Notes under the pieces: model-generated
Seen by the model: only the letters and a program-made list of their open reading frames with translations
Databases searched by the model: none
Told to the model about the DNA's origin: nothing
In this document: piece after piece, positions 1 to 64,000 of the stretch
How positions within the stretch are numbered: position 1 is the first letter of the stretch
Layout of the letters: every line of letters begins with the position of its first letter
Program-made: the position numbers and the translations under genes
Origin: Marinicella marina
GTDB lineage: Bacteria; Pseudomonadota; Gammaproteobacteria; Xanthomonadales; Marinicellaceae
Direction: 5' to 3' (one strand)
Length of the DNA: 64,000 nt
Assembly (NCBI RefSeq): GCF_026410145.1
Contig: NZ_JAPMLO010000004.1

Positions 1-33
1 CTTCTATTCATTTTTTTCATTATTCTTCTCCAG

Positions 34-1860
34 TTATCGTTGCATAAAGTAAGGTGAAGCGAGCAGCAGGCTCAAAGTGCCTCGAAGCCTTTCGTGCCAG
101 CGATAAGGCCATGAATTTTCTTCCAAATCCTCTCTGGGAATGGCTTTGTCTCTGGGCCAGCTAGGGTATGACTCATCAGAGGGTCTTTGTCTCAAAAAGT
201 TAACTGCTGATTCGAATACCGGATCACCGCTCCAGCCTTGAACTGGTGTGGTGTTAAGGATTCTTTGCATCCACCAAGCAACCACATTTTCAGGTGACAT
301 ATCTTCAGGGTTAGCAGTAAAATTATTTAACGTAGTGACCCGTACAGGTGTGATGTAAGTACCTGAGTTACTTCTATCAATCAGCCAATCAACCGTTTTC
401 CAAGTTTGTATCAAAGCCGTTGAACTCATCCAATAGCTGGATTTAGTGGGATAACCATCAGGCGCTTGCCATTCGAACGGATAATGCCCCGTATCATCCA
501 TGCGATACTCCAAATTATTGCTGTTATCATCATCTGGCTTGACAGTGAAGTTGGTTCTCAAGGCGCGCATCGCAGAGACTACAGTATCAAATGGTCGTTT
601 CAACTTGGCTTGCCAATTAGCAGGGTTGCTGAATTCAGGGTGATTAAACAATGCTACAAACACCTGTTTAAGCTGATCTGCAGCATTGCGGTTCTCATAG
701 AAAACATCAGCCACATCATCTATCAGTGATTGTGGTGGATTATCTGAAATAAAGAATCTGGCTAATTTGCCTGCAATATGCTTCGCGGTGCCTGGGTGTC
801 TGGCAAGCAATGCCAAAACATTGTCACCATCTGTCTGCCCTTGGTTGGCAGGAATATTGATTTGGCCGCCGGTCAAAACAGATTTTTGAAACCTGTCATG
901 GCGCTCATCATCGTACATGAAAAAGCCAGTGTCACCGTTGCTGCTGGAATCATTGACACGCCAGCCAGTTAAACAACGGGTTGCCTCGTAGACATCATTA
1001 TCGACATAATATTCTTGAATCATGCCATCACTGGGCCACGGACCTCCCCTCTCTGGCACTGAAATCATAGGCACTTCATCTTGTTCAGCCAGACCGAAAT
1101 AATTCTCCACACCTAAAGTGTGTAACTCAATCAACTCTCTGGCGTAATTCTCATTGGGTTCAGATACTGAATTGTTGTAATTATCTAAGTAATATAGCAT
1201 GGCTGGATGTCGAGCCGTAGCTGTAAGGAACGATTGGAAATTACCCAGCATGTGTGTTCTGATTACGTCCCTGTCCCAGCTGGTCATGGTTGACCGAGCA
1301 TAGAAGCTTCTGCCATTCAGACTGAAATGATCATGCCAGAAATCAGCAATTCGTTCTTGTAAAGGAAATAAGGTATAGGTGGCGCGTAAAAATTTAAGGC
1401 GTTCCATTTCATATATAGGCCGGGATGAACTTCTTAAACCTGAACCTGAATTGACGTGGTGATCTTGCCACATCTGACCGAGACCTTTATTCAATGTCAC
1501 GTAATTACCAGCTTGATTGATTCTGTTGTCAAGATTGGTATCATTACCACCTGCCAACTGTTGGTCAACAAAGTTGGCCAGTCGCTCTGAATCAGAGCTA
1601 CCTAATGCCGCCCATCTGACCTGATCAAATATACCAGGAGTAATACCATATCCCAGCCTAGAATATACCACGTGAGAAAAGTATTGATTTGGCAGATTGG
1701 CTGCTTTAATGGCAGCAGTTAACTTGTTTTTATATTTGAACTTTGTAGCATTGAATGTGTTTGTTTTTGCGCTTGTACCGGTCAATGGCAAAGCGGCTAA
1801 TAATGCAGAAGCTGCACCACCAGCGACTAACTGCCTTCTGTGTATTTTTTTGATTTTCAT
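34..1860 (-). CDS. DUF1800 family protein (Tat-type signal peptide; usual DUF1501 partner would lie beyond window start)
   Basis: 608-aa ORF. N-terminus RRQLVAGGAASALLAALP is a twin-arginine-like signal. Length and composition are typical of DUF1800. Family call from memory of the family; no search run. Confidence 0.6.
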   Translation of the reverse strand: MKIKKIHRRQLVAGGAASALLAALPLTGTSAKTNTFNATKFKYKNKLTAAIKAANLPNQYFSHVVYSRLGYGITPGIFDQVRWAALGSSDSERLANFVDQQLAGGNDTNLDNRINQAGNYVTLNKGLGQMWQDHHVNSGSGLRSSSRPIYEMERLKFLRATYTLFPLQERIADFWHDHFSLNGRSFYARSTMTSWDRDVIRTHMLGNFQSFLTATARHPAMLYYLDNYNNSVSEPNENYARELIELHTLGVENYFGLAEQDEVPMISVPERGGPWPSDGMIQEYYVDNDVYEATRCLTGWRVNDSSSNGDTGFFMYDDERHDRFQKSVLTGGQINIPANQGQTDGDNVLALLARHPGTAKHIAGKLARFFISDNPPQSLIDDVADVFYENRNAADQLKQVFVALFNHPEFSNPANWQAKLKRPFDTVVSAMRALRTNFTVKPDDDNSNNLEYRMDDTGHYPFEWQAPDGYPTKSSYWMSSTALIQTWKTVDWLIDRSNSGTYITPVRVTTLNNFTANPEDMSPENVVAWWMQRILNTTPVQGWSGDPVFESAVNFLRQRPSDESYPSWPRDKAIPREDLEENSWPYRWHERLRGTLSLLLASPYFMQR

Positions 1861-2050
1861 TAGAACCCAACTTTTATGATTATGGATAACATTTTAAGAT
1901 CAATCAGCTGGTTAATTGTGACAATGTTCGCAAATCAACAGCTATAAAGCCTTTGAACTGCCATTTTTTAACGAAAATTTAATGAAAATCAATGCGCCAC
2001 ATGAGACCTCATCAATAAGTGTGACTTTTACAAAGTAATTCAATCAAGCT

Positions 2051-2485
2051 CTAGGGTTTGTATTCATTGCCACTGCTTTTAAACTTCAAAATTCCATGAA
2101 TCACTAAATTCAGCCATGCCAGAATAATCAGGCTGCCGCCCACAGGTGTAATCCACGAAAAGTTGGTTTTGCCGACGAAAACCAACAGATACAGGCCGCC
2201 ACAAAAGCCCAGAACACCTAAAGTCAATGACCAAGCAGCATACCTAACCCAGGGACCGTGATGCAACTGAGTGCCAACCCCAAACAACAACAAAGCATGC
2301 ACCAGTTGATAAATAAAAGCATGTTGAAACAAAGCCGCTTCCCGGCTTCCAAGAACCAAACCAAATGCATGGGTGCCCAAAGCACCTAAAATGACAGCAG
2401 TCAAACCATAGACTGCTGCCACAACCATAAATAATGCAGACCTATTCAAGCGGTAACCCGCTTGATTCTGGAGACTGGCTGACAC
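2051..2485 (-). CDS. DUF423 (YgdD-like) small inner-membrane protein; true start probably at the internal Met near 2428
   Basis: Four predicted TM helices. GALGTHAF and HAFIYQLVHAL motifs are typical of DUF423. Confidence 0.65.
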   Translation of the reverse strand: MSASLQNQAGYRLNRSALFMVVAAVYGLTAVILGALGTHAFGLVLGSREAALFQHAFIYQLVHALLLFGVGTQLHHGPWVRYAAWSLTLGVLGFCGGLYLLVFVGKTNFSWITPVGGSLIILAWLNLVIHGILKFKSSGNEYKP

Positions 2486-3479
2486 CAGTAGCCCCCACTG
2501 ATGGTGAAGGTTCGATGAATTCTGTCAAACTGCGATTCAAAGAAGTGAATTTATATTCGGCAATTTTCATCATCCAATTCTGATATTGTGGGTAAGCATC
2601 TGAATGTATGGTAACAAAATATTCTTCATCACCTTGGTAAACTTGCAACTTAATAATATCACCATTACTCAGGACATATTCCGCCGACATCATTTCATTC
2701 AATTCATCGGTATCTTTGACCAGAGCATCATCCACGATGAATCGACTGAGTGAAGCACTCAATTGCTCCAAGTAGGCATTGGCTTTGAGCTGGTACCCTT
2801 CAGGCATATTTTCTATTTGCCATTCACCAGTTGCTGCTTCTCGAAGCACAGATATTGAATCTTCAGTGTGTGGTGTCAGTTTAACTGCTTGTATATCACT
2901 GGCATCGACATCAAGAACGGTTTTCAATTGCCATGAATCTGTATTAAACCTCACTGGCTTGAGGCCACTGACAGTGTAAGTTTGATCTTCATCAACTCGC
3001 CTGACAAAGACATGGCCGGCAGCAGTTGTTTTGCCAATATTTAAAGCCAAAATCTGTTCATCTCCGGCAGATATTTTTACCACCAAATCTTGGGCTGATA
3101 ATTCTAACAATTCATGGTTCTCTGGATTGGCAGTTTTCGCTTCCACAATGACCGCTCGACTGATGCCTTGTAATAATTCATACAAGGGCTCCACAGTGGC
3201 GTAAAAACCATCATTGAGAACCCATCCATCAGCACCTTTAGCTAAATTAATTGTTTCTCCAGCTTTGCTCAACGACACTTGATCAACCACACTGAGCTGA
3301 CTCAAATCAGCTTGCCAATCAGGCACCAACGGTTGTTCAACTTGTCCGCCAGAGGGGTCTTTTTGACTGAGCCAATAAGCCAAACCAGTCAAAACAATCA
3401 ACAACCCTAATAGACCTTTCATGTGATTAAACATAGGCTCGCTCCTTCCGCTTTGATTTTCTCCAGGACAAAAACACAA
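2442..3479 (-). CDS. DUF4340 domain protein (accessory to GldG-type ABC system); likely start at MFNHMKG near 3434
   Basis: Signal anchor LLGLLIVLTGLAYWL. Lies immediately downstream of the GldG-like gene and overlaps it, the usual DUF4340 position. Confidence 0.55.
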   Translation of the reverse strand: MCFCPGENQSGRSEPMFNHMKGLLGLLIVLTGLAYWLSQKDPSGGQVEQPLVPDWQADLSQLSVVDQVSLSKAGETINLAKGADGWVLNDGFYATVEPLYELLQGISRAVIVEAKTANPENHELLELSAQDLVVKISAGDEQILALNIGKTTAAGHVFVRRVDEDQTYTVSGLKPVRFNTDSWQLKTVLDVDASDIQAVKLTPHTEDSISVLREAATGEWQIENMPEGYQLKANAYLEQLSASLSRFIVDDALVKDTDELNEMMSAEYVLSNGDIIKLQVYQGDEEYFVTIHSDAYPQYQNWMMKIAEYKFTSLNRSLTEFIEPSPSVGATGVSQSPESSGLPLE

Positions 3480-5271
3480 TGACCAATGTCAATAGCATAG
3501 GCACTAGGGCAATATTGATGAATTTCAACTCAGTACCCAGTTCCTCTATGTCTTTATTTAAATTTCGTTTCACTTCACGCAGTGATTTGCGCACTTCCAA
3601 CTTACGTTGTTTGAACTTAGCTATTTCTTGCTGCTGTTCTTGACTGATTATTAACTGATTTTCTTGCCCTTTGATGCTTTGTAGCTCATTGAGCTTGGAT
3701 TCAGTTTCACGCAGTTGTTGCATCAACTGGTTTTCAGTCTCACGGTACTTTTGTTCACTGCGGCGTTGAATTTCTAGAACCTTATCAAAAGGTCGATTAG
3801 AAGTCCCTCTGGCACGAACTTGAATCAAATCGGCACTGCCTGTCATGTTATCAATTAAGTTATTGATTAAAGTACCGTTATCTGCGAAATTTGAATATAT
3901 TTGGCGACCAAAAAAGTTTTGAGCACGGACCCACATGCGGTCAAATAACACATCAACATCGGCGAAAATGACCACGTTGGCCTGATCGACTCTGGTTATC
4001 AATTCAGTTTCACCCTCAATGCCAGATGGAAATGCCGTATCCAAGCCACCATTCACGCGTGCAGCAATGACATGGGATTGATCATCTGGATTGAAGTTCT
4101 GAAACAAGGCATTAGGGTTAAACAACAAAGACATGGCATCATTGGCTGTCAACATCGACTGGGTTGAGCTGGTCAAAATAGGTAATAATTTATCACCTTC
4201 AGCAGTCAGCGCACCAGCCAAAGCGGTATTCAAAGAAGTCAAATCAGAAGTCACTATGTCAGATTGATTAAAGCTACTTTGATTCCATGAATTGATCCCC
4301 AAATGCCTGATGGTTTGGCCTTGACCCGATTGAATAGACACTGCTTGTTGATTGTCTAAAATCACTTGGTTTTTATCAAAGCCAATCCCCCAAGCAGCAA
4401 ACAAAACTGCTAAATCTGATGATCGGTCTGCTTGAATTTGCGCCATTGGATTCTGCGGGTCAGCCGGTATTTCTTCAGCCTGTGCCATGGGATCAACAAA
4501 CGCCAGCAAACGACCGCCATTCATAACGAACTGATCAATGGCAAACAGCGTGCCTTCGGTTAAGTTTTTCGGATGAACCACCAACAGTAAATCCACGTCA
4601 TCAAATGTGGTTGCAGTGGTTTCTATTGGCACAATTTCATACATCTCCCTGAGCTGTTCAAATATGATCTGTCCGGGTATTTGGCCTGCTTGAGGATCAA
4701 AAGAGCCCAACAAAGGTAAATCACTCATGACACCAACTTTGCGTTTCGCTGGGTTATTCAAATTGTAAATCAACTGAGCCACATCATATTCCAAGAAGGC
4801 TTCACGGTCGGGTTGTAAAAAAGGAATGATTTCAACGTCATCCAAAGCGTTGGTCGCTGCGATGCCAAAGAAAACATTTTCCCCCCCCTCACCCACAGGC
4901 AAGGGTTGCAAACCATATTGTGAAGCTTGGTCTTCCTCTTCCGAGAAGCTCACAGGATCTACCATGGTAATTTTCAATTTGCCAGACCCATATCGTGCCA
5001 ACTCTTGTAAAAAATCTACCACACGACGGTGGTATGTCCGCAGCAAAGGAATATTTTCTGTCGCCTGGTCAGAGTAAAACAATCGCAAATGAATTTTCTC
5101 ATCAATGTTTTGTAGGATGTTAATGCTTCCCTCATTCAGAGTGAACAAATCATTTTCAGTTAAATCAACCCTGAGTTTAGAGAATATGCCGCTTTGATTG
5201 ATGATCACAGAAACCAATAAAAAGATCACTGCCAATATCAACAACTGTACTTTATGTGTTTGATTTTTCAT
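3427..5271 (-). CDS. GldG-like ABC-transporter auxiliary component (ABC-type uncharacterized transport system)
   Basis: 614 aa. Has an N-terminal TM, a large extracytoplasmic domain, and a C-terminal coiled coil plus TM. Sits 3' of an ABC-2 permease and an ABC ATPase. Confidence 0.65.
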   Translation of the reverse strand: MKNQTHKVQLLILAVIFLLVSVIINQSGIFSKLRVDLTENDLFTLNEGSINILQNIDEKIHLRLFYSDQATENIPLLRTYHRRVVDFLQELARYGSGKLKITMVDPVSFSEEEDQASQYGLQPLPVGEGGENVFFGIAATNALDDVEIIPFLQPDREAFLEYDVAQLIYNLNNPAKRKVGVMSDLPLLGSFDPQAGQIPGQIIFEQLREMYEIVPIETTATTFDDVDLLLVVHPKNLTEGTLFAIDQFVMNGGRLLAFVDPMAQAEEIPADPQNPMAQIQADRSSDLAVLFAAWGIGFDKNQVILDNQQAVSIQSGQGQTIRHLGINSWNQSSFNQSDIVTSDLTSLNTALAGALTAEGDKLLPILTSSTQSMLTANDAMSLLFNPNALFQNFNPDDQSHVIAARVNGGLDTAFPSGIEGETELITRVDQANVVIFADVDVLFDRMWVRAQNFFGRQIYSNFADNGTLINNLIDNMTGSADLIQVRARGTSNRPFDKVLEIQRRSEQKYRETENQLMQQLRETESKLNELQSIKGQENQLIISQEQQQEIAKFKQRKLEVRKSLREVKRNLNKDIEELGTELKFINIALVPMLLTLVIVFLSWRKSKRKERAYV

Positions 5272-5274
5272 GAT

Positions 5275-6009
5275 TTAATCAGCCTTTTTCATGTCAATTA
5301 TTAAGGAAGTCGCATACAGCCACAATGCGATGGTCATACCAAAATAGGTGATATCCCCCAAGTCCAAAACACCCTTGGTAATTGAGTCAAAATGAGTCAA
5401 GAAACTGGTAGAAGCTATGGCATCTACAATCACTTGTGGCATGAACACTTTGAAAAAGTTCAAAACCATAGGAAAGCCAGATAATAAAAACAAAAAACAA
5501 ACCACCACACTGAGGATGAACGCTATGACTTGATTTTTAGTCGCCGCAGAAATACAGCTACCAATGGCCAAGAAACCACCGGCAAGTAATAAACTGCCCA
5601 TGTAACTGGCCACAATCAATCCATTATCTGGGTTGCCTAAATAATTGATTGATATAACCATTGGAAAAGTCAACAACAGTGCTATGCCGATAAAAATCCA
5701 TGCTGCAAAAAATTTACCCAGCACCCAATCCATTTTCCTCACCGGTAGCGTCATCAGCAGTTCGATGTTACCACTGTTACGTTCCTCGGACCACAACCGC
5801 ATGGCCACCGCTGGGACTAAAAACAAATACAGCCAGGGATGGAAATTAAAAAACGGAATCAAATCAGCTTGCCCTCGTTCATACAAGTTACCAAAATAAA
5901 AACCAAAAACACCGCTCATGATTAAAAATATCACAATGAATACATATGCAATTGGGGTAGCAAAATAACTTTGCAGTTCTCGTTTCATGATTGAACTGAT
6001 CGCACTCAT
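5275..6009 (-). CDS. ABC-2 family permease (GldF-like)
   Basis: 244 aa with six hydrophobic segments. Overlaps the upstream ATPase stop by 4 bp. Confidence 0.75.
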   Translation of the reverse strand: MSAISSIMKRELQSYFATPIAYVFIVIFLIMSGVFGFYFGNLYERGQADLIPFFNFHPWLYLFLVPAVAMRLWSEERNSGNIELLMTLPVRKMDWVLGKFFAAWIFIGIALLLTFPMVISINYLGNPDNGLIVASYMGSLLLAGGFLAIGSCISAATKNQVIAFILSVVVCFLFLLSGFPMVLNFFKVFMPQVIVDAIASTSFLTHFDSITKGVLDLGDITYFGMTIALWLYATSLIIDMKKAD

Positions 6010-6962
6010 TTCAACACCTCCCGCTCACCAACTGTCTGGGTGATGTTTCTGAACACTTCATCAAGTCGACCAGCTTCCATTTTTAAACTCTTTACTTGTA
6101 TGGCTTCTTTACGAAGGAAGTCACTGATTTCATCAAAGATAAACAAACCTTGTGTTGGAAATACCGTTGTCTCTTTTAATCTGGCATCATAATCGACATC
6201 TAACACACAATTCATATTCTTGATTTTATTCAACAAGCCAGTATCTAAATCTGACACAAAACTCACGGCATGGTGATAACGAGACATTTTCTCCATTTCA
6301 CTTGGCGAGTTATCTGCCACTATCTCCCCGCCTGCAATGATGATCGCTCGATCACAGACTGCGTGAACTTCTTCTAAAATATGTGTTGATAAAATAATGG
6401 TTTTATCTTTTGACATGTTGGTGATGAGCGCACGCACTTGGTGTTTTTGATTGGGATCAAGGCCATCGGTGGGCTCATCCATGATCAAAACTTCTGGGTC
6501 ATGAATGATGGCTTGAGCCAAACCAACCCGTCTTTTGAAACCTTTAGATAAGGTTTCAATTTTTTGGTAAAACACCTTTTCCAAATTCACCCGCTGAACC
6601 ACAGAATCCACAGATGATTTAAGCAAGTTGGCTTTGATGTTCCTCAGGTTAGCAACGAAATGTAGGAATTGTCCTACCTCCATTTCACCATAACTGGGGG
6701 CGCCTTCAGGCAAGTAACCAATCTTTTGTTTAACAGCTATTGGATCTTGTTTGATGTCAGTACCACAAACTTTTATGTGACCTGCTGTGGGTTCTAGAAA
6801 ACCTGTCACCATTTTCATGGTGGTTGATTTCCCCGCTCCATTAGGGCCCAAAAAGCCCAAAACTTGGCCTTTATTTGCAGTAAATGACAAATCATTGACT
6901 GCAGTAAAATGACCAAATTTTTTAGTTAAATTCAAACATTCAATCATGTCTTTCCGTCTCAT
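6006..6962 (-). CDS. ABC transporter ATP-binding protein (GldA-like)
   Basis: Walker A GPNGAGKST, ABC signature LSKGFKRRVGLAQA, Walker B ILIMDEPTDGLD. Confidence 0.85.
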   Translation of the reverse strand: MRRKDMIECLNLTKKFGHFTAVNDLSFTANKGQVLGFLGPNGAGKSTTMKMVTGFLEPTAGHIKVCGTDIKQDPIAVKQKIGYLPEGAPSYGEMEVGQFLHFVANLRNIKANLLKSSVDSVVQRVNLEKVFYQKIETLSKGFKRRVGLAQAIIHDPEVLIMDEPTDGLDPNQKHQVRALITNMSKDKTIILSTHILEEVHAVCDRAIIIAGGEIVADNSPSEMEKMSRYHHAVSFVSDLDTGLLNKIKNMNCVLDVDYDARLKETTVFPTQGLFIFDEISDFLRKEAIQVKSLKMEAGRLDEVFRNITQTVGEREVLK

Positions 6963-7379
6963 CTCTATTGATAAACAAACAGCAACAACAATACATAATA
7001 AAATGAATTAAGCTGCGCACGCATTGTGACCACCCATTACAATGAGCGACCGATTAAACCATGAGAATGTTGGAGGCTAACGAACTAAATTTCAAGTCAT
7101 TTTTTTAATCAATCTGAACTACGATGCCATTAAGCCATTCTCGGGTGATTAGTGGACCAATATTCAATATTCATTGACTTACCACAAGACCTTGTCTATC
7201 ATCGCTTAGCTGTTTTGAACATTGATTATTAAAGGATGCTGAGGGGCTTCATCTGATTTCATTGCCATAAAACCAAATCCAACCATGTTCAACAACCCCT
7301 TACCAGGGCTTCCCTGTTAGTTGGGTTGACTATCAGCTGAAATTTCACGACACACAACAAAGACTTGTAATCAATAAAG

Positions 7380-8393
7380 ATGATAAATATTCTTGACCAA
7401 TTACCGACTGGTATTCTGGATGTTGATGCTAAAGATTTACATCAATTTTTAGACAATCACACTTTGGTTCGTATCAATGGACGCATCGAACGGCCATTGT
7501 TTGTCTCTATACTGCAGCATGGAGATGAGACCACGGGCTGGGATGCCATGAAAGCATTGATAAAAAACCATAAATCTCAACTACCAAGAAGCATTTATTT
7601 ATTGTTCGGTAATGTTGAAGCTGCTGCTAAAAACTTACGCCAACTGGACGACCAGCCCGACTTTAATCGCTGCTGGCCTGGTTTACACCGACAAAAAAAC
7701 GCCACAGCAGAAAAAATGGCTTTCATCACTGACATGATGGCGGGAATTAAACCTTTCGCCAGTATTGATATCCATAATAATTCAGGACGGAACCCACATT
7801 ATGCAGGCATCAATTCCCTCAATGGTGAGTTTGTAAATTTGGCATCATTATTTTCTGAAACGATCATTCACTTCACCAGCCCAGATGGCATCCAGTCTGG
7901 CGCCTTTGCTCAGTTTTGCCCATCAGTTACCATTGAATGTGGCATGTCAGGAACGGCTGATGGCATAGAACAAACACATACTTTTTTAGAGAACCTAATT
8001 CAACTTTCTTCCTTAAAAACCATACCTGGTGTTGCGGAACACCAACAAGTTTTGAATATTTTTTCAACCGTAAAAATCAAACCAGAAGTCAGTATTGGCA
8101 TAGCCGGTGAAACTGTTGATGAGGTTGATTTCTTAATCAATGATGATCTCGACTACCTCAATTTTCATTTGATTGAGGCAGGCACTGTGTTTGGCAAAAC
8201 CAACAACAAGCAAGTACCCATGCCGTTCACCGTGACTGATCAAATAGGACATGACATCACTGACCGGTATTTCGAACAAACAGAAAATGAAATCAGGCTC
8301 AAACAAAAAGTGGTGCCAGCGATGATCACTCAAAGCATCCACGCCATAAGGCTTGATTGTTTGTGCTATTTTATGCATCCACTGAGCCATTAA
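7380..8393 (+). CDS. Succinylglutamate desuccinylase/aspartoacylase (AstE-AspA, M14-like) family hydrolase
   Basis: QHGDETTG Zn-binding-like motif and DFNRCWPG, comparable to DLNRxFPG of AstE/AspA. Confidence 0.55.
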   Translation: MINILDQLPTGILDVDAKDLHQFLDNHTLVRINGRIERPLFVSILQHGDETTGWDAMKALIKNHKSQLPRSIYLLFGNVEAAAKNLRQLDDQPDFNRCWPGLHRQKNATAEKMAFITDMMAGIKPFASIDIHNNSGRNPHYAGINSLNGEFVNLASLFSETIIHFTSPDGIQSGAFAQFCPSVTIECGMSGTADGIEQTHTFLENLIQLSSLKTIPGVAEHQQVLNIFSTVKIKPEVSIGIAGETVDEVDFLINDDLDYLNFHLIEAGTVFGKTNNKQVPMPFTVTDQIGHDITDRYFEQTENEIRLKQKVVPAMITQSIHAIRLDCLCYFMHPLSH

Positions 8394-8418
8394 CTTTAAC
8401 CAAAATAATCAATTAAAC

Positions 8419-9189
8419 ATGAATCTATCAGATACCAAAGCAATCATATCAGGTGGCGCATCAGGCCTCGGGTTTGCCTGTGCCGAACACATTGTCAATC
8501 ATGGTGGTCAAGTCACCTTGATCGACATCAATCAACAAGCTGGCGATGAGGCAGTCGCTAATTTGGGTAAAGAACATGCCCACTTTGTTAAAGCTGATGT
8601 CAGCAACGAAGCCGAAATTAAAACCGCATGTGACGCCGCAAAGGCATTCTCTGACGGTTTAAATGTGGTTATTAATTGTGCTGGTGTTTTGGCAGGTGGT
8701 CGGGTATTGGGCCGTGAAGAGCCTATGGCCTTAAGCCATTTCAACAAGGCCATCCAGGTCAACTTAGTTGGCAGTTTTAATTTATCGAAAGCCGCGGCTT
8801 TTTTGATGCAACATAACGATGCAGATCAAGATGGGCAAAGGGGTGTGATCATCAACACCGCATCGGTTGCTGCCTATGAAGGCCAAATTGGCCAAGCAGC
8901 CTATTCTGCCAGTAAGGGTGGCATTGTCGGTATGACTTTGCCTATGGCGCGTGAATTAACTCGTTTTGGCATACGAGTCATGACCATTGCACCTGGGGTG
9001 TTTTTGACCCCAATGGTGGCTGGCCTACCAGATGAAATCAAAGCCGCTTTGGGTGCTTCAGTGCCTTTCCCATCGAGACTGGGTGAGCCATCTGAATTTG
9101 CTCGTATGGCAGAGCATATCATCGAGAATACATACTTAAATGGTTCAACCATCAGATTAGATGGTGCAGTCAGGTTAGAACCCAAATAA
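8419..9189 (+). CDS. SDR-family oxidoreductase (3-hydroxyacyl-CoA dehydrogenase type-2-like)
   Basis: Rossmann motif ISGGASGLG, catalytic YSASK, and PG motif. Confidence 0.85.
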   Translation: MNLSDTKAIISGGASGLGFACAEHIVNHGGQVTLIDINQQAGDEAVANLGKEHAHFVKADVSNEAEIKTACDAAKAFSDGLNVVINCAGVLAGGRVLGREEPMALSHFNKAIQVNLVGSFNLSKAAAFLMQHNDADQDGQRGVIINTASVAAYEGQIGQAAYSASKGGIVGMTLPMARELTRFGIRVMTIAPGVFLTPMVAGLPDEIKAALGASVPFPSRLGEPSEFARMAEHIIENTYLNGSTIRLDGAVRLEPK

Positions 9190-9207
9190 ATAAGTAAACA
9201 ATCAAAT

Positions 9208-9238
9208 AAAAAAACCAGCTAAAAAGCTGGTTTTTTTA
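9208..9238. terminator. Bidirectional rho-independent terminator between convergent genes
   Basis: A-run, stem CCAGCT, loop AAAA, stem AGCTGG, then T7 run. Serves 8419..9189 (+) and 9246..10067 (-). Confidence 0.8.
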
Positions 9239-9245
9239 ATCCCCT

Positions 9246-10067
9246 TTATTTTTGCTTGGGCCCACCCAAGCCTGGTCCTAATTCCCAAGCGTCAGCATCA
9301 ATGGTTTCTTTATAAGCATGCCAAGTGGCATGTCCCACCAGCGGCAATAAAACAATGAATCCCAAATAAAAAGTTAAAATTCCTATCACCACCAGAACCA
9401 CAATCAATAAACCCCAAACCAGCATGGTCAATTTATTTTTCAACACGGCATTGATGGATGTTACTACCGCGGTTACTGTATCCACTTTGCGGTCCATCAG
9501 CATGGGAATAGAAAAAGCCCCCACACAAAAAATAATTCCTGCAAATATCGCCCCAACAGCACTGCCAACACTCAAAAACATCACCCAGTCTTCAAATTGC
9601 ATGGAACTGGGAAAGAAAATGTGCAGCATGCTCGCTGCCCTGGCCCATATTAAAAACACAATCAAAAACATGAATGATAAAACCATCTCATTCCCGAGGT
9701 TTTTTTGCCCTTCCCGCAAACACCTAAAAAACTGAGGCTCAACCTGATTACTGATTTGTCGACTGAGTGAATACAAGCCAATGGCAATGATTGGCCCCAA
9801 AAAGAAAAAACCAGCGGTGATTGCAATGGCCAACACAATTGAATGTGCTTGATAGGCCACCCACGTAATAAAAACGCTGATCAACATCATAATTACACCA
9901 TAAGCCAAGCTTATCTTTGGTACTTGCACCAAGTCCTTCCAACCTTTTTTCAACCAAACAAAAGGGGCCGTTGTTGGTACTTTACGACATGGAGCAACAA
10001 TCGGTTGAACATACTCACTGCTGGCTTGTGGTTCATTGGAAGTGCTGTGATTATTTGCTTCAGACAT
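9246..10067 (-). CDS. DUF2189-like polytopic inner-membrane protein
   Basis: 273 aa, multiple TM helices, polar N-terminus. Family assignment from memory; moderate. Confidence 0.45.
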   Translation of the reverse strand: MSEANNHSTSNEPQASSEYVQPIVAPCRKVPTTAPFVWLKKGWKDLVQVPKISLAYGVIMMLISVFITWVAYQAHSIVLAIAITAGFFFLGPIIAIGLYSLSRQISNQVEPQFFRCLREGQKNLGNEMVLSFMFLIVFLIWARAASMLHIFFPSSMQFEDWVMFLSVGSAVGAIFAGIIFCVGAFSIPMLMDRKVDTVTAVVTSINAVLKNKLTMLVWGLLIVVLVVIGILTFYLGFIVLLPLVGHATWHAYKETIDADAWELGPGLGGPKQK

Positions 10068-10188
10068 GCCTTAGATTGAATTCAATTACCAAATAAAATA
10101 ACACAAATCCAGCAACAGCTTTTCAACCATTAAGCCGTAATTTGATTTAAATCAAACTTTTACAGGATTGAATTTAACTATAAATGCC

Positions 10189-10764
10189 TCAATCAAAACT
10201 ATTGAGGAAAATCACATCACTCTCAGTAATGATTATGGCGCCATCATTACGGACCAAACGATAAAACTCTTGTGAAGACTGGTTACCTCTCGCACCAGAG
10301 AGCACATAGGCTAAAACATAGACTTCACCAACTGGCTCTGTTGGTGGAATCCAAAACAATGTTCTTGAGCCCACATTACCATGGCTGCTGGTATGGGTGG
10401 CTGCCATCATGGCGCTGCCACCACAGTCCCTCACTTCAGTTTCATCATCAAAGTTAAAAGTACCGACTTTCTGGCCTTTGCCATCGACCACTGAGATCAC
10501 AATACCAGTATAAGTGGCTTGATTGCCTGCACCCGTTGCGGTCAGGGTGATCTCGACGTGTTCAAAAACGTTATATTCGGAAACATTCGATGACAATACA
10601 TAGCCTCCGGTATTTTGATTTCTGGTTCTGGATTGCATGCCAGTGATGGTTGAAAAATTGGCAACCACATCACAGGTACCAGCACCACTAGCGAATGCGC
10701 TTGATTCTGAATTCAAAACCCAACAACCCACGACAATCAGTAAAATTTTTATTTGTGTTTTCAT
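10189..10764 (-). CDS. Secreted hypothetical protein (signal peptide; C-terminal DVIFLNSFD tail)
   Basis: N-terminal MKTQIKILLIVVGCWVLNSESSAFA signal. No recognisable catalytic motif. Shares its C-terminal tail with two other secreted proteins in the window. Confidence 0.5.
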   Translation of the reverse strand: MKTQIKILLIVVGCWVLNSESSAFASGAGTCDVVANFSTITGMQSRTRNQNTGGYVLSSNVSEYNVFEHVEITLTATGAGNQATYTGIVISVVDGKGQKVGTFNFDDETEVRDCGGSAMMAATHTSSHGNVGSRTLFWIPPTEPVGEVYVLAYVLSGARGNQSSQEFYRLVRNDGAIIITESDVIFLNSFD

Positions 10765-10987
10765 ACTACCCTCTTTTTAAAGTGTATACATTTTTTAAAC
10801 ATAATAATTCATGCTGGGTAATAATAACAGCATAATAAAACCAACAAATATCTTTCAATTCGAAAACAAATACCGTTAAGCGGAAAATTTAAAGCCCTAT
10901 TTTCTAACTATTACCACAATTCATCAGCATTCTTGGCCACATGCGGCTATAATCGCGCCTGCTTTTTATCTTCAAAAAAAACACCAC

Positions 10988-12589
10988 ATGATCTCTACAG
11001 CTAACATCACCATGCAGTTTGGCTCTAAGCCATTATTTGAAAACATTTCTATTAAGTTTGGTAATGGCAACCGCTATGGCCTAATAGGCGCCAACGGTTG
11101 TGGTAAATCAACCTTTATGAAAATTCTGACCGGTGAACTGGCACCCTCATCAGGTAATGTCAGTTACGACCCCGATGAGCGCATCGGTGTTTTGGGTCAG
11201 GACCAATATGCTTTTGAAGAATTCTCAGTGATTGATACCGTTATCATGGGTCACAAAGAACTGTGGGAAGTCAAAGCAGAACGCGATCGCATATACGCCT
11301 TACCAGAAATGTCAGATGAAGAAGGCATGCTGGTGGGTGAATTAGAAAACACCTTTGCTGAAATGGATGGTTATTCTGCTGAAGCCCGTGCCGGCGAATT
11401 GTTATTGGGTCTGGAAATTCCTGAAGAACAGCATTTTGGCCCCATGTCTGAGGTAGCACCAGGCTGGAAATTACGTGTATTGCTTGCACAAGCTTTATTT
11501 GCTGATCCCGATATTTTACTGTTAGATGAGCCAACAAATAACCTGGACATCAATACCATTCGTTGGTTGGAAGACACCCTGAATGCCAGAAAATCGACCA
11601 TGATCATCATTTCACATGATCGACACTTTTTAAATTCAGTCTGCACACACATGGCAGACCTTGATTATGGTGAGTTGCGCATGTTCCCAGGCAATTACGA
11701 TGAATACATGACAGCAGCGACACAAGCCAGAGAAAAACAATATGCAGAAAATGCCAAGAAGAAAGCCCAAATAGCAGAATTACAAAGCTTTGTTTCAAGG
11801 TTTTCAGCCAACGCTTCTAAAGCCAAGCAAGCTACATCAAGACAAAAACAATTGGATAAAATCCAATTGGAACACATCAAACCTTCCTCTCGAGTGAACC
11901 CTTATATTGTCTTCAAACAAGAGAAAAAATTATTCAGAAATGCAATAAACATCAAAGGCTTAAGCAAGTCTTTTGATAAAAACACTTTGTTTAAAGATGT
12001 CGACTTATTATTAGAGGTGGGCGAACGCTTGGCCGTGATAGGTGCCAATGGCATCGGCAAAACCACATTTTTAAACTGCATCACTGATACCATTTCGCCT
12101 GATTCCGGTGAAGTCAAATGGTCAGAAAATGTTGACATCGCTTATTTCAAACAAGACAACATGGGTGCTTTCAAACAAGACATCACCGCCTACCAATGGA
12201 TGGAACAATTCAAAAAGCCCGAAGACGATGAGCAAGCCATACGCTCGGTGATGGGTCGTATGCTGTTCTCAAAAGAAGACTCAGCGAAGAAAGTCAGTGT
12301 CTTATCAGGTGGTGAGAAAGGCCGTTTGATGTTTGGCAAATTGATGTTGGAAAAACCCAATGTTATTATTATGGATGAACCCACCAACCACTTAGACATG
12401 GAATCTATTGAGTCATTGAATTTGGCCTTGGAAAATTACGATGGCACGCTGATATTTGTCTCACATGATCGCCAATTTGTTTCATCTATCGCTACCCGTG
12501 TGATGGAATTACTGCCTCATGAAGTGGTTGATTTCAGGGGCACTTACAGTGATTACTTGGAAAGACAAGGCATTAAAGAAGCTTCATAA
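10988..12589 (+). CDS. ABC-F family ATPase (YbiT-like, two ABC cassettes, no TM domain)
   Basis: Two Walker A motifs (GANGCGKST and GANGIGKTT), two LSGGE signatures. 533 aa matches YbiT/EttA-class proteins. Confidence 0.85.
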
Positions 12590-12647
12590 ATAAACGATAT
12601 GTATGAATTGATGCTAAAGTAACAACAGCCAAAAAATACAAGTATTT

Positions 12648-14834
12648 ATGGAAATAAAAGTCAACTACCTCGACAACCTGCGCTTAGAAGCTCTATTTGA
12701 TGACTTCAATGTAGTCTCTGACCAGCCCATCAGATACAAAGGCGATGGATCAGCACCTGGGCCATTTGACTATTTTTTGGCCTCCTCGGCCTTGTGTGCG
12801 GCTTATTTTGTTAAGGTTTATTGTAACGCCCGTGACATCCCCACAGATAACATTCGATTGTCACAAAACAACATCGTAGATCCTGAGAATCGATACAATC
12901 AAGTCTTCAAAATTCAAGTTGAATTACCAGAGGACATTTCTGATAAAGACCGCAAAGGCATTCTGCGTTCAATTGATCGCTGTACAGTTAAAAAAGTGGT
13001 ACAAAGCGGTCCGGATTTTCAAGTTGAGCTGGTTGACTCTTTAGCAGATGACACCGATGCCATGCTGATGGTGGATGTAGATCAAGCGAACGAGACTTTT
13101 ATACTGGGTAAAGACCTCCCTCTAGAACAAACCATAGCGAATATGACCTCACTGCTGGCTGGTTTGGGCATTAAAATCGAGGTGGCCTCATGGCGCAATA
13201 TTGTACCCAATGTGTGGTCATTGAATATCCGTGATGCCGCATCGCCGATGTGTTTCACCAACGGCAAAGGCGCCAGCAAAGAATCAGCCTTATGCTCTGC
13301 TTTGGGCGAGTATATTGAGCGTTTAAGCTGTAATTTCTTTTACAATGACCAGTACTTTGGACCTGAAATTGCTGGCAGCGAATTCGTTCACTACCCCAAC
13401 GAAAAATGGTTCCCACTCAACGCTGATGACAGCTTACCTGTAGACCTCTTGGATTCACACACGCTGGCTATCTACAATGAAGATGGAGAACTCAAAGGCT
13501 CGCATTTAATAGACACCAATTCGGGCATGAAAGAACGCGGTATTTGTTGTATCCCCTATATCAGGCAATCAGATGCTACCACCGTCTACTTTCCCTCGAA
13601 CTTAATTGAAAACGTGTTCCTCAGTAATGGCATGAGTGCAGGTAACACCCTGCCCGAGGCGGAGGTTCAATGTTTATCTGAAATTTTCGAACGTGCCGTA
13701 AAAAAACAAATCATTGAAGAAGAAATTGTGTTACCTGATGTTCCTGAATCAGTGCTTGAGCAATACCCGAGCATTCTGGCAGGCATTAAAGCACTTGAGG
13801 CTCAGGGGTTTCCGCTGGTCATCAAAGATGCATCATTAGGCGGTAAGTTTCCAGTGATGTGTGTCACCTTGATGAATCCCAAAACCGGCGGTGTATTTGC
13901 TTCGTTTGGCGCACACCCAAGTTTTGAAGTGGCTTTAGAGCGCAGTTTAACGGAATTACTTCAAGGCCGCAGCTTTGAGGGCTTGAATGATGTGCCTCTG
14001 CCTACCTTTAACTCATTGGCAGTGCAAGAACCAGAAAATTTTGTCGAACATTTCATTGATTCCACTGGGGTTATTTCGTGGCGTTTTTTCAGTGCCAACA
14101 GTGAATACGACTTCAATCATTGGGATTTCAGTGGTTCCACCAAAGTAGAACGTGATTTTTTGCTGAGTTTACTACACGATATGGGTCATGAAGTTTATGT
14201 TGCGGTTTTTGACCAATTAGGTGCCAATGCCTGTCGCATTTTGGTACCGGGTTATTCAGAGGTCTATCCTATAGAAGATTTGATTTGGGATAACACCAAT
14301 AAAGCACTGGATTACCGTGAAGACATATTGAACATCCACCGCCTTGATGACACCAATTTAGTTAATTTGGTTGATCGATTAGAGGACAGCCAACTTGATA
14401 ACCACACAGAAATCATCACTTTGATTGGGATTGAATTTGATGAGAATACAGTCTGGGGACAATTGACCGTTTTGGAGTTAAAAATTCTGATTTACCTGGC
14501 CCTTGGTGAACACGAGGATGCTTTGGATTTGGTTGAAGAGTTTCTGCAATACAACATCAACACACGAGAACGTAATTTGTTTTATCAGGCCATGCAAGCC
14601 GTGCTTGAAATTACTTTAGATGAAGATCTGCAATTGGCTGATTTTGAAAACAATCTTACTCGCATGTTTGGCGATGCTGTGATGCGCCGTGTGATTGGCT
14701 CAGTTCAGGGCTCAGTGAAGTTCGATGGTTTAACTGAAACCAACATGAACTTAGATGGCTTGGACAAACACCAGCGGTTGTTAGACAGTTACCATAAAAT
14801 TCACCTAGCCAGGAAAAACAACATCACTGATTGA
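12648..14834 (+). CDS. OsmC domain / YcaO domain fusion protein
   Basis: N-terminal 130 aa are OsmC/Ohr-like (GPFDYFLASSALCAAYF). From about residue 190 the YcaO core follows: FTNGKGASKESALCSALGEYIERLS and ExxER-type ATP-binding residues. C-terminal TPR-like helical region as in E. coli YcaO. Confidence 0.75.
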   Translation: MEIKVNYLDNLRLEALFDDFNVVSDQPIRYKGDGSAPGPFDYFLASSALCAAYFVKVYCNARDIPTDNIRLSQNNIVDPENRYNQVFKIQVELPEDISDKDRKGILRSIDRCTVKKVVQSGPDFQVELVDSLADDTDAMLMVDVDQANETFILGKDLPLEQTIANMTSLLAGLGIKIEVASWRNIVPNVWSLNIRDAASPMCFTNGKGASKESALCSALGEYIERLSCNFFYNDQYFGPEIAGSEFVHYPNEKWFPLNADDSLPVDLLDSHTLAIYNEDGELKGSHLIDTNSGMKERGICCIPYIRQSDATTVYFPSNLIENVFLSNGMSAGNTLPEAEVQCLSEIFERAVKKQIIEEEIVLPDVPESVLEQYPSILAGIKALEAQGFPLVIKDASLGGKFPVMCVTLMNPKTGGVFASFGAHPSFEVALERSLTELLQGRSFEGLNDVPLPTFNSLAVQEPENFVEHFIDSTGVISWRFFSANSEYDFNHWDFSGSTKVERDFLLSLLHDMGHEVYVAVFDQLGANACRILVPGYSEVYPIEDLIWDNTNKALDYREDILNIHRLDDTNLVNLVDRLEDSQLDNHTEIITLIGIEFDENTVWGQLTVLELKILIYLALGEHEDALDLVEEFLQYNINTRERNLFYQAMQAVLEITLDEDLQLADFENNLTRMFGDAVMRRVIGSVQGSVKFDGLTETNMNLDGLDKHQRLLDSYHKIHLARKNNITD

Positions 14835-14904
14835 TTCACTGTGAAACCCTTCCAACACAAATTAACGGGGATTCAAAATAACTGTTTCTTTGAGTCTATC
14901 AGTT

Positions 14905-15684
14905 TCACTTGTAAATTAATTTTTCGATGAATTTAGGATTGAATAATTGCCATTCACCGTCCTTTTGAGCCAAACGATCAGCCAAAGCCCACATCACCGC
15001 TGGGTGATGCCCATAGCCCATATGGCTACAAACCACTTCGATATTCTGGGTAAACTTGGACTCTTGTTCTAAACAACACTGCCACGCTGTGATGCCATCT
15101 GATTTGGAATAAAAAGAGGTACTGGGCACCGGTGGCGGAGTCGGCATGTTCTTAATTAATTTGGGACACATATCAGATAATTTATAACCACTGGTTTTTT
15201 CAAAAATCTTGGTGGCATGATTTGCCCTTTGGTTGTTACAAAAAGGTGATCCCATGCTCACCACTTGACGCACCATTTCTGGATGCACTCGGGCCAATTC
15301 ACGGGCATAAATACCACCCAATGACCACCCAATCACAGTCACTTTTTCTGCGTGCCATTGGTGAATGTCTTGCAATCGCCTGATGATGGCAGGACCACAG
15401 GCAGTCAGGGGATCACTGTGACGTCCCATGTTGCGGCCCAATGACCAGCCATAGGCCTTGTAGTTTCGGCTATTGAGAAATGTTCTTAATAGTTTGGTAG
15501 AAAAATCAGAGGCCAAAAAGCCAGGTAATACCAACACCGGATGACCGTCACCTTTGGGTGCGGCTTGCAGCCAAGGATAACTCAAAGCAAATGAGCCCGC
15601 TTCGAAAAAGGTGCGGACTTCTAAGGCCATTTTGAACAGTGAAGGTCGGTGTAAATGTGAATTGAACGAAGTTGGTAAGGTCAT
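14905..15684 (-). CDS. Alpha/beta-fold hydrolase (lipase/esterase-like), translationally coupled to upstream WS/DGAT
   Basis: GWSLGG nucleophile elbow. Its ATG overlaps the TGA of 15681..17174 (ATGA). Confidence 0.7.
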   Translation of the reverse strand: MTLPTSFNSHLHRPSLFKMALEVRTFFEAGSFALSYPWLQAAPKGDGHPVLVLPGFLASDFSTKLLRTFLNSRNYKAYGWSLGRNMGRHSDPLTACGPAIIRRLQDIHQWHAEKVTVIGWSLGGIYARELARVHPEMVRQVVSMGSPFCNNQRANHATKIFEKTSGYKLSDMCPKLIKNMPTPPPVPSTSFYSKSDGITAWQCCLEQESKFTQNIEVVCSHMGYGHHPAVMWALADRLAQKDGEWQLFNPKFIEKLIYK

Positions 15685-17174
15685 TTTTTTGGACTTTTAT
15701 TCTTTGGTTTGGCTTTTTTCTTGCTTCTTTTACTTCCTTTTTTAAGCGACAACGCCTGTAAATTTGCCTCTAATTCATTGGCAGATTCACGGATGTACTG
15801 AGTAAACAAATCAACATCTGGCATTACATTGGCAGCCACCGTTGGGCTGATTGACAGTGTGCCGTTGTAGCTTAATACTGGCATAATCAAACCCATGCCG
15901 TCAAACACTGGTGCCATACCCATATTGGCTAACATTTTATGACCATTCATATACAGCGGTATCTGAGGTCCAGGTACATTGGTAATAATTAGATTAAAAA
16001 ATGGCCGGTGGTGGTTACTGACATTCATGCGAGTGTACATGCGGGTGGCTGCAGACCCCAATGCAAATGGAATGAATTCGGTATAGTCAATCAGTTGTTT
16101 GGCGCCAATAGCATTTTGATAAGCTTTACCTTGGTCCGTGTGCTGATGTACTTTTTGCAGTTGTTTGACCGGATCTGCTTCGGTTGTTGGTAGTTGCACC
16201 AGCATGGCTGACACTTGGTTACCCATATCATCCTGTTCTCCTTCAGTTCGGGTAGAAACTGGAATCATGGCTACCAGTGGCTTTTCTGGCAGCGCGTCTT
16301 TTTCATGCAGGTAACGACGCAAGGCACCCGTGCATATGGTCAAAACCACGTCATTAAGGGTGGCGCCTTTGGCCCCCACCCTCAAATCTTTGACCCGTTG
16401 TAAATCCAACAGCGTACTGTTCCAAAGCCGTTTAGAGGTGACAGGTTGATTCAATATGCTGGGTGGTGCGTTAAGAATAGACCTGGGTATTTCTTTGGAT
16501 TGAACCCGCGACAACCGCCCTGCTTTCCAAGTGGACTTAGCGGTCTCAAGCAAAAGTCCTGGCAGTTTGAAAGGTCGCTTGATGTAATTCATCGCACTGC
16601 GTCTGATCAGCGTGAAGTCACCTGGAAGTGCTTCAGCATCTGGTAAGGGCATGGCTGGAATTTTACGCGGCTTTTCAGTCACATCAAATAACAAGCCCAT
16701 AATGGCTGCGCCTGACGCACCATCAATGGCGGCATGATGAATTTTACTGATAACAGCAACCGACCCCTTAGGTACCTGAGAAATTTGATCTAAGCCTTCA
16801 ACAAAAACAAACTCCCACAAAGGCCTATTGCGGTCTAATTTCTGCGCAAAAATACGCGATGCTAATTTACGCAAGGCCTGCCAGTCACCAGGTCTTGGTA
16901 GAGCGGTATGGTGCAGATGCATATCAATGTCAAAGTTTGGGTCATCCACCCAATAAGGGTGATCAATGCTCATAGGGACTTGAACCAAACGCTGGAAAAG
17001 TCGCGGTGCCAATGGCAGTCGTTCAAGCAAAAAACTTTTGAAGTCCTCAAAAGACAAAGAACCCTCATAAACATTAACACTGCCCACATGCATGGGCTGG
17101 GTGTCAGTTTCAAGGTATAAAAAAGATGAATCTAGACCGCTCAGGGGTTGCATAATATTTAGGGTCAAAAACAA
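15681..17174 (-). CDS. Wax ester synthase / acyl-CoA:diacylglycerol acyltransferase (WS/DGAT) with Lys-rich C-terminal tail
   Basis: Catalytic HHxxxDG motif (KIHHAAIDGASG). About 460-aa WS/DGAT core, then the tail KKGSKRSKKKAKPKNKSPKK. Confidence 0.8.
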   Translation of the reverse strand: MFLTLNIMQPLSGLDSSFLYLETDTQPMHVGSVNVYEGSLSFEDFKSFLLERLPLAPRLFQRLVQVPMSIDHPYWVDDPNFDIDMHLHHTALPRPGDWQALRKLASRIFAQKLDRNRPLWEFVFVEGLDQISQVPKGSVAVISKIHHAAIDGASGAAIMGLLFDVTEKPRKIPAMPLPDAEALPGDFTLIRRSAMNYIKRPFKLPGLLLETAKSTWKAGRLSRVQSKEIPRSILNAPPSILNQPVTSKRLWNSTLLDLQRVKDLRVGAKGATLNDVVLTICTGALRRYLHEKDALPEKPLVAMIPVSTRTEGEQDDMGNQVSAMLVQLPTTEADPVKQLQKVHQHTDQGKAYQNAIGAKQLIDYTEFIPFALGSAATRMYTRMNVSNHHRPFFNLIITNVPGPQIPLYMNGHKMLANMGMAPVFDGMGLIMPVLSYNGTLSISPTVAANVMPDVDLFTQYIRESANELEANLQALSLKKGSKRSKKKAKPKNKSPKK

Positions 17175-17233
17175 ACATCATAGCAGAAATTGAGTTAAAC
17201 TCTCACTGTTGGAAACAGATTCGGGGGAATCAG

Positions 17234-17686
17234 ATGCAAAAGGTCCATGTCACAGTCAATTTTAATCAAGATCTAAAAACCGTGTTCAATGCCATTGTCG
17301 ATCACCGCAGCTTTTTATCTGGTGGGGGCCTGACATGTCGTTTGACTCAAGATGGGAAACCCCATAAAAATGGCCAAGGAGCCATCCGCAAAATTCGTAC
17401 CAAAAAATACACCCTAACTGAAAAAATCACCGCTTATGAACACTTGAAAAGCTATGATTATCTGATTACAGACATTGCTCCAAAAGTCAACTTTACCCAC
17501 CACAATGGCTGGATTGAATTCACACCTGTAGATGATCACATCCGTGTTGATTGGCACTCTCACTTCACTTTCAATACCCCAATTATAGGACGTATGATTG
17601 GGTATTTTGTACAACAACAAACCGCAAAAATATTCTTACAACGACTTAATTACGTGCGGAACAACCTGTCGAAAGTCAAACTATGA
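17234..17686 (+). CDS. SRPBCC (polyketide cyclase/START-like) family protein
   Basis: 150-aa, mixed alpha/beta pattern. Weak call. Confidence 0.4.
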   Translation: MQKVHVTVNFNQDLKTVFNAIVDHRSFLSGGGLTCRLTQDGKPHKNGQGAIRKIRTKKYTLTEKITAYEHLKSYDYLITDIAPKVNFTHHNGWIEFTPVDDHIRVDWHSHFTFNTPIIGRMIGYFVQQQTAKIFLQRLNYVRNNLSKVKL

Positions 17687-18039
17687 TAATTAAATCTGCT
17701 TGGTTCACACTGGGAATTTTCAGTCTGGCCTTGGGTATACTTGGAGTGTTTCTACCATTATTACCAACCACGCCATTTATTCTATTAGCAGCGGCAGCAT
17801 TTGCAAAATCCTCACCCAGGTTACATGATTGGCTGTTGAATCATCGTAATTTTGGCAAACTAATAAGGAACTGGCAAGACGGCGGTAGGATCGATCGTCG
17901 CAGCAAGGTTGTGGCCGTTATTGTTTTGTCTGCTATGCCACCTTTGAGTTATGCCCTGGGTGCGCCTGTTTGGGCCATAGGCGCACAATTGCTGGTATTG
18001 ATTTTGGTGGCTGTGTTTATTCTGTCACGTCCCTCTTAA
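17683..18039 (+). CDS. YbaN family (DUF454) inner-membrane protein
   Basis: LPLLPTTPFILLAAAAF plus two further TM segments. Overlaps the upstream gene by 4 bp. Confidence 0.7.
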   Translation: MIIKSAWFTLGIFSLALGILGVFLPLLPTTPFILLAAAAFAKSSPRLHDWLLNHRNFGKLIRNWQDGGRIDRRSKVVAVIVLSAMPPLSYALGAPVWAIGAQLLVLILVAVFILSRPS

Positions 18040-19651
18040 AGATTTTAACGCCACCCACCCAGGTTTCTAAAACTTCAGTTTTCCAAATTTCTGCAGGGTC
18101 AACTACAAAAATGTCTTGATTAACCACAATAAAATCTGCCTGTTTTCCCACTTCCAATGAACCTGAGAAATCCTCTGCATGCGCTGCAAAGGCCGCATTG
18201 ATGGTGAAGGATTGCAAAGCTTGTTCTACTGACATGGCTTGATCTTTGTACCAACCACCCGGTGGTTGGTTTTGGTGGTTTTGACGGGTGACAGCTGCGT
18301 GTAAACCATGAAAGGGGTTAATTAATTCAACCGGAAAATCTGAACCAGAAGCCACCACCACCCCGGCATCGAATAACTTCTGCCAGGCATAGGCTCCTTT
18401 GATTCGCTCACTGCCAACCCGATCTTCAGCCATGTTCATGTCCGAGGTGGCATGTGTGGGCTGCATCGAGGCGATTAGACCATGTTGTTTGAATTTGATG
18501 ATATCATCCAAGCGTAAAATCTGCGCGTGTTCAACACGGTGTCTTAATTGTGAGGTTTGCATGCCATTTCTGATTAACAAATCAATCACCTCGGTATTGC
18601 CTCGGTCACCAATGGCGTGAACATTGGCTTGGAAATCAGCTTTGATCACAGCATCCAGTTTGTTTTGTATTTGTTCTGGCGTTTGCACATAGGCACCTTG
18701 CATTTCTGGTTTGTCAGAATAAGGCTCATGCATCATCGCACCATAACTGCCCAATGCACCATCAATCATCAACTTAACTGAACGAATGATGAAATGATTT
18801 TCTATGTTCAGTTGACCTTTTGCCAACAGTTTTTCATAGGTTTCAGCACCACTGGCCAACATGGCATAAACTCGAATAGGTAAATTGTTATCAGTCGCTA
18901 GATCGGTAAAAATTTCATAACTGTCCTGCCCAATGCCGGCATCATGCACAAAGGTTAAACCAACTGATGCCAAGTCTTTCAGTGCCAAATCCATGGCTTT
19001 GCGTTTCATTTCGGTAGAGACATTGGGAATGTGTTTTTTGACCTTGTACATCGCATTATCAATTAAAATGCCAGTTGGCAGACCTTCTGAGTCTTTAAGA
19101 ATCAAATCATCGCCTTTGGCCGATTCGCGGGTGATACCAGCTATTTCCAGTGCTTTGGAATTAGCCCATCCAGCATGACCATCAACTCGTTCCAACCATA
19201 TCGGCTTGTCTTTAGAAATTTCATCCAAATCATAACGACTGGGAAAAGCCTTACCTGCCCACAATACCTGATTCCAACCCCGTCCCAGTATCCAAGGATA
19301 TTCTGGGTTTTTATTGGCGTAGTCACCGGTGGTCTTTATGGTACCTGACAGGCTTTTAATGCCTTGGACATTGACCAATAATTGCGACAAGCCATATTCC
19401 AAGATGTGGCCATGGGCATCATGCAGACCAGGTAACACTGCTTTGCCTTGACCATTTATTGTTACGGCGTCTTTGAGGTTATCTGGATTAATCTCTAACA
19501 ATTGACCCGTATCTGTATCGAATAACAACGCATTAAATTCTTCTAATTGTTGGCCATTGTGGCTGTATGCCTTGATGTTTTTCAGATGAATCACTTCTGC
19601 TTGAGTTGAAAGACAGAAAATCAGCGCCAAAAGTGTGGGTATTTTATGCAT
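18017..19651 (-). CDS. Amidohydrolase-family metal-dependent hydrolase (YtcJ-like), secreted
   Basis: Signal peptide. HDAHGH metal-binding motif near the N-terminus, C-terminal DxH region, 544 aa. Confidence 0.75.
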   Translation of the reverse strand: MHKIPTLLALIFCLSTQAEVIHLKNIKAYSHNGQQLEEFNALLFDTDTGQLLEINPDNLKDAVTINGQGKAVLPGLHDAHGHILEYGLSQLLVNVQGIKSLSGTIKTTGDYANKNPEYPWILGRGWNQVLWAGKAFPSRYDLDEISKDKPIWLERVDGHAGWANSKALEIAGITRESAKGDDLILKDSEGLPTGILIDNAMYKVKKHIPNVSTEMKRKAMDLALKDLASVGLTFVHDAGIGQDSYEIFTDLATDNNLPIRVYAMLASGAETYEKLLAKGQLNIENHFIIRSVKLMIDGALGSYGAMMHEPYSDKPEMQGAYVQTPEQIQNKLDAVIKADFQANVHAIGDRGNTEVIDLLIRNGMQTSQLRHRVEHAQILRLDDIIKFKQHGLIASMQPTHATSDMNMAEDRVGSERIKGAYAWQKLFDAGVVVASGSDFPVELINPFHGLHAAVTRQNHQNQPPGGWYKDQAMSVEQALQSFTINAAFAAHAEDFSGSLEVGKQADFIVVNQDIFVVDPAEIWKTEVLETWVGGVKIFKRDVTE

Positions 19652-19781
19652 AGTTACTTCCTCAGATTATTTTTTTGTCACATTCTAACACCTGCTATTG
19701 GTTTTTTTCTTATGACATCTACATCTTGTTCACGTCATTGATTTAAAATGATTTATTATTTTGTATATGTGGGAATCAAAA

Positions 19782-20903
19782 ATGAAGGCAACTACCTTTT
19801 TAATCACAGCCATCTTCGCAGCATCTAATGTCTATGCAGCGCACCATGCGGACCATTCAGCCTCTCATGCCATTAAAGTCAGCACTTATGCTGAGGGTTT
19901 GAATCAACCTTGGGGCATGACATTCTTGCCTGATGGTCGTTTGTTGGTTACCGAAAAACAAGGCAACCTCAGAATAGTTGCTAAAGACGGTAAAGTTTCC
20001 CCGCCATTGACTGGTTTGCCAGAAGTCGACACCAATGGTCAAGGCGGCTTGTTGGATGTGGTACTTGACCCTGATTTTGAGAATAACCAAATGGTTTATT
20101 TTTCATACGCCAAATCGGCGACAGGTGGACAAGCCAGAACAGCTGTTGGCAAAGGCAAACTGGTCAAAAATGGACTGCAAAATGTTACAAGCATTTGGCA
20201 ACAAGCACAGCCTTTCAAAGCCGGTTATCACTATGGATCACGTCTGGTATTTGACCGGACCGGGCACTTATTTGTCACCTTAGGTGATCGTGGCAACCGC
20301 GATAATGTGCAAGACCTGAGTAATCATTTTGGCAAAGTGGTGCGCATTGACACCGATGGCAAGCCAGCAGCTGACAACCCATACCTTAACAAGCCCAATG
20401 TCTTGCCGGACATTTACAGCTCGGGTCACCGCAACATTCAAGGTGCTTTCCTGCATCCGGAGACAGGTGCGCTGTGGGGCAACGAACACGGCCCGCGCGG
20501 TGGTGATGAAATTAACTTAATCCAAGCCGGTAATAACTACGGCTGGCCAACCATCACCTTCGGCATCAATTACAGCGGCACACCCATCACCGATAAAACA
20601 GCGATGGAGGGCATGCAACAGCCTTTGCATTATTGGGACCCGTCCATCGCCACATCTGGCATGCTCATCTACACAGGTGATGCCTTCCCAAATTGGCAGG
20701 GTGATGTCTTCACTGGTGCTTTGAAATTGATGCATTTGAATCGGGTAAAATTTGATGACAACAATAAAGTGGTCACAGAAGAACGTTTATTAAAAGATCA
20801 AAATCAACGCATCAGAGCCATCGAACAAGGCCCAGCAGGACACATTTATGTGGCCACCGACAACCCTGAGGGCAAAATCCTCAAAATATCACCAGCCCAG
20901 TAA
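19782..20903 (+). CDS. PQQ-dependent soluble sugar (aldose) dehydrogenase, YliI/Asd-like
   Basis: Signal peptide MKATTFLITAIFAASNVYA. NQPWGMTFLPDGRLLVTEKQGNLRIV and HRN..G motifs of the glucose/sorbosone dehydrogenase beta-propeller. The ORF track starts at 19761; the Met at 19782 is preferred. Confidence 0.8.
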   Translation: MKATTFLITAIFAASNVYAAHHADHSASHAIKVSTYAEGLNQPWGMTFLPDGRLLVTEKQGNLRIVAKDGKVSPPLTGLPEVDTNGQGGLLDVVLDPDFENNQMVYFSYAKSATGGQARTAVGKGKLVKNGLQNVTSIWQQAQPFKAGYHYGSRLVFDRTGHLFVTLGDRGNRDNVQDLSNHFGKVVRIDTDGKPAADNPYLNKPNVLPDIYSSGHRNIQGAFLHPETGALWGNEHGPRGGDEINLIQAGNNYGWPTITFGINYSGTPITDKTAMEGMQQPLHYWDPSIATSGMLIYTGDAFPNWQGDVFTGALKLMHLNRVKFDDNNKVVTEERLLKDQNQRIRAIEQGPAGHIYVATDNPEGKILKISPAQ

Positions 20904-20921
20904 TAGTAAATACCTGACAAC

Positions 20922-22979
20922 ATGAAACCTGCCACACTGATGATGGTGCTGCTTTTGAGCAGCAGCCATTCCCTACGGGCTCAAACCATCCAAGATGAAG
21001 CCTCAGACCAAGACCAAGATGTTGAAAACGTTGCCCGCCAACCTAACCTGGTGGTCAGTGAAAATGTGCCAGATATTCCTGCACCGCTACAAAGTGAGGC
21101 TAAAAAAATCAATGCATGGTCAGGCAGTGCATCGATCAATACCGATGAATATTGGCGCAACCAGCGTGCCGCAAACATCAAAGACATCTTAGACTTTGTA
21201 CCTGGTGTATTTGCCCAACAACGCAACGGTGCCGAAAGCGCCCGCATTTCAATCCGTGGTTCCGGCTTGGGACGTCAGTTCCAAGGTGGTGGTTTGCTGT
21301 TATTACAAGATGGTGTGCCATTGAACACAGCAGATGGTTCATTCGACTTTCAGGCAGTTGATCCTTGGCTGATTGATTATGTGACTGTCTTTAGGGGAGG
21401 TAATGGCATGGCTTCAGGTGGCAGCACCTTAGGTGGTGTGATTAACCTGGGCACCACCCTACCTGATTTGGCCCAAAACAATGAACTGCGGTTATCTGCA
21501 GGCAGCTTCGGTAGCCAACGGGGCATGGTCGCATTCACCACAGGCAACGAAAACCAAGCTTTCAGACTGCGTACAAGTTTACTCAAACAAGATGGTTTCC
21601 GGATTCAAAATCAACAAAGAAGCAATCGATTTGATTTACAGCACCTGATTAAAGGTCAATCAAACTGGCAGCACCGCATTGGTCTCTATCACCTGAATAC
21701 CTACGCCGAATTACCCAGCAGTCTTTCCCAGACATTGATCGATGAGGATCCCAGACAATCAAGAGGCTTCAATATTTTTGGCAATTTCAACCGTGATATG
21801 ACTTTAACTCGTTTGTCATATCAGCTGGCAAATGAGCACCTAAAGACAACCATATATTGGTCGCAAAAGCGCTTAAACAACCCAGTTTTCACTTACATCA
21901 ACCGCGACTCCGATGATGCCGGCATCAACCTCAATTACCAACGCGGTAACCACCAGCTTCTACTCACCACCCAGTCCGGTGACCAAGATGAACGGCGACG
22001 AGAAAACGAAGCCGGCTTACCTGGAGCCGAACGGCTTACAAGATTCCAACAGGCCCAAACAACCACTGCCGCATACAGTTATCAATTACCAATATTATCA
22101 AATACATACAGTGATCAGTTAACATTGGATTTAGGCCTACAAGCGGTATGGGCTGAACGCGAAATCAAAGAAAGTTTTCCTGAAAGCATCACCAGCAATA
22201 AAGACTACAGTCAGTTAAATCCTCGTATCGCTGTGCGCTATCAACCGCAAGCCAACAAGCAGTGGTTTACCAGCTTGTCACGCAGTTTTGAAGCACCCAC
22301 ATTCGCTGAACTCAATAACGGCAATCAACCGGGATTTAATAACAGCATCAAAGCCCAATCCGCAGACACCTTCGAGGTTGGAACGCGTGGTTTTACAGAA
22401 ACTTTTAATTGGGACATGAGCCTGTACTACAGCCGTATAGAAGATGAATTCATTCGTTTTCGATTTCCTGATGGCGCCACCCGCACCACCAATGCCGAAC
22501 AATCGATACACTGGGGCTTGGAAAGCGCTGTCAGTTGGCGCCTCAATCGAGACATGATTTCATCAGGTGACGAACTGACTCTGAGTAGTAATTATCAATA
22601 CAACCAATTCAACCTGGATGATGATCCCACATTCAACAACAACCGCATTCCTGGCATACCTGAACACTATGTTTTAACGCGTTTAGAGTATTTACATCCA
22701 TCAGGTTGGCGCATCAGCCCTAACATTGAATGGGTTCCTTCGGCTTATTATGTTGATTTAGCCAACTCCGTCAAAACCCAAAACTACCTGCTCACAGGTT
22801 TAAGCGTGACATACACCCAAACCAATGGGCTGAGCTGGTTTTTTGACGCCAAAAACCTCAATGACCAAACCTATATCAGCACTACCCTGCCCATCCCAGA
22901 TGCCGGTGGCAGCGATGGCAATTATTTTTACAGTGGCGAAGGCCGGGCCTTTTATGCTGGTTTAACTTGGGCTTTTTAA
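20922..22979 (+). CDS. TonB-dependent outer-membrane receptor
   Basis: Signal peptide, plug-domain motifs, and a C-terminal YAGLTWAF beta-barrel terminus. Lies 18 bp after the dehydrogenase. Confidence 0.85.
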   Translation: MKPATLMMVLLLSSSHSLRAQTIQDEASDQDQDVENVARQPNLVVSENVPDIPAPLQSEAKKINAWSGSASINTDEYWRNQRAANIKDILDFVPGVFAQQRNGAESARISIRGSGLGRQFQGGGLLLLQDGVPLNTADGSFDFQAVDPWLIDYVTVFRGGNGMASGGSTLGGVINLGTTLPDLAQNNELRLSAGSFGSQRGMVAFTTGNENQAFRLRTSLLKQDGFRIQNQQRSNRFDLQHLIKGQSNWQHRIGLYHLNTYAELPSSLSQTLIDEDPRQSRGFNIFGNFNRDMTLTRLSYQLANEHLKTTIYWSQKRLNNPVFTYINRDSDDAGINLNYQRGNHQLLLTTQSGDQDERRRENEAGLPGAERLTRFQQAQTTTAAYSYQLPILSNTYSDQLTLDLGLQAVWAEREIKESFPESITSNKDYSQLNPRIAVRYQPQANKQWFTSLSRSFEAPTFAELNNGNQPGFNNSIKAQSADTFEVGTRGFTETFNWDMSLYYSRIEDEFIRFRFPDGATRTTNAEQSIHWGLESAVSWRLNRDMISSGDELTLSSNYQYNQFNLDDDPTFNNNRIPGIPEHYVLTRLEYLHPSGWRISPNIEWVPSAYYVDLANSVKTQNYLLTGLSVTYTQTNGLSWFFDAKNLNDQTYISTTLPIPDAGGSDGNYFYSGEGRAFYAGLTWAF

Positions 22980-23179
22980 TGCTGCGACTTCAGGCATATC
23001 GCTAACGGTTTGACTGTCACTAGATTAGCATCTGAAGACATTTAACTTTTTAGTTATTTTTTCGTTAAAAAATTTATGCAGCTAAATTATTTACCCTTTT
23101 TTGTTATCTGCGTCTCATTTATCTAAAGTGTTTATAAAATCACTTAAGCTATAATGTTTGCTTAATCATTCAAAAGGAC

Positions 23180-24625
23180 ATGACTTTGAAAACAGAAAAT
23201 AAATTCCATTTGTTACTTTTATTGACTGCTGTGTTTTTGACACAAAACACCCAAGCTGCGGTGCACATCAGCCAAAACAACCAAGGCCAAGCCATTGTTT
23301 TCCCCTATTTTACAGTGGCCAATGATTTGAATACATTATTCAGTATCAGTAATGAACAAAACACCGCCAAAGCAGTCAAAATCAATATCAGAGAAGGCAA
23401 AGGCGGCGATGCCATGTATTCTCTTAATCTCTATCTTGGCGCCCAAGATACTTGGACCATGGCCTTAGTTGAAACCGATGGATTCATCAACTTATTGACC
23501 GGTGATGAGTCCTGTGTAATCAATTTGGTTGCTCCAGATATTGAAAGTGCAGTTAATTGGGACTGGCAAACCGGCATGGTTGAAGTCATTGAAATGGGCA
23601 ACTTCTCCATTGAATCAGAACTTTTTTTCCCAAACCCATTCACCAATGACATCACCACCGAAGAAAATTGTCAGAACATCATCAGTGCTTGGACTGATAG
23701 TGGTGTATGGACATCTGACAGTTCCGATAATTTGAATCCAGTGTCCGGTGGACTGACCGGCCAGGTTTCGGTGTTTGATGTGGCCAGAGGGTTTACTTTT
23801 CAGGTACCATCAGTGACTTTGAATGACTTTTTTCCAAGTGGTTCAATCAATCACTTTGCACCCAACTCTGGTTTGCCTGATTTGAACAGTGGCGATAACA
23901 TCAGTTCGGTGCTTTACCAAGGGAACTTAATCACAACAGTTTGGCCAACTGGCTATGAAGCAGTCAGCGCCCTGTTGATGAAAACCAGCACCAGTAATGA
24001 TTTTACCCTTGAGGCTTTCATTGATGCCAAAAGTGAATGGGTGATCAGTTTTCCAACATTGAATTTTCACTTAAACAACAATCTCACCACAGAACCTTTT
24101 ATGACCAGTGACTTCAACACAGTACTGGAACCGGGCCAATTCTTTTTTTCACAATATACTGGTGTTCCAGTGATTGAACGCAGTGGTTTGTATGATCGCG
24201 ATGGAAGGTTCTATTTTACGGATTTATCCATTGTAGACCCGCCTCCACCACCTTCATTTACGGCACTGAAATTTGACAGCATGGTTAATACCACTGTAAT
24301 GATAGGAGTACTACCACCTTTCATTGATGGCGTTCGAACCTTCCCCCCTTCAACCATTTCTGGCGAACCCAGAGACAATGTTTTTCATTACTTTGTGGAC
24401 ACTTCATCCAACCCTAATCTTGATACAGGTAAACGCACCGAAAGAATTCAGTATCAAGTCAATGACCGCGGTATCGACCAACTTTCTCAAGCCACTCAAA
24501 ATTACCATGGTCTTCCCTTCATTGCTTTTGCCTACAGTCGTTATACAAATGCCAATGCACAACCTGGATTATTAGCCACTTATTCAAGTGCCTTGATGAA
24601 TCGCAGTGAAAGCAAAATTGATTGA
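23180..24625 (+). CDS. Secreted hypothetical protein (481 aa)
   Basis: Signal peptide LLLLLTAVFLTQNTQAA. No recognised motif. Contains a PPPPP segment. Confidence 0.45.
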   Translation: MTLKTENKFHLLLLLTAVFLTQNTQAAVHISQNNQGQAIVFPYFTVANDLNTLFSISNEQNTAKAVKINIREGKGGDAMYSLNLYLGAQDTWTMALVETDGFINLLTGDESCVINLVAPDIESAVNWDWQTGMVEVIEMGNFSIESELFFPNPFTNDITTEENCQNIISAWTDSGVWTSDSSDNLNPVSGGLTGQVSVFDVARGFTFQVPSVTLNDFFPSGSINHFAPNSGLPDLNSGDNISSVLYQGNLITTVWPTGYEAVSALLMKTSTSNDFTLEAFIDAKSEWVISFPTLNFHLNNNLTTEPFMTSDFNTVLEPGQFFFSQYTGVPVIERSGLYDRDGRFYFTDLSIVDPPPPPSFTALKFDSMVNTTVMIGVLPPFIDGVRTFPPSTISGEPRDNVFHYFVDTSSNPNLDTGKRTERIQYQVNDRGIDQLSQATQNYHGLPFIAFAYSRYTNANAQPGLLATYSSALMNRSESKID

Positions 24626-24815
24626 CTGTTTAAGATGTGATTTTTAAAAACCTCTGCAGCGATTAAATATTGATTTGTATCTAATCGCTGCGGGCAATTT
24701 ATAGAAATGCGTTTTTAAAATAATTAAAAACACGTTACTTCAAACCTTTTTATGAACGTGTTCACAGTCCGATTGCAAACGCAGCTTATAATGATTTAAT
24801 TAATCAACACATGGA

Positions 24816-25577
24816 ATGATCATGCTGGTAAAAAACATATCCTTCATTGGCGTTATATTCACAGCCATGTTTATGATAAATGTTGTTCATGCACAAACAG
24901 CTTTCCTTGAACAAAACGGCTTAATCATAATTGAATTAGAGTCATTAACAGATATTCCAAATGGCTGGTCTGAGGAAAGCGTGTTCGATGAAATATCAGG
25001 GACCAGTTACCACCGTTATGCTGGTAATAACCAATTCAATAACCCGGGTGTGGACTTGTTTGAAGTGTTGATATTTATCCAAAACCCAGGTACCTATCAA
25101 TTTCGTTGGCGCAACTTAATTGCAAAGGGCGACTCAAACACCGATGCCAATGATTCTTGGCTCAGAATCATTGCTGATGCTTATTACGGCCAACAAGGCA
25201 ACGACAGCATTGTTTGTCCCAAAGGCTATGACCCAAACAACAATGACTGCCCAATTAACCTCGATGCCGACGGTGAAGTCACGCCTGAGGGGTCAGGCAG
25301 TAACGGCTGGTTTAAAGTCTATCGCAGTGGTTCGGGCTTATGGAAATGGAGCACCCGCACCAGTGACAATGATGCCCATGAGATCTTTGCCCGATTTGAT
25401 ACCAGCGGTTTGTATTTAATCCAAATTTCTGGCCGCTCCCAGAACCATGCCATTGACCGCATGGTTCTGAATGATGTTAATTATAACGGCGATCCAACTG
25501 ACTTGATTTTGCCCGAGTCAACAACCATCGATGCTGATTTGATTTTTGCTGATGGTTTTAACGGTGAATTCTTTTAA
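24816..25577 (+). CDS. Secreted hypothetical protein (253 aa; C-terminal DLIFADGFNGEFF tail)
   Basis: Signal peptide. No recognised motif. Shares its C-terminal tail with 10189..10764 and 52286..53728. Confidence 0.45.
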   Translation: MIMLVKNISFIGVIFTAMFMINVVHAQTAFLEQNGLIIIELESLTDIPNGWSEESVFDEISGTSYHRYAGNNQFNNPGVDLFEVLIFIQNPGTYQFRWRNLIAKGDSNTDANDSWLRIIADAYYGQQGNDSIVCPKGYDPNNNDCPINLDADGEVTPEGSGSNGWFKVYRSGSGLWKWSTRTSDNDAHEIFARFDTSGLYLIQISGRSQNHAIDRMVLNDVNYNGDPTDLILPESTTIDADLIFADGFNGEFF

Positions 25578-25593
25578 TCAATAGCACCTCAAA

Positions 25594-28500
25594 TCATTCT
25601 TTTTTGGTGGTTTTTTTTACTGCTTTCTTTTTGCTCGCTGACTTGTTCATCGCAGAACGTTTGGCAGCTTTGCTTTTGACCGTCTGACTTTCAGTTGTGT
25701 TTACCGTTCTGGTGGATTTTGAAAGACTGAGGTTCTTGATTTTTTGACTCAGTTCAGTCACCTGCTCCAGTACCTCATTATTGATATTAAGCTTCTTATT
25801 CATCGCTACCACAATCGGTACGAACGATGTTTCCAAAGTCTCAGACAGTGAAATCATCGCATCATCAAGACCAGGCAACGGCTCATTTGAGACGTTGACT
25901 TGTAAATTCAGTTTCTCTATAGCTTGACTCAATCGATCGCTGACAATTGACAACTGTTGTTCAGTTTGACTTTGAGATGCTTGAGATTGTTGCATCCACT
26001 GCCCAGTCAATTCACTCATGTCGGTCTTTAAAGCACCAATTTGACTGGCAATCTTGGTGGCGCCATCGGCCTCATCTCCAGCCAAAGCGTTGCGGATTTT
26101 AAATTCTGCTTTGATCGCCTGCCATCTTTCTTCATCTTCAGCATTCAAAGTACCTCTGAGTGCTTTCAATTTAAGTAAGTTTTCCTCAGCCCCAGTGGTC
26201 AACAGCTGCGCTTCACCCGCATAATGATCATCTATCAGCTGTTGCAGTTCATGCTGGTCCATCACTGGTACCACTTTCTCAGCCAATTTATTCATGTTTC
26301 GGTAACTGCCCTGTAATTTGAAAGGTGGTTCTTGTCGGTACCTGTCATCCATCGCAGCAGATGAAATGTACGCTTGATTGACTTTCAAGATCACTTCTTG
26401 GACTGTGAACAAGTGTTTTAAAACAGTAATGATTTCGTTGATTTCACTGCTGGCATAACTGTGAGACAAATCTGATGTAGCCACTTCTTTGCCTTTGGCC
26501 ATATCCATCAACAGGTATAAGTCATTCATCTCTCGCAGTGCCAGAGGAGCCAGCACCGGATTCGATGTCAATGAGTTTTCAATGTAACTCATAGCAAACA
26601 CATCCTCTTGTCCACCCAGAATGTCACCTAAGTTATAGACGTCGGCCCGATTGGCCAACATATCAGGAACCCTAAAGACTTCACCTGATTCGGTATACGG
26701 ATTACCCGCCATGATCACACAGAATTTTTTGCCACGCATGTCATAGGTTTTACTCATGCCGCGCCACACCCCTTCGATTTTACGGGTACCGTCACATAAC
26801 GAGATGAATTTCTGCAAGAACTCGGCATGGGTGTGCTGGATGTCATCCAAATACAACATCACATTATTCCCCATCTCCAATGCTAAATTAAGCTTTTCAA
26901 GCTCTTGTTTGGCTGTTGCATTGGGCGCATTGGCTGGATCCAATGATTTGACATCATGCCCCAATGAAGGACAGTTGATTTTCATAAAATTCAAACCCAA
27001 ACGGTTCGCTGTGTACTCCATCAAAGTGGTTTTGCCGTAGCCTGGCGGTGATATTAACAGCAACAAACCCATCAAATCACTGCGTTTGTTTTGTCCGGCG
27101 GCGCCCATCTGTTTGGCCAAATTATCACCAATGATGGGTAAATAAGACTGATTGATCAATTGGTTACGCACGAACGATGCCAATGGTCTGGCTTTGAAAG
27201 TTTCCAGCGCCATTTGTGCACGTTGTTCGTGCATCACGGTTTGTTTCATTTCACGGTATTCTTGGTATTCAGGCACCAGTTGTTGGTGATAATGGCTCAA
27301 ACGCTCCATGAACTCATCGAACTCAAATTTGAGTGTGCGATTTTTGATGCGACTGTGATCCCCCAATAGATCGTCTACCTGACAAGCCAAATCCAATGCC
27401 GAAGCATCGTAAGCCTTGCCCTGTTTTGCCAAAATCAGCACAGTGGCTTCATTGATGAAGCGCAGCATGTCCTGATTTATTTCATTGTCTTTGCGAATCA
27501 TGCCACTGAGCCAATAACCAATCAATTGCCACTGTTGTTTGGGGTCATCATTGAGCGCATCCAGCTCATTTTTGAAAGCCTTATCCTCTCCCACCGCGGT
27601 CAAATGATCATTCAGTTGTTTAACTAAATCTGCCGCATGTTTAGAGACTTGAAATGTTTTGGTCGGTGAATCATCAACGATATGGGCCAAAAGGAATTCA
27701 GCGGCCAACAGCATTTGTGCTGCGTTAAAGCGCAAATCATTCTGTAGATAAAAGGCGTCCATCTCCGCTTTGAATTCAACATACAAGTCTTGGCACATAG
27801 ATCGGTCACCCAAGGTTTTGGCAATTTTATTAGCAGTTTGAGCGCGCTGTGTATAGTGCTTTTGGTTTTTAACACTGCTGTGCAACCAAAAATAGCTAGC
27901 CAATGCCCGAGCACTGGGCCCAAACATCATCAAAGGCGCTGTTTGGTATATCTGCAGCAATTGGCTGATGATTTTACTGGCATCATGATCATGGATGCCT
28001 TTTTCATAGCCTTCTTGGTAACGCGGGTTGGCATAGGCCTTGACAAAATCAACCAATGCCTCTTCATCCAACGACACCAACTGATCTATGCTGCTGCCTG
28101 CTTCACCCTGAATGGCATCTTGAAAAATGTTGTAAGCCAAATACTCGGCTCGGTAAACCGAGTCATTTTCTGAGCTCATTGTTTGTGGCCAAAAGTCCTT
28201 GTAATCGTGTAGCTTTTGGTTATTCACAGGCTCATAAAAATCAGTCCCAGACAAATGAAAATACAGGGCATCATTCCTTGGCAAAATGGTCAAATCAAGT
28301 GACTGGGTGTTGACGCTGAAACGGTGTTTCCCCAATTTAATGTTCTTGCCACCGTCTTCAAATATGTCCTGCTTGTCCCTCAACGAACGTATGGCCTGCT
28401 CTTTGATGGCTTTTAGTCTGGCCTCTGTGTCATCGGCTTTGACACTGTCATCCAAGTCATGCAACTGACCGATCAGCTCCTTGACTTTATGAATCATGGG

Positions 28501-30915
28501 ATCGGAAGAATAATAGGTGTTCAATTGATCACTGTCGGTGAACTTCAAAGAACGCCGCTCTATACTTTTTAACACCCGAGTGGCTGCAGATTGTACATTC
28601 TCGGCTTTGCGTTGGCGTTGATCAATCAGACTTTGTTTCTTGTTTTCAAAGGTCTCGTGTAGTTCTTCGCGTTTGGTCAGTATTTGGTCTAAAAAGGCTT
28701 CGTTCTCACTGAAGTTAACCTCAAGCTCTTCCAACAACACCATCAAACGCGCCAACTGTTCATCACAACCATCAGGCGTTTCTGCCAGGGCCACCCCACT
28801 GGTGATGCTTTGCGAAAGGACTGCCAATTGAGCACCAAACTCAGCCACTGATTCAGTTGCTGACAGCTCCTTGCTGGTCAGCTTAGCATGCGCTTTGGTT
28901 TGATTGATCCGAGAGTATACTTGTGAAACTGACTCTAATATGGCGGTTTTCTGCAGCGTATCATCAATTTCTAAACCGTTGATGACCTCTGAGAGTGCAT
29001 CCAAACCCAAACTCATTTCATCCAATTCGTCCAACAAAGGCTTTAAATCTTTGACTGTTTTAATCTCAGCGGTTTTTTGGTGCACCTCATCGACCACCTG
29101 CTCATAATGCAACATGGCTTGTTCATCCGACAGGAACTGAATGGTTCTTTTACCCAGTGCCTCAATTTCATCATCCACTTGCAATGACAAGTCTTCAATC
29201 GCACTTAAATCAATATAACGGTACTCGCGCAATGACAACAAGTGGCCTTTTTGTCGTTTTAACTGCAACAAACCATCTACAAATGGTGCTGGCGTATCCC
29301 AATTAGCAATTTTGATTTCACGAAGTAATTGTTGTAAGTCATGCTGAGCCTCTTTCAACGCTTTGGCACTTTGTAGATTGATTGATTTGACCTTTTCAAA
29401 CTCGTCCAACACCAATTCTGATGTTTCACCAATCAAATCCAACTGTTCTGAGAAATCACCCACGGCTGAATTTTCCAGCCAATAATAACCATCCTTCACC
29501 CGCTGGATGTTTTTTATCAAATCCTCATAGACTTGAACACTGGGTTGTTGCTCACTGATCAGTTTGGAAATACCATATAGTTCTGAGATGCCTTGGACCA
29601 ATTCCGCATTTCCAATGGTTGATAATTCACTGTCATCTTTGCTTTGACTGGCACTGTATTCCTCACTGGTATAAGGCGTTTGCCAGATTTGCATGGGGTG
29701 TATCCGCGTCGCCTCAGTTGACTCGGCGCGAAAAATAATCATTTTGCCATCATCATATAATGAATAACCGTGACCAAAAATGGGATTTTGTAATTCCTTG
29801 CGGATGGTGTTGTAAGAATAAAGCGCCAGTTTTCCTTCCAGCTTTTCATAAAACACATACAGCACATCTTCGCCATTGGGTGCATTCCAGCGCCGTTTGA
29901 ACAACAAACCATCTACATCTTCAGCAAAGACTTTGGATTCACCACTTTGTAAGTAGTAACCACCAGGGAAAATGATGCCATGATCATTTGGCAACTGCAC
30001 ACAAGCATGTCCCAAGGCATCTATTCGCAAGACCTCATTGTTGCGGGTATTGAACACAAAATAACGCCAATCTTGTTCTTTGTAAGGCAAGATTTTTAAT
30101 AAAATCAAGGCATGGACTTTGGCATAGTAGATGTCGGCATCTTCCAAAGATTGATTCGGTTCATCAACCGCCTCTTGGTAAATACCCTCACCATCCTCGG
30201 TGTTATTCTCGACCTTGATGGTCAAATCACCACCGACGGTTTCAACAAAAACTTCATCCATGATTGATACATGAGGGTGACGGCCTTGAACGAATTGGTC
30301 TCGCTCGGCTTTGTGCCACTCAAAATCATAAGCCGGTGGTAATTCAATGTCGCGCTCACCGCGATCATCGATGTATTGCACTTCACCGTTGTTGCCTATG
30401 ACCCAACGAAATACCCTGATGTCGCCGATTTTTTCGCCAATTTGGAATGCCGCCAAGAGTTTTTGATCGACCACACGCAGCTGAATCAACTCGGCTTTTT
30501 TGTAGTAACTGTAGAGCTCTAAAAACTGTTTAACAAAAACCTCGTCAGCCAGGAATGAACCGGCCAATGGTTCCGCTTTGACTTCAAATTTTCCCTCGTT
30601 TTCATGCAGCGAATACAGCGCGAAAACGTCCTTTACTTGGGTGGCTTTTTTTAAACCAATAAACACATTGTAGCCAAACAACAATTGTCCATTGATTCGC
30701 ACCATATCACGTGGTGTGCAATTGTTTTCTGTTCTTACCCTGACCCGATCAACCACTTCAAGTACCGTTTTGCCGAATGTTGATTCACGCAATTGGTTCA
30801 AGCCAATGATTTTTTGTTCTAATTGTTTGTTTTGTTCCTCTAGGCGTTTGCGAATGACCTCATATGAGCCGCCACTGGCTACCGCTTGATTGATGGTGCT
30901 GTTGTTATCAGCCAT
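25594..30915 (-). CDS. Giant (1773 aa) protein with AAA_5 (MoxR/dynein-type) ATPase domain, long coiled-coil regions and Lys-rich C-terminal tail
   Basis: Single uninterrupted ORF. Walker A LLISPPGYGKTTL, Walker B VMLYLDDIQ, then FCVIMAGNP, which matches the AAA_5 pattern. C-terminal KSKAAKRSAMNKSASKKKAVKKTTKKE. Confidence 0.8.
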   Translation of the reverse strand: MADNNSTINQAVASGGSYEVIRKRLEEQNKQLEQKIIGLNQLRESTFGKTVLEVVDRVRVRTENNCTPRDMVRINGQLLFGYNVFIGLKKATQVKDVFALYSLHENEGKFEVKAEPLAGSFLADEVFVKQFLELYSYYKKAELIQLRVVDQKLLAAFQIGEKIGDIRVFRWVIGNNGEVQYIDDRGERDIELPPAYDFEWHKAERDQFVQGRHPHVSIMDEVFVETVGGDLTIKVENNTEDGEGIYQEAVDEPNQSLEDADIYYAKVHALILLKILPYKEQDWRYFVFNTRNNEVLRIDALGHACVQLPNDHGIIFPGGYYLQSGESKVFAEDVDGLLFKRRWNAPNGEDVLYVFYEKLEGKLALYSYNTIRKELQNPIFGHGYSLYDDGKMIIFRAESTEATRIHPMQIWQTPYTSEEYSASQSKDDSELSTIGNAELVQGISELYGISKLISEQQPSVQVYEDLIKNIQRVKDGYYWLENSAVGDFSEQLDLIGETSELVLDEFEKVKSINLQSAKALKEAQHDLQQLLREIKIANWDTPAPFVDGLLQLKRQKGHLLSLREYRYIDLSAIEDLSLQVDDEIEALGKRTIQFLSDEQAMLHYEQVVDEVHQKTAEIKTVKDLKPLLDELDEMSLGLDALSEVINGLEIDDTLQKTAILESVSQVYSRINQTKAHAKLTSKELSATESVAEFGAQLAVLSQSITSGVALAETPDGCDEQLARLMVLLEELEVNFSENEAFLDQILTKREELHETFENKKQSLIDQRQRKAENVQSAATRVLKSIERRSLKFTDSDQLNTYYSSDPMIHKVKELIGQLHDLDDSVKADDTEARLKAIKEQAIRSLRDKQDIFEDGGKNIKLGKHRFSVNTQSLDLTILPRNDALYFHLSGTDFYEPVNNQKLHDYKDFWPQTMSSENDSVYRAEYLAYNIFQDAIQGEAGSSIDQLVSLDEEALVDFVKAYANPRYQEGYEKGIHDHDASKIISQLLQIYQTAPLMMFGPSARALASYFWLHSSVKNQKHYTQRAQTANKIAKTLGDRSMCQDLYVEFKAEMDAFYLQNDLRFNAAQMLLAAEFLLAHIVDDSPTKTFQVSKHAADLVKQLNDHLTAVGEDKAFKNELDALNDDPKQQWQLIGYWLSGMIRKDNEINQDMLRFINEATVLILAKQGKAYDASALDLACQVDDLLGDHSRIKNRTLKFEFDEFMERLSHYHQQLVPEYQEYREMKQTVMHEQRAQMALETFKARPLASFVRNQLINQSYLPIIGDNLAKQMGAAGQNKRSDLMGLLLLISPPGYGKTTLMEYTANRLGLNFMKINCPSLGHDVKSLDPANAPNATAKQELEKLNLALEMGNNVMLYLDDIQHTHAEFLQKFISLCDGTRKIEGVWRGMSKTYDMRGKKFCVIMAGNPYTESGEVFRVPDMLANRADVYNLGDILGGQEDVFAMSYIENSLTSNPVLAPLALREMNDLYLLMDMAKGKEVATSDLSHSYASSEINEIITVLKHLFTVQEVILKVNQAYISSAAMDDRYRQEPPFKLQGSYRNMNKLAEKVVPVMDQHELQQLIDDHYAGEAQLLTTGAEENLLKLKALRGTLNAEDEERWQAIKAEFKIRNALAGDEADGATKIASQIGALKTDMSELTGQWMQQSQASQSQTEQQLSIVSDRLSQAIEKLNLQVNVSNEPLPGLDDAMISLSETLETSFVPIVVAMNKKLNINNEVLEQVTELSQKIKNLSLSKSTRTVNTTESQTVKSKAAKRSAMNKSASKKKAVKKTTKKE

Positions 30916-30998
30916 GCCTCACTCCAAAATACTGTAATTAAACGTTCCTTGCCAGCAGCAGAGCCAGAATCAACTGGCCCTGCTGGTATGCATCAACT

Positions 30999-33002
30999 TT
31001 AACTTTCGGTGTCTTGCTCATCGTTGCGAGACAATTTCTTGATCATTTGAGTGATGGTGTCTTTATCAAAACTCTTACCGTTACCCAAACTCATGACCTT
31101 AGCCACCGCAGCTTGTAAGATGTCGCTTTTACCAATGGCACCATCTACCGCTTTACCCACTGCCAACGAACTCATGAACTTCTCTAAGAAGTCACCATTG
31201 CCACCGACAATATCGATATTCGCTTCTTTTAAAGCCTCTGCCAGTACTTTGGCTTGGGTTTCAGCAATACCCGTATTGGCCTCAATCGCTTTCATGTTCT
31301 CAACATGCGACATGTCTAAGCCCATGCGAAACTCCTCATGTTCTCTGACCGTCTCATCCATGGTCGCCAGCGCCGCAAACTTCTCTTTCAAACCTCGTGC
31401 TTCTGCCGCATAGCGTTCTTCGATGGCTTGTGCTTCAGCCACTTTAATCTTCACTGCGACCATGGCTTGTTGTTCTTCACCTTGAGCATCCGCTTCTTTC
31501 ACCCGCACATTGGCCATGCCTATATCCTCAGCACCGACCGCCTCTGCTTTGAATTTCTCTGCCATCACAGCCGCTTCTGCCTCACCTTGTTTCTGATGAG
31601 CGGCGGCTTTGGCTTCTATGACTTTGGCTTCTGCCAAACCAGTGGCAGCCGCTTCCTCACGCACACCTTCAGCCAATCTGATTTTGGCATCGGCTTCTTT
31701 GGCTGCTGATTCACGTGCCGCCTCAGCCAGAGTGATGCGCTCACTGGCACGGTGTTTGGCTGTGGTTTCTTGTGCTTCGGCCGCTTTGATTTCCTTGATT
31801 AAATCTTGTTCTGCCAAAGCTTCAGCTGCAATCACCTGAGCTTGTTTGTTGCGTTTGGCTTCTTCCACCACCCGCAGTTCATTGATTTTTTCTTCTTGCT
31901 CAGCCACTGTTTTTTCTACCGCTATGCGTTCACGCACCACATCTGCAATGTTTTTCTTTTCAACCTCAAGGTCTTTTTCTTTGTTGATTTCTTGCAGCGC
32001 CACTTCACGTTCACGGCCAACAATTTCTAACTGTCTAACCTTAGTGACTTTTTCTTCTTCGATTGCCACCGCACGCATGCGGTTATTGGCCGCCACTTCA
32101 ACTTCTCGCTGTTTGTTTTCTTCCAGTACCATCAGTTCTTGATCGGTAGCAATCCTGGCTGTTTCTGCTTTCAGGCGTTCTTCACTTTCAATTTTTTCTT
32201 TTTCAGCTTCCTCGCGGGCTTTGACCGAAGCAATTTCGCGCATCTGCCTGGCCTCTGCATCGGCTTCAATGCGTTCCAACTCTAAAATTCGCTCCCTGGC
32301 TTCAACATCCCTTTTCTTGATTTTGGTTTCCTCTTCACGCTCAAACTCATTGGTGAGGATTTTTTGTTTCGCCGTTAACTCAGTGATTTTACGAATACCC
32401 TGGGCATCCAAGATGTTGTTCTCATCCAAAGACGAAATCGGCGTTTGCTCCAAATAGTCAATCGCCGCATCTTCCAACACATAACCATTCAAGTCTTTAC
32501 CAATGACCATGATGATTTCATCCCTGAAGCGATCACGTTCTTCATACAACTCCTCAAACTCAAGTTTTTTACCCACAGTTTTTAAAGCTTCTGAGAACTT
32601 GGCACTGAATAACTCTTCTATGGTGGCTTGTTTAGATGCCCGCTCACAACCAATCGCTTGTGCCACTTTCAGTACGTCTTCTTTGGTTTTATTAACTCGA
32701 ACAAAGAAGGTTACCTTGATATCCGCCCTGATGTTGTCCTTACAAATCAATCCATCTTGAGCCCGACGATCAATCTCAATGGTCTTGAGTGATATGTTCA
32801 TGAATTCCTTTTTATGAATAACTGGCCACACGGTGCGACCCGTAAAGGTCACTTCCGGTGTTTCTTTCATGGTGTTCACAATCATGGCCTGACCCTGCTC
32901 TACCTTTTGGTAGAACTTCATCACAATCAGGGCCAACCCGATGAGTGCCAACACCACCACCCCAGCATAGGTGGCTATGGCTATTAATAAGTCGCTATTC
33001 AT
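30999..33002 (-). CDS. Flotillin-family SPFH/band-7 protein (YqiK-like)
   Basis: N-terminal TM, SPFH core, and a roughly 350-aa E/A/K-rich coiled coil (EA repeats). Confidence 0.85.
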   Translation of the reverse strand: MNSDLLIAIATYAGVVVLALIGLALIVMKFYQKVEQGQAMIVNTMKETPEVTFTGRTVWPVIHKKEFMNISLKTIEIDRRAQDGLICKDNIRADIKVTFFVRVNKTKEDVLKVAQAIGCERASKQATIEELFSAKFSEALKTVGKKLEFEELYEERDRFRDEIIMVIGKDLNGYVLEDAAIDYLEQTPISSLDENNILDAQGIRKITELTAKQKILTNEFEREEETKIKKRDVEARERILELERIEADAEARQMREIASVKAREEAEKEKIESEERLKAETARIATDQELMVLEENKQREVEVAANNRMRAVAIEEEKVTKVRQLEIVGREREVALQEINKEKDLEVEKKNIADVVRERIAVEKTVAEQEEKINELRVVEEAKRNKQAQVIAAEALAEQDLIKEIKAAEAQETTAKHRASERITLAEAARESAAKEADAKIRLAEGVREEAAATGLAEAKVIEAKAAAHQKQGEAEAAVMAEKFKAEAVGAEDIGMANVRVKEADAQGEEQQAMVAVKIKVAEAQAIEERYAAEARGLKEKFAALATMDETVREHEEFRMGLDMSHVENMKAIEANTGIAETQAKVLAEALKEANIDIVGGNGDFLEKFMSSLAVGKAVDGAIGKSDILQAAVAKVMSLGNGKSFDKDTITQMIKKLSRNDEQDTES

Positions 33003-33098
33003 TGTTTATTTCTCCTTTATCAGTCTTTGCTATATTGTCCACAACCGAAGTTGTTACTTGTTGTTTCATGGTTTGTGTTTAAGACAGACCATTTATTT

Positions 33099-33800
33099 TT
33101 AATTTAATTCTTCTGCTTTGATGACCCAGTAACTGCCGTCTTCTTCATCGTATGATTTCAGTATGACCAAATCACCTTTGGTGATGTTATCAGACACTTT
33201 GGCTCTGACATCAAACAGCATCCCTGCGCCACCATCTTGGTACTCTGCTTGGCCGAAGCTCTCAGTGACAGAGCCCGTTTTAACCAAACACTCACTGCCT
33301 ATGAAAGAAACCTTGTTTCTGGCCGTGTACGACACAAAAGCACTTTTCAGAGGCCTGATGAATTGTGCCGTGACTGGTATGGCCAAAGCAAAACTGACCA
33401 ATAACAAAGCCGCACCAACCAACCACTGTAACAGCGCCAAAGGAATCAGTGGCATAACCACTGATGCCAAAATGTAACTGATCAACCAAGCCGAAGCCAC
33501 CAAAATCGAGACCACCACAGTCACAGGCACACCAGTCAGACCCCATTTCAACATAAAGCCGGTAATCCCTCTGAGACTTTCAGGGTCAAAATCAGGATCT
33601 ACCGTAGCACCTACATCGGCATCTACATCAAGCTCAATATCTGCGTCAACATCAACATCAAGATCGAAGTCAGCATCAAACATATCAATATCAACCGCAC
33701 CTAACATCGCCAATAACCAGTAAACAATGATGATTGCCAGTAAAAAGGTAAACACAATCACAGGAAAACTCGTTATGTTTGTTAAAAAAATTTCCATCAC
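33099..33800 (-). CDS. YqiJ-like NfeD-family membrane protein (DUF1449; TM region plus C-terminal OB-fold)
   Basis: N-terminal TM, acidic D-rich linker, further TM helices, and a C-terminal beta-rich domain GDLVILKSYDEEDGSYWVIKAE as in NfeD partners of flotillins. Overlaps upstream gene by 4 bp. Confidence 0.6.
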   Translation of the reverse strand: MMEIFLTNITSFPVIVFTFLLAIIIVYWLLAMLGAVDIDMFDADFDLDVDVDADIELDVDADVGATVDPDFDPESLRGITGFMLKWGLTGVPVTVVVSILVASAWLISYILASVVMPLIPLALLQWLVGAALLLVSFALAIPVTAQFIRPLKSAFVSYTARNKVSFIGSECLVKTGSVTESFGQAEYQDGGAGMLFDVRAKVSDNITKGDLVILKSYDEEDGSYWVIKAEELN

Positions 33801-34138
33801 AGCTCCTCATCAATATTTTTGACGTGCTCAATCAGTTTTTCTGCAGCTCGCCTTTTGACCTCAACAGGGTCATTGGTTTCTAATTCATACGCTTCGGCTA
33901 AAAAAGCCATGTCATCATCAGACAGTGAGATTGATAGACGCAGTCGTTTTGGTTTTCGCGACACACTCAGACCCAGAATTTGTCTGATTCTGTCAGACGG
34001 GTTGATGCTTCTGTCTAAAGCTTCTTTTCTGATCACATATTGGATTTTCTCACCCACATCGAAAGCCACCTGGGTGGCCTTCACCGCTTTCTTCTCCTTG
34101 GCCCATTTATTCAAGATTTGTTGTTTCTTATCAGTCAT
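33797..34138 (-). CDS. Small ribbon-helix-helix (CopG-like) DNA-binding protein
   Basis: C-terminal KRLRLSISLSDDDMAFLAEAYELETNDPVEVKRRAAEKLIEHV fits the RHH beta-alpha-alpha pattern. 113 aa. Confidence 0.4.
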   Translation of the reverse strand: MTDKKQQILNKWAKEKKAVKATQVAFDVGEKIQYVIRKEALDRSINPSDRIRQILGLSVSRKPKRLRLSISLSDDDMAFLAEAYELETNDPVEVKRRAAEKLIEHVKNIDEEL

Positions 34139-34269
34139 GCAGCCAATATTTCCCTGTCAACAATCCCTGTCGACACATCAACTGCATGGTCCTTAGCCTG
34201 ATAATAAATTTGATTCATGGGTTTCATTCATTCAACTCAAAAATAAGCATTAATAAAAGTTGCAACAGA

Positions 34270-34980
34270 TCATTCCTTGTCAATGATCCTTTTCAACACA
34301 TCTGCTGCATCTTCCGTGACTTGTTCAGAAACTTCATTCTGATGTTTTTCGGTCAACACTGGCTTGCGCTCATTAACCATTGCATCATCCACTTCATATT
34401 GTTCATCAAGGCTTTGCTGTTTTCTGCGTATCCTTTCCAAGGATCGTTTGGCAGATAACATTTTGCTGTCGGCTTGGTTGAAGTTTTTGGTAATGACTTC
34501 AGTCGCCTTTTGGATGTCCGCAGTGGTTTGTACCATTGCCACCTGCCGTTCCAGTTCTTTCAATGAACGTTCGGCATTTTCCATTTGTCGAGTCAAATGA
34601 CCTAAGTGCAGTTCATGTGACTTGAGTATGCCCGCCTCGGCTGCCAGGTCTTGTTCCAGTTCAACCATTTCAGTGGCCAAATCAAAAGCCAATATTTCAT
34701 CATTTTGACTCAAAGCCTTAATGATGCGCTGCTCATGCTCATCAACTTGCGACTTCATCAACTTAACTTTTCTAGAGCATTGTGATTCTTTGGCCAATGC
34801 GTCGCTGATGGCATGTTTGGCACTGCTTAAATTAACTTTGGCCACTTCAATTTGTTTTTCGTATATTTTATTACCAGTTGAATCCATAACCGCTTCACTC
34901 AATGCCCTGGAATCATCTCTGATGACTTGAATGATCTTATCTAAGATGTTCATTCCTGCACGTTTCTTATCACCACTCAT
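34270..34980 (-). CDS. PspA/IM30 family protein (YjfJ-like; bacterial ESCRT-III homologue)
   Basis: 236-aa all-helical coiled coil. The N-terminal pattern ILDKIIQVIRDDSRALSEA parallels PspA/YjfJ. Confidence 0.75.
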   Translation of the reverse strand: MSGDKKRAGMNILDKIIQVIRDDSRALSEAVMDSTGNKIYEKQIEVAKVNLSSAKHAISDALAKESQCSRKVKLMKSQVDEHEQRIIKALSQNDEILAFDLATEMVELEQDLAAEAGILKSHELHLGHLTRQMENAERSLKELERQVAMVQTTADIQKATEVITKNFNQADSKMLSAKRSLERIRRKQQSLDEQYEVDDAMVNERKPVLTEKHQNEVSEQVTEDAADVLKRIIDKE

Positions 34981-35384
34981 TTTAAGAAGTCCTCCATGGC
35001 CGATACCACATCAACAGCGTTTTCGTTCAACATCACCACCTCTTCCACCACTTTATCTAACTCAGAACTGACCGATAAAGCACCGAAAAGCACATACCGA
35101 TCGCCTACCCTGGCGTAAGATGACAATGGTATTGAAATGCTGGTATCAAGCATCATTTCTAACATCTCAGTGCGCCTGTCTGCTCTGATTTCATCCTCGG
35201 TCCATAAATAGATGATACAAATGATTTGAAATTGAGTTTGCGTAATAAACACCGGAAAACCATCAAACCCATTGATCTCAACCTGTAACACTTCTACTTC
35301 CCCAGTGATTCTTTGGCAATCAAAAGTAAAGCCTTCCGTGGTTCTGTGTTGAGATAATTTAATGGCAAAATCCTCTGTGTTCAT
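34977..35384 (-). CDS. YjfI-like DUF2170 protein
   Basis: 135 aa immediately 5' of the PspA/YjfJ-like gene with a 4-bp overlap, as in the E. coli yjfI-yjfJ pair. Confidence 0.5.
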   Translation of the reverse strand: MNTEDFAIKLSQHRTTEGFTFDCQRITGEVEVLQVEINGFDGFPVFITQTQFQIICIIYLWTEDEIRADRRTEMLEMMLDTSISIPLSSYARVGDRYVLFGALSVSSELDKVVEEVVMLNENAVDVVSAMEDFLK

Positions 35385-35419
35385 ATCGTTTTTCTCTCCT
35401 TCATCTGCTCAATGCATGA

Positions 35420-35452
35420 TGACATAATATGTCACAATGACATAATATGTCA
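35420..35452. promoter_or_regulatory. Two tandem copies of perfect 15-bp palindrome TGACATAATATGTCA (putative operator) upstream of yjfI-pspA operon
   Basis: 35420..35434 and 35438..35452 are identical, with 7-1-7 inverted-repeat symmetry. Further TGACAT/ATGTCA-like half-sites follow at 35464-35490. Sits 36-68 bp 5' of the yjfI-like start on the minus strand. Confidence 0.6.
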
Positions 35453-35583
35453 ATGTGCATGAAGTCACATATGAACTGTATTTGACATCTAGGCAGGTAT
35501 GAAAATGAATTAAATAAGGGGCTTATATGATTGTAAAACTTAACAATAAATAAAAAAATTACCCGAAAAGTAAGTGGCTGAAA

Positions 35584-36570
35584 TTAATTTTGATTATTTT
35601 CTGGTTCAATTTCATGCAGCGCTGCGCTTGAGTCATCACTGACCTGCTGCATGTGTTCAAGGGTCTGATCAATCAATACTTTGGCTTGTTCTAATTTGGC
35701 CGTATCGATTCTGAAGTGCTCGGCATGCTTTTGCTGGCGTTGATTGTTGTTGGCCATCGCCACACCAGCTGCCACATCCAGAGCGGCTGTGGTGGTCATC
35801 ACCGTTTGGTCAATATCACGGATCAAGCTTTGGTTTTGTTTGATGATCAATTCTACGGTCATCATCGCTTGTCTGGCGATCAAGGATTGTTGTTGTAGGT
35901 CGATCAAGCGTTGTTGCACTGGGCCAAGTAATTCATCATCAATGACCGCTAAGTGATGGGCACTGATTGTTAAGGTATCTGCGCTGCGTAGTTTGAGTTG
36001 TTGTTCGAAGACAGTCACGAAATCAAAGCTTTGGGTCAGTTTTTGCAAACCCGCCATCAACGCTTCATGATCGCCGTTGAGAATCTGATTGTCGCGCATC
36101 AACTGCCGCTTTTCAGCATTTAACTGTTCCACCAATCCAACCATCACTTTGCGTTTTTCCGGGAAATTATCCAACCACATTTGATAAGCTGATTCTCGCC
36201 AAGAAAACAACAACAAAAAACGTTCCCTCCAGCTCAATCTGCGTTGAGGAGGTTGCATGTCAGCCACCTGTTGCGAAAGTTGAGCCAGTAACTTTGATAC
36301 CTTACCACCGGCATCGGTATCTGCCATCAATTGTTGCAAAGGATGAATCAAGCGCTTATTCAACTGCCAATAAGCCGCCTGCTCCTCTGCCCCCAACTCA
36401 AATAAGGCATTCCTGACTTGATCAACCAACTGTAAATCATTGAAATCCATCGCCAGCACCCAATCAACCAATTGATCAGCAGCTTTTTCTATGTATGCCT
36501 CAGACTCATGACTGATCATTGCATGATCAAGTGTGCTTAATTGTTTAAAAGTTGCCAGTGCAGCCTTCAT
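35584..36570 (-). CDS. TelA-like toxic-anion-resistance family protein
   Basis: 328-aa helical protein. LVDQVRN segment matches the conserved LLDQVRN region of TelA/KlaB/YaaN. Confidence 0.5.
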   Translation of the reverse strand: MKAALATFKQLSTLDHAMISHESEAYIEKAADQLVDWVLAMDFNDLQLVDQVRNALFELGAEEQAAYWQLNKRLIHPLQQLMADTDAGGKVSKLLAQLSQQVADMQPPQRRLSWRERFLLLFSWRESAYQMWLDNFPEKRKVMVGLVEQLNAEKRQLMRDNQILNGDHEALMAGLQKLTQSFDFVTVFEQQLKLRSADTLTISAHHLAVIDDELLGPVQQRLIDLQQQSLIARQAMMTVELIIKQNQSLIRDIDQTVMTTTAALDVAAGVAMANNNQRQQKHAEHFRIDTAKLEQAKVLIDQTLEHMQQVSDDSSAALHEIEPENNQN

Positions 36571-36695
36571 TAAAGATTAACCATCCTGTTGTTTTTTCCT
36601 ATTATATACATGTATCATTCAAAGACATAAGCCTCAAATAAACAAGGTTTAATTAATCAAGATTTCTCAGAATAACAATAAACCTACTAAAGCCT

Positions 36696-37106
36696 ATGAA
36701 ACAATTTCACCTCAGTATCAAAACCCCAGGACGTGGATATTATTTAATCACTGACCAAATCAATCGGTGTGTTGAAGAAGCTCTGGCTGGGCTTGATGTG
36801 GGTTTGTTGCATGTATTCTTGCAGCATTCATCGGCCAGTCTGACCATCAACGAAAATGCCGATCCGACGGTACGTGAGGATTTCAAGAACTTTGAGGAAA
36901 AGTTGGTACCTAGGAATTTTCCCTATCGGCATAACTATGAGGGTGATGATGACATGCCTGCGCACATAAAATCTTCACTGATGGGCTGTCAATTATCCAT
37001 ACCAATCAGCGGTGGACGTTTGGCACTGGGCACTTGGCAGGGAATTTATTTGTGTGAGCACCGCGATCAACCACATCAAAGAAATATGGTATTAACCATC
37101 TATTAA
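36696..37106 (+). CDS. YjbQ/UPF0047 secondary thiamine-phosphate synthase-like protein
   Basis: 136 aa. HSSASLTINENADPTV, MGCQLSIPISGGRLALGTWQGIYLCEHR are conserved YjbQ blocks. Confidence 0.8.
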   Translation: MKQFHLSIKTPGRGYYLITDQINRCVEEALAGLDVGLLHVFLQHSSASLTINENADPTVREDFKNFEEKLVPRNFPYRHNYEGDDDMPAHIKSSLMGCQLSIPISGGRLALGTWQGIYLCEHRDQPHQRNMVLTIY

Positions 37107-37481
37107 ACTGCAACCAGTTGGCTGCAACCAGTTGGCAGAAATCAATTGGGGGATGACACCTGATTTGAGGTGTTTTTATCAGTGCTTCCAGTCTCTAACG
37201 TGCTGACGGCATAGCTTGCAGCAATTACCACAATTACCGCAAATACAATGTATCTTTTATAACCTTTGAATTGTCTGATCATATTTGTTTTTTACAGTCT
37301 TAAAAAATTAATTAATAATCTCAATAAACATGTTTAAAATAAACCTAGTTTCATGAAGGCATTGTGAATCAATTGTTAACACGGTCTGAACCAACTGGTA
37401 TCAACGATTGTTACCATTGGCGCATAAAAAGTCTTAAGTTAACAACACTCAAACACAACAACAGAACTTAAATTAGGGATT

Positions 37482-38429
37482 ATGAAGAATAAATCAAGTG
37501 TAAAAGTAGGACTTGCTCTTGGCAGTGGCTCTGCCAGAGGCATGTCACACATCGGTGTGATTAAAGCTTTGGAGGCGATGGGCATCAAGGCAGACATTGT
37601 GGCGGGTTGTTCTGTGGGCAGTATGGTTGGTGCCAGTTATGCCACCAACAATTTATCCCACTTAGAGGAATGGGCGTTATCAATGAACGAATCAAAGGTT
37701 CGTTCTTTCCTCAGCCTCAACTTCAATGCCTCTGGATTCATCAATTCGATGAAGTTAAAGAAGCTTTTTGAACATGCCATTGGCCTTGAATCATTGAAGT
37801 TCAAAGACATGGACAGACCGTTTGGCGCAGTGGCAACCGACTTAAGTACCGGCAAAGAGGTTTGGTTGAATGAAGGTTCAGTGCATGATGCTTTGTGGTC
37901 ATCGATGGCTTTTCCGGGACTTTTTCCCAGTGTCAAACACGGTAACAAGTGGTTGGTTGATGGCGGCTTAGTCAACCCCGTACCCGTCTCTTTGTGTCGC
38001 GCCATGGGCGCTGAGAAAGTCATTGCAGTCAATCTCAATGCCGATATCATTAACAGTTACAAAGCCGTCAGCGATGAAGATGAAGAAGATGACTCATTAC
38101 CTGAGGATCCATTGGCTGATCAGGATGATGCTGGCCTGTGGGACAAAACCAAAGCGGGCTTTGAGAAAGCCGTTAAATTAATCAGTGCCGATGGCAGCAA
38201 AGTCAAAGAACCCAAAGGCATCGATGTGATTTCTAATTCCATTCACATCATGTCCTCGCATTTGACCCGCAGCAGATTAGCCGGCGAGCCACCTGATGTG
38301 TTATTGCAGCCACGGTTAACAGATGTTGGGCTGTTAGAGCTGCACAAATCAAAAGGGTGTATTGAGGAAGGTAAAAAGAGCGTTGAGCGAATGTCTGAAG
38401 AAATTAAATTCAGAATTTTTGGCGAATAA
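37482..38429 (+). CDS. Patatin-like phospholipase
   Basis: GSGSARG oxyanion motif, GCSVGS (GxSxG) nucleophile, DGG catalytic Asp. Confidence 0.85.
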   Translation: MKNKSSVKVGLALGSGSARGMSHIGVIKALEAMGIKADIVAGCSVGSMVGASYATNNLSHLEEWALSMNESKVRSFLSLNFNASGFINSMKLKKLFEHAIGLESLKFKDMDRPFGAVATDLSTGKEVWLNEGSVHDALWSSMAFPGLFPSVKHGNKWLVDGGLVNPVPVSLCRAMGAEKVIAVNLNADIINSYKAVSDEDEEDDSLPEDPLADQDDAGLWDKTKAGFEKAVKLISADGSKVKEPKGIDVISNSIHIMSSHLTRSRLAGEPPDVLLQPRLTDVGLLELHKSKGCIEEGKKSVERMSEEIKFRIFGE

Positions 38430-38436
38430 TTGAGTT

Positions 38437-39702
38437 ATGTCCGCTGGCAACAAATCAACCATAGAACTACCGATTAATTTGTCACTGGCTTTGGGTGCCT
38501 ACACCACAAAGATATGGGTAGGATCTGACAAGACGGAGTTAAATGTGCTGCTTGATACGGGCAGCAGCACCCTGGCCATTGATGCCGAAGTTTATCAGGC
38601 TGGTGCTGACCAATCTTTACAAGCAACCCAATACGCTCAAAGCGTCGTTTATGGTAAAGGTGGCTGGGCCGGACCGGTGATTCGCACTGAGATAACGCTT
38701 GATCACAGCGACCAATATTTACTCAATGATGCGCCCTTGGCCCTGACCAAGAGCGCTACAAAAAATGATTTTCAAAATGCGGATGGTATTTGGGGCTTGG
38801 CCTATCACCATTTGAACAAAGCTTATGATGTCAGTTCATCACTTGAGCAAATCATACCACCACAAAAAACTACCCATCCCTGGCCATATACCGAACAAGT
38901 AAAGGAAATCGGTGTTCATGGATTCAAGAAATATTTACACCAATTTCCAGAACATGACATCACCCCTACTTTTACTGCCTTCGAAGAAAACAACATCATC
39001 AACAACCAATTTGCACTGAGTACCAATCGCTCCATTGTCTACGTACCCCAAGCAGGCATGAGTCAGCATGAAATCGCTGCACATGCAATGAATCGAGGTT
39101 TGTTCCAGATTGGTGTGACAGCCACCACACAAGAAAAAATCAGCATGGCAGTGGTGCATGATGCTTATTACAATGCTGATTTAATTGCTGTGCGTGTTGC
39201 AGGCTTTGGTGCTTGTAAGGCACCACCGCTAGAGGCTGATAAACTCAATAGTTTTTTCTCTAATGCCATCATAGATTCAGGCTGTAGTTTTTTGGTACTA
39301 CAAAAACAGCTGTATGAATATGTATTGAATTGTTTTGAAAAACTCAATCCCACATTCAGACCTGCACTTGAGGCAGCACAACAAGCATTCAGTCAAAATA
39401 AACCCTATAAAAACAATCAATTGGATCTCAGTCAGTGGCCAATTTTGACCTTTAAATTTGTCGGCACAGATTCTGAATCAATCGAATTAGAGCTACCGCC
39501 ACAATGTTATTGGCAGGAACACGCCAAAAGTCCTGATAATTGGATGTTTATGTTGATGAACCAAATGCCTCAATGGCCCAATCAAACCATCTGCGGACTG
39601 CCACTTATGAACAATTACCAATGTATTTTTGACCGCTCAGATCAGCAAAACGGTAGCATTCACTGGCTAAAGAAAGCTGTTCTAGCGCCAGATAAAAAAT
39701 AA
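38437..39702 (+). CDS. Pepsin-like (family A1) aspartic peptidase, bacterial shewasin-like, no signal peptide
   Basis: Two catalytic motifs with hydrophobic context: VLLDTGSSTLAI and AIIDSGCSFLVL. Flap-like YGKGGWAG. 421 aa, bilobal spacing. Confidence 0.7.
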   Translation: MSAGNKSTIELPINLSLALGAYTTKIWVGSDKTELNVLLDTGSSTLAIDAEVYQAGADQSLQATQYAQSVVYGKGGWAGPVIRTEITLDHSDQYLLNDAPLALTKSATKNDFQNADGIWGLAYHHLNKAYDVSSSLEQIIPPQKTTHPWPYTEQVKEIGVHGFKKYLHQFPEHDITPTFTAFEENNIINNQFALSTNRSIVYVPQAGMSQHEIAAHAMNRGLFQIGVTATTQEKISMAVVHDAYYNADLIAVRVAGFGACKAPPLEADKLNSFFSNAIIDSGCSFLVLQKQLYEYVLNCFEKLNPTFRPALEAAQQAFSQNKPYKNNQLDLSQWPILTFKFVGTDSESIELELPPQCYWQEHAKSPDNWMFMLMNQMPQWPNQTICGLPLMNNYQCIFDRSDQQNGSIHWLKKAVLAPDKK

Positions 39703-39782
39703 CATTAAGGTCATAACGACAATTAATTGACACCATTCAAATACAATTCATGTTCTTTTAAAACTAACTATAATCGACACGG

Positions 39783-40283
39783 ATGCATAAAAAAATACGC
39801 TTCATATTTACCCTTCTGATATCGACACTGATATTTCAGAGCCCAGTTAAAGCCAGTTTTAAACCTACTTGGTGGGGCGCATCAGCTGGACAAATCAATG
39901 TGTTCAGAGAAAACCAGTTTAAAAACAATTTCTATGGATTAGAGGTCAGATTTACACCCATCACTCAATGGTCCTTGACCCCTTCCCTGGGGTATCAATG
40001 GAGTGACAGTGGTATCAGTTACTTTTACTCGGGATTGAGTTATGACATTGACCTATCAGACCGTTGGACTTTCGATGTACATTCTGGTGTCGGCCTGTAT
40101 GACGATGGTCAGTTCTTAAATTTGGGGCACACGGTACAATTCCGCTCGGGCATTGAGTTTGATTACCAGCTGACACCAAAACAAAAGCTTGGTATCGTTA
40201 TCAATCATTTTTCTAACAGCCGTTTATCTGCTGTTAATCCAGGTACTGAGTCAGTTTCATTGATTTATTTGAATAAATTTTGA
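39783..40283 (+). CDS. PagL-like outer-membrane lipid A 3-O-deacylase / acyloxyacyl hydrolase family protein
   Basis: Signal peptide, amphipathic beta-strand pattern, and INHFSNS (H-x-S-N catalytic motif of PagL family). Confidence 0.55.
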   Translation: MHKKIRFIFTLLISTLIFQSPVKASFKPTWWGASAGQINVFRENQFKNNFYGLEVRFTPITQWSLTPSLGYQWSDSGISYFYSGLSYDIDLSDRWTFDVHSGVGLYDDGQFLNLGHTVQFRSGIEFDYQLTPKQKLGIVINHFSNSRLSAVNPGTESVSLIYLNKF

Positions 40284-40367
40284 ATACCAGCATCACCCCC
40301 CAAACTGCTCCAGCGTGAACTCGTAGCTGCTGTAGTTAGAGAAATCCTCACGTTATGTTATTAATAA

Positions 40368-41333
40368 ATGGCTTATAATGAAGAAAAAAACAATCCCATT
40401 GATGTGAATAATATATATAAAATAAAGCACATAAGCATTGATTTCGACGACCACAAATTAACCTCCAATGGCGTCGAAATGAGTATTGACTACAAAGCAA
40501 TTGAAGTGTTGCGGTTGATGGTTGAACGCGCCAACGAAACCATCACCACAGATGATTTTATGGAACAAATATGGCGGGACAAACCCTCTTCTCCCGAGGT
40601 TATTCCTGCGGCCATAGCCCGCTTAAGGAAAGTTTTTAAAAAAGCAGGCATCAGTGATGATTTGATTGTTACGGTGCATAAAGTGGGTTACCGTTTTGAA
40701 CCGCCTCCTGAGCAGCCCGTCATGACGACCACTCAAAGTAAAAAACACCCAGTCATACAAGGCCTTTTCTTGGTGCTGATTATTGGTGCTTTATTGGGCA
40801 GCATGGCGTTGAACATCATGTATTACATGAGCAACCTCCCCGATGACAAAGTAGCAGCAATCAAAGCGGCCAAAATTGCTAAGGAATCTGAGTCTGATGT
40901 CACTCAAATATACATCCTTAGACACACCGAAAAAACCGATGATTTTGCTGAAGACCCATTGCTTTCAGAGCGTGGTATTGAGCGCGCAAAGTACTGGAAA
41001 AAAGTATTGCAACACATTGAATTTGATCGTGTTTTTACCACAGATTTTAAACGCAACATCATGACCGCTGAGCTTATTGCAGATGCAAGCACCGTGCAAC
41101 CAGACTTGTATTATCCGATGTCGTTTGATGTGTTGAAATTCATCAACCAAATACGCGGCCAAAAAGTGCTGGTGATTGGCCACAGCAATACCATCCCTGA
41201 CATGGTTAATCGTTTGATTGATGAAACAAAATACCCACCCATGAGTCATGAAAACTACAACATTTTATATGTTGTCAATATCAACAAAGATGGCGCCACC
41301 AGTTCCAGCATGTTGCACATTGAATTACCTTAA
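40368..41333 (+). CDS. ToxR/CadC-like membrane-anchored transcriptional regulator (OmpR-type wHTH - TM - histidine-phosphatase/PGAM-like domain)
   Basis: N-terminal trans_reg_C pattern (IARLRKVF...TVHKVGYRFE). Single TM GLFLVLIIGALLGSMALNIMYYM. C-terminal YILRHTEKTDD and VLVIGHSNTI resemble the RHG and HG motifs of branch-1 histidine phosphatases. Confidence 0.6.
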   Translation: MAYNEEKNNPIDVNNIYKIKHISIDFDDHKLTSNGVEMSIDYKAIEVLRLMVERANETITTDDFMEQIWRDKPSSPEVIPAAIARLRKVFKKAGISDDLIVTVHKVGYRFEPPPEQPVMTTTQSKKHPVIQGLFLVLIIGALLGSMALNIMYYMSNLPDDKVAAIKAAKIAKESESDVTQIYILRHTEKTDDFAEDPLLSERGIERAKYWKKVLQHIEFDRVFTTDFKRNIMTAELIADASTVQPDLYYPMSFDVLKFINQIRGQKVLVIGHSNTIPDMVNRLIDETKYPPMSHENYNILYVVNINKDGATSSSMLHIELP

Positions 41334-41350
41334 TAATGCAGCTGTTGTGT

Positions 41351-42211
41351 TCAAAGACTGTAGAATGTGGTGTAAAAAAGTATCATGCGGTAAATAATAA
41401 ATACCCAATACACGCTGAAAGTAAAAACCAGCGCCTTAATCAGACTAAGGGTAACATTATTTTGATAAACCCGCCGACTGGCCAAATAGAAATAAACCCC
41501 AAAACACGTAAACATCAGCAATGAATAAATCAGTTCAACAGCATACCCACTGGATTGCAAGACTGCTATGAAGGAAGACAAATACAACAACGACTGCAAC
41601 AGCACATGAGTCATTAGCGCTTGTAGTAATAACATGAAAGCAAACACGTGTGTGGCAAATACCAAACTTGAAACCACTGGATGTGATTGGCTTGGATACA
41701 ACAAAAACACCACCACTGCAAACATGGGTACCATCAACATCACCAATGTCCGTGCTTGAAACTCGGCCGTATCATTAAATGCTTCAGCAAACTCGCCTGC
41801 ATCCTGGCCTGTTTGCTTCAAACGATCAGAGACCAATTCTTGCGCCACTTTTTGGTGGATGAAGTTTTCAGCATTCAAATGAGTTTTCAGCGGCGTGGTA
41901 AAGGCCGAATAACCAACGAGTCCCGCAATCAGGAAGAATTTGATGCTACAAAATAACAACAGTTGAAAAGGCGTGAGCAGGTGTTTTCTGATGCCTGACA
42001 GGTAATGTGTCGATAACACACCAGGCTGGGTCAACAACAACTTAATGGTCTTTAACCACTTGCCATCAATGTCCGTGACTGCTGCGATGGCATGTTTGGC
42101 TACTTTTGAAATTGATAAATCATGCTGTGAAAATTGTTTTTCACCACATTGGTGACAAAACTGCCCAATTATCACCTCATCACAACTTGGACAGTTTTGT
42201 TGTTCACCCAT
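41351..42211 (-). CDS. DUF3667-like membrane protein with N-terminal zinc ribbon
   Basis: CPSCDEVIIGQFCHQCGEK zinc ribbon followed by polytopic TM region. Confidence 0.55.
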   Translation of the reverse strand: MGEQQNCPSCDEVIIGQFCHQCGEKQFSQHDLSISKVAKHAIAAVTDIDGKWLKTIKLLLTQPGVLSTHYLSGIRKHLLTPFQLLLFCSIKFFLIAGLVGYSAFTTPLKTHLNAENFIHQKVAQELVSDRLKQTGQDAGEFAEAFNDTAEFQARTLVMLMVPMFAVVVFLLYPSQSHPVVSSLVFATHVFAFMLLLQALMTHVLLQSLLYLSSFIAVLQSSGYAVELIYSLLMFTCFGVYFYLASRRVYQNNVTLSLIKALVFTFSVYWVFIIYRMILFYTTFYSL

Positions 42212-42217
42212 GGAATT

Positions 42218-44113
42218 TTATTGTACTTGTTGTTTGGCCACCCAGGCATTGACATTATCCTCTAAAACAGCCATCGGTACAGCGCCACCCAGTAACACCA
42301 AGTCATGGAATGCTTTGATATCAAATGACTCACCCAATGCCTTTCTCGCCATGTCTCGCAGTTCAACTATTTTGATCATACCCAGTTTATAACCCAATGC
42401 TTGCCCAGGCCAAACCATGTAACGTTCAATTTCCGCGACCACGTCTGAATCAACAGTACCAGTGGTTTCGGCCATGTACTGAATGGCCTCTTCGCGGCTC
42501 CATTTTTTGTGGTGTAAACCAGTATCAACCACCAGCCTCACTGCGCGAAACAGCTCAGCCTTCAAACGACCTAAATCACCATACGGGTCACCATCATACA
42601 TGCCCATTTCTTTGGCCACCAACTCAGAATACAAAGCCCAACCTTCAACGTATGCATTATAAGGAGCAATCCTGCGGACCATAGGTAGACTTTCTTGCGC
42701 CAGATTCAAGGCCACTTGCCAATGATGGCCAGGGTTGGCCTCGTGGTATGTCAGGGTTTTTAAATCAAACTTGGCATTGGCTTTGATGTCACGCAAGTTA
42801 ATCCAATATATACCCGGCTGGGAACCATCAATTTTTGGTGAAGAATACATACCACCGGGTGCTGATGCCTCGCGCGCTTTAGGAAAAGCACGAACCTCAA
42901 CATCATACGGTGGTTTGGTGCCAAACTGTTCTGGCATGCGCACATTAATTTCTTCTATGTAACCATTCAAATCAGCCAATAACTGATTTCTACCAGCCTC
43001 TGAATCTTCATAAAGAAACTGCGGATCATCATTGATCTGCAACATCCGTTCACCAACCGTGCCCTCGGTGTGACCATTGGCTACCAAAATGGCATCCATC
43101 TCGGCCGATATGCGGGTCACTTCATCCAAACCCACTTGGTGGATTTGCTCAGGGGTCAAGTCGGTATCACCGAGCATTTTTACCGCATCGGCATAATACG
43201 CGTCACCATTGGGTTGTGCCCAGATACCTGATTCATCGGTGGCCTTTTCTAACAATTGTTGCTGGGCTTGAATCATCATGCGGTAACCAGCATAAATGTT
43301 ATTGGCTATGTGCTCCTCAGCCTCTATCAACATGCGCTGTCTTTCAGTCTCTTCAAGCTCAGTGAGGGCATCGACTTGAGTGGCGAAGGTTTTGTACAAA
43401 GGATGCGTTTTAGGCTCCGGTGCAATAAAGGCCTCCAAGCCTGCAATGGTTTTATTGATGATGATTTTAGGGGCAATCCAGCCTGATTCAACATCTGCCG
43501 ATAGTTTGGCCATCACACCTTGCATGAAGGCATCAAATTCATCCAATCGTTTGAGGTAGTCTTCAGCATCTTTGATGGTACTAATTTTATGGTTGTTAAC
43601 CATGTAATTGGGTACATCAATCAAGGGGCCATTAATCTGACTGACTATAAAAGGTGTCAAGCCCATCCAAAGGTCTATATAACCGATGGGGAATTTTTCA
43701 TTCCCAGCAAAATAACGATTCAAGTTCATCATCACTTTTTTGTTGTCTAGATCGACCTGATCAGTAACTTCAAGGTTGGCTAACTGCTGGTTGATTCGTC
43801 GCATTTGTGCCCTTAACTTTGCTTCAGCTTCGGGCGAATAATCATCCAAACGATCATTGTAATAACCACCAGCCAGTCGCTGCTCCACACCCAAGACAGT
43901 GGCATAGTGTGGCCTGGCCGCAAATAAAGTGATGGCACTGGTTTCGAAATTGGCAGCCAACGGGGTGGTGATTGTCTCATCGGCTTTTTGCACTGCCTCA
44001 ACCACTTCCAATGCTGCATCAGTTTCAACAGCATTGTCTGGTACAGATTGGTCTTTACAACCAACCAAAAAAACCAAAACTGCCAATGCCAGCGTGTTAT
44101 TTAATTTCCGCAT
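42218..44113 (-). CDS. DUF885 family lipoprotein (putative metallopeptidase)
   Basis: Lipoprotein signal LAVLVFLVGC. HEANPGHHWQ matches the HExxPGHH motif of DUF885. 631 aa. Confidence 0.7.
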   Translation of the reverse strand: MRKLNNTLALAVLVFLVGCKDQSVPDNAVETDAALEVVEAVQKADETITTPLAANFETSAITLFAARPHYATVLGVEQRLAGGYYNDRLDDYSPEAEAKLRAQMRRINQQLANLEVTDQVDLDNKKVMMNLNRYFAGNEKFPIGYIDLWMGLTPFIVSQINGPLIDVPNYMVNNHKISTIKDAEDYLKRLDEFDAFMQGVMAKLSADVESGWIAPKIIINKTIAGLEAFIAPEPKTHPLYKTFATQVDALTELEETERQRMLIEAEEHIANNIYAGYRMMIQAQQQLLEKATDESGIWAQPNGDAYYADAVKMLGDTDLTPEQIHQVGLDEVTRISAEMDAILVANGHTEGTVGERMLQINDDPQFLYEDSEAGRNQLLADLNGYIEEINVRMPEQFGTKPPYDVEVRAFPKAREASAPGGMYSSPKIDGSQPGIYWINLRDIKANAKFDLKTLTYHEANPGHHWQVALNLAQESLPMVRRIAPYNAYVEGWALYSELVAKEMGMYDGDPYGDLGRLKAELFRAVRLVVDTGLHHKKWSREEAIQYMAETTGTVDSDVVAEIERYMVWPGQALGYKLGMIKIVELRDMARKALGESFDIKAFHDLVLLGGAVPMAVLEDNVNAWVAKQQVQ

Positions 44114-44277
44114 AAATCATTCAACCCAAAAATAAGATACCCCATCTTACTGACATCGAATTATTTTTTCCATGTTAGATTACAGCTCAATATGCCTGAT
44201 GGGAACAGCAAGCGAAGATCTAACAGCTCACAATGAACAGCATGCTGAGTTTTAATGACATCACTTTCTGATTTATA

Positions 44278-46494
44278 ATGAATCCCGCCTTTTACCCAGT
44301 TAAATATGTCATCATGAGACTAAAACGTACTGCAAACAGCCTTTTCCTTGTTTTTATTGCATTAATGACAGCAGCTTGCCAATCCCCGTCACAAAAAAAA
44401 CAGACCGATGCTGTCAATATTTTTAATCTAGATGCGCTTTACGCTGACCAGAGCATCATTGGTACCACACCAGTCAAACCAGCCTGGTCCAGTGATGGTG
44501 TTCATCTGGCATTTTTATGGAACGATGAAGGATTTACCTTTCGAGACGTTTGGAGCTACTCAACTGTCACTGGAGAAAAACGGCAGCTCACACACAAAGT
44601 AGATGAAGCTGCGCTTGAGCAAAAAATTGCTGGTGGTGAAGCTGGCATCAGCGAAGTGGTTTGGCTCAATGCTGCTGAACAACAGTTTCTCTATGTTTTG
44701 CATGGCCAACTGTATTCACAAAAAAACAAACAAAACGCCATTCAGCTTGAAACAGATAAAAAAACCATCAGCAATCTGGCCCTTGATCCTCAAGGAAAAC
44801 AGCTGGCATTCATCAGCGAAGGGTCTCTGTGGCTGCGACCAGTGAATACTGCAGCGCAAAATGCAGCCATTAGCTTGGCATCAGGACTTAACCCCAAAGC
44901 CCCAATAGTCAGTTTCAAGTGGGCCAAAGACGGTCAATCACTGGCTTATCAAATCAACGATTACAACCCTTTACCTGAACGAGACATCCATTATTATACC
45001 GCCGATGGCGCTATTAAAGATCGTGTCACAAGGGCGTTTCCAGGTGACGAAACTGCTGAGTACCATTTGGGCATGGTCAATGTTGACGGCAATAAAACCA
45101 CTTTTGAGCGACCCAATGCAAGTGATTATATTTGGCATTATGGTATTTCTGCCGACGGACAATCGGTGTTTATTAACAGTTCTGATTTGTTGATCAAAAA
45201 CCACACCATTTATGTGTTTGATACCCAAACCGCCAATAGACAGGTGTTTTATCATGAGTACGATCCCAAACACTTGCGACCTGATTGGCAAGTGGCATGG
45301 GCGCCAGATGATGAAGGATTAATTATCCTGTCAGACAGAGACGGTTACTTACACCTCTACCATCAAAAAACCGCAGCGCAGCAACCCGTTCAGCTTACCA
45401 GTGGAGAATGGGAAATTGCCTCGTTTGCTGTCAGCCAGGTGGATAAAAGGATTTATTTCATAGCCAACAAATCTTACTTATCAGAACGTCAAATTTACAG
45501 CGTGGCTCTGACTGATACAGAAATCAAGCGAGTCAGCCCAACCACACCTGGCACCCATGAGTTTTATTTGTCGCCTGCTCAAAACTTCACAGCCACACTT
45601 TTTTCCAATGATGCCACACCATTGGAATTGTATGTGATTGATTTGCAAAGTAATGAATCAAAACAAATCACCCACTCACCGTTGCCCGCATTCGACCAAT
45701 ATACTTGGGCTGATATCAGTTACATTGAATTCCCCAGTCATTTAGATGGCACCAACTTGGTGGGCAGACTGAGCTTGCCGGCCGATTACAATCCGACAAA
45801 AAAATACCCTTTGATTGTTGGTTCGGTGTATTCTGACAGCGTCAGAAATCAGTACGGAGGGCGCACATCACACCCCACCTGGGGCTTGGATAAGTACCTG
45901 GTATCAAAAGGCTACATCATTTTAAACGTCAATGTCAGAGGCAGCTGGGGCCAAGGCAGAAAACACAACCAAGGCCTTCGCTACGGTTATGGCGTTATCG
46001 ATATAGAAGATTTACACAGTGGCGTAAAATATCTTATATCTGAAGGTATGGTTTCCACTGATCGTGTTGGCATTTGGGGTTCAAGTTATGGTGGCCTGAT
46101 GACCATGATGTCCTTGTTTAAAAAACCTGGAGTTTATGCCGCAGGCATTGCTGGTGCCCCAGCCACCAACGTTGCACATGCCTACCCAGGTCAGATGTGG
46201 GTGATGGGTGAGCCCACCGGCGATGATCAGCCAGACCGGTACCAAAACCAATCACCGCTGTATCACACCGACGGTTTGGTCGACCCTTTGATGATTATTC
46301 ATGGCAGCAAAGATCCAGTGGTGTTGTACTCCGACACCATAGCAGTGATAGAAAAGCTGATTGAAAAACAACAAATATTTGAGTTGGTCACCCTGCCCGG
46401 AACCAGTCATGGTTGGGATGCAGAGGGTAATGATGTTCGGTTGTTTTCATTCAAGAAGATGGTCGAATTCTTTGACCGGCATTTGAAACGCTGA
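44278..46494 (+). CDS. S9 family serine peptidase (beta-propeller + prolyl-oligopeptidase-type alpha/beta hydrolase), lipoprotein
   Basis: GSSYGG nucleophile elbow, C-terminal D and H (GTSHGW). N-terminal lipobox ALMTAAC. Start may be the Met at about 44314. Confidence 0.85.
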   Translation: MNPAFYPVKYVIMRLKRTANSLFLVFIALMTAACQSPSQKKQTDAVNIFNLDALYADQSIIGTTPVKPAWSSDGVHLAFLWNDEGFTFRDVWSYSTVTGEKRQLTHKVDEAALEQKIAGGEAGISEVVWLNAAEQQFLYVLHGQLYSQKNKQNAIQLETDKKTISNLALDPQGKQLAFISEGSLWLRPVNTAAQNAAISLASGLNPKAPIVSFKWAKDGQSLAYQINDYNPLPERDIHYYTADGAIKDRVTRAFPGDETAEYHLGMVNVDGNKTTFERPNASDYIWHYGISADGQSVFINSSDLLIKNHTIYVFDTQTANRQVFYHEYDPKHLRPDWQVAWAPDDEGLIILSDRDGYLHLYHQKTAAQQPVQLTSGEWEIASFAVSQVDKRIYFIANKSYLSERQIYSVALTDTEIKRVSPTTPGTHEFYLSPAQNFTATLFSNDATPLELYVIDLQSNESKQITHSPLPAFDQYTWADISYIEFPSHLDGTNLVGRLSLPADYNPTKKYPLIVGSVYSDSVRNQYGGRTSHPTWGLDKYLVSKGYIILNVNVRGSWGQGRKHNQGLRYGYGVIDIEDLHSGVKYLISEGMVSTDRVGIWGSSYGGLMTMMSLFKKPGVYAAGIAGAPATNVAHAYPGQMWVMGEPTGDDQPDRYQNQSPLYHTDGLVDPLMIIHGSKDPVVLYSDTIAVIEKLIEKQQIFELVTLPGTSHGWDAEGNDVRLFSFKKMVEFFDRHLKR

Positions 46495-46528
46495 GCCATG
46501 ATGCTTAGTTCACTTCACCCTGAGATTT

Positions 46529-46978
46529 ATGATGACTGAAACCACCCTACTGATTGTTTGCTCAAATTGCGCCACAAAAAATCGCGTGCCGCAGGCCAAA
46601 CTTGATCACCAACCCCGTTGTGGCAAATGTGGCGAACAGGTACTTTCCAAACGTCCAATCGCTGCCAACAATCAAAACTTTAATCTTTATGTCAGCAACA
46701 ATGATTTACCAGTGGTGGTAGATTTCTGGGCTGAGTGGTGCGGCCCGTGTAAACAGTTTGCACCCACTTTTGCGAGCATGGCCGCAGATATGGACAAACT
46801 GGCTTGTTTCATAAAGCTCAATACAGAGCACAATCAAAACATTGCTGGCATGTATAACATTCGTTCCATTCCAACTCTAATGATCATTCATCATGGTAAA
46901 GAAATCGCACGCGTTTCAGGGGCATTGACCACCACTCAATTGACCGAATGGCTGGTTCAGAATTTACCGGGACTTTAA
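46529..46978 (+). CDS. trxC: Thioredoxin 2 (N-terminal zinc-finger thioredoxin)
   Basis: CSNC...CGKCGE zinc-binding pairs plus WCGPC active site. Confidence 0.85.
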   Translation: MMTETTLLIVCSNCATKNRVPQAKLDHQPRCGKCGEQVLSKRPIAANNQNFNLYVSNNDLPVVVDFWAEWCGPCKQFAPTFASMAADMDKLACFIKLNTEHNQNIAGMYNIRSIPTLMIIHHGKEIARVSGALTTTQLTEWLVQNLPGL

Positions 46979-47023
46979 GGGCATAGAAAAAAGCCAACAC
47001 ATCTCCACATGAATTGTGAGGGC

Positions 47024-48391
47024 TCATTCTACTTTTGATATTTTCTCACGCTTGATTGCTGGCGTCAGTAAGGCCAGCCTCCCTCTGGTATAAAACCATG
47101 CCACCGCAGCGCTGAGTAAGACAATGGTCACTATGGCCCAAAAAATAGCGTACAAACCGTAACCCAACACGTTAATCAGCAGATAAAAGGCGATGATTGG
47201 TAACACCATTTGACGCAAAATACCAATAACCAGCGGAAATAAGGGCTGTTTCACAGCCTGTAGCAGCGCGTTGGAACAGAACAACATCATGTAACCAAAA
47301 AACGCAAACGCATCAGCCCGCAGGTAGTAAACCCCAACACCGATGATTTCTTGGTTATCGGTGAACTGGGTCATCATCAAAGGTGATAAGAAAATCATGG
47401 TGGGAATAAAGACAATTGAAATCAATAAGGCCACTTTCAATGACTTGGCATAGATTTCTCTGACCCTTTCAATGTTGCCAGCACCGTAATTCTGACCGAC
47501 CAAAGCCATCACCGAAGCATTTAAACCCAGTGCTGGCATCAACAACAACTGCTCAATGCGGATGCCCACAGAATAACCAGCAACCGGAAAATCACCAAAT
47601 TGCGAGATAAAGTATATGGTGATAAAACCACCAATGATGATGGTCAGCATGTTCATGCTGGCCGGCATGATTTGTGCCATTAATTGGCGCCAATGCTCAA
47701 AATTATAGGCTGGTTTGGACCATACCCCAGCTTCAATCATCAACACCTTCCATAAATACAAAGATGAGCCCATTTTTATGATTAAGGTTGACCATGCCAA
47801 ACCAGCCGCACCTAAGTCAAAAACGAAAATAAACAATGGGTTCAACAGCCAATTGGCAAAGAACCCAACCACCAACACATTCCTGTAACTGGTGGTGTTG
47901 CCATGCGCAATCAAAGCGCCAGCAAAACAGCTGGTCAAATTAAAGAACACATTGCCCCACAGAATCACTGAGGTGTATTCCCATGCCACCGTAACAATTT
48001 GAGCATCATCACTGAGAAAGCTCAACAGGTCTTGGGCGAACAATAAGCCCAAGATCAAAATAAGCAATGATAAAAACCAAGTGATGCCATGAGAACAATT
48101 CAACCACTCGATCACTTGTTTCTTGTTCTTACTGCCCAAATCTGCAGCCACCATGGCTGAAGTGCCGCTTTGCAGACCCATACCCAAGGCCAAAAACAAG
48201 GCAAAAACGATACTGGCAATAGAAAGTCCAGACAATGCAATGTCCGAAATTTGACCAGCAAACCAGTTATCAGTGAGGTTATAAAGGGTGTTGAAGACCA
48301 TGCCTAAGGCGGCAGGAATTCCTATGCGAATCATGTGCTTATAGACAGAACCTCGGGTTAAGTCTTTATCTGCTGCTGTGGTGACTTTCAT
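47024..48391 (-). CDS. MATE family efflux transporter
   Basis: 455 aa, 12 TM segments, duplicated 6-TM organisation typical of MATE/NorM. Confidence 0.8.
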   Translation of the reverse strand: MKVTTAADKDLTRGSVYKHMIRIGIPAALGMVFNTLYNLTDNWFAGQISDIALSGLSIASIVFALFLALGMGLQSGTSAMVAADLGSKNKKQVIEWLNCSHGITWFLSLLILILGLLFAQDLLSFLSDDAQIVTVAWEYTSVILWGNVFFNLTSCFAGALIAHGNTTSYRNVLVVGFFANWLLNPLFIFVFDLGAAGLAWSTLIIKMGSSLYLWKVLMIEAGVWSKPAYNFEHWRQLMAQIMPASMNMLTIIIGGFITIYFISQFGDFPVAGYSVGIRIEQLLLMPALGLNASVMALVGQNYGAGNIERVREIYAKSLKVALLISIVFIPTMIFLSPLMMTQFTDNQEIIGVGVYYLRADAFAFFGYMMLFCSNALLQAVKQPLFPLVIGILRQMVLPIIAFYLLINVLGYGLYAIFWAIVTIVLLSAAVAWFYTRGRLALLTPAIKREKISKVE

Positions 48392-48547
48392 CTACATCTG
48401 GATAAGAAGGTGAATAGATTGTAGCAGAATGTTCAGATCAGCAAGAATATTTGCTGCTACTTGTTTGGTGCAGCATCAAACAATAAAAATTAAGCGGCCA
48501 CATGATGCGAAAGGCTGTGAATCAGCCCTTCGCTTAAAAGTACATGT

Positions 48548-50725
48548 TCAGAAACGCCAGTTGGCTGTTAAGCGTGCATTCAAAGGTGCGGCCACAGTGG
48601 CTTGGTGGGTACTGTGGGCATTGGGAAAGTACAATTCATCAGTAAGGTTTTCAATGTTCAGTTGCAAGCTCAGCATTTCAGAAACATCGTAATAAGCAGC
48701 TGCATCAATGCGAGTGAAACTTGGCAGTATTGCCGTGTTGCTGTTATTGATAAAACTCTCATCTTGGTAATTGATACCCAAGCCCAAACCAAATTGGTCA
48801 GTGATGCGGAAATTATTCCACAATGAAAACATATTTTCAGGCAACTCCCTGGGTCGTAACCCGATTGCACCTGTTCGATTGACCTGCTCTCCATCCAAGT
48901 AACTGTAGCCAGCTGAAATGAACCACATGTCATTGATTTCACCTTTCAACTGAATTTCAAAACCATTGATTTGTGAATCGATCACATCTAAGGTTTCTGG
49001 GTCACTATCAGCCACTTGAGGTGAGGATTGTTCAATTTCAAAAACAGCAGCAGTCAAACTCAAACCTTGATTGAAATCCCATTTAAAACCCACTTCTTGG
49101 TTGGTGAAGATATTGGGGTCTAACTGGTTGTTATCACCGTTGATGTTGGCAAACTGTTCACCGCTTCTGGGCAAAAAAGTCTCACTGTAACTGGCATATA
49201 AGGACATGTTTTCTTGCGGCTTAAATATCAAACCCAAACGCGGCGAGACTTCATCGTCTTCGCGACTGCGAACCTCGTCACTGATTACATTAAACACATC
49301 GATATCAAAACTATCAAAACGGGCACCCAGCACCACATCCAAATAATCAGTTAATTGAATTTCATTTTGTAAATACGCTGAAAAGACTTCAATGTCAACA
49401 CGGGTGTCGTCATTCAAATCAACGGTAAAGTCATTGCTGGTAGGATTGCCTGCAGCATTGATTCCTATGCCTCCTCTCAGGTTCAATGGACGATTAACTA
49501 AAAACACCTCATTATCATCAAGGGTAGTATCCCAAAATGAGTTAAAACGGAACTGATCTGATGAAGTATCAATGAATTCAATACCACCGACCAAGGTGTG
49601 CATTACATCACCGGTATAAAACTCACCAATCAGATTACCCGAAAGAATCATGTTCTGGCGTTTGGTGACGTCTAAATAACCATCCAGAGTCACTGCATTA
49701 GGGCTGTTGGCTTGATCATAAGCTGATACGTAAAAGTTTTGATAGAGTTTGTCGTAGTCACCATAAAAGGCACTGAAGTTACCCTTGAGGCTGCTAGAGA
49801 ACTGGTGTTGGAGAGTAGCTCTGAATAAGTGCGCTTCTAATTCTGATGTGTTCAACGCTGGATCTGCAAACACAATATTCTCAAATGCTTCGACTGGTCG
49901 TCCATTGGTACCCGTTGGGATACCGCGATCAATGAAACGCTGGTGGTCTATGTATTCATAGGACAAGTCTAAGGTAGAAAAATCTGATAACAAGAACTTG
50001 GCTGTAGGATTGAAGCCCAAACGTTCACCGTCGTAAAAGTCCCTGTGGTTATCTAGATTCTCGTACATGGCGTTGATGCGAAAAGCAACATGGTCTTGAC
50101 CAGAAAAGTTACTGTCCAACCAAAAATCAAAAGCACCAAAAGTATCAACACTGGTTTGTAAGTTGGTAAAATCATCACCAACAACACCTTGTTTAGTCAC
50201 TCGGTTTAAAATACCACCCGTACCACCTCGACCAAACAGCAACGCATTCGGTCCGCGCAATATTTCAACTTGCTCCAGGTTGTACAGCGGTCGGTAATAC
50301 TGTACATCATCTCGCACACCATCAATAAAAAAATCAGCCGTAGAGCGCACGCCACGGAAAACCACTGAATCACGGTGTCCCTCACCTTGTGAGTTGTTAA
50401 CACCTGGGGTGTAATCAATGATTTCACTGATGCTGGTGAAGCCACGTTGTGAAATTTCATCAGCTGTAGTGATGGACAGGCTCTGTGGCACATCAATGAT
50501 TGGCGTGGGTGATTTCAGTGCATTCACTTGGTCAGAGTAAAGAAAATTTCCAACCACCACTAGGTTATCTAAATCAGCTGCATCAGTTTCTGATTGGTTC
50601 ATCTCCTTGTGTGTAACATCTGAGTCAACTTCATTTTCTGGTGTTTCAGCCATCAGTACAGGTGATGCTGCAGAAATTAACAAGATCAAGGCCAAGTTCC
50701 ATTTTGTATTTAAGAGTTGTTTCAT
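48548..50725 (-). CDS. TonB-dependent outer-membrane receptor
   Basis: Signal peptide, plug domain, C-terminal RLTANWRF barrel terminus. Confidence 0.85.
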   Translation of the reverse strand: MKQLLNTKWNLALILLISAASPVLMAETPENEVDSDVTHKEMNQSETDAADLDNLVVVGNFLYSDQVNALKSPTPIIDVPQSLSITTADEISQRGFTSISEIIDYTPGVNNSQGEGHRDSVVFRGVRSTADFFIDGVRDDVQYYRPLYNLEQVEILRGPNALLFGRGGTGGILNRVTKQGVVGDDFTNLQTSVDTFGAFDFWLDSNFSGQDHVAFRINAMYENLDNHRDFYDGERLGFNPTAKFLLSDFSTLDLSYEYIDHQRFIDRGIPTGTNGRPVEAFENIVFADPALNTSELEAHLFRATLQHQFSSSLKGNFSAFYGDYDKLYQNFYVSAYDQANSPNAVTLDGYLDVTKRQNMILSGNLIGEFYTGDVMHTLVGGIEFIDTSSDQFRFNSFWDTTLDDNEVFLVNRPLNLRGGIGINAAGNPTSNDFTVDLNDDTRVDIEVFSAYLQNEIQLTDYLDVVLGARFDSFDIDVFNVISDEVRSREDDEVSPRLGLIFKPQENMSLYASYSETFLPRSGEQFANINGDNNQLDPNIFTNQEVGFKWDFNQGLSLTAAVFEIEQSSPQVADSDPETLDVIDSQINGFEIQLKGEINDMWFISAGYSYLDGEQVNRTGAIGLRPRELPENMFSLWNNFRITDQFGLGLGINYQDESFINNSNTAILPSFTRIDAAAYYDVSEMLSLQLNIENLTDELYFPNAHSTHQATVAAPLNARLTANWRF

Positions 50726-50767
50726 ATTTAAAGTATTTAATATTGAAAAGATGGGCGCATTTTATTC

Positions 50768-50787
50768 TTAATGAGAATCATTGTCAA
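50768..50787. promoter_or_regulatory. Fur-box-like site within a 10-bp inverted repeat, upstream of the TonB-dependent receptor
   Basis: TAATGAGAATCATTGTC vs Fur consensus TAATGATAATCATTATC: 15 of 17 match. Lies inside the inverted repeat TTAATGAGAA (50769-50778) / TTCTCATTAA (50798-50807), 43-80 bp 5' of the receptor start. Confidence 0.5.
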
Positions 50788-50913
50788 TTGCAAATAGTTC
50801 TCATTAACGTGTTATTTTTATTATAAAACCAATCATTAAAAGCTAATTAATTGGTTTTTTAAATAACCTTTCCGTTCATCCAGAATAATAACCACTCATA
50901 CAATATAAGCCTG

Positions 50914-51123
50914 ATGATTGAAATAAATCAGTATCATGAATTCATTCAAATCACATCGGAGATTAATATGAAAAACAAAGCAATCATTGGTTTATTTTTG
51001 GTTTTATTGATATCAATCTATACTGACTTGCAAGCCAGTGAATTTGATTTCAAAGTTAAAGTTCATGGTCAAGGGCAACCCATGTTACTTATCCCAGGAC
51101 TGAGCAATGACATGGCAGTTTAG
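50914..51123 (+). pseudogene. Fragment: signal peptide plus first approx 25 residues of an alpha/beta-hydrolase, terminated by TAG, in frame with the downstream response regulator
   Basis: VHGQGQPMLLIPGLS resembles the HGxG..LLLHG N-terminus of alpha/beta hydrolases. The ORF stops after 69 aa, in the same reading frame as 51148..51807. Confidence 0.35.
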
Positions 51124-51147
51124 GATTCAAGGCTGGCGTGGAAAGAG

Positions 51148-51807
51148 TTGATTCACCTGTTACAAATCCACCCACAGATTAAAGTCATGGCAGAGGCTGC
51201 CTCAGGGCCTCATGCAATCAAACAGCTGCAAGAACATGCCATAGATGTGATGTTTTTGGACATACAAATGCCGGGCACGGATGGTTTTGAACTGTTGCAA
51301 CAGCTCGAAGACATACCGCAAGTGGTGTTTGTCACTGCTTATGATGAGTATGCCATCAGGGCATTCGAGCACAATGCCCTGGACTACCTACAAAAACCGA
51401 TAGAACCGAATGACTTAAACCGCGCCATTACACGCATCAAAGTACCTGATACGCAAGCGCAACAAAAATCAATGCTGACCCAAGGAGATTCAGTATTTGT
51501 TATAGATGATGATGCCTGTTGGTTCGTTGATGTGGCTGAAATTCGATTGTTTGAGGTGGATGGCAACTACACCACAATTTATTTTGAGAACAATCAACCG
51601 ATGCTGTCAAAAACCCTCAATCATTTGGCTGCTCGCTTGGACCCAGAGCTGTTTTTCAGGGCCAATCTCAATCAATTGATCAACCTCAAACACATCGATA
51701 AAGTAGAACCTTGGGTACAAGGCATACGGGTCAAACTCAGTGGCAGTGAAGCAGTTGAATTATCGCGTCGCCAAACTCAGAAATTCAAAGAATTGATGAG
51801 TTTATGA
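51148..51807 (+). CDS. LytTR-family response regulator with N-terminally truncated receiver domain (possible remnant/pseudogene)
   Basis: Retains phospho-acceptor region VMFLDIQMPGTDGFEL and a C-terminal LytTR domain. Lacks the first beta-strand/acidic DD pocket. The in-frame upstream read-through (..AWKELIHLLQ) aligns with receiver helix 1. No histidine kinase adjacent. Confidence 0.65.
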   Translation: MIHLLQIHPQIKVMAEAASGPHAIKQLQEHAIDVMFLDIQMPGTDGFELLQQLEDIPQVVFVTAYDEYAIRAFEHNALDYLQKPIEPNDLNRAITRIKVPDTQAQQKSMLTQGDSVFVIDDDACWFVDVAEIRLFEVDGNYTTIYFENNQPMLSKTLNHLAARLDPELFFRANLNQLINLKHIDKVEPWVQGIRVKLSGSEAVELSRRQTQKFKELMSL

Positions 51808-52275
51808 TGACTTGGCTGGATGCAAGTCCAATGCCATAAAGACATTATTGGGGTCTTGTACATAATCCCCAAAGGGTTGGCAGTAACTGAAACCAAATTT
51901 AAGGTACAAAGACCTGGCCGGCTTAAAGTATGCCATCGAACCCGTTTCTAGCTTCAAGTGCTTATAACCACGGTTTTTTGCCTCAGCAATAACGTGTTGT
52001 AGTAATTTTTTTCCCACGCCTTTTTTGGTGTGACTTGGTGCCGTTTTCATTGACTTGATTTCACCCAATTGATCACTCCAATGCTTCAAGGCCACACAAC
52101 CCAGTAACTCATCAGCATGCCACAATGACCAAAAACTGATGTTATCTTGTTGCAAAGCTTTGACATCAAGCACATGTCGACTTTCAGGTGGCGAATGATC
52201 AGCCATGCGATCTTGGTGCTCTTGAAGTAGTTGTATGACTTTCAAACCAGTCACATCATCACGCTTAATTTCCAT
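51802..52275 (-). CDS. GNAT family N-acetyltransferase
   Basis: 157 aa. KGVGKKLLQHVIAEAKNRGY acetyl-CoA binding (R/Q-x-x-G-x-G/A) motif. Confidence 0.8.
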   Translation of the reverse strand: MEIKRDDVTGLKVIQLLQEHQDRMADHSPPESRHVLDVKALQQDNISFWSLWHADELLGCVALKHWSDQLGEIKSMKTAPSHTKKGVGKKLLQHVIAEAKNRGYKHLKLETGSMAYFKPARSLYLKFGFSYCQPFGDYVQDPNNVFMALDLHPAKSS

Positions 52276-52285
52276 GAATCAACAA

Positions 52286-53728
52286 TCAATCAAAGCCATT
52301 CTCAAAAATCAAATCACAACTGATTTCACCACAAAATTCATAGGCGCCAATATCCACGGCACCACTTGGAATCCTGCTTTGGGTGGCTTGGTGTTTGAGG
52401 TACTCATACGCAAGCGCATACTCAGGCAGCAATTCAGGTAATACAGCCATGCCCTGATTGATTAATTCACTGTCACTTAATGGACCGAACGCCAAGTTAT
52501 TTAAATCGATGAACCCTGGATCGGAACCTGTAATCACATTGCCCAAGTCATTGATGCTGCCATTGGGCGAACAGTGGCAGTCTTGCCAACCCGTTTTGAA
52601 CCAATTATGCTGGATGTTCATCATCCCGTTGCCGTCTATCAAAGCCTGATTGCTCCCTGCTGCAGTGCCATAATACACATTATTGAACACGTGAGCAGTC
52701 TCATCATTGGTGGATAAGCGCATCAATGTGGTGTTGCCACTGCGACTTGAGAATACGGTGTTGTTGTAGAAATATAAATCACCTTTGCGGTAATCACTGG
52801 TGGTACCACTGTCACCACCATAATGAACCATTTGCGAATTACCCTCTCCTTCTGATTCAATCAACACATTGCCATACACATGGGTGGTGGCATAGCTGGG
52901 ATGATTGACCAGCACACTGGAATCCTCAGCATCAACCAAATCCAATTGGCGGTTACCGTCTTTGATCCAATTGTTTCGAACAACCAAGCCAGCAGAGCGG
53001 TCTTTCAGGTTATTGCCCAAAGCACCGGTTCTTAAAGGACCAAAGCGGTTGCCCTCATAAATGATGCCAATGGCGGCGGTGTAGGTGTTATGCTCAAAAA
53101 TTCGACCTTCAATGCCGTTGTCGTATATGTGATTGTTTTGAATCAATATGTCTTGGGTCTGACCACCATTGGCACCGACAAATATGCCGTTGCCTGAGTC
53201 TCTGATGGTGTTATTGCGAATGGTGATGTGTTGCCCTATTTCGACATAGACACTGGCTGCATTGTTGCTGTAAGTTTCACTGCCACCTCCATCGTTGGTG
53301 AATTGAAATGGCGGCCTGGCGGAGCGTAAATCCAAATTTTCAATGATGATGTGTTCGGGAATGGCGTTACTGGGGGTATTGGAACCACCGATTTTAATTA
53401 AACCACGGCGTTCGTTCCAGAAGTTAACCCCTGGGACAGTGGTGGCCGCATTGCCATCTATCACTGGCTGTTGGCCTTGTGGTCCATTCACACCAATCAC
53501 TTGGATGGGGTTTTCTTCAGTGCCCACTGCATTGATCACCCATTTTTCATTGTAGGGTGTGGCACGCCAATGAATGAACACCCGATCACCGGCTTGTAAA
53601 TTTGCCCAAGGAACATCACCGATAGCAGCAAGAGGTTGCTCTGGCCCGACGCGATAATCAATTGCGTGGCAAACACCGAACAACTGCAAAGCCATCAGAG
53701 CCAGTATTGTTTTTAATCGTTTTAGCAT
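52286..53728 (-). CDS. Secreted right-handed parallel beta-helix repeat protein (pectate-lyase/NosD-like fold; C-terminal DLIFENGFD tail)
   Basis: Signal peptide. Repeated Asn/Gly-rich units (NNTIRDSGNGIFVGANGG, IQNNHIYDNGIEG, and so on) characteristic of PbH1 repeats. Confidence 0.7.
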   Translation of the reverse strand: MLKRLKTILALMALQLFGVCHAIDYRVGPEQPLAAIGDVPWANLQAGDRVFIHWRATPYNEKWVINAVGTEENPIQVIGVNGPQGQQPVIDGNAATTVPGVNFWNERRGLIKIGGSNTPSNAIPEHIIIENLDLRSARPPFQFTNDGGGSETYSNNAASVYVEIGQHITIRNNTIRDSGNGIFVGANGGQTQDILIQNNHIYDNGIEGRIFEHNTYTAAIGIIYEGNRFGPLRTGALGNNLKDRSAGLVVRNNWIKDGNRQLDLVDAEDSSVLVNHPSYATTHVYGNVLIESEGEGNSQMVHYGGDSGTTSDYRKGDLYFYNNTVFSSRSGNTTLMRLSTNDETAHVFNNVYYGTAAGSNQALIDGNGMMNIQHNWFKTGWQDCHCSPNGSINDLGNVITGSDPGFIDLNNLAFGPLSDSELINQGMAVLPELLPEYALAYEYLKHQATQSRIPSGAVDIGAYEFCGEISCDLIFENGFD

Positions 53729-53961
53729 AATGGATTAACAGTCAACAACCTTACATCATACGTCATTAACTTTTTATAAATTGTTAACCAGAACACATAT
53801 TAACCCCGATAAAGTGTGTCAGTTAAAGATTAAAAATAAATGCTGTTTTGATGCATAAAATAGTTGTATCAAAACCACAAATAACGGTATAAATACGATG
53901 TGCCATGACGACTAAAAACGTCATCATAAACTGGATTGTTATTAATTAGAGGTTTTTTAAA

Positions 53962-54438
53962 ATGATTTATCCATCTGAATTTGGTGATGACCCGATGTTT
54001 CCACAAACTTCGGATTTTAACATTGAGTTTAAAAATCACATCGCAGGCCAGGGTGTGGTTTGCTTGAGAGATTTTAAACAAGGAACAGTAATGGCTCATT
54101 TGGCGGGAGTGGTAGTAAATTCAATGCGTGAACACTCTTTTCAAATTGGTAAAAACAAGCATTTGAATGATGAATACTTCACAGGATTCTTTTTGCATTC
54201 ATGTGACCCAAATACAGCCATCAATACCAAAGCACACACAGCTACAGCAATCAAAGACATCAAAATTGGCGACTATATCACCATTGATTACAGTGCCACA
54301 GAAGACTACTTGTTTCGTCAATTCAAATGTAATTGTGGGGCAAAAAAATGCCGTGGCGTGATAGCTGGAAAAAAAGAAATTCCGCGTTCTTTTTTATCAG
54401 TCACTGGTTACTATGAAGATGATTCAGATGACTATTAA
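53962..54438 (+). CDS. SET-domain protein (putative lysine methyltransferase)
   Basis: FFLHSCDPNT (SET NHSC-like motif), ITIDYS, and the post-SET cysteine cluster FKCNCGAKKCRG. Confidence 0.7.
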   Translation: MIYPSEFGDDPMFPQTSDFNIEFKNHIAGQGVVCLRDFKQGTVMAHLAGVVVNSMREHSFQIGKNKHLNDEYFTGFFLHSCDPNTAINTKAHTATAIKDIKIGDYITIDYSATEDYLFRQFKCNCGAKKCRGVIAGKKEIPRSFLSVTGYYEDDSDDY

Positions 54439-54527
54439 ATGGCTCAATCGAGGTTTTAATGGCATGCCTTCAGCCGATATAACAAGATTTCTCATAACCC
54501 GCATTAGGTCATTCTGAGCCTTTAGAC

Positions 54528-55100
54528 TTAATGGGACTTCTTGACGTATTCAGTCAAGATCACAATGCGCTGTGATTCGACTTTACCTTCAATCTGACCA
54601 GGATTATCAGGCACCAGGCCGATGTTTCTGACAGCAGTGCCCTGTTTGGCAGTGAAACCGCCACCTTTAACTTTGAGGTCTTTAACCAAGGTGACCGTAT
54701 CACCCGCCTCGAGCTTGGCACCGTGACAATCGGTATGCAGCACTACCTCTACACCCTCTCCTGTGGCTTTGGCCCACTTCAATTGCTCACCCTCTAAATA
54801 CATCATGTCCAATAAATCACGCGGCCAGCCTTCAGCGGAAAGTCGTGTCAACATGCGCCAAGCCAATACTTTAACGGCTGGCACTTCACTCCACATGCTG
54901 TCATTCAAACAACGCCAGTGATTGGGTTCTGTTAAATCCTTGTCATTGATTTGACTGCGACAGGTGGCACATAAATAAGCACAAGATTCCACATCAATTT
55001 GCTCAATTGGTTCGACTTGAAAGACCGCTAAATCATTGCTTGATTGACACAGTTCACATTGCTCTTTTGATCGTTGTTTTAATTTATCTTCAATATTCAT
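54528..55100 (-). CDS. PhnA-family protein (zinc-ribbon N-terminus plus PhnA C-terminal domain)
   Basis: C-terminal GDTVTLVKDLKVKGGGFTAKQGTAVRNIGLV parallels E. coli PhnA. N-terminal CELCQ / CATCRSQ zinc ribbon. Confidence 0.7.
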   Translation of the reverse strand: MNIEDKLKQRSKEQCELCQSSNDLAVFQVEPIEQIDVESCAYLCATCRSQINDKDLTEPNHWRCLNDSMWSEVPAVKVLAWRMLTRLSAEGWPRDLLDMMYLEGEQLKWAKATGEGVEVVLHTDCHGAKLEAGDTVTLVKDLKVKGGGFTAKQGTAVRNIGLVPDNPGQIEGKVESQRIVILTEYVKKSH

Positions 55101-55212
55101 GCGCGAATTGTAACCGAATCATGATTTTGTTAACAGCTGCTGAAATTTATCAGTGACAATTGAATCCAAGCTTGGCACAATAAATATCATTCAAAACACA
55201 CCAAATATTCTT

Positions 55213-57633
55213 ATGCCACATCACATCTTATTGACCCTGTTGCTGTTTTGCAGCACCCTCATGGCCGAAGAAAAACAGGATGCCCCGAAAGACATAAGCG
55301 GTTTCACTGAAAAGATGGTCAAAAAGTCCGGCTTCATTGATTTTTACTGGGATGAAAACAAAGGAAAGATATACCTAGAAATAGACCAATTCAATCAAGA
55401 TTTATTGTATGCCTACTTTTTACAATCCGGCTTAGGTTCCAATGATGTTGGTTTGGATCGTGGACAAATCGGCGGTTATGCATTGGTACAATTTAAAAGG
55501 CTGGGCAACAAAGTCATGATGATTGAGCCGAATCAAGCCTACCGAGCTTTCTCCGACAACCCAGCTGAACGCCAAGCCGTGGCCGATGGTTTCGCCCAGT
55601 CGGTGCTGTGGGGCGGTGAAGTGGTGGCCAGCAGCAGTGATGCGGTGTTGGTTGATTGGACTGCTTTTCTAACCAGAGACTCACAAGGCATCTCCGAACG
55701 CCTAGAGACCATGAAAGAAGGTCAGTTCAAACTGGATGAAGCCAGATCAGCCATTGTGATTGAAAGCAGCAAAAACTTTCCTCAGAATACTGAATTGTCA
55801 GCCATGATTACGCTTGAAGGTAAAAAACCTGGCCGCCATGTGCGTTCAGTAACACCTGCTGGCAACATCATCAGTTTAAAAACCCACCACTCTCTGATAC
55901 AACTACCAGAAGAACCCTACCAACCTCGCGCCTTTGATCCCCGTTCCGGAGCCATACCCATCAGCTTCAAAGATTATGCTGCGCCTTTGAGTGAATCAAT
56001 GAATAAACAATGGGTGATACGCCATCGTTTAGAGAAACAGGACCCAACGGCTGCAATCAGCGACGCCGTTGAACCGATTGTTTATTATTTGGACCCGGGT
56101 ACACCAGAACCAGTCAGATCGGCATTGTTAGAAGGCGCCAAATGGTGGCAAGCAGCCTTTGAAGCTGCCGGTTATTCAAATGCTTATCGGGTTGAACTGT
56201 TGCCTGAAGGGGCAGATCCATTGGACATCAGATACAACACCATTCAATGGGTGCACCGGTCCACTCGAGGCTGGTCATATGGCGCCAGTATCGTTGATCC
56301 ACGCAGTGGTGAAATCCTCAAAGGTCATGTGACCTTAGGTTCCTTGCGGGTCAGACAGGACATGCTGATTGCTCAAGGTTTGTTATCACCTTATGACGGT
56401 GAAAAAAATACGCAACAACTTGAACAAGACATCGAACAAATGGCTTTGGCTCGATTACGCCAGTTATCAGCCCATGAAGTGGGTCACACCATCGGTTTGA
56501 TTCATAATTTTTATGCCAGCAGTAAAGATCGCGCCTCGGTGATGGATTATCCACACCCATTGGTCAAACTGAATGAATCTGGTGAAATCGACTTGAATCA
56601 GGCCTATGACGTTGGCATTGGGGATTGGGACAAAGTATCCTTGGCCTATATATATCAAGACTTCGGTAATCAAGATGAAACTGCAGGCTTGAATCAATTG
56701 TTACAACAAGCCAAACGCGATGGCCATGTGTTTATCGCCGATCGAGATGCCCGCGCCGCGGGTGGTTCACACCCCTACTCACACCTTTGGGACAATGGCA
56801 AAGATGCCGCACAAAGCCTATTGGATGTACTACAAATCAGATCCACTGCGTTGTCAAATTTTGGCTTAGATACCATTCAACCAGGTCAGACCGTGGCCAG
56901 TTTGGAAAAATACTTGGTCCCCATCTACTTGTTTCACCGCTACCAAACAGAAGCTGCAGTGAAATTAATCGCTGGTGTTGATTACCGCTATGCCATCAAA
57001 GGTGAAGAACAAGTCGCAGCCACCATAGTGGATGCAGCCACTCAACAGAAAGCTTTGAGCGCGGTGTTAAAAACCTTGGATGTAAAGACCTTGGCTTTGC
57101 CCCAGGAGTTGTTGCCTTTGTTACTGCCTCCGGTTGAGGGCAGTTATCGCGATCGTGAACATTTCAAACACCGCACAGGGCTTAACTTCGATGCCTTGGG
57201 AGTAGCAGAAACCGCTGCCCAAAACACCCTCAAGTTCTTATTGAACCCCCAACGCATCAACCGCCTGATTGAGCACCATGCTCGGGACCAAAACATGCCG
57301 TCATTGAATACTGTTTTGGAACAATTGTGGCAAAGTACCTGGCAGAGAAAACATAAAAATGATTACCACCTAGCGGTTCAACAAGGTATCAATTGGACCA
57401 CGTTAGAACAGTTGATGCATGCGACAACCGCAGAGGAATTGTCGCCACTGGCACGCAGCCAAATGATTTCCTTCTTACAACAAAAACAAAAATCATTGGC
57501 TAAAAAACGCAGTCACAAAGCATTCAATGGTTACGCAGCAAAAACCATTGGCCAATTCATCAAAAACCCAAAGAAAACCACCACACAATCTATCAAACCC
57601 ATGCCACCAGGCTCTCCCATTGGTATGAACTGA
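55213..57633 (+). CDS. Secreted zinc-dependent metalloprotease (DUF5117/DUF4953-type, HExxH)
   Basis: Signal peptide at the internal Met (MPHHILLTLLLFCSTLMA). HEVGHTIGLIHN zinc-binding motif. About 800 aa. The ORF track starts earlier, at 55153. Confidence 0.75.
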   Translation: MPHHILLTLLLFCSTLMAEEKQDAPKDISGFTEKMVKKSGFIDFYWDENKGKIYLEIDQFNQDLLYAYFLQSGLGSNDVGLDRGQIGGYALVQFKRLGNKVMMIEPNQAYRAFSDNPAERQAVADGFAQSVLWGGEVVASSSDAVLVDWTAFLTRDSQGISERLETMKEGQFKLDEARSAIVIESSKNFPQNTELSAMITLEGKKPGRHVRSVTPAGNIISLKTHHSLIQLPEEPYQPRAFDPRSGAIPISFKDYAAPLSESMNKQWVIRHRLEKQDPTAAISDAVEPIVYYLDPGTPEPVRSALLEGAKWWQAAFEAAGYSNAYRVELLPEGADPLDIRYNTIQWVHRSTRGWSYGASIVDPRSGEILKGHVTLGSLRVRQDMLIAQGLLSPYDGEKNTQQLEQDIEQMALARLRQLSAHEVGHTIGLIHNFYASSKDRASVMDYPHPLVKLNESGEIDLNQAYDVGIGDWDKVSLAYIYQDFGNQDETAGLNQLLQQAKRDGHVFIADRDARAAGGSHPYSHLWDNGKDAAQSLLDVLQIRSTALSNFGLDTIQPGQTVASLEKYLVPIYLFHRYQTEAAVKLIAGVDYRYAIKGEEQVAATIVDAATQQKALSAVLKTLDVKTLALPQELLPLLLPPVEGSYRDREHFKHRTGLNFDALGVAETAAQNTLKFLLNPQRINRLIEHHARDQNMPSLNTVLEQLWQSTWQRKHKNDYHLAVQQGINWTTLEQLMHATTAEELSPLARSQMISFLQQKQKSLAKKRSHKAFNGYAAKTIGQFIKNPKKTTTQSIKPMPPGSPIGMN

Positions 57634-57699
57634 TAAGATATAAAATGAACGAAAAAACGCACCTATTGGTGCGTTTTTGAGTGATATTGGTTATTTAAA

Positions 57700-58182
57700 T
57701 TAAGCTGTGAGTGCTTTTTCAATGTGTTTCTTGATGTCAGCTGGCTTGGTAGTTGGCGCAAATCGTTTGATGGGCTGACCGTCTTTACCAATCAAGAACT
57801 TGGTGAAGTTCCACTTGATGTTTTTGCCCAAAGTGCCTGGCAATTCATCCTTGAGGTACTCAAAAACAGGGTGCGTGTCTTTACCATTGACATCTATCTT
57901 GCCAAACATGGGGAATTCGACACCATAGTTTATTTCACAAAACTCACTGATTTGATCGGCATTGCCCGGTTCTTGCTTACCAAATTGATTGCACGGAAAA
58001 CCTAAGATTTCCAATCCTTGGCTGTGGTACTCAGCATAAAGTTCCTGTAAGCCGGTGTATTGTGGCGTGAGGCCACATTTGCTGGCGGTATTAACCACCA
58101 ACACAACCTTGCCTTTGTAGGCATCTAAAGCTTGTTCTTTGCCATTTAAAGTGACGGCTTTGAAGTCATAAAATTTAGTCAT
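57700..58182 (-). CDS. Glutathione peroxidase
   Basis: VNTASKCGLTPQY catalytic Cys motif, FPCNQFGKQEPG, WNFTKFL. Confidence 0.9.
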   Translation of the reverse strand: MTKFYDFKAVTLNGKEQALDAYKGKVVLVVNTASKCGLTPQYTGLQELYAEYHSQGLEILGFPCNQFGKQEPGNADQISEFCEINYGVEFPMFGKIDVNGKDTHPVFEYLKDELPGTLGKNIKWNFTKFLIGKDGQPIKRFAPTTKPADIKKHIEKALTA

Positions 58183-58340
58183 GGTTAGCTCTTATAAAAA
58201 TGATGTGTTTAATATAGTATTAATTTAATGAAATTAAAGTGAAGTCATTGCTGCTGTTTAAATCTCATAGGTCATGAGAAAGGACTTGAATTTTATAATC
58301 ACTGCATTTAGCCTTAACTGATTTAAATACAGGATTAAGT

Positions 58341-58931
58341 ATGCCGTTGATAAACCCACTTGATCAATTTGCTAACCCTGAGGTTGAGCGATTGGTGAAA
58401 TTTTTTAATGAAACGTTGGGCTTTTGCCCAAATAGTGTCTTGACCATGCAACGGCGTCCAGCCATTGCTGAAGCATTTGTAAACCTCAACATGGCAGTCA
58501 TGGCCAATGAGGGTCGAGTTACGGCTGAACAGAAGCGATTAGTCGGTTACTTAACCAGCGCCCAAACTGGCTGCCGTTATTGTCAAGCGCACACCATCCT
58601 AGCCGCTGAGCGCTATGGTGGCTCGCAACAAAGATTGGATAACATCTGGGAATTCAGAGAAAGTGATTTATACACAGAAGCTGAGAAAGCCATGTTTGAA
58701 TTTGCTTTGGCCGCTTCCAGTGTGCCCAATGCGGTGGACCAGAAGATTGAAACAGAATTGAAAAAGCACTGGGATGATGGTGAAGTGGTGGAGATTCTGG
58801 GTGTGGTTGCTTTGTTTGGCTACCTCAATCGCTGGAACGATTCCATGGGTACTTCACTAGAATCTGGTGCTGAAGCAGCTGGCATGAAATATTTCGGTGA
58901 TAAAGGCTGGGACAAAGGCAAGCACCAATAA
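58341..58931 (+). CDS. Carboxymuconolactone decarboxylase-family / AhpD-like peroxidase-related protein
   Basis: GCRYCQAHT (CxxH-type AhpD motif), all-helical. Confidence 0.65.
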   Translation: MPLINPLDQFANPEVERLVKFFNETLGFCPNSVLTMQRRPAIAEAFVNLNMAVMANEGRVTAEQKRLVGYLTSAQTGCRYCQAHTILAAERYGGSQQRLDNIWEFRESDLYTEAEKAMFEFALAASSVPNAVDQKIETELKKHWDDGEVVEILGVVALFGYLNRWNDSMGTSLESGAEAAGMKYFGDKGWDKGKHQ

Positions 58932-58934
58932 ATC

Positions 58935-59879
58935 ATGAGCCAGCAATCAAACAATCACCAACATCATCACGGGCATGAACACGACCACCACCATGACCAC
59001 AGTGTAGCAGTGAACCCTGATAATAAAACTTATGTGATGTGGGCCATGGTGCTCACTTTTGGTTTTATGTTTGCTGAAGTCATTGGTGGCATCATCTCAG
59101 GATCTTTGGCGCTGTTAGCAGATGCTGGTCACATGCTCAGTGATGGCGTGGCTTTGTTGTTATCTTGGTTGGCCTTTAAGTTCAGCGAACGTGAAACCAG
59201 TGAGTCACACACCTTTGGTTGGCACCGTTTTCAAATATTGGCAGCTTTTGTTAATGGTTTGAGCTTGATGCTGATTGCTGTTTGGATTGTGTTTGAAGCC
59301 ATCACACGATTTTTATCGCCCGTAACCGTAATGGCCACACCCATGTTGGTCATTGCAACGCTGGGCTTGGTGGTTAATTTGGTGGTGTTTAAAATCCTCA
59401 GCAGTGGTGATCAAGAGAACCTTAATTTAAAATCAGCCATGATTCATGTCATCGGCGACCTACTCGGTTCTGTGGCTGCCATACTGGCCGCTTTGTTGAT
59501 TATGTTTTTTGGCTGGCATATATCCGATCCGTTGCTGTCAATTTTGGTTGCGGTACTGATCGTACGATCTGGCTGGATTGTGGTCAAAAAATCTGCGCAT
59601 ATATTAATTGAAGGCACCCCAAGCCATGTCGATGAGACTGCAATTAAACAACAATTAATTAATCACATCGAATCTGTGACCGATGTACACCATATCCACG
59701 CTTGGTCTTTGACCAATGAAATAAATTTAATCACATTACACATACAAGTGGATGAAGTACTTTACGAAGAAGATGTATTGAGGCAGGCCAAGGACTACTT
59801 GGAAGAACACTTTAATATGCAGCATGTCACCATCCAAATAGAACATCTGACTTGCCCTGATCAGGCGTGCTTGGATTAA
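58935..59879 (+). CDS. Cation diffusion facilitator (CDF) family metal efflux transporter, His-rich N-terminus
   Basis: HQHHHGHEHDHHHDH, six TM helices with HxxxD-type metal sites (LLADAGHMLSD), C-terminal cytoplasmic domain. Confidence 0.85.
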   Translation: MSQQSNNHQHHHGHEHDHHHDHSVAVNPDNKTYVMWAMVLTFGFMFAEVIGGIISGSLALLADAGHMLSDGVALLLSWLAFKFSERETSESHTFGWHRFQILAAFVNGLSLMLIAVWIVFEAITRFLSPVTVMATPMLVIATLGLVVNLVVFKILSSGDQENLNLKSAMIHVIGDLLGSVAAILAALLIMFFGWHISDPLLSILVAVLIVRSGWIVVKKSAHILIEGTPSHVDETAIKQQLINHIESVTDVHHIHAWSLTNEINLITLHIQVDEVLYEEDVLRQAKDYLEEHFNMQHVTIQIEHLTCPDQACLD

Positions 59880-59889
59880 GCGTGATGAA

Positions 59890-59966
59890 TGGTGGGCCTG
59901 GAAGGACTCGAACCTTCGACCAATGGATTATGAGTCCACTGCTCTAACCAACTGAGCTACAGGCCC
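59890..59966 (-). tRNA. tRNA with anticodon CAT (Met or lysidine-modified Ile2; resembles tRNA-Ile2)
   Basis: 77-nt cloverleaf on minus strand: GGGCCTGTAGCTCAGTTGGTTAGAGCAGTGGACTCATAATCCATTGGTCGAAGGTTCGAGTCCTTCCAGGCCCACCA, with encoded CCA. Confidence 0.85.
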
Positions 59967-60001
59967 TGAACAATTGAGCTGCGAATTATAACTGATGATT
60001 T

Positions 60002-60637
60002 TTACAACTGCATCTTTTTATTTGATGATAATGGCTGTTGCAGTAAATTGCTGTATAGGTGATATATCTTATCGATGTTTTGATCCAGCTCTGCCAAGCT
60101 GTAGCGGTTGCTTATGACATCTGTGGCAAATTGCAGCCGCTGTCGTCGAGATGGTTGGGATGCCAAAATTTTTTCAGCCAATTCAATTGACACTTGATCT
60201 CGTTTTTGCATCCTTTGAATTTGTATTTCAGGGGTCACATCAACCACCAATATGCGGTCAAAATCTGGATAGTTTAAACCTGCTTGGTAAAGAGGAATCA
60301 CCCACACTTCAATGCATTTCGTGTTCTCAGCGGATTGTTGGATGAACGCTTCCCTGATCAATGGATGAAGTATTTGGTTCAGCTTTTTGAGCTTTTCATC
60401 GTCATTAAAAACGATGCGTTTCAATTGTTTTCGGTTCAGTGCACCCGCTTCAGTCAATATCGATTCACCAAATTCTTTAACCACTTGTGACAGCCCAACA
60501 GAACCTATTGCCACCACCTCTCGAGCTAAAACATCAGCATCTATGACACACGCGCCTTTCTCAGCAAACTCATCAGATACATAGGTTTTACCGGATGCTA
60601 TCCCCCCGGTCAGACAGATGATTAATTTGTTTTTCAC
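60002..60637 (-). CDS. coaE: Dephospho-CoA kinase
   Basis: P-loop LTGGIASGKT. Conserved position 3' of pilD. Confidence 0.9.
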   Translation of the reverse strand: MKNKLIICLTGGIASGKTYVSDEFAEKGACVIDADVLAREVVAIGSVGLSQVVKEFGESILTEAGALNRKQLKRIVFNDDEKLKKLNQILHPLIREAFIQQSAENTKCIEVWVIPLYQAGLNYPDFDRILVVDVTPEIQIQRMQKRDQVSIELAEKILASQPSRRQRLQFATDVISNRYSLAELDQNIDKIYHLYSNLLQQPLSSNKKMQL

Positions 60638-61491
60638 AAAGCAGGAAACAGCATGTTCAGTATTTCTTCACTGAATAAATAACTGACTAAGATACCTATG
60701 GATAGATATGGGCCGAAGGGAATTTTATTTTGGTAGTTATTCATCAGTTTTTGTACCACAGCGATCAGTAAGCCGCTGATGGAAGCGATAAATAAAACCA
60801 CAATCAATGCCTCAGCTCCAAGCCAAGCACCGCCAGCAGCGAGTAATTTAAAGTCACCATAGCCCATGCCTTCTTTACCTGTGGCTAATTTGAACAGATG
60901 AAACACAGTCCATAATGACAAATAACCAATCAGAGCGCCCACAATCGCCGCTGAAGGTGTGATGGTGAATTCAAATAAACTAAAAAACAAACCCAGCCAC
61001 AACAGTGACAAGCTGAGTTGATCTGGAATCAAAAAAGTATCAATATCAATCCAAGTGATGACCAGTAACATCCAAATCAATAAGCAGGCTGAAACAAAAG
61101 CCAGCGTCACGCCATATTGATAAGCAGCAAACCCAATCAAGAGCGCGCTCATCAATTCAACTAAAGGGTATCTGAATGGTATCTTTTTATGACAAAAACC
61201 ACATTTTCCACGCAACAACAAATAACTGATAACGGGTATGTTGTGCCAAGCTTTTAATTGAGTTTTACATTGTGGGCAATGAGATCTTGTGAAGGCTATG
61301 CCCGGTGGCTTCGACTCTTTGAGTTCGGTTTCGGTAAAATCAGCATAATCCTGTTTCCAAGCATATTCCAAAACAGGTGGTAGCCGCAAAATAACCACGT
61401 TCAAAAAGCTACCCACAAGCAAACCCACTGTCACAGCCAAAGCCATAAAAGCCATAGGGTATGCGCTTAAAACGCCAATAAACTCGGTCAT
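60634..61491 (-). CDS. pilD: Prepilin peptidase / N-methyltransferase (A24 family)
   Basis: Tetracysteine CPQC...CGFC zinc motif and polytopic membrane domain. Start chosen at MTEFIGVL (61491), abutting the pilC stop; the ORF track extends to 61539. Confidence 0.85.
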   Translation of the reverse strand: MTEFIGVLSAYPMAFMALAVTVGLLVGSFLNVVILRLPPVLEYAWKQDYADFTETELKESKPPGIAFTRSHCPQCKTQLKAWHNIPVISYLLLRGKCGFCHKKIPFRYPLVELMSALLIGFAAYQYGVTLAFVSACLLIWMLLVITWIDIDTFLIPDQLSLSLLWLGLFFSLFEFTITPSAAIVGALIGYLSLWTVFHLFKLATGKEGMGYGDFKLLAAGGAWLGAEALIVVLFIASISGLLIAVVQKLMNNYQNKIPFGPYLSIGILVSYLFSEEILNMLFPAL

Positions 61492-61492
61492 T

Positions 61493-62716
61493 TTAGAATA
61501 CAGATGCCATTTTAAAGATAGGTAGGTACATGGCCACAACCATCACACCAACCAGTCCGCCCACCAATACCATAATGATTGGCTCAAGCAAACTACTCAA
61601 TGCATCAACCGCATTGGAAACCTCTTGTTCGTAATAATCAGCCACTTTACCTAACATCGCATCTAAGTTACCTGACTCTTCACCAATGGCAGCCATTTGA
61701 ACCACCATATGTGGGAATAGTTGTGTTTGACTCATGGCCAATTGTAATTGGTGACCTGTTGACACGTCGTCTTTGATGTGTAGCACTGCGTCTCTGAACA
61801 CCACGTTACCCACTGCACCTGAGACTGTATCTAGACCTTCTACCAATGGAACACCTGCGGCGAATGTGGTTGATAATGTGCGGGCAAAACGGGCCACAGC
61901 AGCATCGAACAATATACCCCCAACAATTGGTATTTTAAGTGACAGTCGATCCAGCGCATGGGCGAATTTAAGTGACCTTCGTTTTAACTGAATGAAACCA
62001 AATACGGTGCCACCTAAAACCAGTAGTACCATAAACCAATATTCTTGCATGGTTTTCGAAGCACCAACCACCATTAAGGTCAGTCCTGGTAAGTCAGCAC
62101 CAAATCCTTTGAACATGTCCTGGAACTGCGGCACCACTTTGACCAACAATAATATCGTCACACCAATAGCCACGAACAAAACAGCTGATGGGTAGAACAT
62201 GGCTTTCTTGATTTTGCCTTTAATTTCTTCGGTTTTCTCTTTATAGGTGGCGATGGTATCCAGTAATTCATCTAACACACCAGCCTTTTCACCGGCGTTA
62301 ACCAAATTACAGTAAAGCTCATCAAAGTACAGCGGGTGTCTGCTCAGAGATTCAGCCAGGGATGAACCCGATTGAATTTCGGTTTTGACCTCATTAATGA
62401 GTTTTGCCATTCTGGGGTTGGACTGACCGCCTTCGATGATTTCAAAAGCCTGTACCATCGGTACACCTGATTCCATCATAGTTGCCAGCTGTCTACTGAA
62501 TAAGGAGATGTCTTGTGCCTTGATGGCCTTACCACCTGAAAACAATGATTTCTTTTTCTTATATATTTTTTTGACTTTAATGCCTTGCCTACGCAATTCA
62601 TTTTTTGCCAGGGTGGTTGACTTGGCCTGTTGGATGCCTTTGAGTTTTTTACCAATCTTATCTACACCAACCCACTCGTAGTTTTGTAATTCTTCTATTT
62701 TCTGTGCTTTTGCCAT
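61493..62716 (-). CDS. pilC: Type IV pilus assembly platform protein PilC (GspF family)
   Basis: Duplicated GspF domains, three TM segments, 407 aa. Confidence 0.9.
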   Translation of the reverse strand: MAKAQKIEELQNYEWVGVDKIGKKLKGIQQAKSTTLAKNELRRQGIKVKKIYKKKKSLFSGGKAIKAQDISLFSRQLATMMESGVPMVQAFEIIEGGQSNPRMAKLINEVKTEIQSGSSLAESLSRHPLYFDELYCNLVNAGEKAGVLDELLDTIATYKEKTEEIKGKIKKAMFYPSAVLFVAIGVTILLLVKVVPQFQDMFKGFGADLPGLTLMVVGASKTMQEYWFMVLLVLGGTVFGFIQLKRRSLKFAHALDRLSLKIPIVGGILFDAAVARFARTLSTTFAAGVPLVEGLDTVSGAVGNVVFRDAVLHIKDDVSTGHQLQLAMSQTQLFPHMVVQMAAIGEESGNLDAMLGKVADYYEQEVSNAVDALSSLLEPIIMVLVGGLVGVMVVAMYLPIFKMASVF

Positions 62717-62722
62717 AATTTT

Positions 62723-64000
62723 TTAATCCACTGTCACACGGTTGGCTTCAACCAAGCCCGTGATACCGTTTTTAACCTTTAATAAAGCTGATTTTCTTAA
62801 GTTAGCAATACCGTCTTTGGTGGCTTGCTCTGCTATTTCGATTGAGTTACCACCACCCAAAATAATTTTCTTGATGTTATCCGTTATGGGCATTACTTCG
62901 TATATACCCACTCGCCCTTTGTAGCCTTCATTACATTTACTGCAACCAACTGGGTCGTAAATGGTGGCATCAACCAAATCCTCATCTGTAAAGCCAGCTT
63001 CTAACAAAGCTTCCCTCGGAAATTCAGTTGGTTTTTTACAATCACACAGTCGACGTGCCAACCTTTGCGCAATGATCAATGACACCGCTGAGACGACATT
63101 AAAAGGCGCCACACCCATATTCACCAGTCGGCTGACCGTTTCAGGTGCGTTGTTGGTGTGTAAGGTAGATAAAACCATGTGACCTGTTTGTGCTGCTTTG
63201 ATGGCTATTTCTGCGGTTTCTAAATCTCGAATCTCACCGACCATGATGATGTCTGGATCCTGACGCAAAAATGACCTCAAGGCAGCCGAGAAGGTCATGC
63301 CTTGTTTGGCATTTTGTTGAACTTGGTTGATGCCATCCACTCTAATCTCAACCGGATCTTCGGCCGTTGATATGTTTCTGCCTTCGGTGTTAAGAATGTT
63401 AAGAGCAGTATACAGTGATACCGTTTTACCACTACCTGTTGGACCTGTAACCAACACCATGCCATAAGGTTTGACGATGGCATCCATGAACAGTTGCTTC
63501 TGTTCGTCCTCATAGCCCAACTTATCAATACCCATTTTCGCTGCGGAAGCATCCAACACCCGCATCACGATTTTTTCCCCAAACAAAGTAGGACAAGTAC
63601 TCAATCGAAAATCAATGGAATTATTCTTAGATAGATTCAACTTCACACGACCATCTTGCGGCACCCGCTTCTCAGCGATATCCAACTTCGACATTACTTT
63701 CAAACGAGAGGCAATTTTGGTTGTCATGTTCTTGGGAGGCTTTATCATGGTTTTCAGCATGCCGTCTATGCGGTAGCGTACTCGGTATGTTTTCTCATAC
63801 GGCTCAAAGTGAATATCAGAGGCTCCACGTTTAATCGCGTCTAACAAAACCTTATTTACCAGCTTAACCGCCGGAGAGTCAGCCAAATCCTCAGTGGCAT
63901 CACTGGTTTGTTCTTCTTGTTCATCCTCATACTCGATGTTTTCCAGTCCTTCGTCACCCAAATCATCCATCACACTGTTGGCTTCTTTCAGTGCTTCTTC
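62723..64000 (-). CDS. pilB: Type IV pilus assembly ATPase PilB (GspE family), 5' end beyond window
   Basis: Walker A GPTGSGKT, Asp box, His box, and tetracysteine CDCKK...CSKC. The reading frame continues to the window edge. Confidence 0.9.

Follow-up and report, generated by a model that had tools for sequence, protein, structure and literature searches.

The bacABCDEF operon of Pseudomonas aeruginosa (PA3732-PA3727, PA14_16140-16200; Macé, 2008, PMC2587700; Wallart, 2024, PMC10948618) is co-transcribed, as established by RT-PCR (PMC10948618). It is induced by osmotic shock, is derepressed 6-13-fold in a bacA mutant, and is required for biofilm formation, swarming and virulence (PMC10948618, PMC2587700). 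In every phage-infected P. aeruginosa sample, expression of PA3728-PA3732 is raised (PMC12041424). Deletion of the flotillin PaFlo3, which is BacD, reduces biofilm by only ∼ 20% (PMC13086221); the phenotypes are therefore either mild or dependent on conditions. Ravi et al. (2024, PMC11237479) described an operon with exactly the core gene set discussed below, together with abbreviated flotillin-YqiJ-(ATPase) operons across bacteria, and noted a PLD/HKD hydrolase as the last gene 'in some Proteobacteria'.

The locus analysed here lies in a 64-kb stretch of Marinicella DNA (the whole stretch is referred to as the window) and comprises seven ORFs, all on the minus strand and all at the coordinates called in the initial annotation. 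The spacing given there (intervals of 131, 96 and 83 bp; two 4-bp overlaps, yjfI/pspA and RHH gene/yqiJ) is also correct, but a further gap of 199 bp between the TelA-like gene and yjfI had been left out. Six of the genes (yjfI, pspA of the yjfJ type, a gene for a predicted tandem ribbon-helix-helix (RHH) protein, yqiJ-like, flotillin-like and the gene of a giant ATPase) have a conserved order. Pfam confirmed the domain calls for TelA, DUF2170 and PspA_IM30; those for flotillin, YqiJ and RHH needed other evidence, and the 667-, 233- and 113-aa proteins gave nothing usable in Pfam even at E ≤ 10.

The gene content is that of the bac class. DUF2170/YjfI is the first gene of the set and is followed directly by a YjfJ-type PspA_IM30 protein; next come a 3-TM YqiJ/YuaF-like protein and a TM-SPFH-coiled-coil flotillin, and directly 3' of the flotillin lies a large AAA+ protein with an N-terminal DUF3686 (a putative β-propeller) and a coiled coil. 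The optional PLD/HKD hydrolase (BacF) at the end of the operon occurs in 10 other loci and is missing from the window, where the gene 3' of the giant (24816-25577) is convergent, has no Pfam match and is not PLD. In Pseudomonas loci with the same order the first gene scores 339-361 bits as a BacA equivalog (cut-off 300) and the last is PLD, which identifies bacABCDEF as the same system. From the order in these loci we infer that BacE is the DUF3686-AAA+ giant, a protein whose domains the bac papers do not describe (PMC2587700, PMC10948618). The suggestion that the array is an undescribed system therefore does not stand, since Ravi et al. (2024, PMC11237479) had already reported the operon, which is the Pseudomonas bacABCDEF; the envelope-stress role proposed along with it fits the published P. 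aeruginosa bac data (PMC2587700, PMC10948618, PMC12041424).

The giant (BacE equivalent, 25594-30915, minus strand, 1773 aa) has the Pfam architecture DUF3686 (E = 7e-198), DUF7902, a helical part and an AAA domain. Its Walker A (SPPGYGKTT) and Walker B (LYLDDIQH) motifs are invariant, and the protein has no TM segments and is cytoplasmic. Relatives are encoded by at least 585 species-level genomes, which span Proteobacteria, Myxococcota, Actinomycetota and Acidobacteriota. A literature search on 'DUF3686' found no papers. PDB sequence searches with the C-terminus and with a full-length profile returned P-loop-local matches only and no solved relative. The best Pfam match of the AAA module is the classical PF00004, and its weak PDB matches include p97, VAT, NVL and Vps4. 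The earlier assignment to the AAA_5 clade, 'not Vps4-like', is unsupported, there being no specific best match to AAA_5-type ATPases.

The partners of the giant were counted in 132 informative loci, 80 from genomes and 52 from distant metagenomes with 3.2 kb or more of DNA upstream. Immediately 5' of the giant, 129 of them have the yqiJ-flotillin pair (80/80 genome, 49/52 metagenome), and the three genes are often joined by 4-bp overlaps. The recurrent linkage to flotillin, on which the initial annotation had staked its proposal, is thus borne out; the genes make up a genuine, recurring and membrane-associated system, and conservation on this scale places the gene order beyond chance. This yqiJ-flotillin-giant triad is invariant over at least five named bacterial lineages. 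The census confirms that the abbreviated operons of Ravi et al. occur across bacteria; they found the ATPase with such operons 'in some cases', whereas counting from the ATPase, as here, the pair is near-obligatory. It is hard to reconcile this arrangement with the database name 'DNA repair ATPase', under which the adjacency to membrane genes would be functionally meaningless. That reading draws on source names (including the Pfam description of DUF3686), on a weak local similarity to RuvB and on a nuclease-like PLD neighbour in some operons. The RuvB similarity covers only ∼ 35 residues at the P-loop, neither a DNA-binding nor a nuclease domain was found in the giant, and the order with two membrane proteins holds across phyla; we regard a DNA repair function as very improbable.

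The flotillin (BacD equivalent, 30999-33002, minus strand, 667 aa) is a divergent SPFH protein with a single, N-terminal TM segment, an SPFH domain and a long Glu/Ala-rich coiled coil. A PDB sequence search with it gave no match. Proteins closely related to it carry PF01145 or go by the name YqiK or flotillin, and a profile of 79 partners matches E. coli YqiK at 183 bits. The YqiJ-like short-NfeD inner-membrane protein (BacC equivalent, 33099-33800, minus strand, 233 aa) was assigned by its partner profile, which matches E. coli YqiJ (27 bits, E = 2e-10), and by its TM count; it has three TM segments, an acidic loop and a C-terminal OB-like part, and its gene is found in all 80 informative genome loci. 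The spacer between the flotillin and giant genes (30916-30998, minus strand) contains a strong, GC-rich 12-bp hairpin (RNA fold -28.7 kcal/mol, z = -2.44) without a U-tract; this putative element may modulate expression of the giant, and it weighs against the explanation favoured below.

YjfI and PspA behave differently. The window YjfI (34977-35384, minus strand, 135 aa; DUF2170 E = 2.5e-32) is a short BacA-like, CesT-type chaperone. It matches E. coli YjfI (E = 6e-8) but aligns to the NCBIfam BacA model over positions 89-203 only, with 50 bits against the cut-off of 300; because of this short form it is not a BacA equivalog. The PspA-family, ESCRT-III-like protein (34270-34980, minus strand, 236 aa; PspA_IM30 E = 1e-17) is of the YjfJ/BacB type, with 25% identity to E. 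coli YjfJ over 180 aa (E = 3e-11) and no significant match to E. coli PspA. The two genes occur in 38/80 genome loci, and in the metagenome set PspA is found in 15/52 and YjfI in 8/52. Among the taxon-named genome loci PspA is limited to Gamma- and Betaproteobacteria, and there YjfI-PspA is an add-on seen in Proteobacteria only. The notion that a giant was added to E. coli-like modules is to be turned round: what never varies is the core of yqiJ, flotillin and giant, and the accessory is YjfI-PspA. With the SPFH/NfeD pair in 129/132 loci and PspA/YjfI in ∼ 40%, the obligate partners of the giant are the former and not PspA.

These counts bear on whether the giant serves, in the manner of Vps4, solely to take apart the PspA (ESCRT-III) polymer, with flotillin/YqiJ only a membrane platform. 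A bacterial Vps4 counterpart is regarded as missing (PMC7619361), PspA shares the operon in the window and in ∼ 40% of loci, and PF00004 and the weak p97, VAT, NVL and Vps4 matches point the same way. In ∼ 60% of loci, however, the giant is found with flotillin/YqiJ and no PspA nearby, including all actinomycete, myxobacterial and acidobacterial loci, and one Marinicella relative (L084) retains RHH, yqiJ, flotillin and giant without yjfI-pspA. No MIT-like domain was detected in the giant. Such a dedicated motor is in our view unlikely.

The 113-aa protein (33797-34138, minus strand) is predicted to be the operon repressor, from its AF2 model and the co-occurrence of its gene with an operator. 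The model (pLDDT 78.7) shows two β-α-α units in tandem, β22-25/α/α and β69-72/α/α, as predicted for a double RHH. Foldseek against the PDB gave no significant match; F-plasmid TraY and engineered single-chain Arc, which carry two RHH units in one polypeptide as a pseudo-dimer, were the sole RHH-type structures among its top matches, at TM 0.35-0.41, yet share no sequence similarity and belong to another biological context. The family is narrow and highly conserved (87 clusters), and its gene follows pspA in 13 of 15 genome loci, the exceptions being L018 (3' of the giant) and L084 (no pspA).

The duplicated palindrome noted in the initial annotation is real, but instead of opening the array at its 5' end it lies between the first and second genes. 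It consists of two copies of ATGACATAATATGTCA (35419-35452, no strand), at 35419-35434 and 35437-35452, 18 bp apart and with the core GACAT-N3-ATGTC. They are the only operator sites in the 64-kb window; with one mismatch allowed the count in the window alone (2 observed versus 2.9 expected) is not significant, and the significance of the motif rests on its cross-genome co-occurrence with the RHH gene. The core is found just upstream of the operon in 15 of 16 RHH-containing loci, whereas 70 loci that lack the gene have a single site similarly close to the operon; in all, 364 kb of loci with the gene hold 34 sites and 1.6 Mb of loci lacking it hold 7. In the divergent loci L038, L051 and L076 the operator sites fall within the shared intergenic region, and L056 has one there. 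A σ70-like promoter, TTGACA-18-TATTAT (35424-35453, minus strand, 11/12), is the best match in 25.3-36.9 kb and lies between the telA-like gene and yjfI with its -35 inside operator copy 1 and its -10 inside copy 2; a scan with the σ54 consensus was at chance level and gave no site in either intergenic region. Co-occurrence across genomes strongly supports the idea of an RHH-operator pair; a small double-RHH repressor encoded in the operon itself, and predicted to act at this conserved palindrome, appears to serve as its switch.

Operons without the RHH gene have instead a BacA with a MazE-like N-terminal extension and a different operator, TTACATGTAA. The split between this extension with its own operator and the tandem RHH is 23 versus 15, with no overlap. 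Since hhalign found no similarity between the extension and the tandem-RHH family, the two regulators are analogous and not detectably homologous. In the published accounts of the operon we found described neither the tandem RHH with its co-occurring operator, nor the BacA extension with TTACATGTAA, nor a recurrence of TelA; Ravi et al. (2024, PMC11237479) mention no RHH regulator, operator or TelA for the class.

The TelA-like gene (35584-36570, minus strand, 328 aa; TelA E = 1.3e-22) had been taken as the 5' member of the array, yet it stands upstream of the promoter that the operator is predicted to control. In the window and in L083, L084 and L099, the Marinicellaceae-type loci to which its subtype is confined, promoter and operator are 3' of it, in a gap of 126-199 bp, and in L083 it stands 45 bp after an FHA gene. 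HMM iteration seeded with the protein recovered 0/82 loci. Unbiased neighbour clustering did reveal a canonical TelA of another subtype, translationally coupled 3' of the giant by 4-bp overlaps in 12 Lysobacteraceae loci. Another 8 loci, from metagenomes, have TelA on one side or the other. This recurrence (either type in 22/132 loci, ∼ 17%), and the retention of the gene directly upstream in Marinicella relatives, even in L084, which has lost yjfI-pspA, and in L099, make it quite possible, if less than probable, that TelA is an integral, co-regulated seventh component. Weighing on the other side are its absence from ∼ 83% of loci and the varying positions of two distinct subfamilies. We conclude that the TelA-like gene is probably an accessory neighbour with its own transcription unit.

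Genomic context also speaks to the suggestion of an anti-phage (abortive-infection or envelope-targeted) module, in which the giant senses infection and the membrane proteins or the PLD nuclease-like BacF are the effectors. Giant ATPases are common in defence systems, some operons end in a PLD-family gene weakly like NucT, DrmC and DpdK, and there is the response of PA3728-PA3732 to phage. Canonical Psp systems, however, are phage-induced too and are not immunity systems, and the window has no PLD gene. PADLOC gave no genuine match for the seven proteins (the only one, in which PspA matched the coiled coil of LmuB with E = 5e-4, was judged spurious). Relatives were found in none of 2.9 million viral contigs and in 13 of 72,556 plasmid records, mostly megaplasmids or chromids. 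The window flanks are housekeeping or envelope genes and not a defence island, and in Stenotrophomonas the module has a stable place between trpF and trpB. PADLOC, the viral contigs and the genomic context all fail to support a defence function, which seems to us decidedly unlikely.

The locus belongs to the bac-type membrane-stress operons, and we consider it fairly probable that it combines remodelling by flotillin/YqiJ and the giant with RHH repression. The single-pass flotillin and the 3-TM NfeD-like YqiJ would build an SPFH cage or microdomain at the cytoplasmic face of the inner membrane. The soluble giant would dock on it through DUF3686 and the coiled-coil part, and its divergent AAA+ module would assemble, remodel or recycle the SPFH assembly, with HflK/HflC-FtsH-type SPFH/AAA+ coupling as a working analogy. 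Where PspA is present, the giant might act likewise on the YjfJ-type ESCRT-III polymer chaperoned by YjfI, and the combined activity would repair or reshape stressed membrane. Repression by the RHH protein we infer from strong comparative evidence: it would bind both palindromes over the -35/-10 of the sole strong promoter and repress yjfI through the giant until membrane stress, possibly via the YjfI/PspA pair, relieves repression, with the TelA-like gene as a lineage-specific accessory under separate control. More tentatively, we speculate that the giant throughout the family is an ATP-driven remodeller of flotillin/NfeD cages and of any YjfJ-type ESCRT-III polymers, under a chaperone-coupled RHH switch (the tandem RHH here, the BacA N-terminal domain in Pseudomonas). 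If true, this would be an energy-dependent SPFH/ESCRT-III membrane-repair machine and a functional counterpart of the missing bacterial Vps4.

The system is widespread and affects biofilm formation and virulence in P. aeruginosa. Because the invariant partners of the giant are the flotillin/NfeD pair and not PspA, biochemistry is best begun with flotillin. Regulation is directly testable through the two mutually exclusive regulator-operator pairs, and the N-terminal domain of BacA, probably DNA-binding, is absent from both the published crystal structure and the σ54 model.

Comparison with known systems sets the locus apart from several relatives. Four of the window proteins have detectable E. 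coli homologues (YjfI, YjfJ, YqiJ and YqiK), but, as the initial annotation rightly stated, yjfI-yjfJ and yqiJ-yqiK are separate, unlinked loci; yjfIJ(KLMC) places yjfIJ beside polyamine-related genes, and yqiJK has no adjoining DUF3686 giant. Unlike in canonical Psp (PspF/PspABC), neither intergenic region has a σ54-like site and the neighbours are not PspF, PspB or PspC. In HflK/HflC-FtsH and in SPFH-NfeD cages (QmcA-YbbJ) the gene of an SPFH scaffold is likewise linked to that of an AAA+ machine or NfeD protein, but the giant has no protease domain or TM segment and shares with FtsH nothing more than the generic AAA+ fold. As in ESCRT-III/Vps4, a PspA-family protein is encoded with an AAA+ ATPase, yet one in which no MIT domain was detected and which tracks flotillin and not PspA. 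Closest is the P. aeruginosa bac operon, which shares the order and families DUF2170/BacA, PspA-like BacB, YqiJ-like BacC and flotillin-like BacD. The window differs from it in a short YjfI without the ∼ 65-aa MazE-like extension, a tandem RHH encoded separately after pspA, the operator GACAT-N3-ATGTC in place of TTACATGTAA, a σ70-like promoter as opposed to the σ54 type proposed for bac, the lack of BacF and a TelA-like gene upstream. The Marinicella locus is an unremarkable further member of an operon family already known, and a distinct regulatory variant of it.

Each of the seven minus-strand ORFs claimed for 25594–36570 is present at its coordinates, as an ORF check of the window confirmed. 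From 5′ to 3′ their spacings are 199 bp, −4, 131, −4, 96 and 83 bp; the initial annotation had the 131, 96 and 83 bp gaps and both 4-bp overlaps right and left out the 199-bp gap. Marinicella is placed in the order Lysobacterales. Pfam bears out the labels TelA (E = 1.3e-22), YjfI (DUF2170/YjfI, E = 2.5e-32) and PspA (PspA_IM30, E = 1e-17). The PspA is of the YjfJ type: it aligns to E. coli YjfJ with 25% identity over 180 residues (E = 3e-11) but not significantly to E. coli PspA. Even at E ≤ 10 Pfam gave nothing for the 667-, 233- and 113-aa proteins, so the labels flotillin, YqiJ and RHH needed independent support. Near homologues of the 667-aa protein bear PF01145 or the names YqiK/flotillin, and a profile from 79 of its syntenic partners matches E. 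coli YqiK with 183 bits across the SPFH and coiled-coil parts, which supports the flotillin label. The 233-aa protein has three hydrophobic segments and is YqiJ-like, its partner profile matching E. coli YqiJ with 27 bits (E = 2e-10).

The last gene (25594–30915, minus strand) encodes a 1773-aa protein, here called the giant ATPase, in which Pfam finds DUF3686 (residues 32–478, E = 7e-198), DUF7902 (residues 599–681) and one AAA domain (residues 1285–1405; PF00004 1.9e-7, AAA_22 6e-7, AAA_5 1.4e-5). Among 41 sequences down to 30% identity there is no variation in Walker A (SPPGYGKTT), Walker B (LYLDDIQH), the sensor-1-like GNPY or the NR motifs. PDB sequence searches gave only P-loop-local similarity, to RuvB, VAT, p97 and NVL. 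Judged by sequence, the giant ATPase contains a genuine, very divergent AAA+ module. The earlier assignment ‘AAA_5, not Vps4-like’ is not upheld in either direction. The database name ‘DNA repair ATPase’ would make it a DNA repair enzyme, a reading with no support beyond the name. A literature search for DUF3686 retrieved no paper naming this domain. The spacer between the flotillin and giant genes (30916–30998, minus strand) holds a strong GC-rich hairpin with a 12-bp stem (−28.7 kcal/mol, z = −2.44) and no U-tract, which could act in attenuation or in mRNA stability.

Recurrence of the gene combination was followed in two samples. One genome per species was scanned with an alignment spanning 28–100% identity; at least 585 loci matched. 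The 80 retained come from Gamma-, Beta- and Zetaproteobacteria, Myxococcota, Actinomycetota, Acidobacteriota and one Clostridia MAG. A second scan, of metagenomes, started from the most divergent family members (∼ 29% identical to the window protein) and added 80 further loci. Neighbouring ORFs were called and searched with iterated HMMs from the window proteins, and counts were restricted to loci with at least 3.2 kb upstream of the giant gene (genome n = 80, metagenome n = 52). The yqiJ-like and flotillin-like genes lie directly upstream of it on the same strand in 80/80 genome and 49/52 metagenome loci. Six genome loci in which the flotillin gene is present with a 4–8-bp overlap count as positive, and the only exceptions (loci L095, L105 and L157) encode distant giants and show neither flotillin nor yqiJ in the 4 kb or more of DNA available upstream. 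PspA is found near the giant in 38/80 and 15/52 loci, YjfI in 38/80 and 8/52, the tandem RHH gene in 16/80 and 4/52, and TelA of either type in 15/80 and 7/52. PspA and YjfI are inseparable in the genome set, encoded directly upstream or divergently, and only in Proteobacteria. In seven metagenome loci (L131, L140, L143, L154, L160, L165 and L168) pspA immediately precedes yqiJ and no DUF2170 gene could be detected; possibly they encode the second CesT-like family mentioned by Ravi et al.

Because of these counts, the proposed linkage of giant homologues to flotillin, PspA and TelA holds for flotillin and only in part for the other two. The invariant core is the yqiJ–flotillin–giant triad and YjfI–PspA is accessory, the reverse of the original picture of a giant ATPase added to smaller modules. 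A role as a Vps4 analogue dedicated to PspA is disfavoured because PspA is missing from ∼ 60% of loci.

The 113-aa protein belongs to a narrow, strongly conserved family (87 clusters). AlphaFold2 (pLDDT 78.7) predicts two consecutive β-α-α units, consistent with the RHH label and, more precisely, a tandem RHH. Foldseek found no significant match to this model in the PDB; the only RHH-type structures listed were tandem-RHH TraY and single-chain Arc (TM ∼ 0.35–0.4). The gene occurs in 16/86 genome-set loci and directly follows pspA in 13 of 15 related loci; L018 is an exception, with the gene located after the giant. In four loci (L038, L051, L056 and L076) a yjfI–pspA–rhh unit diverges from yqiJ–flotillin–giant. 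The Marinicellaceae relative L084 (4779–14262) has lost yjfI–pspA and keeps TelA-like gene, operator, RHH, yqiJ, flotillin and giant; RHH and operator are therefore independent of the PspA dyad.

The operator consists of two exact copies of ATGACATAATATGTCA (35419–35434 and 35437–35452). The duplicated palindrome reported earlier is thus real, but it lies within the 199 bp separating the TelA-like gene from yjfI and not at the array's 5′ end. A sigma-70-like promoter, TTGACA-18-TATTAT, coincides with it (11/12 positions, the best match in 25.3–36.9 kb): copy 1 includes the −35 hexamer, and the −10 hexamer falls within copy 2. A consensus scan found no sigma-54-like element in either intergenic region, and the core GACAT-N3-ATGTC does not recur in the 64-kb window. 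Across loci, with one mismatch allowed, this core has 34 sites in 364 kb of RHH-containing loci versus 7 in 1.6 Mb of other loci. Sites mark the operon start in 15/16 RHH loci (1–4 copies each), nearly always within ∼ 100 bp upstream of the first gene and often including TTGACA; in the sixteenth, L018, the copies are degenerate. In the divergent loci L038, L051 and L076 sites fall in the shared intergenic region, and L056 has one there. The only RHH-less locus with a perfect site near the operon is L037 (Pseudoalteromonas ardens), with one GACATAATATGTC at 6777–6789, ∼ 300 bp upstream of yqiJ; its regulator may be encoded elsewhere in that genome.

TelA is a recurrent but optional partner, as follows from its occurrence in 22/132 loci and in varied positions. 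The window-type TelA-like protein is confined to Marinicellaceae-type loci (the window, M. rhabdoformis L083, L084 and L099), its gene upstream of the operator in every one. In 12 Lysobacteraceae loci (for example L054, 15352–17198; also L014, L017, L021–L023, L025, L035, L040, L041, L055 and L077) the giant is followed by a canonical TelA (E = 6e-72), the two being linked through a 234-aa protein without Pfam match by two 4-bp overlaps. In eight more metagenome loci TelA is a neighbour as well, either upstream of yqiJ or following the giant. The complete module of Stenotrophomonas is flanked by trpF and a PALP (trpB-like) gene.

The plus strand at 36696–40283, read away from the TelA-like gene, encodes UPF0047/YjbQ, a patatin-like phospholipase, a eukaryotic-type aspartyl-protease-like protein (PF00026, E = 3e-10; the pepsin-like type is unusual in bacteria) and PagL lipid A deacylase, a lipid- and envelope-modifying neighbourhood that may or may not be related to the operon. 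Convergent to the giant are two plus-strand ORFs of 481 and 253 aa without Pfam matches (23180–24625 and 24816–25577). The sole Rfam/ARAGORN match in the window is tRNA-Met (CAT) at 59890–59966 (minus strand). An anti-phage defence system, raised as an alternative in the initial annotation, is unlikely. PADLOC gave no genuine match, a single PspA-to-LmuB coiled-coil match (E = 5e-4) being judged spurious; none of the 2.9 million viral contigs scanned has a relative, and only 13 of 72,556 plasmid records have one; and the flanking genes are ordinary (TonB-dependent receptor, UPF0047, patatin, aspartyl protease-like, PagL).

The giant gene is almost never found without flotillin and yqiJ-like genes, and no TM segment was detected in its product. 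By analogy with the HflK/C and QmcA–YbbJ cages cited in PMC13086221, flotillin and NfeD-like YqiJ may form a membrane-anchored SPFH assembly, on or with which the soluble giant would act using ATP. In Proteobacteria an ESCRT-III-like PspA, chaperoned by YjfI, would join this system, and the RHH repressor would keep the operon off until membrane stress released it. We put forward this flotillin-centred motor tentatively, as possible rather than probable.

The claim that the system is undescribed does not survive comparison with the literature. Ravi et al. (2024; PMC11237479) describe an operon of CesT/Tir(YjfI)–PspA and three further genes, among them a YqiJ/YuaF 3-TM protein, sometimes with PLD, and note abbreviated flotillin–YqiJ–(ATPase) operons elsewhere; TelA is not mentioned for this operon. 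In the sampled Pseudomonas loci the gene order is identical, the first gene matches the NCBIfam equivalog ‘biofilm formation regulator BacA’ (339–361 bits, cut-off 300) and a PLDc_2 protein is encoded right after the giant; the family is therefore that of P. aeruginosa bacABCDEF. The window locus very probably belongs to this bac-type family. We infer that BacE is the giant ATPase, the domains of BacE not being described in the bac operon papers. Deletion of the PspA-like PA3731, whose protein is induced by osmotic shock, causes defects in biofilm formation, swarming, rhamnolipid production and virulence (PMC2587700). Phage infection upregulates PA3728–PA3732 (PMC12041424), and deleting the flotillin PaFlo3 makes little difference (PMC13086221). 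The six bac genes are co-transcribed (RT-PCR), BacB–F accumulate 6–13-fold in a bacA transposon mutant and the BacA crystal structure is CesT-like (PMC10948618).

All 23 yjfI-containing loci without an RHH gene carry a ∼ 65-residue N-terminal extension on YjfI/BacA, with the invariant motif KSSAxYQRxxRxRLRxQGLVKKEVWILPE; 12 of 18 such segments match Pfam PF11455 ‘MazE-like’ (best E-value 9e-4). Extension and separate RHH gene occur in 23 versus 15 loci, with zero overlap. Extension-type loci have a distinct palindrome, T[TC]ACATGT[AG]A, repeated upstream of bacA (TTACATGTGA repeats), with 2–3 copies at the promoter (among others in L001, L005, L006, L008, L010, L012, L015, L016, L020, L024, L034, L043, L045, L046 and L050). 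Counted exactly, 35 of 36 copies are at most 160 bp upstream of bacA, spread over 19/23 extension-type loci; there are none in RHH loci and one in 1.03 Mb of loci without yjfI. Wallart et al. (PMC10948618) crystallized BacA as 139 residues, a form without the extension (full-length BacA has 206 aa), and suggested a sigma-54 site in front of the short ORF. Both the published structure and this proposal for P. aeruginosa seem to depend on a start codon placed too far downstream in the annotation.

These sequence patterns suggest autorepression in both subtypes through an RHH-type DNA-binding module, separate in the window and fused to the chaperone in Pseudomonas, which would account for the derepression observed in the bacA mutant. 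We regard this predicted repressor and operator arrangement as likely. The earlier observation is real except in three details (operator position, omitted gap and AAA clade). The RHH/operator module was not found in the published accounts of the operon that were consulted, and the window locus joins a known operon family as a new member that represents a separate regulatory variant.

What the first reader, a model, noticed from the sequence alone, without database searches (positions are those of the whole stretch)
25594..30915. 1773-aa single-ORF protein: unknown N-terminal domain, internal AAA_5 (MoxR/dynein/midasin-type) ATPase, extensive coiled coil and polylysine C-terminal tail
The ATPase domain lies roughly at residues 1240-1440: Walker A SPPGYGKTT, Walker B MLYLDDIQ, then the AAA_5-typical spacing to FCVIMAGNP. 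The rest of the protein is not a known AAA+ partner architecture. The N-terminal approx 450 aa are rich in aromatic/Gly beta-like segments (possible propeller or lectin-like fold). This is followed by about 700 aa of helical repeats, and after the ATPase by a Q/E/L coiled coil ending in KSKAAKRSAMNKSASKKKAVKKTTKKE. A basic tail of this kind could bind anionic phospholipid or nucleic acid. A single AAA_5 module, rather than a ring of six in tandem, implies homo-oligomerisation. A giant mechanochemical protein next to flotillin is reminiscent of dynein/midasin-like remodelling, and appears uncharacterised.
Basis: seen in the sequence. Interest (0 to 1): 0.7.

Follow-up and report, generated by a model that had tools for sequence, protein, structure and literature searches.

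The report
Giant flotillin-linked MoxR-type AAA+ ATPase
This is an intact gene for a 1773-residue soluble ATPase of a widespread but experimentally unstudied bacterial family that always sits right after a flotillin gene, so it most likely remodels flotillin membrane scaffolds rather than repairing DNA as databases label it.

Summary
The ORF at 25594-30915 (minus strand, 1773 aa) is real and intact. It is 100% identical to a Marinicella protein annotated "DNA repair ATPase". It is not an orphan architecture. It carries Pfam DUF3686 (E 7e-198), DUF7902 and one AAA+ module. More than 6,600 homologues exist in at least six bacterial phyla, and all are collinear at about 1600-1900 aa.

The N-terminal β domain is only loosely propeller-like. 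The C-terminal coiled coil and lysine tail are lineage-specific.

The gene follows a YqiK-type flotillin gene in 77 of 77 testable loci. A YqiJ/NfeD-like gene precedes the flotillin gene in about 73 of 80 loci, and CesT-like plus PspA genes are present in 35 of 80, as they are here. Ravi et al. (2024) mentioned this operon in one sentence. No experiment or solved structure exists.

Best reading: a hexameric motor that remodels the flotillin/NfeD complex under envelope stress. This mechanism is inferred from gene linkage and fold, not shown.

The parts
25594..30915 (-). Whole gene: 1773-aa soluble DUF3686-family MoxR-type AAA+ ATPase (database name 'DNA repair ATPase')
   Evidence: No TM segment: maximum Kyte-Doolittle 19-mer score 1.33.
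30775..30903 (-). N-terminal long helix (residues 5-47)
   Evidence: AF2 model 1, helices H5-14 and H16-47.
29680..30759 (-). β-rich, loosely propeller-like domain (residues 53-412), the core of Pfam DUF3686 (32-478)
28360..29628 (-). Long helical bundles (residues 430-852), including Pfam DUF7902 (599-681 = 28873-29121)
27196..28344 (-). Conserved middle domain of unknown fold family (residues 858-1240): a small 5-strand β unit followed by helices, with the near-invariant motif G973-x-H975-D976-x-D978
   Evidence: pLDDT about 90-96. Motif conserved in >=95% of 78 diverse members. No Pfam or PDB sequence match even at permissive E-values.
26236..27168 (-). AAA+ module (residues about 1250-1560): Walker A 1289-1297 (27025-27051), Walker B 1353-1360 (26836-26859; DD rather than DE), pre-sensor-1 β-hairpin 1379-1392, sensor-1 N1405, Arg finger R1423, sensor-2 G-S-Y-R1539
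25723..26142 (-). C-terminal helical or coiled-coil region (residues 1592-1731), low model confidence. Residues after about 1650 are lineage-specific.
   Evidence: pLDDT 53-71. Gap fraction 0.53-0.86 after residue 1650 across the family. Actinobacterial homologues end about 120-140 aa earlier.
25597..25719 (-). Disordered lysine-rich tail (residues 1733-1773), seen among the close gammaproteobacterial homologues and absent from the actinobacterial ones
   Evidence: pLDDT 29-41. 14 K/R in the last 41 residues. Only 58 of 308 homologues have >=10 K/R in the last 40 residues.
30999..33002 (-). YqiK-type flotillin (667 aa, one N-terminal TM), the invariant upstream partner
   Evidence: BLASTP against E. 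coli YqiK E 2e-34. TM at residues 1-34. Directly upstream on the same strand in 77 of 80 loci; the other 3 lack upstream DNA.
33099..33800 (-). YqiJ/NfeD-like membrane protein (233 aa)
   Evidence: hhalign of family profile A4 against E. coli YqiJ: probability 93.5%, E 2e-7. About 3 hydrophobic segments. Present in 72-73 of 80 loci. The Hymenobacter orthologue is annotated DUF1449, the same label as E. coli YqiJ.
33797..34138 (-). Small conserved ORF (113 aa) of unknown function between pspA and yqiJ
   Evidence: No Pfam hit. Found in 10 of 80 loci, nearly always together with YjfI.
34270..34980 (-). PspA/IM30 (YjfJ-like) protein
   Evidence: Pfam PspA_IM30 E 1e-17. Present in 35 of 80 loci by clustering.
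34977..35384 (-). DUF2170 / YjfI (CesT/Tir-like chaperone), the likely first gene of the operon
   Evidence: Pfam DUF2170 E 2.5e-32. Its family assignment to CesT/Tir comes from PMC11237479.
35424..35453 (-). Promoter-like site (TTGACA-18-TATTAT, 11 of 12 matches) upstream of yjfI
   Evidence: Consensus scan only; this is not proof of function.
35584..36570 (-). TelA-like gene immediately upstream. Association is local, not conserved.
   Evidence: Pfam TelA E 1e-22. Found in 0 of 80 related loci.

Best explanation
The gene encodes a cytoplasmic protein of about 200 kDa made of, in order: an N-terminal helix, a divergent propeller-like β domain, long helical bundles, a conserved middle domain of unknown function, and one catalytically competent MoxR-class AAA+ module. 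It is the last gene of a conserved module, yqiJ(NfeD-like)-yqiK(flotillin)-ATPase. In this window the module is extended upstream by yjfI(CesT-like)-pspA-orf113.

The most likely mechanism is as follows. Like its nearest structural relatives CbbQ and NorQ, it forms a hexameric ring. Its non-ATPase domains dock on the cytoplasmic face of the flotillin/NfeD membrane scaffold. ATP hydrolysis is then used to remodel that scaffold (assemble, open or disassemble it) or to extract or hand over proteins held in it, as part of an envelope-stress or membrane-maintenance response that in many lineages also recruits PspA.

Shown here: the architecture, the conservation of catalytic residues, the MoxR-like fold and the invariant gene linkage. 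Inferred: hexamerisation, a physical interaction with flotillin, and the direction of remodelling. The database label 'DNA repair ATPase' has no support.
For: Identity and spread. Pfam finds DUF3686, DUF7902 and AAA. More than 6,600 homologues exist, and 904 clusters at 50% identity match the N-terminal 700 residues. The phyla represented are Pseudomonadota, Myxococcota, Actinomycetota, Bacteroidota, Deinococcota and a Clostridia MAG.

Linkage. Flotillin lies directly upstream on the same strand in 77 of 77 loci that have upstream DNA. YqiJ-like genes occur in 72-73 of 80 loci and PspA plus YjfI in 35 of 80. Intergenic gaps are short, with a median of about 91 bp and some 4-bp overlaps. The same five-gene operon is annotated in Hymenobacter.

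Possible domain fusions. P0298 joins an NfeD1b_N domain to a complete DUF3686 domain, and P0340 joins a flotillin C-terminal part to the ATPase.

Localisation. The ATPase has no TM segment, whereas flotillin and the YqiJ-like protein do.

Prior comparative genomics names the same operon (PMC11237479). From established knowledge, SPFH scaffolds recurrently pair with AAA+ machines (HflK/C-FtsH, prohibitin with the m-AAA protease).
Against: No direct evidence of an interaction was obtainable, because no complex prediction was possible.

Characterised MoxR proteins (CbbQ-CbbO, NorQ-NorD, RavA-ViaA) work with a VWA/MIDAS partner (my knowledge of the literature), and none is found in the protein or the operon.

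The Walker B motif is DD rather than DE. This could mean slow, switch-like hydrolysis rather than a processive motor.

The helix-2 insert expected for this clade is not seen as a hairpin in the model.

The two fusion proteins come from single metagenomic cluster representatives and could be gene-calling or assembly artefacts.

Confidence: 0.5

Rival explanations
1. It is primarily a PspA (bacterial ESCRT-III) remodeller, a functional analogue of Vps4 that disassembles or recycles PspA polymers. On this view flotillin and YqiJ serve only as the membrane platform.
For: PspA and its CesT-like partner are in the same operon here and in 35 of 80 loci. Ravi et al. propose ATP-dependent membrane remodelling for PspA-AAA+ associations.
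Against: More than half of the loci (45 of 80) have the ATPase with flotillin and YqiJ but no adjacent PspA, whereas flotillin is never missing. The ATPase is MoxR-like, not of the classical Vps4 clade, and no MIT-like domain was detected.
Confidence: 0.15
2. It is a nucleotide-gated structural tether or switch rather than a motor. A long helical protein would link flotillin microdomains to another cellular structure, with slow ATP turnover (DD Walker B) setting its assembly state.
Against: The Arg finger, sensor 1 and sensor 2 are all at least 95% conserved, as expected for an active inter-subunit ATPase. The nearest structural relatives are active remodelling hexamers.
Confidence: 0.12
3. 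It is part of an anti-phage or conflict system: a large NTPase sensor with a propeller, plus membrane-acting effectors.
For: Large NTPases with repeat domains are common in defence systems, and vWA-MoxR conflict systems exist (PMC7159879). PspA and flotillin act on membranes.
Against: No PADLOC hit for the ATPase or its core partners. No homologue in 50,697 phage records, and only 13 of 72,556 plasmid records, mostly megaplasmids or chromids. The architecture is fixed and identity is 44-54% across phyla, rather than showing the rapid diversification typical of defence genes. No effector domain was found.
Confidence: 0.06
4. It is a DNA repair ATPase, as annotated.
For: Only the database names support this: the Pfam DUF3686 description and the NCBI product name. 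A protein with a similar name rose in chromate-stressed P. putida, but its family membership was not verified.
Against: No DNA-binding, nuclease or SMC/Rad50-type split ABC architecture is present; Walker A and Walker B lie 64 residues apart in one AAA+ domain. No DNA-repair gene is among the gene families recurrent in 80 loci; the partners conserved across most of them are all membrane-associated. RuvB similarity is limited to the P-loop (19 bits against cut-offs of 282-299).
Confidence: 0.03

Closest known systems
DUF3686/DUF7902 'DNA repair ATPase' family and the CesT/Tir-PspA-YqiJ-flotillin-AAA+ operon noted by Ravi et al. 2024 (PMC11237479)
   Same: The domain order and length are the same, and the neighbours are the same. 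[quoted passage not shown]
   Different: There is no difference in kind; this is simply the Marinicella member. What this analysis adds to that description: the AAA+ clade (MoxR-like), a conserved middle domain with a G-x-H-D-x-D motif, the weakness of the propeller assignment, and the lineage-specific tail.
MoxR-family AAA+ ATPases of the CbbQ/NorQ group, and midasin (Pfam AAA_5)
   Different: CbbQ and NorQ are proteins of about 260 aa that work with a separate VWA/MIDAS partner (CbbO, NorD). This protein is 1773 aa with about 1250 residues of N-terminal domains, has no VWA partner, has DD in Walker B, and is linked to flotillin. Midasin has six tandem AAA modules; this protein has one.
SPFH scaffold plus AAA+ partner systems (HflK/C-FtsH; prohibitin with the m-AAA protease)
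   Same: An SPFH-family membrane scaffold is genetically coupled to an AAA+ machine. This is a functional analogy drawn from established knowledge.
   Different: FtsH is a membrane-anchored classical-clade AAA protease. This ATPase is soluble, of the MoxR class and has no protease domain. The scaffold is a YqiK-type flotillin, not HflK/C.
E. coli yqiJ-yqiK (NfeD-like plus flotillin) operon
   Same: The two upstream genes are homologues of these and lie in the same order.
   Different: In E. coli K-12 no ATPase gene follows yqiK; it is followed by the sibD/ibsD and sibE/ibsE loci.

Membership tests
DUF3686-family giant ATPase ('DNA repair ATPase' of NCBI/Pfam) | N-terminal DUF3686 (PF12458) domain | tested here: met
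   E 7e-198, residues 32-478, covering profile positions 2-448 of 448.
DUF3686-family giant ATPase ('DNA repair ATPase' of NCBI/Pfam) | DUF7902 plus a single C-terminal AAA+ module, collinear over about 1600-1900 aa | tested here: met
   PF25472 E 1.5e-22. Full-length alignments show 44-75% identity at 97-100% coverage. Representative proteins are 1600-1900 aa.
DUF3686-family giant ATPase ('DNA repair ATPase' of NCBI/Pfam) | Gene immediately downstream of a YqiK-type flotillin gene | tested here: met
   True in this window (83-bp gap) and in 77 of 77 loci with upstream DNA.
MoxR / AAA_5 group (pre-sensor-II-insert clade of AAA+) | Nearest structural neighbours are MoxR-family proteins | tested here: met
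MoxR / AAA_5 group (pre-sensor-II-insert clade of AAA+) | Pre-sensor-1 β-hairpin between α3 and β4 | tested here: met
   Model strands 1379-1384 and 1387-1392 lie between helix 1364-1373 and strand 1398-1403.
MoxR / AAA_5 group (pre-sensor-II-insert clade of AAA+) | Helix-2 insert (β-hairpin in α2) | tested here: inconclusive
   The model shows only a conserved 18-residue loop (1315-1332) between β2 and α2, with no hairpin. Model coordinates could not be inspected.
MoxR / AAA_5 group (pre-sensor-II-insert clade of AAA+) | Sensor-2 arginine, with extra helical material before it in the lid | tested here: met
   G1536-S-Y-R1539 is at least 95% conserved. About 110 residues with four helices separate β5 from it. 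The CbbQ alignment covers 234 of 267 residues, which includes the lid.
MoxR / AAA_5 group (pre-sensor-II-insert clade of AAA+) | Pfam AAA_5 is the best-scoring AAA model | tested here: not met
   AAA_5 scores 25.5 bits (cut-off 22), but AAA (32 bits) and AAA_22 (30.2 bits) score higher. A profile search against PDB matches only the P-loop of NVL, Rix7, RuvB and p97.
MoxR / AAA_5 group (pre-sensor-II-insert clade of AAA+) | Cognate VWA/MIDAS partner protein or domain | tested here: not met
   No VWA hit in the protein, the operon or the flanking genes. None appears among the gene clusters recurrent in 80 loci.
Classical AAA clade (PF00004: Vps4, FtsH, p97) | No pre-sensor-1 hairpin and no sensor-2 arginine, with closest structures in this clade | tested here: not met
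   No such Pfam or NCBIfam hit. The structural neighbours are ring-forming AAA+ proteins.
SMC/Rad50/RecN-type ABC DNA-repair ATPase | Walker A and Walker B/signature motifs at opposite ends of a long coiled coil | tested here: not met
   Walker A (1289) and Walker B (1353) are 64 residues apart in one AAA+ fold. No SMC or ABC hit.
β-propeller (N-terminal domain) | Closed array of 4-stranded blades that superposes on known propellers | tested here: inconclusive
Flotillin / SPFH (the neighbouring gene) | Homology to a recognised flotillin, including the N-terminal TM and SPFH region | tested here: met
   BLASTP against E. coli YqiK: E 2e-34 over residues 15-447. Pfam Band_7 and Flotillin models do not hit.

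The most novel reading that the evidence does not exclude
The DUF3686 ATPase is the dedicated ATP-driven assembly or uncoating motor of YqiK-type flotillin cages. It would be the first enzyme known to actively remodel an SPFH membrane microdomain. Its layout of a propeller-like domain, helical bundles and an AAA+ module recalls eukaryotic coat and dynein/midasin-type machines, and its conserved G-x-H-D-x-D middle domain may add an as yet unknown activity.
Probability: 0.35. Interest if true: 0.8.

Novelty: new member of a known kind. Interest (0 to 1): 0.55.

Why it matters
What bacterial flotillins actually do is still disputed. An ATPase partner found next to flotillin at every locus examined, across at least six phyla, gives a direct experimental handle: mutate the motor and watch the scaffold.

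The family has thousands of members, including ones in Stenotrophomonas maltophilia, Proteus mirabilis, Pseudomonas, Myxococcus and many actinomycetes. It is propagated through databases as 'DNA repair ATPase', a name for which no support was found here. Correcting that name would change how these loci are read in genomic and proteomic studies.

It would also extend the MoxR class to a giant form that lacks a VWA partner, and it would add a new case to the recurring partnership between SPFH scaffolds and AAA+ machines.

Tried and rejected
- Sequence search of the whole protein against PDB found nothing. A family profile matched only the P-loop.
- PADLOC gave no hit for the ATPase, flotillin or YqiJ-like proteins, so a defence system was not pursued.
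- Literature searches for DUF3686, PF12458, 'DNA repair ATPase' with flotillin, MoxR with SPFH, and flotillin/NfeD/AAA+ found no study of the family apart from Ravi et al. 2024. The P. aeruginosa SPFH paper and the 2009 SPFH evolution paper do not mention an ATPase partner.
- A profile of the middle domain (850-1245) had no hit in PDB at E<=10 and only noise in Pfam.
- TelA linkage was rejected as a family feature: 0 of 80 loci.
- The Foldseek resemblance to IFT-A and clathrin (propeller plus helical region) has TM of 0.18 or less, so it is not treated as homology.
Full report
OBSERVATION. The window contains an uninterrupted ORF at 25594..30915 on the minus strand (ATG start, 1773 codons). 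A GGAG motif lies about 8 nt upstream of the start codon. So is the lysine-rich C-terminus, with 14 K/R in the last 41 residues. The protein is 100% identical to a protein of Marinicella sp. S1101 / M. marina named 'DNA repair ATPase'. It aligns end to end with hundreds of homologues, so a frameshift or assembly artefact is excluded.

WHAT IT IS: FAMILY. The N-terminal region is not unknown to databases. It matches Pfam DUF3686 (PF12458, described as 'ATPase involved in DNA repair') at E 7e-198 over residues 32-478. Residues 599-681 match DUF7902. The ATPase region matches AAA (32 bits), AAA_22 (30 bits) and AAA_5 (25.5 bits), all weakly. Two searches of the large protein collection each returned more than 6,600 relatives and hit the candidate cap. 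The relatives listed share the same Pfam domains and lengths of about 1600-1800 aa. An exhaustive HMMER search of cluster representatives at 50% identity, using residues 1-700, found 904 clusters at E<=1e-3 and 276 at E<=1e-30. Full-length members were 1600-1900 aa. Genome and plasmid scans show the gene in several groups:
- Gamma-, Beta- and Zetaproteobacteria
- Myxococcota
- Actinomycetota
- Bacteroidota (Hymenobacter)
- Deinococcota
- a Clostridia MAG
Identity to the query is 39-54% over nearly its whole length. None was found in 50,697 phage records. Only 13 of 72,556 plasmid records carry it, mostly megaplasmids or chromids.

ANATOMY. Two AlphaFold2 models were built from 56-sequence alignments. 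One covers residues 1-1000 (mean pLDDT 83.9) and the other covers 801-1773 (mean pLDDT 81.1). Together they give the following layout.
- A long N-terminal helix (5-47).
- A β-rich domain of about 27 strands (53-412).
- About 420 residues of long helical bundles (430-852).
- A small five-strand β unit (858-896) followed by a compact helical domain extending to about residue 1240, with pLDDT of 90-96.
- The AAA+ α/β core: β1 1285-1288, Walker A, β2 1309-1314, α2 1333-1348, β3/Walker B 1352-1357, α3 1364-1373, a β-hairpin 1379-1392, β4 1398-1403 and β5 1425-1428.
- A helical lid extending to about residue 1560.
- Conserved helices up to about residue 1650.
- A low-confidence coiled coil (to 1731) and a disordered tail.
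The protein has no hydrophobic segment compatible with a TM helix.

In an alignment of 78 family members at 31-54% identity, the following are at least 95% conserved:
- the Walker A residues (G1292 to T1297)
- D1357 and D1358
- sensor-1 N1405
- R1423, which sits at the Arg-finger position just before β5
- G1536-S-Y-R1539, a sensor-2 motif
- G973, H975, D976 and D978 in the middle domain
So the ATPase is very probably active. One family-wide peculiarity is that Walker B reads DD rather than DE. Positions 1650-1773 are gaps in 53-86% of the family. Actinobacterial proteins stop about 120-140 residues earlier. Only 58 of 308 full-length homologues have a basic tail. The coiled-coil and polylysine tail is therefore a lineage-specific appendage, not a defining feature.

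GENOMIC CONTEXT. On the same strand upstream lie, in order of transcription:
- a TelA-like gene
- a strong promoter-like site (a consensus match only)
- DUF2170/YjfI
- PspA/IM30
- a 113-aa ORF
- a 233-aa membrane protein
- a 667-aa protein with one N-terminal TM
- the ATPase
The 667-aa protein hits no Pfam SPFH model. It is nevertheless clearly homologous to E. coli flotillin YqiK (E 2e-34). The 233-aa protein's family profile matches E. coli YqiJ (hhalign probability 93.5%, E 2e-7).

Across 80 loci from different species, the flotillin gene is directly upstream on the same strand in 77. The remaining three have no upstream sequence. The YqiJ-like gene is present in 72-73 loci and PspA with YjfI in 35. 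TelA is present in none, and no downstream gene is conserved. Estimated flotillin-ATPase gaps have a median of about 91 bp, and some overlap by 4 bp. The annotated Hymenobacter locus reads 'molecular chaperone Tir - PspA/IM30 - DUF1449 - hypothetical - DNA repair ATPase'. A Deinococcus locus has the three-gene core.

Two cluster representatives look like domain fusions. One combines NfeD1b_N with a complete DUF3686 and DUF7902. The other joins a flotillin C-terminal half to the ATPase. They are suggestive, but they could be artefacts.

LITERATURE. No held paper mentions DUF3686 or PF12458. Ravi et al. [quoted passage not shown] They note that abbreviated versions without PspA are more widespread. 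No experimental or structural work was found.

MECHANISM. Shown here: a conserved, catalytically intact, soluble MoxR-class AAA+ protein whose gene follows a membrane-anchored flotillin gene at every locus examined, usually with an NfeD-like gene and often with PspA. Inferred: by analogy with CbbQ and NorQ it forms a hexamer. Its large N-terminal domains bind the cytoplasmic flotillin/NfeD scaffold or proteins held by it. ATP hydrolysis then remodels that assembly during membrane maintenance or envelope stress. The recurring partnership of SPFH scaffolds with AAA+ machines (HflK/C-FtsH, prohibitin with the m-AAA protease; established knowledge) makes this plausible. I put this reading at about 0.5.

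Rival readings and their approximate probabilities:
- a Vps4-like remodeller of PspA (0.15), weakened because PspA is absent from most loci whereas flotillin never is
- a slow nucleotide-gated tether (0.12), consistent with the DD Walker B and the long helical bundles
- a defence system (0.06), which has no PADLOC hit, no phage or mobile-element association and a fixed architecture
- the annotated DNA-repair role (0.03), for which there is no supporting domain or neighbour

VERDICT. The feature is real. The protein is not an unknown architecture, however. It is the Marinicella member of a large, catalogued, computationally noted but experimentally untouched family, so I rate it a new member of a known kind. 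Its interest lies in the strict flotillin linkage, the atypical MoxR form without a VWA partner, the unexplained conserved middle domain and the probably wrong database name.

Noticed in passing
window 38437-39702 (+): A 421-aa ORF matches Pfam PF00026 'Eukaryotic aspartyl protease' (E 3e-10, above the cut-off) and weakly matches TAXi_C. It is therefore a bacterial pepsin-like protease, which is uncommon. It lies between a patatin-like phospholipase (37482-38429) and a PagL-like lipid A deacylase (39783-40283).
   Followed up: no
window 40368-41333 (+): Unusual domain combination: an OmpR-type winged-helix DNA-binding domain (Trans_reg_C) at the N-terminus, followed by a histidine-phosphatase (His_Phos_1) domain.
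   Followed up: no
window 33797-34138 (-): A 113-aa ORF between pspA and the yqiJ-like gene has no Pfam family, only noise-level HTH hits. It recurs in 10 of 80 related loci, nearly always alongside YjfI and in most of them PspA as well.
   Followed up: partly
window 30999-33002 (-): The flotillin partner is a clear YqiK homologue by BLASTP (E 2e-34), yet it escapes every Pfam SPFH/Band_7/Flotillin model even at E<=10. HMM-based annotation would therefore miss this flotillin subfamily.
   Followed up: yes
window 27988-28005 (-), residues 973-978 of the ATPase: The motif G-I-H-D-H-D (G973, H975, D976 and D978 conserved in >=95% of 78 diverse members) lies in a very confidently modelled middle domain that resembles no known family by sequence. 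It may be a metal- or ligand-binding site.
   Followed up: partly
P0298 and P0340 (cluster representatives): P0298 combines an NfeD1b_N domain with complete DUF3686 and DUF7902 domains. P0340 joins the C-terminal 425 residues of a flotillin to the ATPase starting at about residue 231. They may be Rosetta-stone fusions or gene-calling artefacts.
   Followed up: partly
window 35584-36570 (-) and 35424-35453 (-): A TelA-like gene sits just upstream of the operon only in this genome (0 of 80 related loci). A near-consensus sigma-70-like promoter (11 of 12 matches) lies between it and yjfI.
   Followed up: partly
window 14905-17174 (-): A wax-ester synthase/DGAT gene (15681-17174) overlaps by 4 bp with an α/β-hydrolase gene (14905-15684), which suggests a neutral-lipid storage locus.
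   Followed up: no

What the first reader, a model, noticed from the sequence alone, without database searches (positions are those of the whole stretch)
37482..39702. Patatin-like phospholipase followed 7 bp later by a bacterial pepsin-like (A1) aspartic protease lacking a signal peptide
Pepsin-family proteases are rare in bacteria. The few known (shewasin-type) are cytoplasmic single genes from marine gammaproteobacteria. Here both catalytic D-T/S-G motifs and a flap Tyr-Gly are intact. The gene is almost certainly co-transcribed with a canonical patatin (GxGxxG, GxSxG, DGG). A lipase-protease gene pair could act on a common lipoprotein or membrane substrate, and the pairing is not something I recognise as described.
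Basis: partly seen in the sequence, partly recalled or inferred. Interest (0 to 1): 0.55.

Follow-up and report, generated by a model that had tools for sequence, protein, structure and literature searches.

The report
Detached borosin-type pepsin peptidase beside patatin
The two genes are real, but the pepsin-like protease belongs to a known bacterial family whose studied member matures a ribosomal peptide (borosin) natural product, and its patatin neighbour is found only in a few close Marinicella relatives, so the pair is probably not a new lipase-protease system.

Summary
A 315-aa patatin-like ORF (37482-38429) is followed 7 nt later by a 421-aa family-A1 aspartic peptidase ORF (38437-39702). 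The peptidase has intact DTGSS and DSGCS motifs and a flap Tyr-Gly. It has no signal peptide or propeptide, and a confident model shows the two-lobed pepsin fold.

The window comes from Marinicella sp. S1101, where NCBI already names this protein "pepsin-like aspartyl protease". It is 38% identical to Colwellia CPS_0549, a member of the shewasin group. A 2024 preprint showed that shewasin A (SamP) is a borosin RiPP leader peptidase. It also showed that most bacterial A1 peptidases lie in, or distal to, borosin gene clusters.

I surveyed 86 related loci. A patatin neighbour occurs only in the query's own clade (at least 51% identity): 4 other loci, one with a PagL gene inserted between the two genes. 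It occurs in 0 of 39 informative loci outside that clade. Those loci instead carry GNAT, SonM-type N-methyltransferase and small polyanionic precursor genes.

S1101 encodes a SonM-type methyltransferase on another contig. Five related Marinicella clusters lack any A1 peptidase.

Most likely this is a trans-encoded SamP-type peptidase, and the patatin adjacency is lineage-specific synteny. It is a new member of a known kind and of low interest.

The parts
37291..37319 (+). Promoter-like site (TTTACA-17-AATAAT) in the 375-nt gap upstream of the patatin gene. It is a possible start of the patatin-A1(-PagL) transcript.
   Evidence: 10 of 12 matches. However, the region holds fewer such sites than its shuffles (9 found, 12.9 expected), so this is only a candidate.
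37482..38429 (+). RssA/YchK-like patatin-like phospholipase, 315 aa, with no signal peptide.
   Evidence: Orthologues 71-75% identical sit in the same position in L001, L005, L006 and L013.
38430..38436 (+). 7-nt intergenic spacer (ttgagtt) with at most a weak ribosome-binding site.
   Evidence: No terminator-like site between the genes.
38437..39702 (+). Family A1 (pepsin-like) aspartic endopeptidase of the shewasin/SamP type, 421 aa. Catalytic D40 and D280, flap Y72.
   Evidence: It is 100% identical to P0001, 'pepsin-like aspartyl protease [Marinicella sp. S1101]'.
39783..40283 (+). PagL-like (lipid A 3-O-deacylase family) outer-membrane protein with a signal peptide. It lies 80 nt downstream on the same strand and may belong to the same transcript.
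   Evidence: Pfam PagL 1.2e-10. Hydrophobic N-terminus. In M. sediminis the orthologue lies between the patatin and A1 genes.

Best explanation
The 421-aa gene encodes a cytoplasmic pepsin-type (family A1) endopeptidase of the shewasin/SamP kind, made without a propeptide. The one member of this kind with a known substrate, shewasin A (SamP), cuts an alpha-N-methylated borosin precursor just before a proline and releases a polyanionic C-terminal peptide.

Marinicella genomes carry a borosin-like cluster: GNAT, a SonM-type N-methyltransferase, small precursors ending in C-x-x-x-P-[D/G/E]-D-D and an acidic tail, and GGDEF proteins. That cluster holds no A1 peptidase. The A1 gene found for each genome lies elsewhere. 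In the lineage of this window, that gene lies directly behind an RssA-like patatin gene and is probably transcribed with it.

I therefore take the peptidase to act in trans on the precursors of the distant cluster. I take the patatin to be a neighbour by descent (a genus-level operon or synteny), not a partner working on a common lipid-protein substrate.

Shown: the ORFs, motifs and fold; the distribution of neighbours; the presence of the methyltransferase in the same organism; and the absence of an A1 peptidase from the clusters of relatives.

Inferred: trans-action on those precursors, co-transcription with the patatin gene, and the lack of any functional coupling to the patatin.
For: Family placement. 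The protein is 38% identical over 96% of its length to P0098. P0098 is Colwellia psychrerythraea CPS_0549 at CP000083 546351..547676, which PMC2761423 lists in the Shewanella/Colwellia pepsin group.

Known function of the family. SamP (shewasin A) cleaves N-methylated SamA1. A1 peptidases are either in borosin clusters or encoded distally.

Survey of 86 loci:
- A SonM-like NMT is within 5 kb in 26 loci.
- A GNAT is within 5 kb in 37 loci, and it is the immediate downstream gene in 24 of 73.
- A patatin is present in only 4 loci, all within the query's clade.

Tree. In the NJ tree, the patatin-linked clade is monophyletic and sister to loci where the NMT is adjacent to the A1 gene (L009, L010).

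Same organism. Marinicella sp. S1101 has P0193, a methyltransferase that matches SonM (PDB 7LTC) at 6.8e-65 over its full length. P0193 is on a 399-kb contig; the A1 gene is on a 347-kb contig. None of the top 120 A1 homologues lies on a 399,401-bp contig.

Relatives. Clusters L087-L091 have GNAT, NMT, 53-68-aa ORFs and GGDEF genes, but no A1 gene or patatin within 8 kb on either side. These are W31, the 4.0-Mb genome, M. sediminis, M. meishanensis and a metagenome contig. In the 4.0-Mb genome the A1 gene lies at about 207 kb and the NMT at about 521 kb.

Precursors. Their C-termini (e.g. ...CLLLPDDDDEE) resemble the SamA1 cut site FF|PAEDEPE.
Against: The S1101 methyltransferase locus could not be fetched, so its precursor genes and its lack of a peptidase are inferred from relatives and from contig lengths.

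I could not scan the whole S1101 genome for a second A1 paralogue.

The residue after D-S-G is Cys283, not the Ala that has been linked to near-neutral activity in shewasins.

The patatin-A1 adjacency survived in 5 of 6 genomes of the clade while the flanking genes were reshuffled. That is some evidence that the link is maintained by selection.

A Peptidase_M90 gene lies divergently next to the cluster in L088-L091 and could be its protease instead.

There are no expression or activity data.
Confidence: 0.58

Rival explanations
1. The patatin lipase and the A1 protease form a dedicated two-enzyme module that acts on one lipoprotein or membrane substrate.
For: The genes are 7 nt apart on one strand with no terminator between them. 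The adjacency is kept in L001, L005 and L013, and in L006 with PagL inserted, despite rearranged flanks. A second lipid-acyl hydrolase family (PagL) sits in the same block in two genomes.
Against: No patatin was found in 39 informative loci outside the clade, and none among the 73 downstream neighbours. One clade member (L007) lacks the patatin and has YjbQ overlapping the A1 gene instead. In W31 the upstream overlapping gene is an M14 carboxypeptidase. Both proteins lack export signals. RssA-like patatins are described from enterobacteria; as far as I know, those species lack A1 peptidases.
Confidence: 0.1
2. The A1 peptidase of this clade has left the borosin pathway. It now serves as a general or stress-related cytoplasmic protease, co-regulated with envelope-lipid enzymes (patatin, PagL).
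For: The gene lies far from any NMT or GNAT: there is none in the 64-kb window. Cys replaces the Ala after D-S-G. A1 sequences in the clade are only 51-62% identical, while the neighbouring proteins are 70-82% identical. The preprint counts bacterial A1 peptidases that are not tied to borosins.
Against: Every genome of the clade that I could check also has the peptidase-less borosin-like cluster. The catalytic apparatus and family-specific invariant residues are conserved with cluster-embedded relatives. Fast evolution is typical of the whole bacterial family (PMC2761423).
Confidence: 0.22

Closest known systems
Shewasin A (SamP, Sama_0787) and shewasin D (Sden_0804), with the related Colwellia psychrerythraea CPS_0549: bacterial family-A1 peptidases
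   Same: Bacterial pepsin homologue with no signal peptide or propeptide. Both D-T/S-G motifs and the flap Tyr are intact. Marine gammaproteobacterial host. 38% identity over the full length to CPS_0549. The organism also has a SonM-type borosin methyltransferase.
   Different: The gene is not inside a borosin cluster. It lies behind a patatin gene, with no NMT or GNAT in the 64-kb window. Cys, not Ala, follows the second D-S-G. I did not obtain the shewasin A or D sequences themselves, so the comparison runs through CPS_0549.
BACE1 / eukaryotic pepsins (closest solved structures)
   Same: Predicted two-lobed fold, with the catalytic Asp residues and the flap Tyr aligned.
   Different: Only 17-19% identity. 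No signal peptide, propeptide or membrane anchor. Extra helical inserts at about residues 152-184 and 290-319.
RssA/YchK patatin-like phospholipase of enterobacteria
   Same: Full-length match to the NCBIfam RssA model (residues 7-308; 262.9 bits). The Ser-Asp dyad motifs GCSVG and DGG are present.
   Different: The score is just below the equivalog cutoff of 272. In E. coli, from my own knowledge, rssA precedes rssB; here the patatin precedes an A1 peptidase. The function of RssA itself is unknown.
Split borosin clusters of the SonM/SonA type
   Same: Marinicella and Colwellia clusters hold a SonM-like NMT next to small precursor ORFs, plus the PF13302 GNAT that the preprint notes in the S. 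amazonensis (sam) cluster.
   Different: In Marinicella the peptidase is encoded elsewhere. The clusters also carry two GGDEF proteins, and the precursor tails are very short and purely acidic.

Membership tests
Peptidase family A1 (pepsin) | Two catalytic Asp residues in D-T/S-G motifs, one per lobe | tested here: met
   D40-T-G-S-S and D280-S-G-C-S. The Asp and Gly positions are invariant in 24 homologues and align with the catalytic motifs of BACE1.
Peptidase family A1 (pepsin) | Flap Tyr (pepsin Tyr75) and the hydrophobic-hydrophobic-Gly motifs | tested here: met
   Y72-G73 is invariant. I118-W-G120 is conserved, and G387 in the C-lobe is invariant.
Peptidase family A1 (pepsin) | Two-lobed pepsin fold | tested here: met
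   This rests on a prediction. The AF2 model has pLDDT 90.4. Foldseek top hits are BACE1 over the full length, E 6e-24, TM 0.66-0.72.
Peptidase family A1 (pepsin) | Score above the Pfam PF00026 gathering threshold | tested here: met
   40.5 bits against 19.9, N-lobe only. The C-lobe matches only weakly, through TAXi_C.
Peptidase family A1 (pepsin) | Pepstatin-sensitive endopeptidase activity | not testable with these tools
   Needs enzyme assays.
Shewasin/SamP-type bacterial A1 peptidase (borosin maturase) | No signal peptide and no propeptide | tested here: met
   No hydrophobic N-terminus. The first strand of the fold starts at residue 9.
Shewasin/SamP-type bacterial A1 peptidase (borosin maturase) | Sequence relationship to the Shewanella/Colwellia group | tested here: met
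   38% identity, E 8e-78, to CPS_0549 (P0098). The gene groups in the NJ tree next to loci where the A1 gene is adjacent to an NMT.
Shewasin/SamP-type bacterial A1 peptidase (borosin maturase) | Gene located inside a borosin cluster (NMT, precursor, GNAT) | tested here: not met
   No NMT, GNAT or precursor-like ORF in the 64-kb window (tblastn E > 0.2). The preprint recognises a class of distally encoded peptidases.
Shewasin/SamP-type bacterial A1 peptidase (borosin maturase) | The same organism encodes a borosin alpha-N-methyltransferase | tested here: met
   P0193 from Marinicella sp. S1101 matches SonM (7LTC) at 6.8e-65. Its locus could not be read.
Shewasin/SamP-type bacterial A1 peptidase (borosin maturase) | Thr218-to-Ala substitution proposed to allow near-neutral activity | tested here: not met
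   Cys283 occupies this position. The clade has Cys or Ser, and Colwellia-type sequences have Ala.
Shewasin/SamP-type bacterial A1 peptidase (borosin maturase) | Cleaves an N-methylated precursor | not testable with these tools
   Needs reconstitution with the S1101 NMT and precursor.
Patatin-like phospholipase (PF01734), RssA subfamily | Ser-Asp dyad (GxSxG, DGG) and a Gly-rich oxyanion motif | tested here: met
   GCSVG at 42, DGG at 160 and GSGSARG at 14. Pfam scores 105 bits against a cutoff of 27.7.
Patatin-like phospholipase (PF01734), RssA subfamily | NCBIfam RssA equivalog cutoff | tested here: not met
   262.9 bits against a cutoff of 272. The protein is RssA-like, but not a called equivalog.
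Hypothetical conserved patatin-A1 gene module | Adjacency conserved across distant members of the A1 family | tested here: not met
   Present in 4 of 85 other loci, all at least 51% identical to the query. Absent from all 39 informative loci outside the clade.

The most novel reading that the evidence does not exclude
In this Marinicella lineage the RssA-like patatin, and perhaps also the PagL-like deacylase, has been recruited into the peptide pathway together with the detached peptidase. For example, it could remove or transfer an acyl group installed by the cluster's PF13302 GNATs on the polyanionic peptide. The patatin-A1 operon would then be a trans-acting maturation unit for a lipidated borosin-like product.
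Probability: 0.07. Interest if true: 0.6.

Novelty: new member of a known kind. Interest (0 to 1): 0.22.

Why it matters
Little changes if the main reading is right. It adds one more example of the distally encoded class of bacterial pepsin-like peptidases that a 2024 preprint already tied to borosin clusters. It also shows that in Marinicella the detachment holds in every genome I could check. The useful outcome is corrective: the lipase-protease pairing should not be pursued as a new system, and the peptidase has a concrete, testable candidate substrate (precursors ending C-x-x-x-P-D-D-D...). Only if the patatin proved to act in the same pathway would this be of wider interest.

Tried and rejected
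- The genome-contig scan was run with the single protein and returned only one locus. An alignment query would have been better.
- The locus of the S1101 methyltransferase P0193 is not on record. Its 93%-identical relative P0200 has gene calls but no DNA. An upstream gene of at least 372 aa on that contig could not be identified. I argue from contig lengths that it is not an A1 gene, but this is not proven.
- A DUF885 gene lies near both the A1 locus and the NMT cluster. I tested whether this marks a recent split or duplication. The two are only 33-35% identical, so I rejected the idea.
- An Rfam scan of 36400-41600 for a riboswitch or leader (for example c-di-GMP, given the GGDEF genes in the cluster) found nothing.
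- A PDB sequence search with a Colwellia precursor ORF found no match.
- PMC11751858 was read for SamP, but the hits were the word 'sample'.
- The papers on shewasin D and on pepsin homologues in bacteria do not discuss gene neighbourhoods.
- The deep, long branches of that NJ tree (L041, L045, L050, L051) come from over-long ORF calls and should not be read as phylogeny.

Full report
**1. What is in the sequence**

The two ORFs exist at the stated coordinates. One is 37482..38429 + (315 aa) and the other is 38437..39702 + (421 aa). Seven nucleotides lie between the stop and the start (TAA ttgagtt ATG). No terminator-like hairpin lies between them.

The first ORF is a patatin-like phospholipase:
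- Pfam PF01734 scores 6.5e-30.
- Its closest curated model is RssA, at 262.9 bits, just under the 272-bit equivalog cutoff.
- Its motifs are GSGSARG, GCSVG and DGG.

The second ORF is a family-A1 peptidase:
- Pfam PF00026 passes its threshold, though only on the N-lobe.
- D40-T-G-S-S, Y72-G73 and D280-S-G are invariant in an alignment of 24 homologues down to 35% identity.
- These residues align with the catalytic aspartates and flap tyrosine of BACE1.
- An AlphaFold2 model is confident (pLDDT 90.4, pTM 0.88). Its best solved-structure matches are full-length BACE1 (E 6e-24, TM 0.66-0.72).
- The N-terminus is not hydrophobic, and the first strand of the fold begins at residue 9. There is therefore neither a signal peptide nor a propeptide.

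**2. Where it comes from and what family it is**

The protein is 100% identical to 'pepsin-like aspartyl protease [Marinicella sp. S1101]' (P0001). Homologues occur in other Marinicella (43-62% identity) and in Pleionea, Kangiella, Colwellia, Thalassotalea and Corallincola, as well as in many metagenomes. The search found 242 clusters at E<=1e-3 and 206 metagenome stretches.

P0098 (38% identity, 96% coverage) is CPS_0549 of Colwellia psychrerythraea. The coordinates match exactly. This is one of the seven original bacterial pepsin homologues, and Rawlings and Bateman place it with the Shewanella sequences (PMC2761423). So this is a member of the shewasin-type group.

**3. What that group is now known to do**

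The shewasin D paper showed cytoplasmic localisation but no physiological role (PMC4814920). A 2024 preprint (bioRxiv 10.1101/2024.01.09.574750) reports the following:
- Shewasin A and D lie in borosin RiPP gene clusters.
- Shewasin A (SamP) efficiently cleaves its neighbour precursor SamA1 only when the precursor is alpha-N-methylated. The cut falls between Phe53 and Pro54 and releases a polyanionic peptide.
- Of 441 A1 peptidases from a PSI-BLAST of NCBI nr (84 of them eukaryotic), most are in borosin clusters. 56 are in organisms that have such a cluster elsewhere, and 118 (including all 84 eukaryotic ones) are unassociated.
- A PF13302 acetyltransferase is part of the cluster.

**4. Is the patatin neighbour conserved?**

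I gathered 86 loci that encode relatives: one genome hit, six look-ups and 79 metagenome loci.

tblastn with the window's patatin finds it in only four loci: L001, L005, L006 and L013. All four A1 proteins there are at least 51% identical to the query. In L001, L005 and L013 the patatin is directly upstream, with gaps of 15-47 nt. In M. sediminis (L006) a PagL gene lies between the two. A sixth clade member (L007) has no patatin; there YjbQ overlaps the A1 start by 4 nt.

Pfam scans of the immediate neighbours gave:

| Neighbour set | Family | Count |
|---|---|---|
| 49 upstream genes | Patatin | 3 |
| 49 upstream genes | Dus (divergent; Colwellia type) | 13 |
| 73 downstream genes | Patatin | 0 |
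| 73 downstream genes | Acetyltransf_3 | 24 |
| 73 downstream genes | TP_methylase | 6 |

Within 5 kb, a SonM-like methyltransferase is present in 26 loci, the GNAT in 37, and small precursor-like ORFs in about 20. Outside the query's clade, 39 distinct loci have at least 1 kb of upstream sequence, and none has a patatin.

An NJ tree places the patatin-linked loci in one clade. That clade is sister to loci where the methyltransferase overlaps the A1 stop codon (L009, L010), followed by Marinicella sp. W31.

The pairing is thus real but confined to one genus-level lineage.

**5. Does the organism have the rest of the pathway?**

The 64-kb window has no methyltransferase, GNAT or precursor of this type.

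Marinicella sp. S1101 does encode P0193. This protein is 61% identical to the A1-adjacent methyltransferase of L010, and it matches the borosin enzyme SonM (PDB 7LTC) at 6.8e-65 over its full length. It lies on a 399-kb contig, whereas the A1 gene is on a 347-kb contig. None of the top 120 A1 homologues lies on a 399,401-bp contig. By contrast, several members of the sister clade share contig lengths with their methyltransferases.

I could not read the S1101 locus itself. I did read the equivalent locus in five relatives:
- W31: L087
- the 4.0-Mb genome: L088
- M. sediminis: L089
- M. meishanensis: L090
- a metagenome contig: L091

All five have GNAT, NMT, a 53-68-aa ORF and GGDEF genes, usually in two sets, at a syntenic chromosomal site. 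None has an A1 or patatin gene within 8 kb. In the 4.0-Mb genome the A1 gene is at about 207 kb and the methyltransferase at about 521 kb.

Colwellia psychrerythraea has the same cluster with the A1 gene at its head.

The small ORFs are homologous across genera. They share an N-terminal ...LEKIGQ..S... region and a C-terminal C-x-x-x-P-[D/G/E]-D-D motif followed by a purely acidic tail. This resembles the SamA1 cut site FF|PAEDEPE.

**6. Interpretation**

The simplest account is that the A1 gene was detached from its cluster in Marinicella. In this sub-lineage it came to lie behind a housekeeping RssA-like patatin gene, and it still serves the distant cluster.

In every case the A1 gene sits tightly behind a same-strand gene:
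- a patatin, PagL or YjbQ in this clade;
- an M14 carboxypeptidase in W31.

This suggests that the A1 gene borrows upstream transcription, not that it needs a particular partner.

Several points count against full confidence:
- The S1101 cluster was not seen.
- A second A1 paralogue cannot be excluded.
- Cys replaces the Ala that has been linked to near-neutral activity.
- The patatin-A1 link persisted in 5 of 6 genomes while the flanks were reshuffled.
- A Peptidase_M90 gene beside the cluster could be its protease.

**7. Novelty and score**

The protein is already annotated, its family is described, and the 'distal peptidase' class is recognised. The patatin adjacency is undescribed, but it looks like local synteny. 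This is a new member of a known kind. Interest 0.22.

Noticed in passing
L002:4851-6011 (+) and L002:6001-7263 (+), Marinicella sp. W31: In W31 the A1 peptidase gene is overlapped by 11 nt by an upstream cytosolic-carboxypeptidase-type M14 gene (Pfam Pepdidase_M14_N plus Peptidase_M14). From my own knowledge, eukaryotic enzymes of this type trim C-terminal acidic residues. The presumed A1 products are polyacidic peptides, and the preprint saw C-terminal trimming of the SamA1 product by an unknown host protease. This could be a functional pair.
   Followed up: no
L003 (C. psychrerythraea) 6001-13326; L087-L091 about 3900-13600: The borosin-like clusters of Colwellia and Marinicella each hold two GNATs, two small precursors and two GGDEF (diguanylate cyclase) proteins, one with TPR repeats. 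The Marinicella precursors end in very short, purely acidic tails such as PDDDDEE. The role of the cyclases in a RiPP cluster is unexplained.
   Followed up: partly
window 40368-41333 (+): A 321-aa protein joins an N-terminal OmpR/ToxR-type winged-helix DNA-binding domain, one predicted transmembrane segment (about residues 133-151) and a C-terminal histidine-phosphatase (SixA-like) domain. This is an unusual architecture for a membrane-anchored regulator. It is conserved near the A1 gene in L001, L005 and L006.
   Followed up: partly
window 39783-40283 (+); L006:5474-5974: The PagL-like gene changes place between genomes. It lies after the A1 gene here, between the patatin and A1 genes in M. 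sediminis, and is absent from this block in L001, L005 and L013.
   Followed up: partly
window 33797-36570 (-): A minus-strand block holds a 113-aa ORF that I did not scan against Pfam, then PspA/IM30, DUF2170 and TelA-like genes. The DUF2170 and TelA genes are also upstream of the A1 gene in L007.
   Followed up: no
window 38065-38130 (patatin residues about 196-217): The patatin carries an acidic low-complexity insert (SDEDEEDDSLPEDPLADQDDAG). It differs in length and sequence in the L001 orthologue.
   Followed up: no
L068-L086 (soil and rhizosphere metagenome loci): A separate clade of shorter A1 homologues (about 380 aa, 29-33% identity) has no NMT, GNAT or patatin nearby. These may correspond to the non-borosin bacterial pepsins mentioned in the preprint.
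   Followed up: no

Follow-up and report, generated by a model that had tools for sequence, protein, structure and literature searches.

Several short C-terminal signals that sort exported bacterial proteins were first recognised by comparative genomics, namely PEP-CTERM, GlyGly-CTERM, MYXO-CTERM and LPXTG, which are paired with exosortase, rhombosortase, myxosortase and sortase, respectively. These signals are cargo-independent, lineage-restricted and present in dozens of copies per genome. Each combines a signature motif with a transmembrane (TM) helix of ~20 residues and a basic cluster, and is cut by a membrane enzyme. The C-terminal domain of the T9SS (type A, PF18962 / TIGR04183) is found on unrelated Sec-exported hydrolases and adhesins, many per genome; it is a folded β-sandwich of ~70-100 residues, is served by a known machine and is confined to the Bacteroidota group. 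We know of no T9SS in Gammaproteobacteria. The β-signal of outer-membrane barrel proteins, read by BAM and the PDZ domain of DegS, is a short aromatic/hydrophobic strand motif at the extreme C-terminus that ends in an aromatic residue and is thought to act by strand pairing. Chaperone-usher donor-strand complementation, SpyTag and isopeptag use a terminal β-strand from a larger fold as a docking element, and type I secretion exports proteins that lack a signal peptide through an ABC exporter in one step. In the order Lysobacterales, folded exported enzymes generally follow the type II secretion route. To our knowledge, type II secretion has no known linear signal, and how Gram-negative bacteria select folded periplasmic proteins for passage across, or retention on, the outer membrane is largely unexplained except for the T9SS and sortase-like systems.

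We analysed a stretch of 64,000 nucleotides from Marinicella marina (the window). The first-pass annotation had noticed that three proteins with unrelated bodies and N-terminal signal peptides share a nine-residue C-terminal tail, and had proposed the tail as a possible sorting or secretion tag. The three open reading frames (ORFs), which lie on both strands, and their ends were confirmed as follows.

52286..53728, minus strand: cargo 1, an exported right-handed β-helix protein of 480 aa, ending in CGEISCDLIFENGFD before the stop codon
52289..52315, minus strand: tail copy 1, DLIFENGFD, with the stop codon (52286-52288) directly after it
10189..10764, minus strand: cargo 2, an exported Reeler-domain protein of 191 aa, ending in ESDVIFLNSFD before the stop codon
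10192..10218, minus strand: tail copy 2, DVIFLNSFD, with the stop codon (10189-10191) directly after it
24816..25577, plus strand: cargo 3, an exported protein of 253 aa, ending in DADLIFADGFNGEFF before the stop codon
25536..25562, plus strand: tail copy 3, DLIFADGFN, followed by four extra residues (GEFF) and then the stop codon

Typical signal peptides were read directly from the sequences of all three proteins, and no BLAST similarity was found among their bodies. Cargo 1 is 100% identical to a protein of Marinicella sp. S1101 and consists of a signal peptide, a body closing with the end motif DIGAYE, a CGEISC loop and the tail. The folds nearest to its AlphaFold model are GH136 and PL6, and judging from this model cargo 1 is probably a carbohydrate-active enzyme. 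Four homologues of cargo 2 (P0180, P0195, P0198 and P0199) matched the Pfam family Reeler (PF02014). Cargo 3 is 100% identical to a hypothetical protein of Marinicella marina, whose database entry starts at the second Met and has 251 aa; it has no annotated domain.

A six-frame scan of the window with the strict motif [DE][LVI]IF.[ND][GS]F[DEN] returned exactly three matches, one at each of these ORF ends. Given how the window ORFs are composed in amino acids, the expected number of matches was 2e-4 at any position and 5e-6 close to an ORF end, and shuffled controls gave a mean of 0.0005 matches. The three tail copies are identical at 18-21 of 27 bases, and the flanking DNA is different. Given that the copies share only codon-forced bases and that the flanks differ, an origin of the tail as a DNA repeat or from a mobile element was rejected. 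As read from these sequences, the motif is conserved at the protein level and not at the DNA level.

Homologues of all three cargo families conserve the tail, and the linker before it is variable. Among the 120 listed homologues of cargo 1, 69 keep the tail. Homologues of cargo 2 end in DLIFYSGFE, DVIFLNGFE, DLVFTNGFEQLAPSQ or the shorter DVFTSGFE, and those of cargo 3, in Marinicella and Lysobacterales, retain D[LI]IFxDGF[ED], to which 0-16 residues are added. S, H or A can also stand at the conserved N/D position. An isopeptide-type reactive Asn/Asp at this position (-4) was set aside because of these substitutions, which make a turn-forming role more likely. That the tails are coincidental, or that the ORF ends were mis-called, can be practically dismissed, given the excess of three matches over 2e-4 expected, the conservation in all three sets of homologues and the hundreds of independent instances elsewhere.

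The spread of the tail was assessed by a degenerate DNA scan of 596 Gb for D-x-I-F-x-[DN]-G-F-[DE]-stop, in which ~6 chance matches were expected. At least 116 further loci carry the tail. All but two of the 116 listed loci (114) belong to Marinicella/Marinicellaceae, Dokdonella, Rhodanobacteraceae, other Lysobacterales or unclassified (gamma)proteobacterial MAGs. The 114 listed tail proteins fall into 64 unrelated clusters, and 56 cluster representatives match 52 Pfam families typical of secretomes; the cargo includes S8, M12B, M36, M14 and M64 peptidases, GH44, endonuclease I, FG-GAP proteins, propellers and β-helices. Five positions of the motif are near-invariant across the 64 families, over a GC range of 0.37 to 0.73. 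All 115 tabulated tail proteins end in E or D, which the search pattern itself imposes; homologues found without the pattern end in E or D as well. As an order of magnitude, dozens to about a hundred proteins per Marinicella genome would carry the tail.

A signal-peptide-like N-terminus was present in 79 of 89 tail ORFs (~89%), compared with 317 of 1062 control ORFs (Fisher p = 1e-28). The expectation that every tailed protein carries a signal peptide was thus borne out in the window and for most, but not all, of the tail ORFs elsewhere. These sequence data support the view that the tail is a conserved element of exported proteins, independent of cargo family and restricted to one lineage. In the window, the outer-membrane receptors and lipoproteins have no tail. 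Some exported enzymes of the window also lack it, including the Met-zincin (55153-57633) and GSDH (19761-20903), indicating that the tail is not needed for export generally.

The first-pass annotation had taken the extreme C-terminal placement as part of the signal. As a strict rule this did not hold. Extensions of 1-16 residues beyond the motif are common, tandem copies occur at four loci (L032, L130, L165 and L187), and the motif is sometimes internal or placed immediately behind the signal peptide. The scan of genome loci gave 132 copies at 0-1 residue from the stop codon, 116 of them by virtue of the search pattern itself. When the stop codon was not required, it directly followed the motif in 32 of 126 metagenome copies, and in low-GC Marinicella-like metagenome contigs ~28 copies were C-terminal and 3 were elsewhere. 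The tail therefore needs no free carboxylate and is not a strictly C-terminal signal. The tandem copies fit a binding epitope and not a structural strand.

This placement bears on another explanation, namely that the motif is a processing site at which a lineage-specific periplasmic or extracellular protease trims C- or N-terminal extensions or domains during maturation. In favour of this, the motif is found behind signal peptides, ahead of short variable extensions and at junctions with C-terminal modules that look removable; the cargo also includes many peptidases, a class of enzymes that often matures by trimming. In most Lysobacterales genes, however, nothing follows the motif and there is nothing to remove, and no protease gene is associated with the loci. 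We regard a processing site as improbable.

We then compared the tail with the C-terminal domains found at the same place in homologues. In Bacteroidota homologues of cargo 1 (60-70% identical), the tail is replaced straight after DIGAFE by the T9SS type A domain (PF18962), by PF26696 or by a third domain of ~85 residues. Some Bacteroidota members of the cargo 3 family carry a T9SS domain, and one Actinomycetota member carries an SLH domain. On this alignment, the tail of the β-helix family occupies the exact position of T9SS and other C-terminal domains in Bacteroidota, and the T9SS domain and the tail are alternatives at the same junction in close homologues of the same cargo. The tail thus has the properties by which a tag is recognised in practice: within one lineage it recurs as a short element on many exported proteins that are otherwise unrelated, and in homologues it swaps with sorting domains.

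The resemblance to the T9SS domain extends to a C-terminal position on unrelated Sec-exported proteins and to many copies per genome. Unlike that domain, the tail has nine residues, occurs in Gammaproteobacteria and does not match PF18962, TIGR04183 or TIGR04131. It resembles the PEP-CTERM, GlyGly-CTERM, MYXO-CTERM and LPXTG signals in its shortness, its independence of cargo, its restriction to a lineage and its abundance, but not in architecture. No TM helix is present, as the three window proteins stop 0-4 residues after the motif and most other instances do likewise. There is no basic cluster, since no K or R follows the motif. The last residue is acidic, non-terminal positions are tolerated, and no curated NCBIfam/TIGRFAM sorting-domain model matches the tail. 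The statement that the tail corresponds to no known C-terminal signal was therefore upheld. The β-signal is similar as a short terminal strand motif, but the tails end in D, E or N (copy 3 adds GEFF) on soluble folds, whereas the TonB-dependent receptor of the window ends in LTANWRF. A type I secretion signal does not apply, given the signal-peptide-like N-termini of the tail proteins. Finally, the tail shares with donor-strand complementation, SpyTag and isopeptag the use of a terminal strand from a larger fold. It differs from them in that no covalent chemistry is implied, with S, H and A accepted at the N/D position, and that an open-groove acceptor is hypothetical.

To look for a partner, all ORFs of at least 120 aa in the 116 listed loci and the window were clustered. 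No recurrent non-cargo partner family was obtained, and no protease, transporter or anchor emerged as a partner; the co-occurring protease or transporter gene that the first-pass annotation had suggested looking for was not seen in these neighbourhoods. The recurrent non-cargo clusters were only generic ABC ATPases, orthologous neighbours of the β-helix gene and spurious GC-rich antisense ORFs. An apparent cluster of C39-peptidase ABC exporters was rejected, being held together solely by generic ABC ATPase similarity.

The AlphaFold model of cargo 1 has a pLDDT of 53 over the last 10 residues, compared with 91 for the whole model and >90 for the body, and the tail forms no strand packed on the β-helix body. 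In this model, the unpacked tail fits a tag that acts by strand pairing. The earlier suggestion of a β-strand augmentation signal agrees with the model, but the partner that it calls for was not found.

We favor the reading, with a probability of about 0.5, that the tail serves for sorting or retention, as a terminally exposed tag that is specific to the lineage and is bound through strand pairing. The portable tag has the consensus D-[LVI]-[IV]-F-x-[DN(S)]-[GS]-F-[ED] and would mark, in Lysobacterales, a large number of soluble enzymes and binding proteins that are exported by Sec and are not lipoproteins. The cargo would be exported via Sec and folded in the periplasm. The tail, a flexible strand of hydrophobic/aromatic character that contains an N-G or D-G turn, would then strand-pair with a lineage-specific partner, and this partner would either pass the cargo to an outer-membrane secretion route or retain it at the cell surface. 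The presence of the tail on different exported cargo was borne out by the 64 families; because no protease, transporter or anchor partner was found, we infer the sorting role, and a machine that reads the tail, from sequence.

In other lineages, the same nine residues open a 21-residue C-terminal unit or an unannotated lyase-like jelly-roll domain of ~200 residues. An alignment of this domain (14 sequences, chosen by a DNA pattern encoding D-x-I-F-x-x-G-F-E) has D11, I13, F14, G17, F18 and E19 invariant. The window tails match this invariant start, with S for G in copy 2 and D or N for E in copies 1-3. The remaining ~190 residues (RYRARFYFDP ... YFDAFESRR..IGP) are absent, as the window genes stop after the motif and leave no room downstream, and the domain HMM has no match in the window. 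A sequence search of the PDB with the domain found no relative. Through GFE(SG)...W, the motif aligns with the beginning of ConA-like/polysaccharide-lyase jelly rolls (Polysacc_lyase PF14099; 2zzj, 6kcw), although the tail, unlike a PF14099-type domain, lacks the rest of the fold and is found as nine residues on unrelated folds. Given that the same residues are integral to a larger jelly roll, the function of the tail could be tied to that fold and not to sorting.

One explanation of this kind is that the tail is a non-sorting element, either the leftover first strand of a lost jelly roll or a generic cap at domain boundaries, which would stabilise the protein end or protect it against tail-specific proteases of the periplasm. 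The motif starts larger modules elsewhere and also lies at domain boundaries and after signal peptides, and an acidic last residue disfavours tail-specific proteolysis under the C-terminal rules for Prc/Tsp substrates. However, five positions would not have stayed near-invariant in a remnant across 64 families and such a range of GC contents, the tail is not packed on the β-helix body, tandem copies and exchange with T9SS or SLH domains are unexpected for a cap, and protection of the end would not call for a conserved hydrophobic core (LIF...F). We consider a non-sorting element unlikely.

The tail may also be the detached first strand of a split jelly roll. It would then complete in trans a partner jelly roll without that strand, and so dock the cargo non-covalently on the partner. 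Its identity with the invariant first nine residues of the ~200-residue domain agrees with this, as does one upstream protein family, in which L182 has just the tail at its end whereas L119 and L218 have the whole domain. One candidate partner is a secreted Marinicella family of 250 aa (P0206-P0223). The domain HMM finds such a stand-alone secreted homologue in Marinicella sp. W31 (profile comparison probability 99.4%), and its mature N-terminus starts where the DLIFxD segment would end. However, this homologue keeps the residues aligned to GFESG, as QCDDT, so that only part of the strand is missing. Its fold resembles the complete polysaccharide lyases PL20, PL36, PL14 and PL7, and its neighbours in a glycan cluster (sulfotransferase, methyltransferase and MBOAT) suggest an enzyme that acts in glycan metabolism. 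The family yielded only 18 database clusters, none shown from Dokdonella. Because of the lyase-like fold and the glycan-cluster context, the candidate family is no more than a putative receptor, and we rate docking to a split jelly roll as a long shot.

The tag reading can be extended, tentatively and with less confidence than the tag itself, to an undescribed sorting system of Lysobacterales. In such a system, a detached jelly-roll first strand would be bound through strand complementation by a dedicated partner for secretion or surface docking, and in each genome dozens to hundreds of folded Sec-exported enzymes would be directed in this way. If true, the tail would be the first linear, transplantable post-Sec signal for soluble enzymes of Gammaproteobacteria without a membrane-spanning segment. 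The tag is conserved, cargo-independent and lineage-specific across the entire secretome, and offers a direct experimental handle. With it, the secretomes of Marinicella, Dokdonella and their relatives from the environment and from wastewater could be predicted computationally. That the tail equals the first strand of a larger domain suggests how sorting tags may evolve from domain fragments, and so short a tag, if transplantable, could serve engineered secretion or surface display.

The tail is not covered by a Pfam/NCBIfam model or described in the literature; Pfam and NCBIfam release 20 gave no match to it at E <= 1, and no description was found in the literature on the motif, Marinicella secretion, Xanthomonadales exosortase or Lysobacterales type II secretion. 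A faint match to choice-of-anchor Q was seen at residues 447-465 of cargo 1, just upstream of the tail.

Searching the full 64 kb in six frames for the strict motif [DE][LVI]IF.[ND][GS]F[DEN] gave three matches, each located at the end of one of the following ORFs.

52286-53728, minus strand: beta-helix protein (480 aa), ending in CGEISCDLIFENGFD before the stop codon
10189-10764, minus strand: Reeler-domain protein (191 aa), ending in ESDVIFLNSFD before the stop codon
24816-25577, plus strand: 253-aa protein, ending in DADLIFADGFNGEFF before the stop codon

By the amino-acid composition of the 72 long ORFs in the window, chance would give 2e-4 matches at any position and 5e-6 close to an ORF end; shuffled sequence gave a mean of 0.0005. 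A frequency no higher than chance, which the first-pass annotation had named as grounds for dropping the tail, was thus not observed in the window. At the DNA level, the three copies agree at 18-21 of 27 bases, no more than the shared codons demand, and their flanks are unrelated. A DNA repeat as the origin is ruled out, and the conservation of the tail is therefore at the protein level. All three proteins start with a classical signal peptide and no BLAST similarity was found among their bodies, confirming that unrelated signal-peptide proteins share this C-terminus. Entries from Marinicella sp. S1101 / M. marina match them at 100% identity (family Marinicellaceae, order Lysobacterales). Within the window, neither outer-membrane receptors nor lipoproteins have the tail, and several further exported enzymes are without it too. 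An exported 826-aa Met-zincin (DUF4953/DUF5117; 55153-57633, plus strand) also lacks it, so the tail is not universal among this genome's exported hydrolases.

We searched 185,579 species, one genome each, for D-x-I-F-x-[DN]-G-F-[DE]-stop by means of a degenerate DNA pattern. At least 116 loci carried the tail, compared with about 6 chance matches expected (596 Gb, both strands, uniform base composition).

Lineages of the tail loci (labels from record titles; counts among the loci listed)
Marinicella / Marinicellaceae: 48
'Alcanivoracaceae' MAGs: 11
Dokdonella: 13
Lysobacterales MAGs: 13
Rhodanobacteraceae, Rudaea, Pseudofulvimonas, one Xanthomonas MAG: 7
Unclassified gamma-/proteobacterial MAGs: 22
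Outside these groups: 2

The 'Alcanivoracaceae' MAGs have a low GC content, as in Marinicella, which was formerly placed in Oceanospirillales at NCBI (PMC7691419). Among the loci listed, the 114 tail proteins with a length of 60 aa or more fell into 64 unrelated clusters, and 56 representatives matched 52 Pfam families, including peptidases S8, M12B, M36, M14 and M64, GH44, endonuclease I, FG-GAP, beta-propellers, beta-helices and Calx-beta. Their NCBI names are 'hypothetical protein' or refer to the body domain only. The expectation that all tail proteins carry signal peptides held for most: 79 of 89 complete tail ORFs scored positive, compared with 317 of the 1062 ORFs that served as controls from the same DNA (Fisher p = 1e-28), but not every one did. 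The score is a simple heuristic, an earlier stricter version of which missed several ORFs with signal peptides obvious by eye. The complete chromosome of Marinicella sp. W31 has at least 8 loci with at least 9 tail genes. The density of 3 tail genes per 64 kb in the window, together with 23 extra tail genes per Mb in the flanks of low-GC loci, suggests, as a rough estimate, some 100 tail proteins per Marinicella genome in order of magnitude. At three loci (L029, 1895-3662; L049; L051), a small tail-bearing secreted protein (~90-110 aa) is encoded directly upstream of a ~320-490-aa secreted protein starting with QLGSGFNYQGALLDNGIPANGDYD, forming a conserved gene pair; L084 holds another member of the downstream family.

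The tail is conserved in all three cargo families. For the beta-helix protein, 69 of the 120 best homologues have the C-terminus (C)D[LI][IV]Fx[DN]GF[ED], down to ~60% identity; those named are from Marinicella, Marinicellaceae and Xanthomonadales, plus one Proteobacteria and one 'Oceanospirillales' MAG. Homologues of the 253-aa protein in Marinicella and Lysobacterales (44-72% identity) keep D[LI]IFxDGF[ED] beyond a variable linker, followed by 0-16 extra residues. Most homologues of the 191-aa protein, whose family matches the Reeler domain (PF02014), end in DLIFYSGFE, DVIFLNGFE, DLVFTNGFE... or the one-residue-shorter DVFTSGFE. No conservation was found upstream of position -10, indicating an element of about nine residues.

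In gammaproteobacterial beta-helix proteins, a short Cys loop connects the conserved DIGAFE end to the tail. Of the 51 untailed homologues among the best 120, fifty have one of three alternatives at the same junction: the T9SS type A domain PF18962, PF26696, or a Cys-containing domain of ~85 residues. In the 51st (P0008), the motif is present and the sequence reads on beyond it. The named untailed homologues belong to Flavobacteriaceae, Saprospiraceae and other Bacteroidota and share 60-70% identity. Such high identity across phyla implies horizontal transfer of the beta-helix gene with a swap of its C-terminal element, which is how sorting signals specific to a host should behave. In the family of the 253-aa protein, the alternatives are PF18962 in some Bacteroidota members and an SLH domain in one Actinomycetota member. 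The ~85-residue domain (C..TT.F..G.W.NG.PD...C.C..., ending ..VQP) is carried by the Bacteroidota proteins P0041, P0048, P0050, P0080, P0082, P0090, P0091, P0098, P0103, P0107 and P0109; the C-terminal region of P0041 has no Pfam match.

We regard it as about as likely as not that the tail acts as a tag for sorting or retention. It qualifies by the operational comparative-genomics criteria that first revealed PEP-CTERM, GlyGly-CTERM and T9SS domains because it is a short, cargo-independent element shared by many unrelated exported proteins, is restricted to one lineage and is interchanged with anchors in homologues. A conserved terminus on different cargo, the pattern in which the first-pass annotation says sorting signals usually first show up, was borne out for this tail by the 64 clusters, the lineage restriction and the exchanges with PF18962 and SLH. 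As the first-pass annotation noted, the tail differs from those three and has neither a TM helix nor a basic cluster. It falls outside the defining features of every known signal, for it also lacks a folded C-terminal domain and a terminal aromatic residue, and its proteins do have signal peptides, unlike those that carry certain other signals. The tail had no match in Pfam, NCBIfam (June 2026 release) or PDB sequences, and full-text literature searches with motif strings and related topics returned nothing. A structural or protective remnant is an unlikely alternative reading of the same residues; in an AlphaFold2 model of the beta-helix protein (66 sequences), the body had a mean pLDDT of 91 and the last ten residues 53, and no tail strand packed on the body.

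We also scanned metagenomes for the motif with no stop codon required. Of the 126 matches, about one in ten is chance-like.

Distance from motif to stop codon in the metagenome matches
0-3 residues: 48
4-10 residues: 20
11-30 residues: 9
More than 30 residues: 38
ORF runs off the contig: 11

The extreme C-terminal location proposed for the tail largely stood in low-GC Marinicella-like contigs (~28 C-terminal copies, four tandem cases included, versus 3 elsewhere), but not as a strict rule. Besides short extensions, we found tandem tails at the C-terminus (L032, a Marinicella MAG, and metagenome loci L130, L165 and L187; for example DLIFKNGFESDIIFKDGFE and DFIFKDGFEGDLIFKDGFE, each before the stop codon) and, in the Marinicella-like lineage, one internal copy (L191) and a hydrolase with the motif directly behind the signal peptide (L160). 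That the tail is a processing site seems improbable. Since short extensions, duplication and placement at the N-terminus are all tolerated by the motif, recognition of a tag probably relies on an exposed strand and the N-G or D-G turn, not on a free carboxylate. Strand pairing with a partner would be the most economical mechanism; the partner could be a type II system component or, equally, a jelly-roll acceptor or an anchor in the outer membrane or at the surface. A type II system belongs to the Marinicella/Wenzhouxiangella core genome (PMC7691419).

On higher-GC contigs, the motif begins larger units. One is a 21-residue C-terminal unit, D[LF]IFxDGFESGxTxAWSxT[VY]P before the stop codon; it occurs on unrelated proteins of metagenome contigs with GC ~0.6 (L138, L140, L150, L155, L174, L212), and in L201 and L232 additional modules come after it. 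The other is an unannotated domain of ~200 residues, DLIFADGFESGNLSAWSS...RYRARFYFDP...YFDAFESRRxxYIGP before the stop codon, found at metagenome loci L123, L135, L152, L164, L176, L179, L198, L204, L208, L213, L215, L218, L221-L224 and L235. It usually lies C-terminal behind Pro/Thr linkers, and some proteins have it two or three times in tandem. Its alignment shows no variation at the nine motif residues, the sequences having been picked by a DNA pattern encoding this motif. The domain had no significant match in Pfam or NCBIfam (June 2026 release) and no relative among PDB sequences; the only Pfam hit was a weak full-length match to Polysacc_lyase (PF14099), beginning at GFE. Because the motif starts this domain, and proteins of one upstream repeat family finish with just the tail (L182) or with the complete domain (L119, L218), the tail of Lysobacterales is the isolated first strand of a jelly-roll module.

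In Marinicella sp. W31, an HMM of this domain picked out a secreted protein of 250 aa, which has 17 database relatives (family P0206-P0223; 99.4% probability over the full length in profile-profile comparison). Its signal-peptide end AFA aligns with IFA of the motif and the mature protein starts QCDDTNFxAW, so the mature form lacks the DLIFxD segment, as expected of an acceptor on which the tail docks by donor-strand pairing. However, its AlphaFold model (pLDDT 83) resembles complete polysaccharide lyases (PL20, PL36, PL14, PL7), and in two genomes its gene sits in a glycan cluster with sulfotransferase, methyltransferase and MBOAT genes; we consider such docking on this family doubtful at best. 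The stand-alone, Cys-rich members P0206 (L237:10001-10753) and P0207 (L238:10001-10753) represent a lyase-like jelly-roll family of Marinicella and Xanthomonadales. Their conserved cluster, with many sulfotransferases and methyltransferases, a TOD1/MUCI70-like protein and MBOAT, is possibly a sulfated-glycan locus.

Several other genes of the window were recorded. At its edge (60634-63973, minus strand) lies a pilD/pilC/pilB-like set made up of a T2SSF-type platform protein, a T2SSE-type ATPase and a prepilin peptidase (A24) of the kind that type II secretion shares with type IV pili. The region 25594-33800 (minus strand) encodes a 1773-aa protein with DUF3686 ('ATPase involved in DNA repair'), DUF7902 and an AAA domain and, on the same strand, unannotated proteins of 667 aa (with a hydrophobic N-terminus) and 233 aa; a PspA/IM30 gene is nearby (34270-34980). 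The ORF at 12648-14834 (plus strand) is an OsmC-YcaO fusion, in which an OsmC-like domain precedes a YcaO cyclodehydratase domain and its C-terminal domain.
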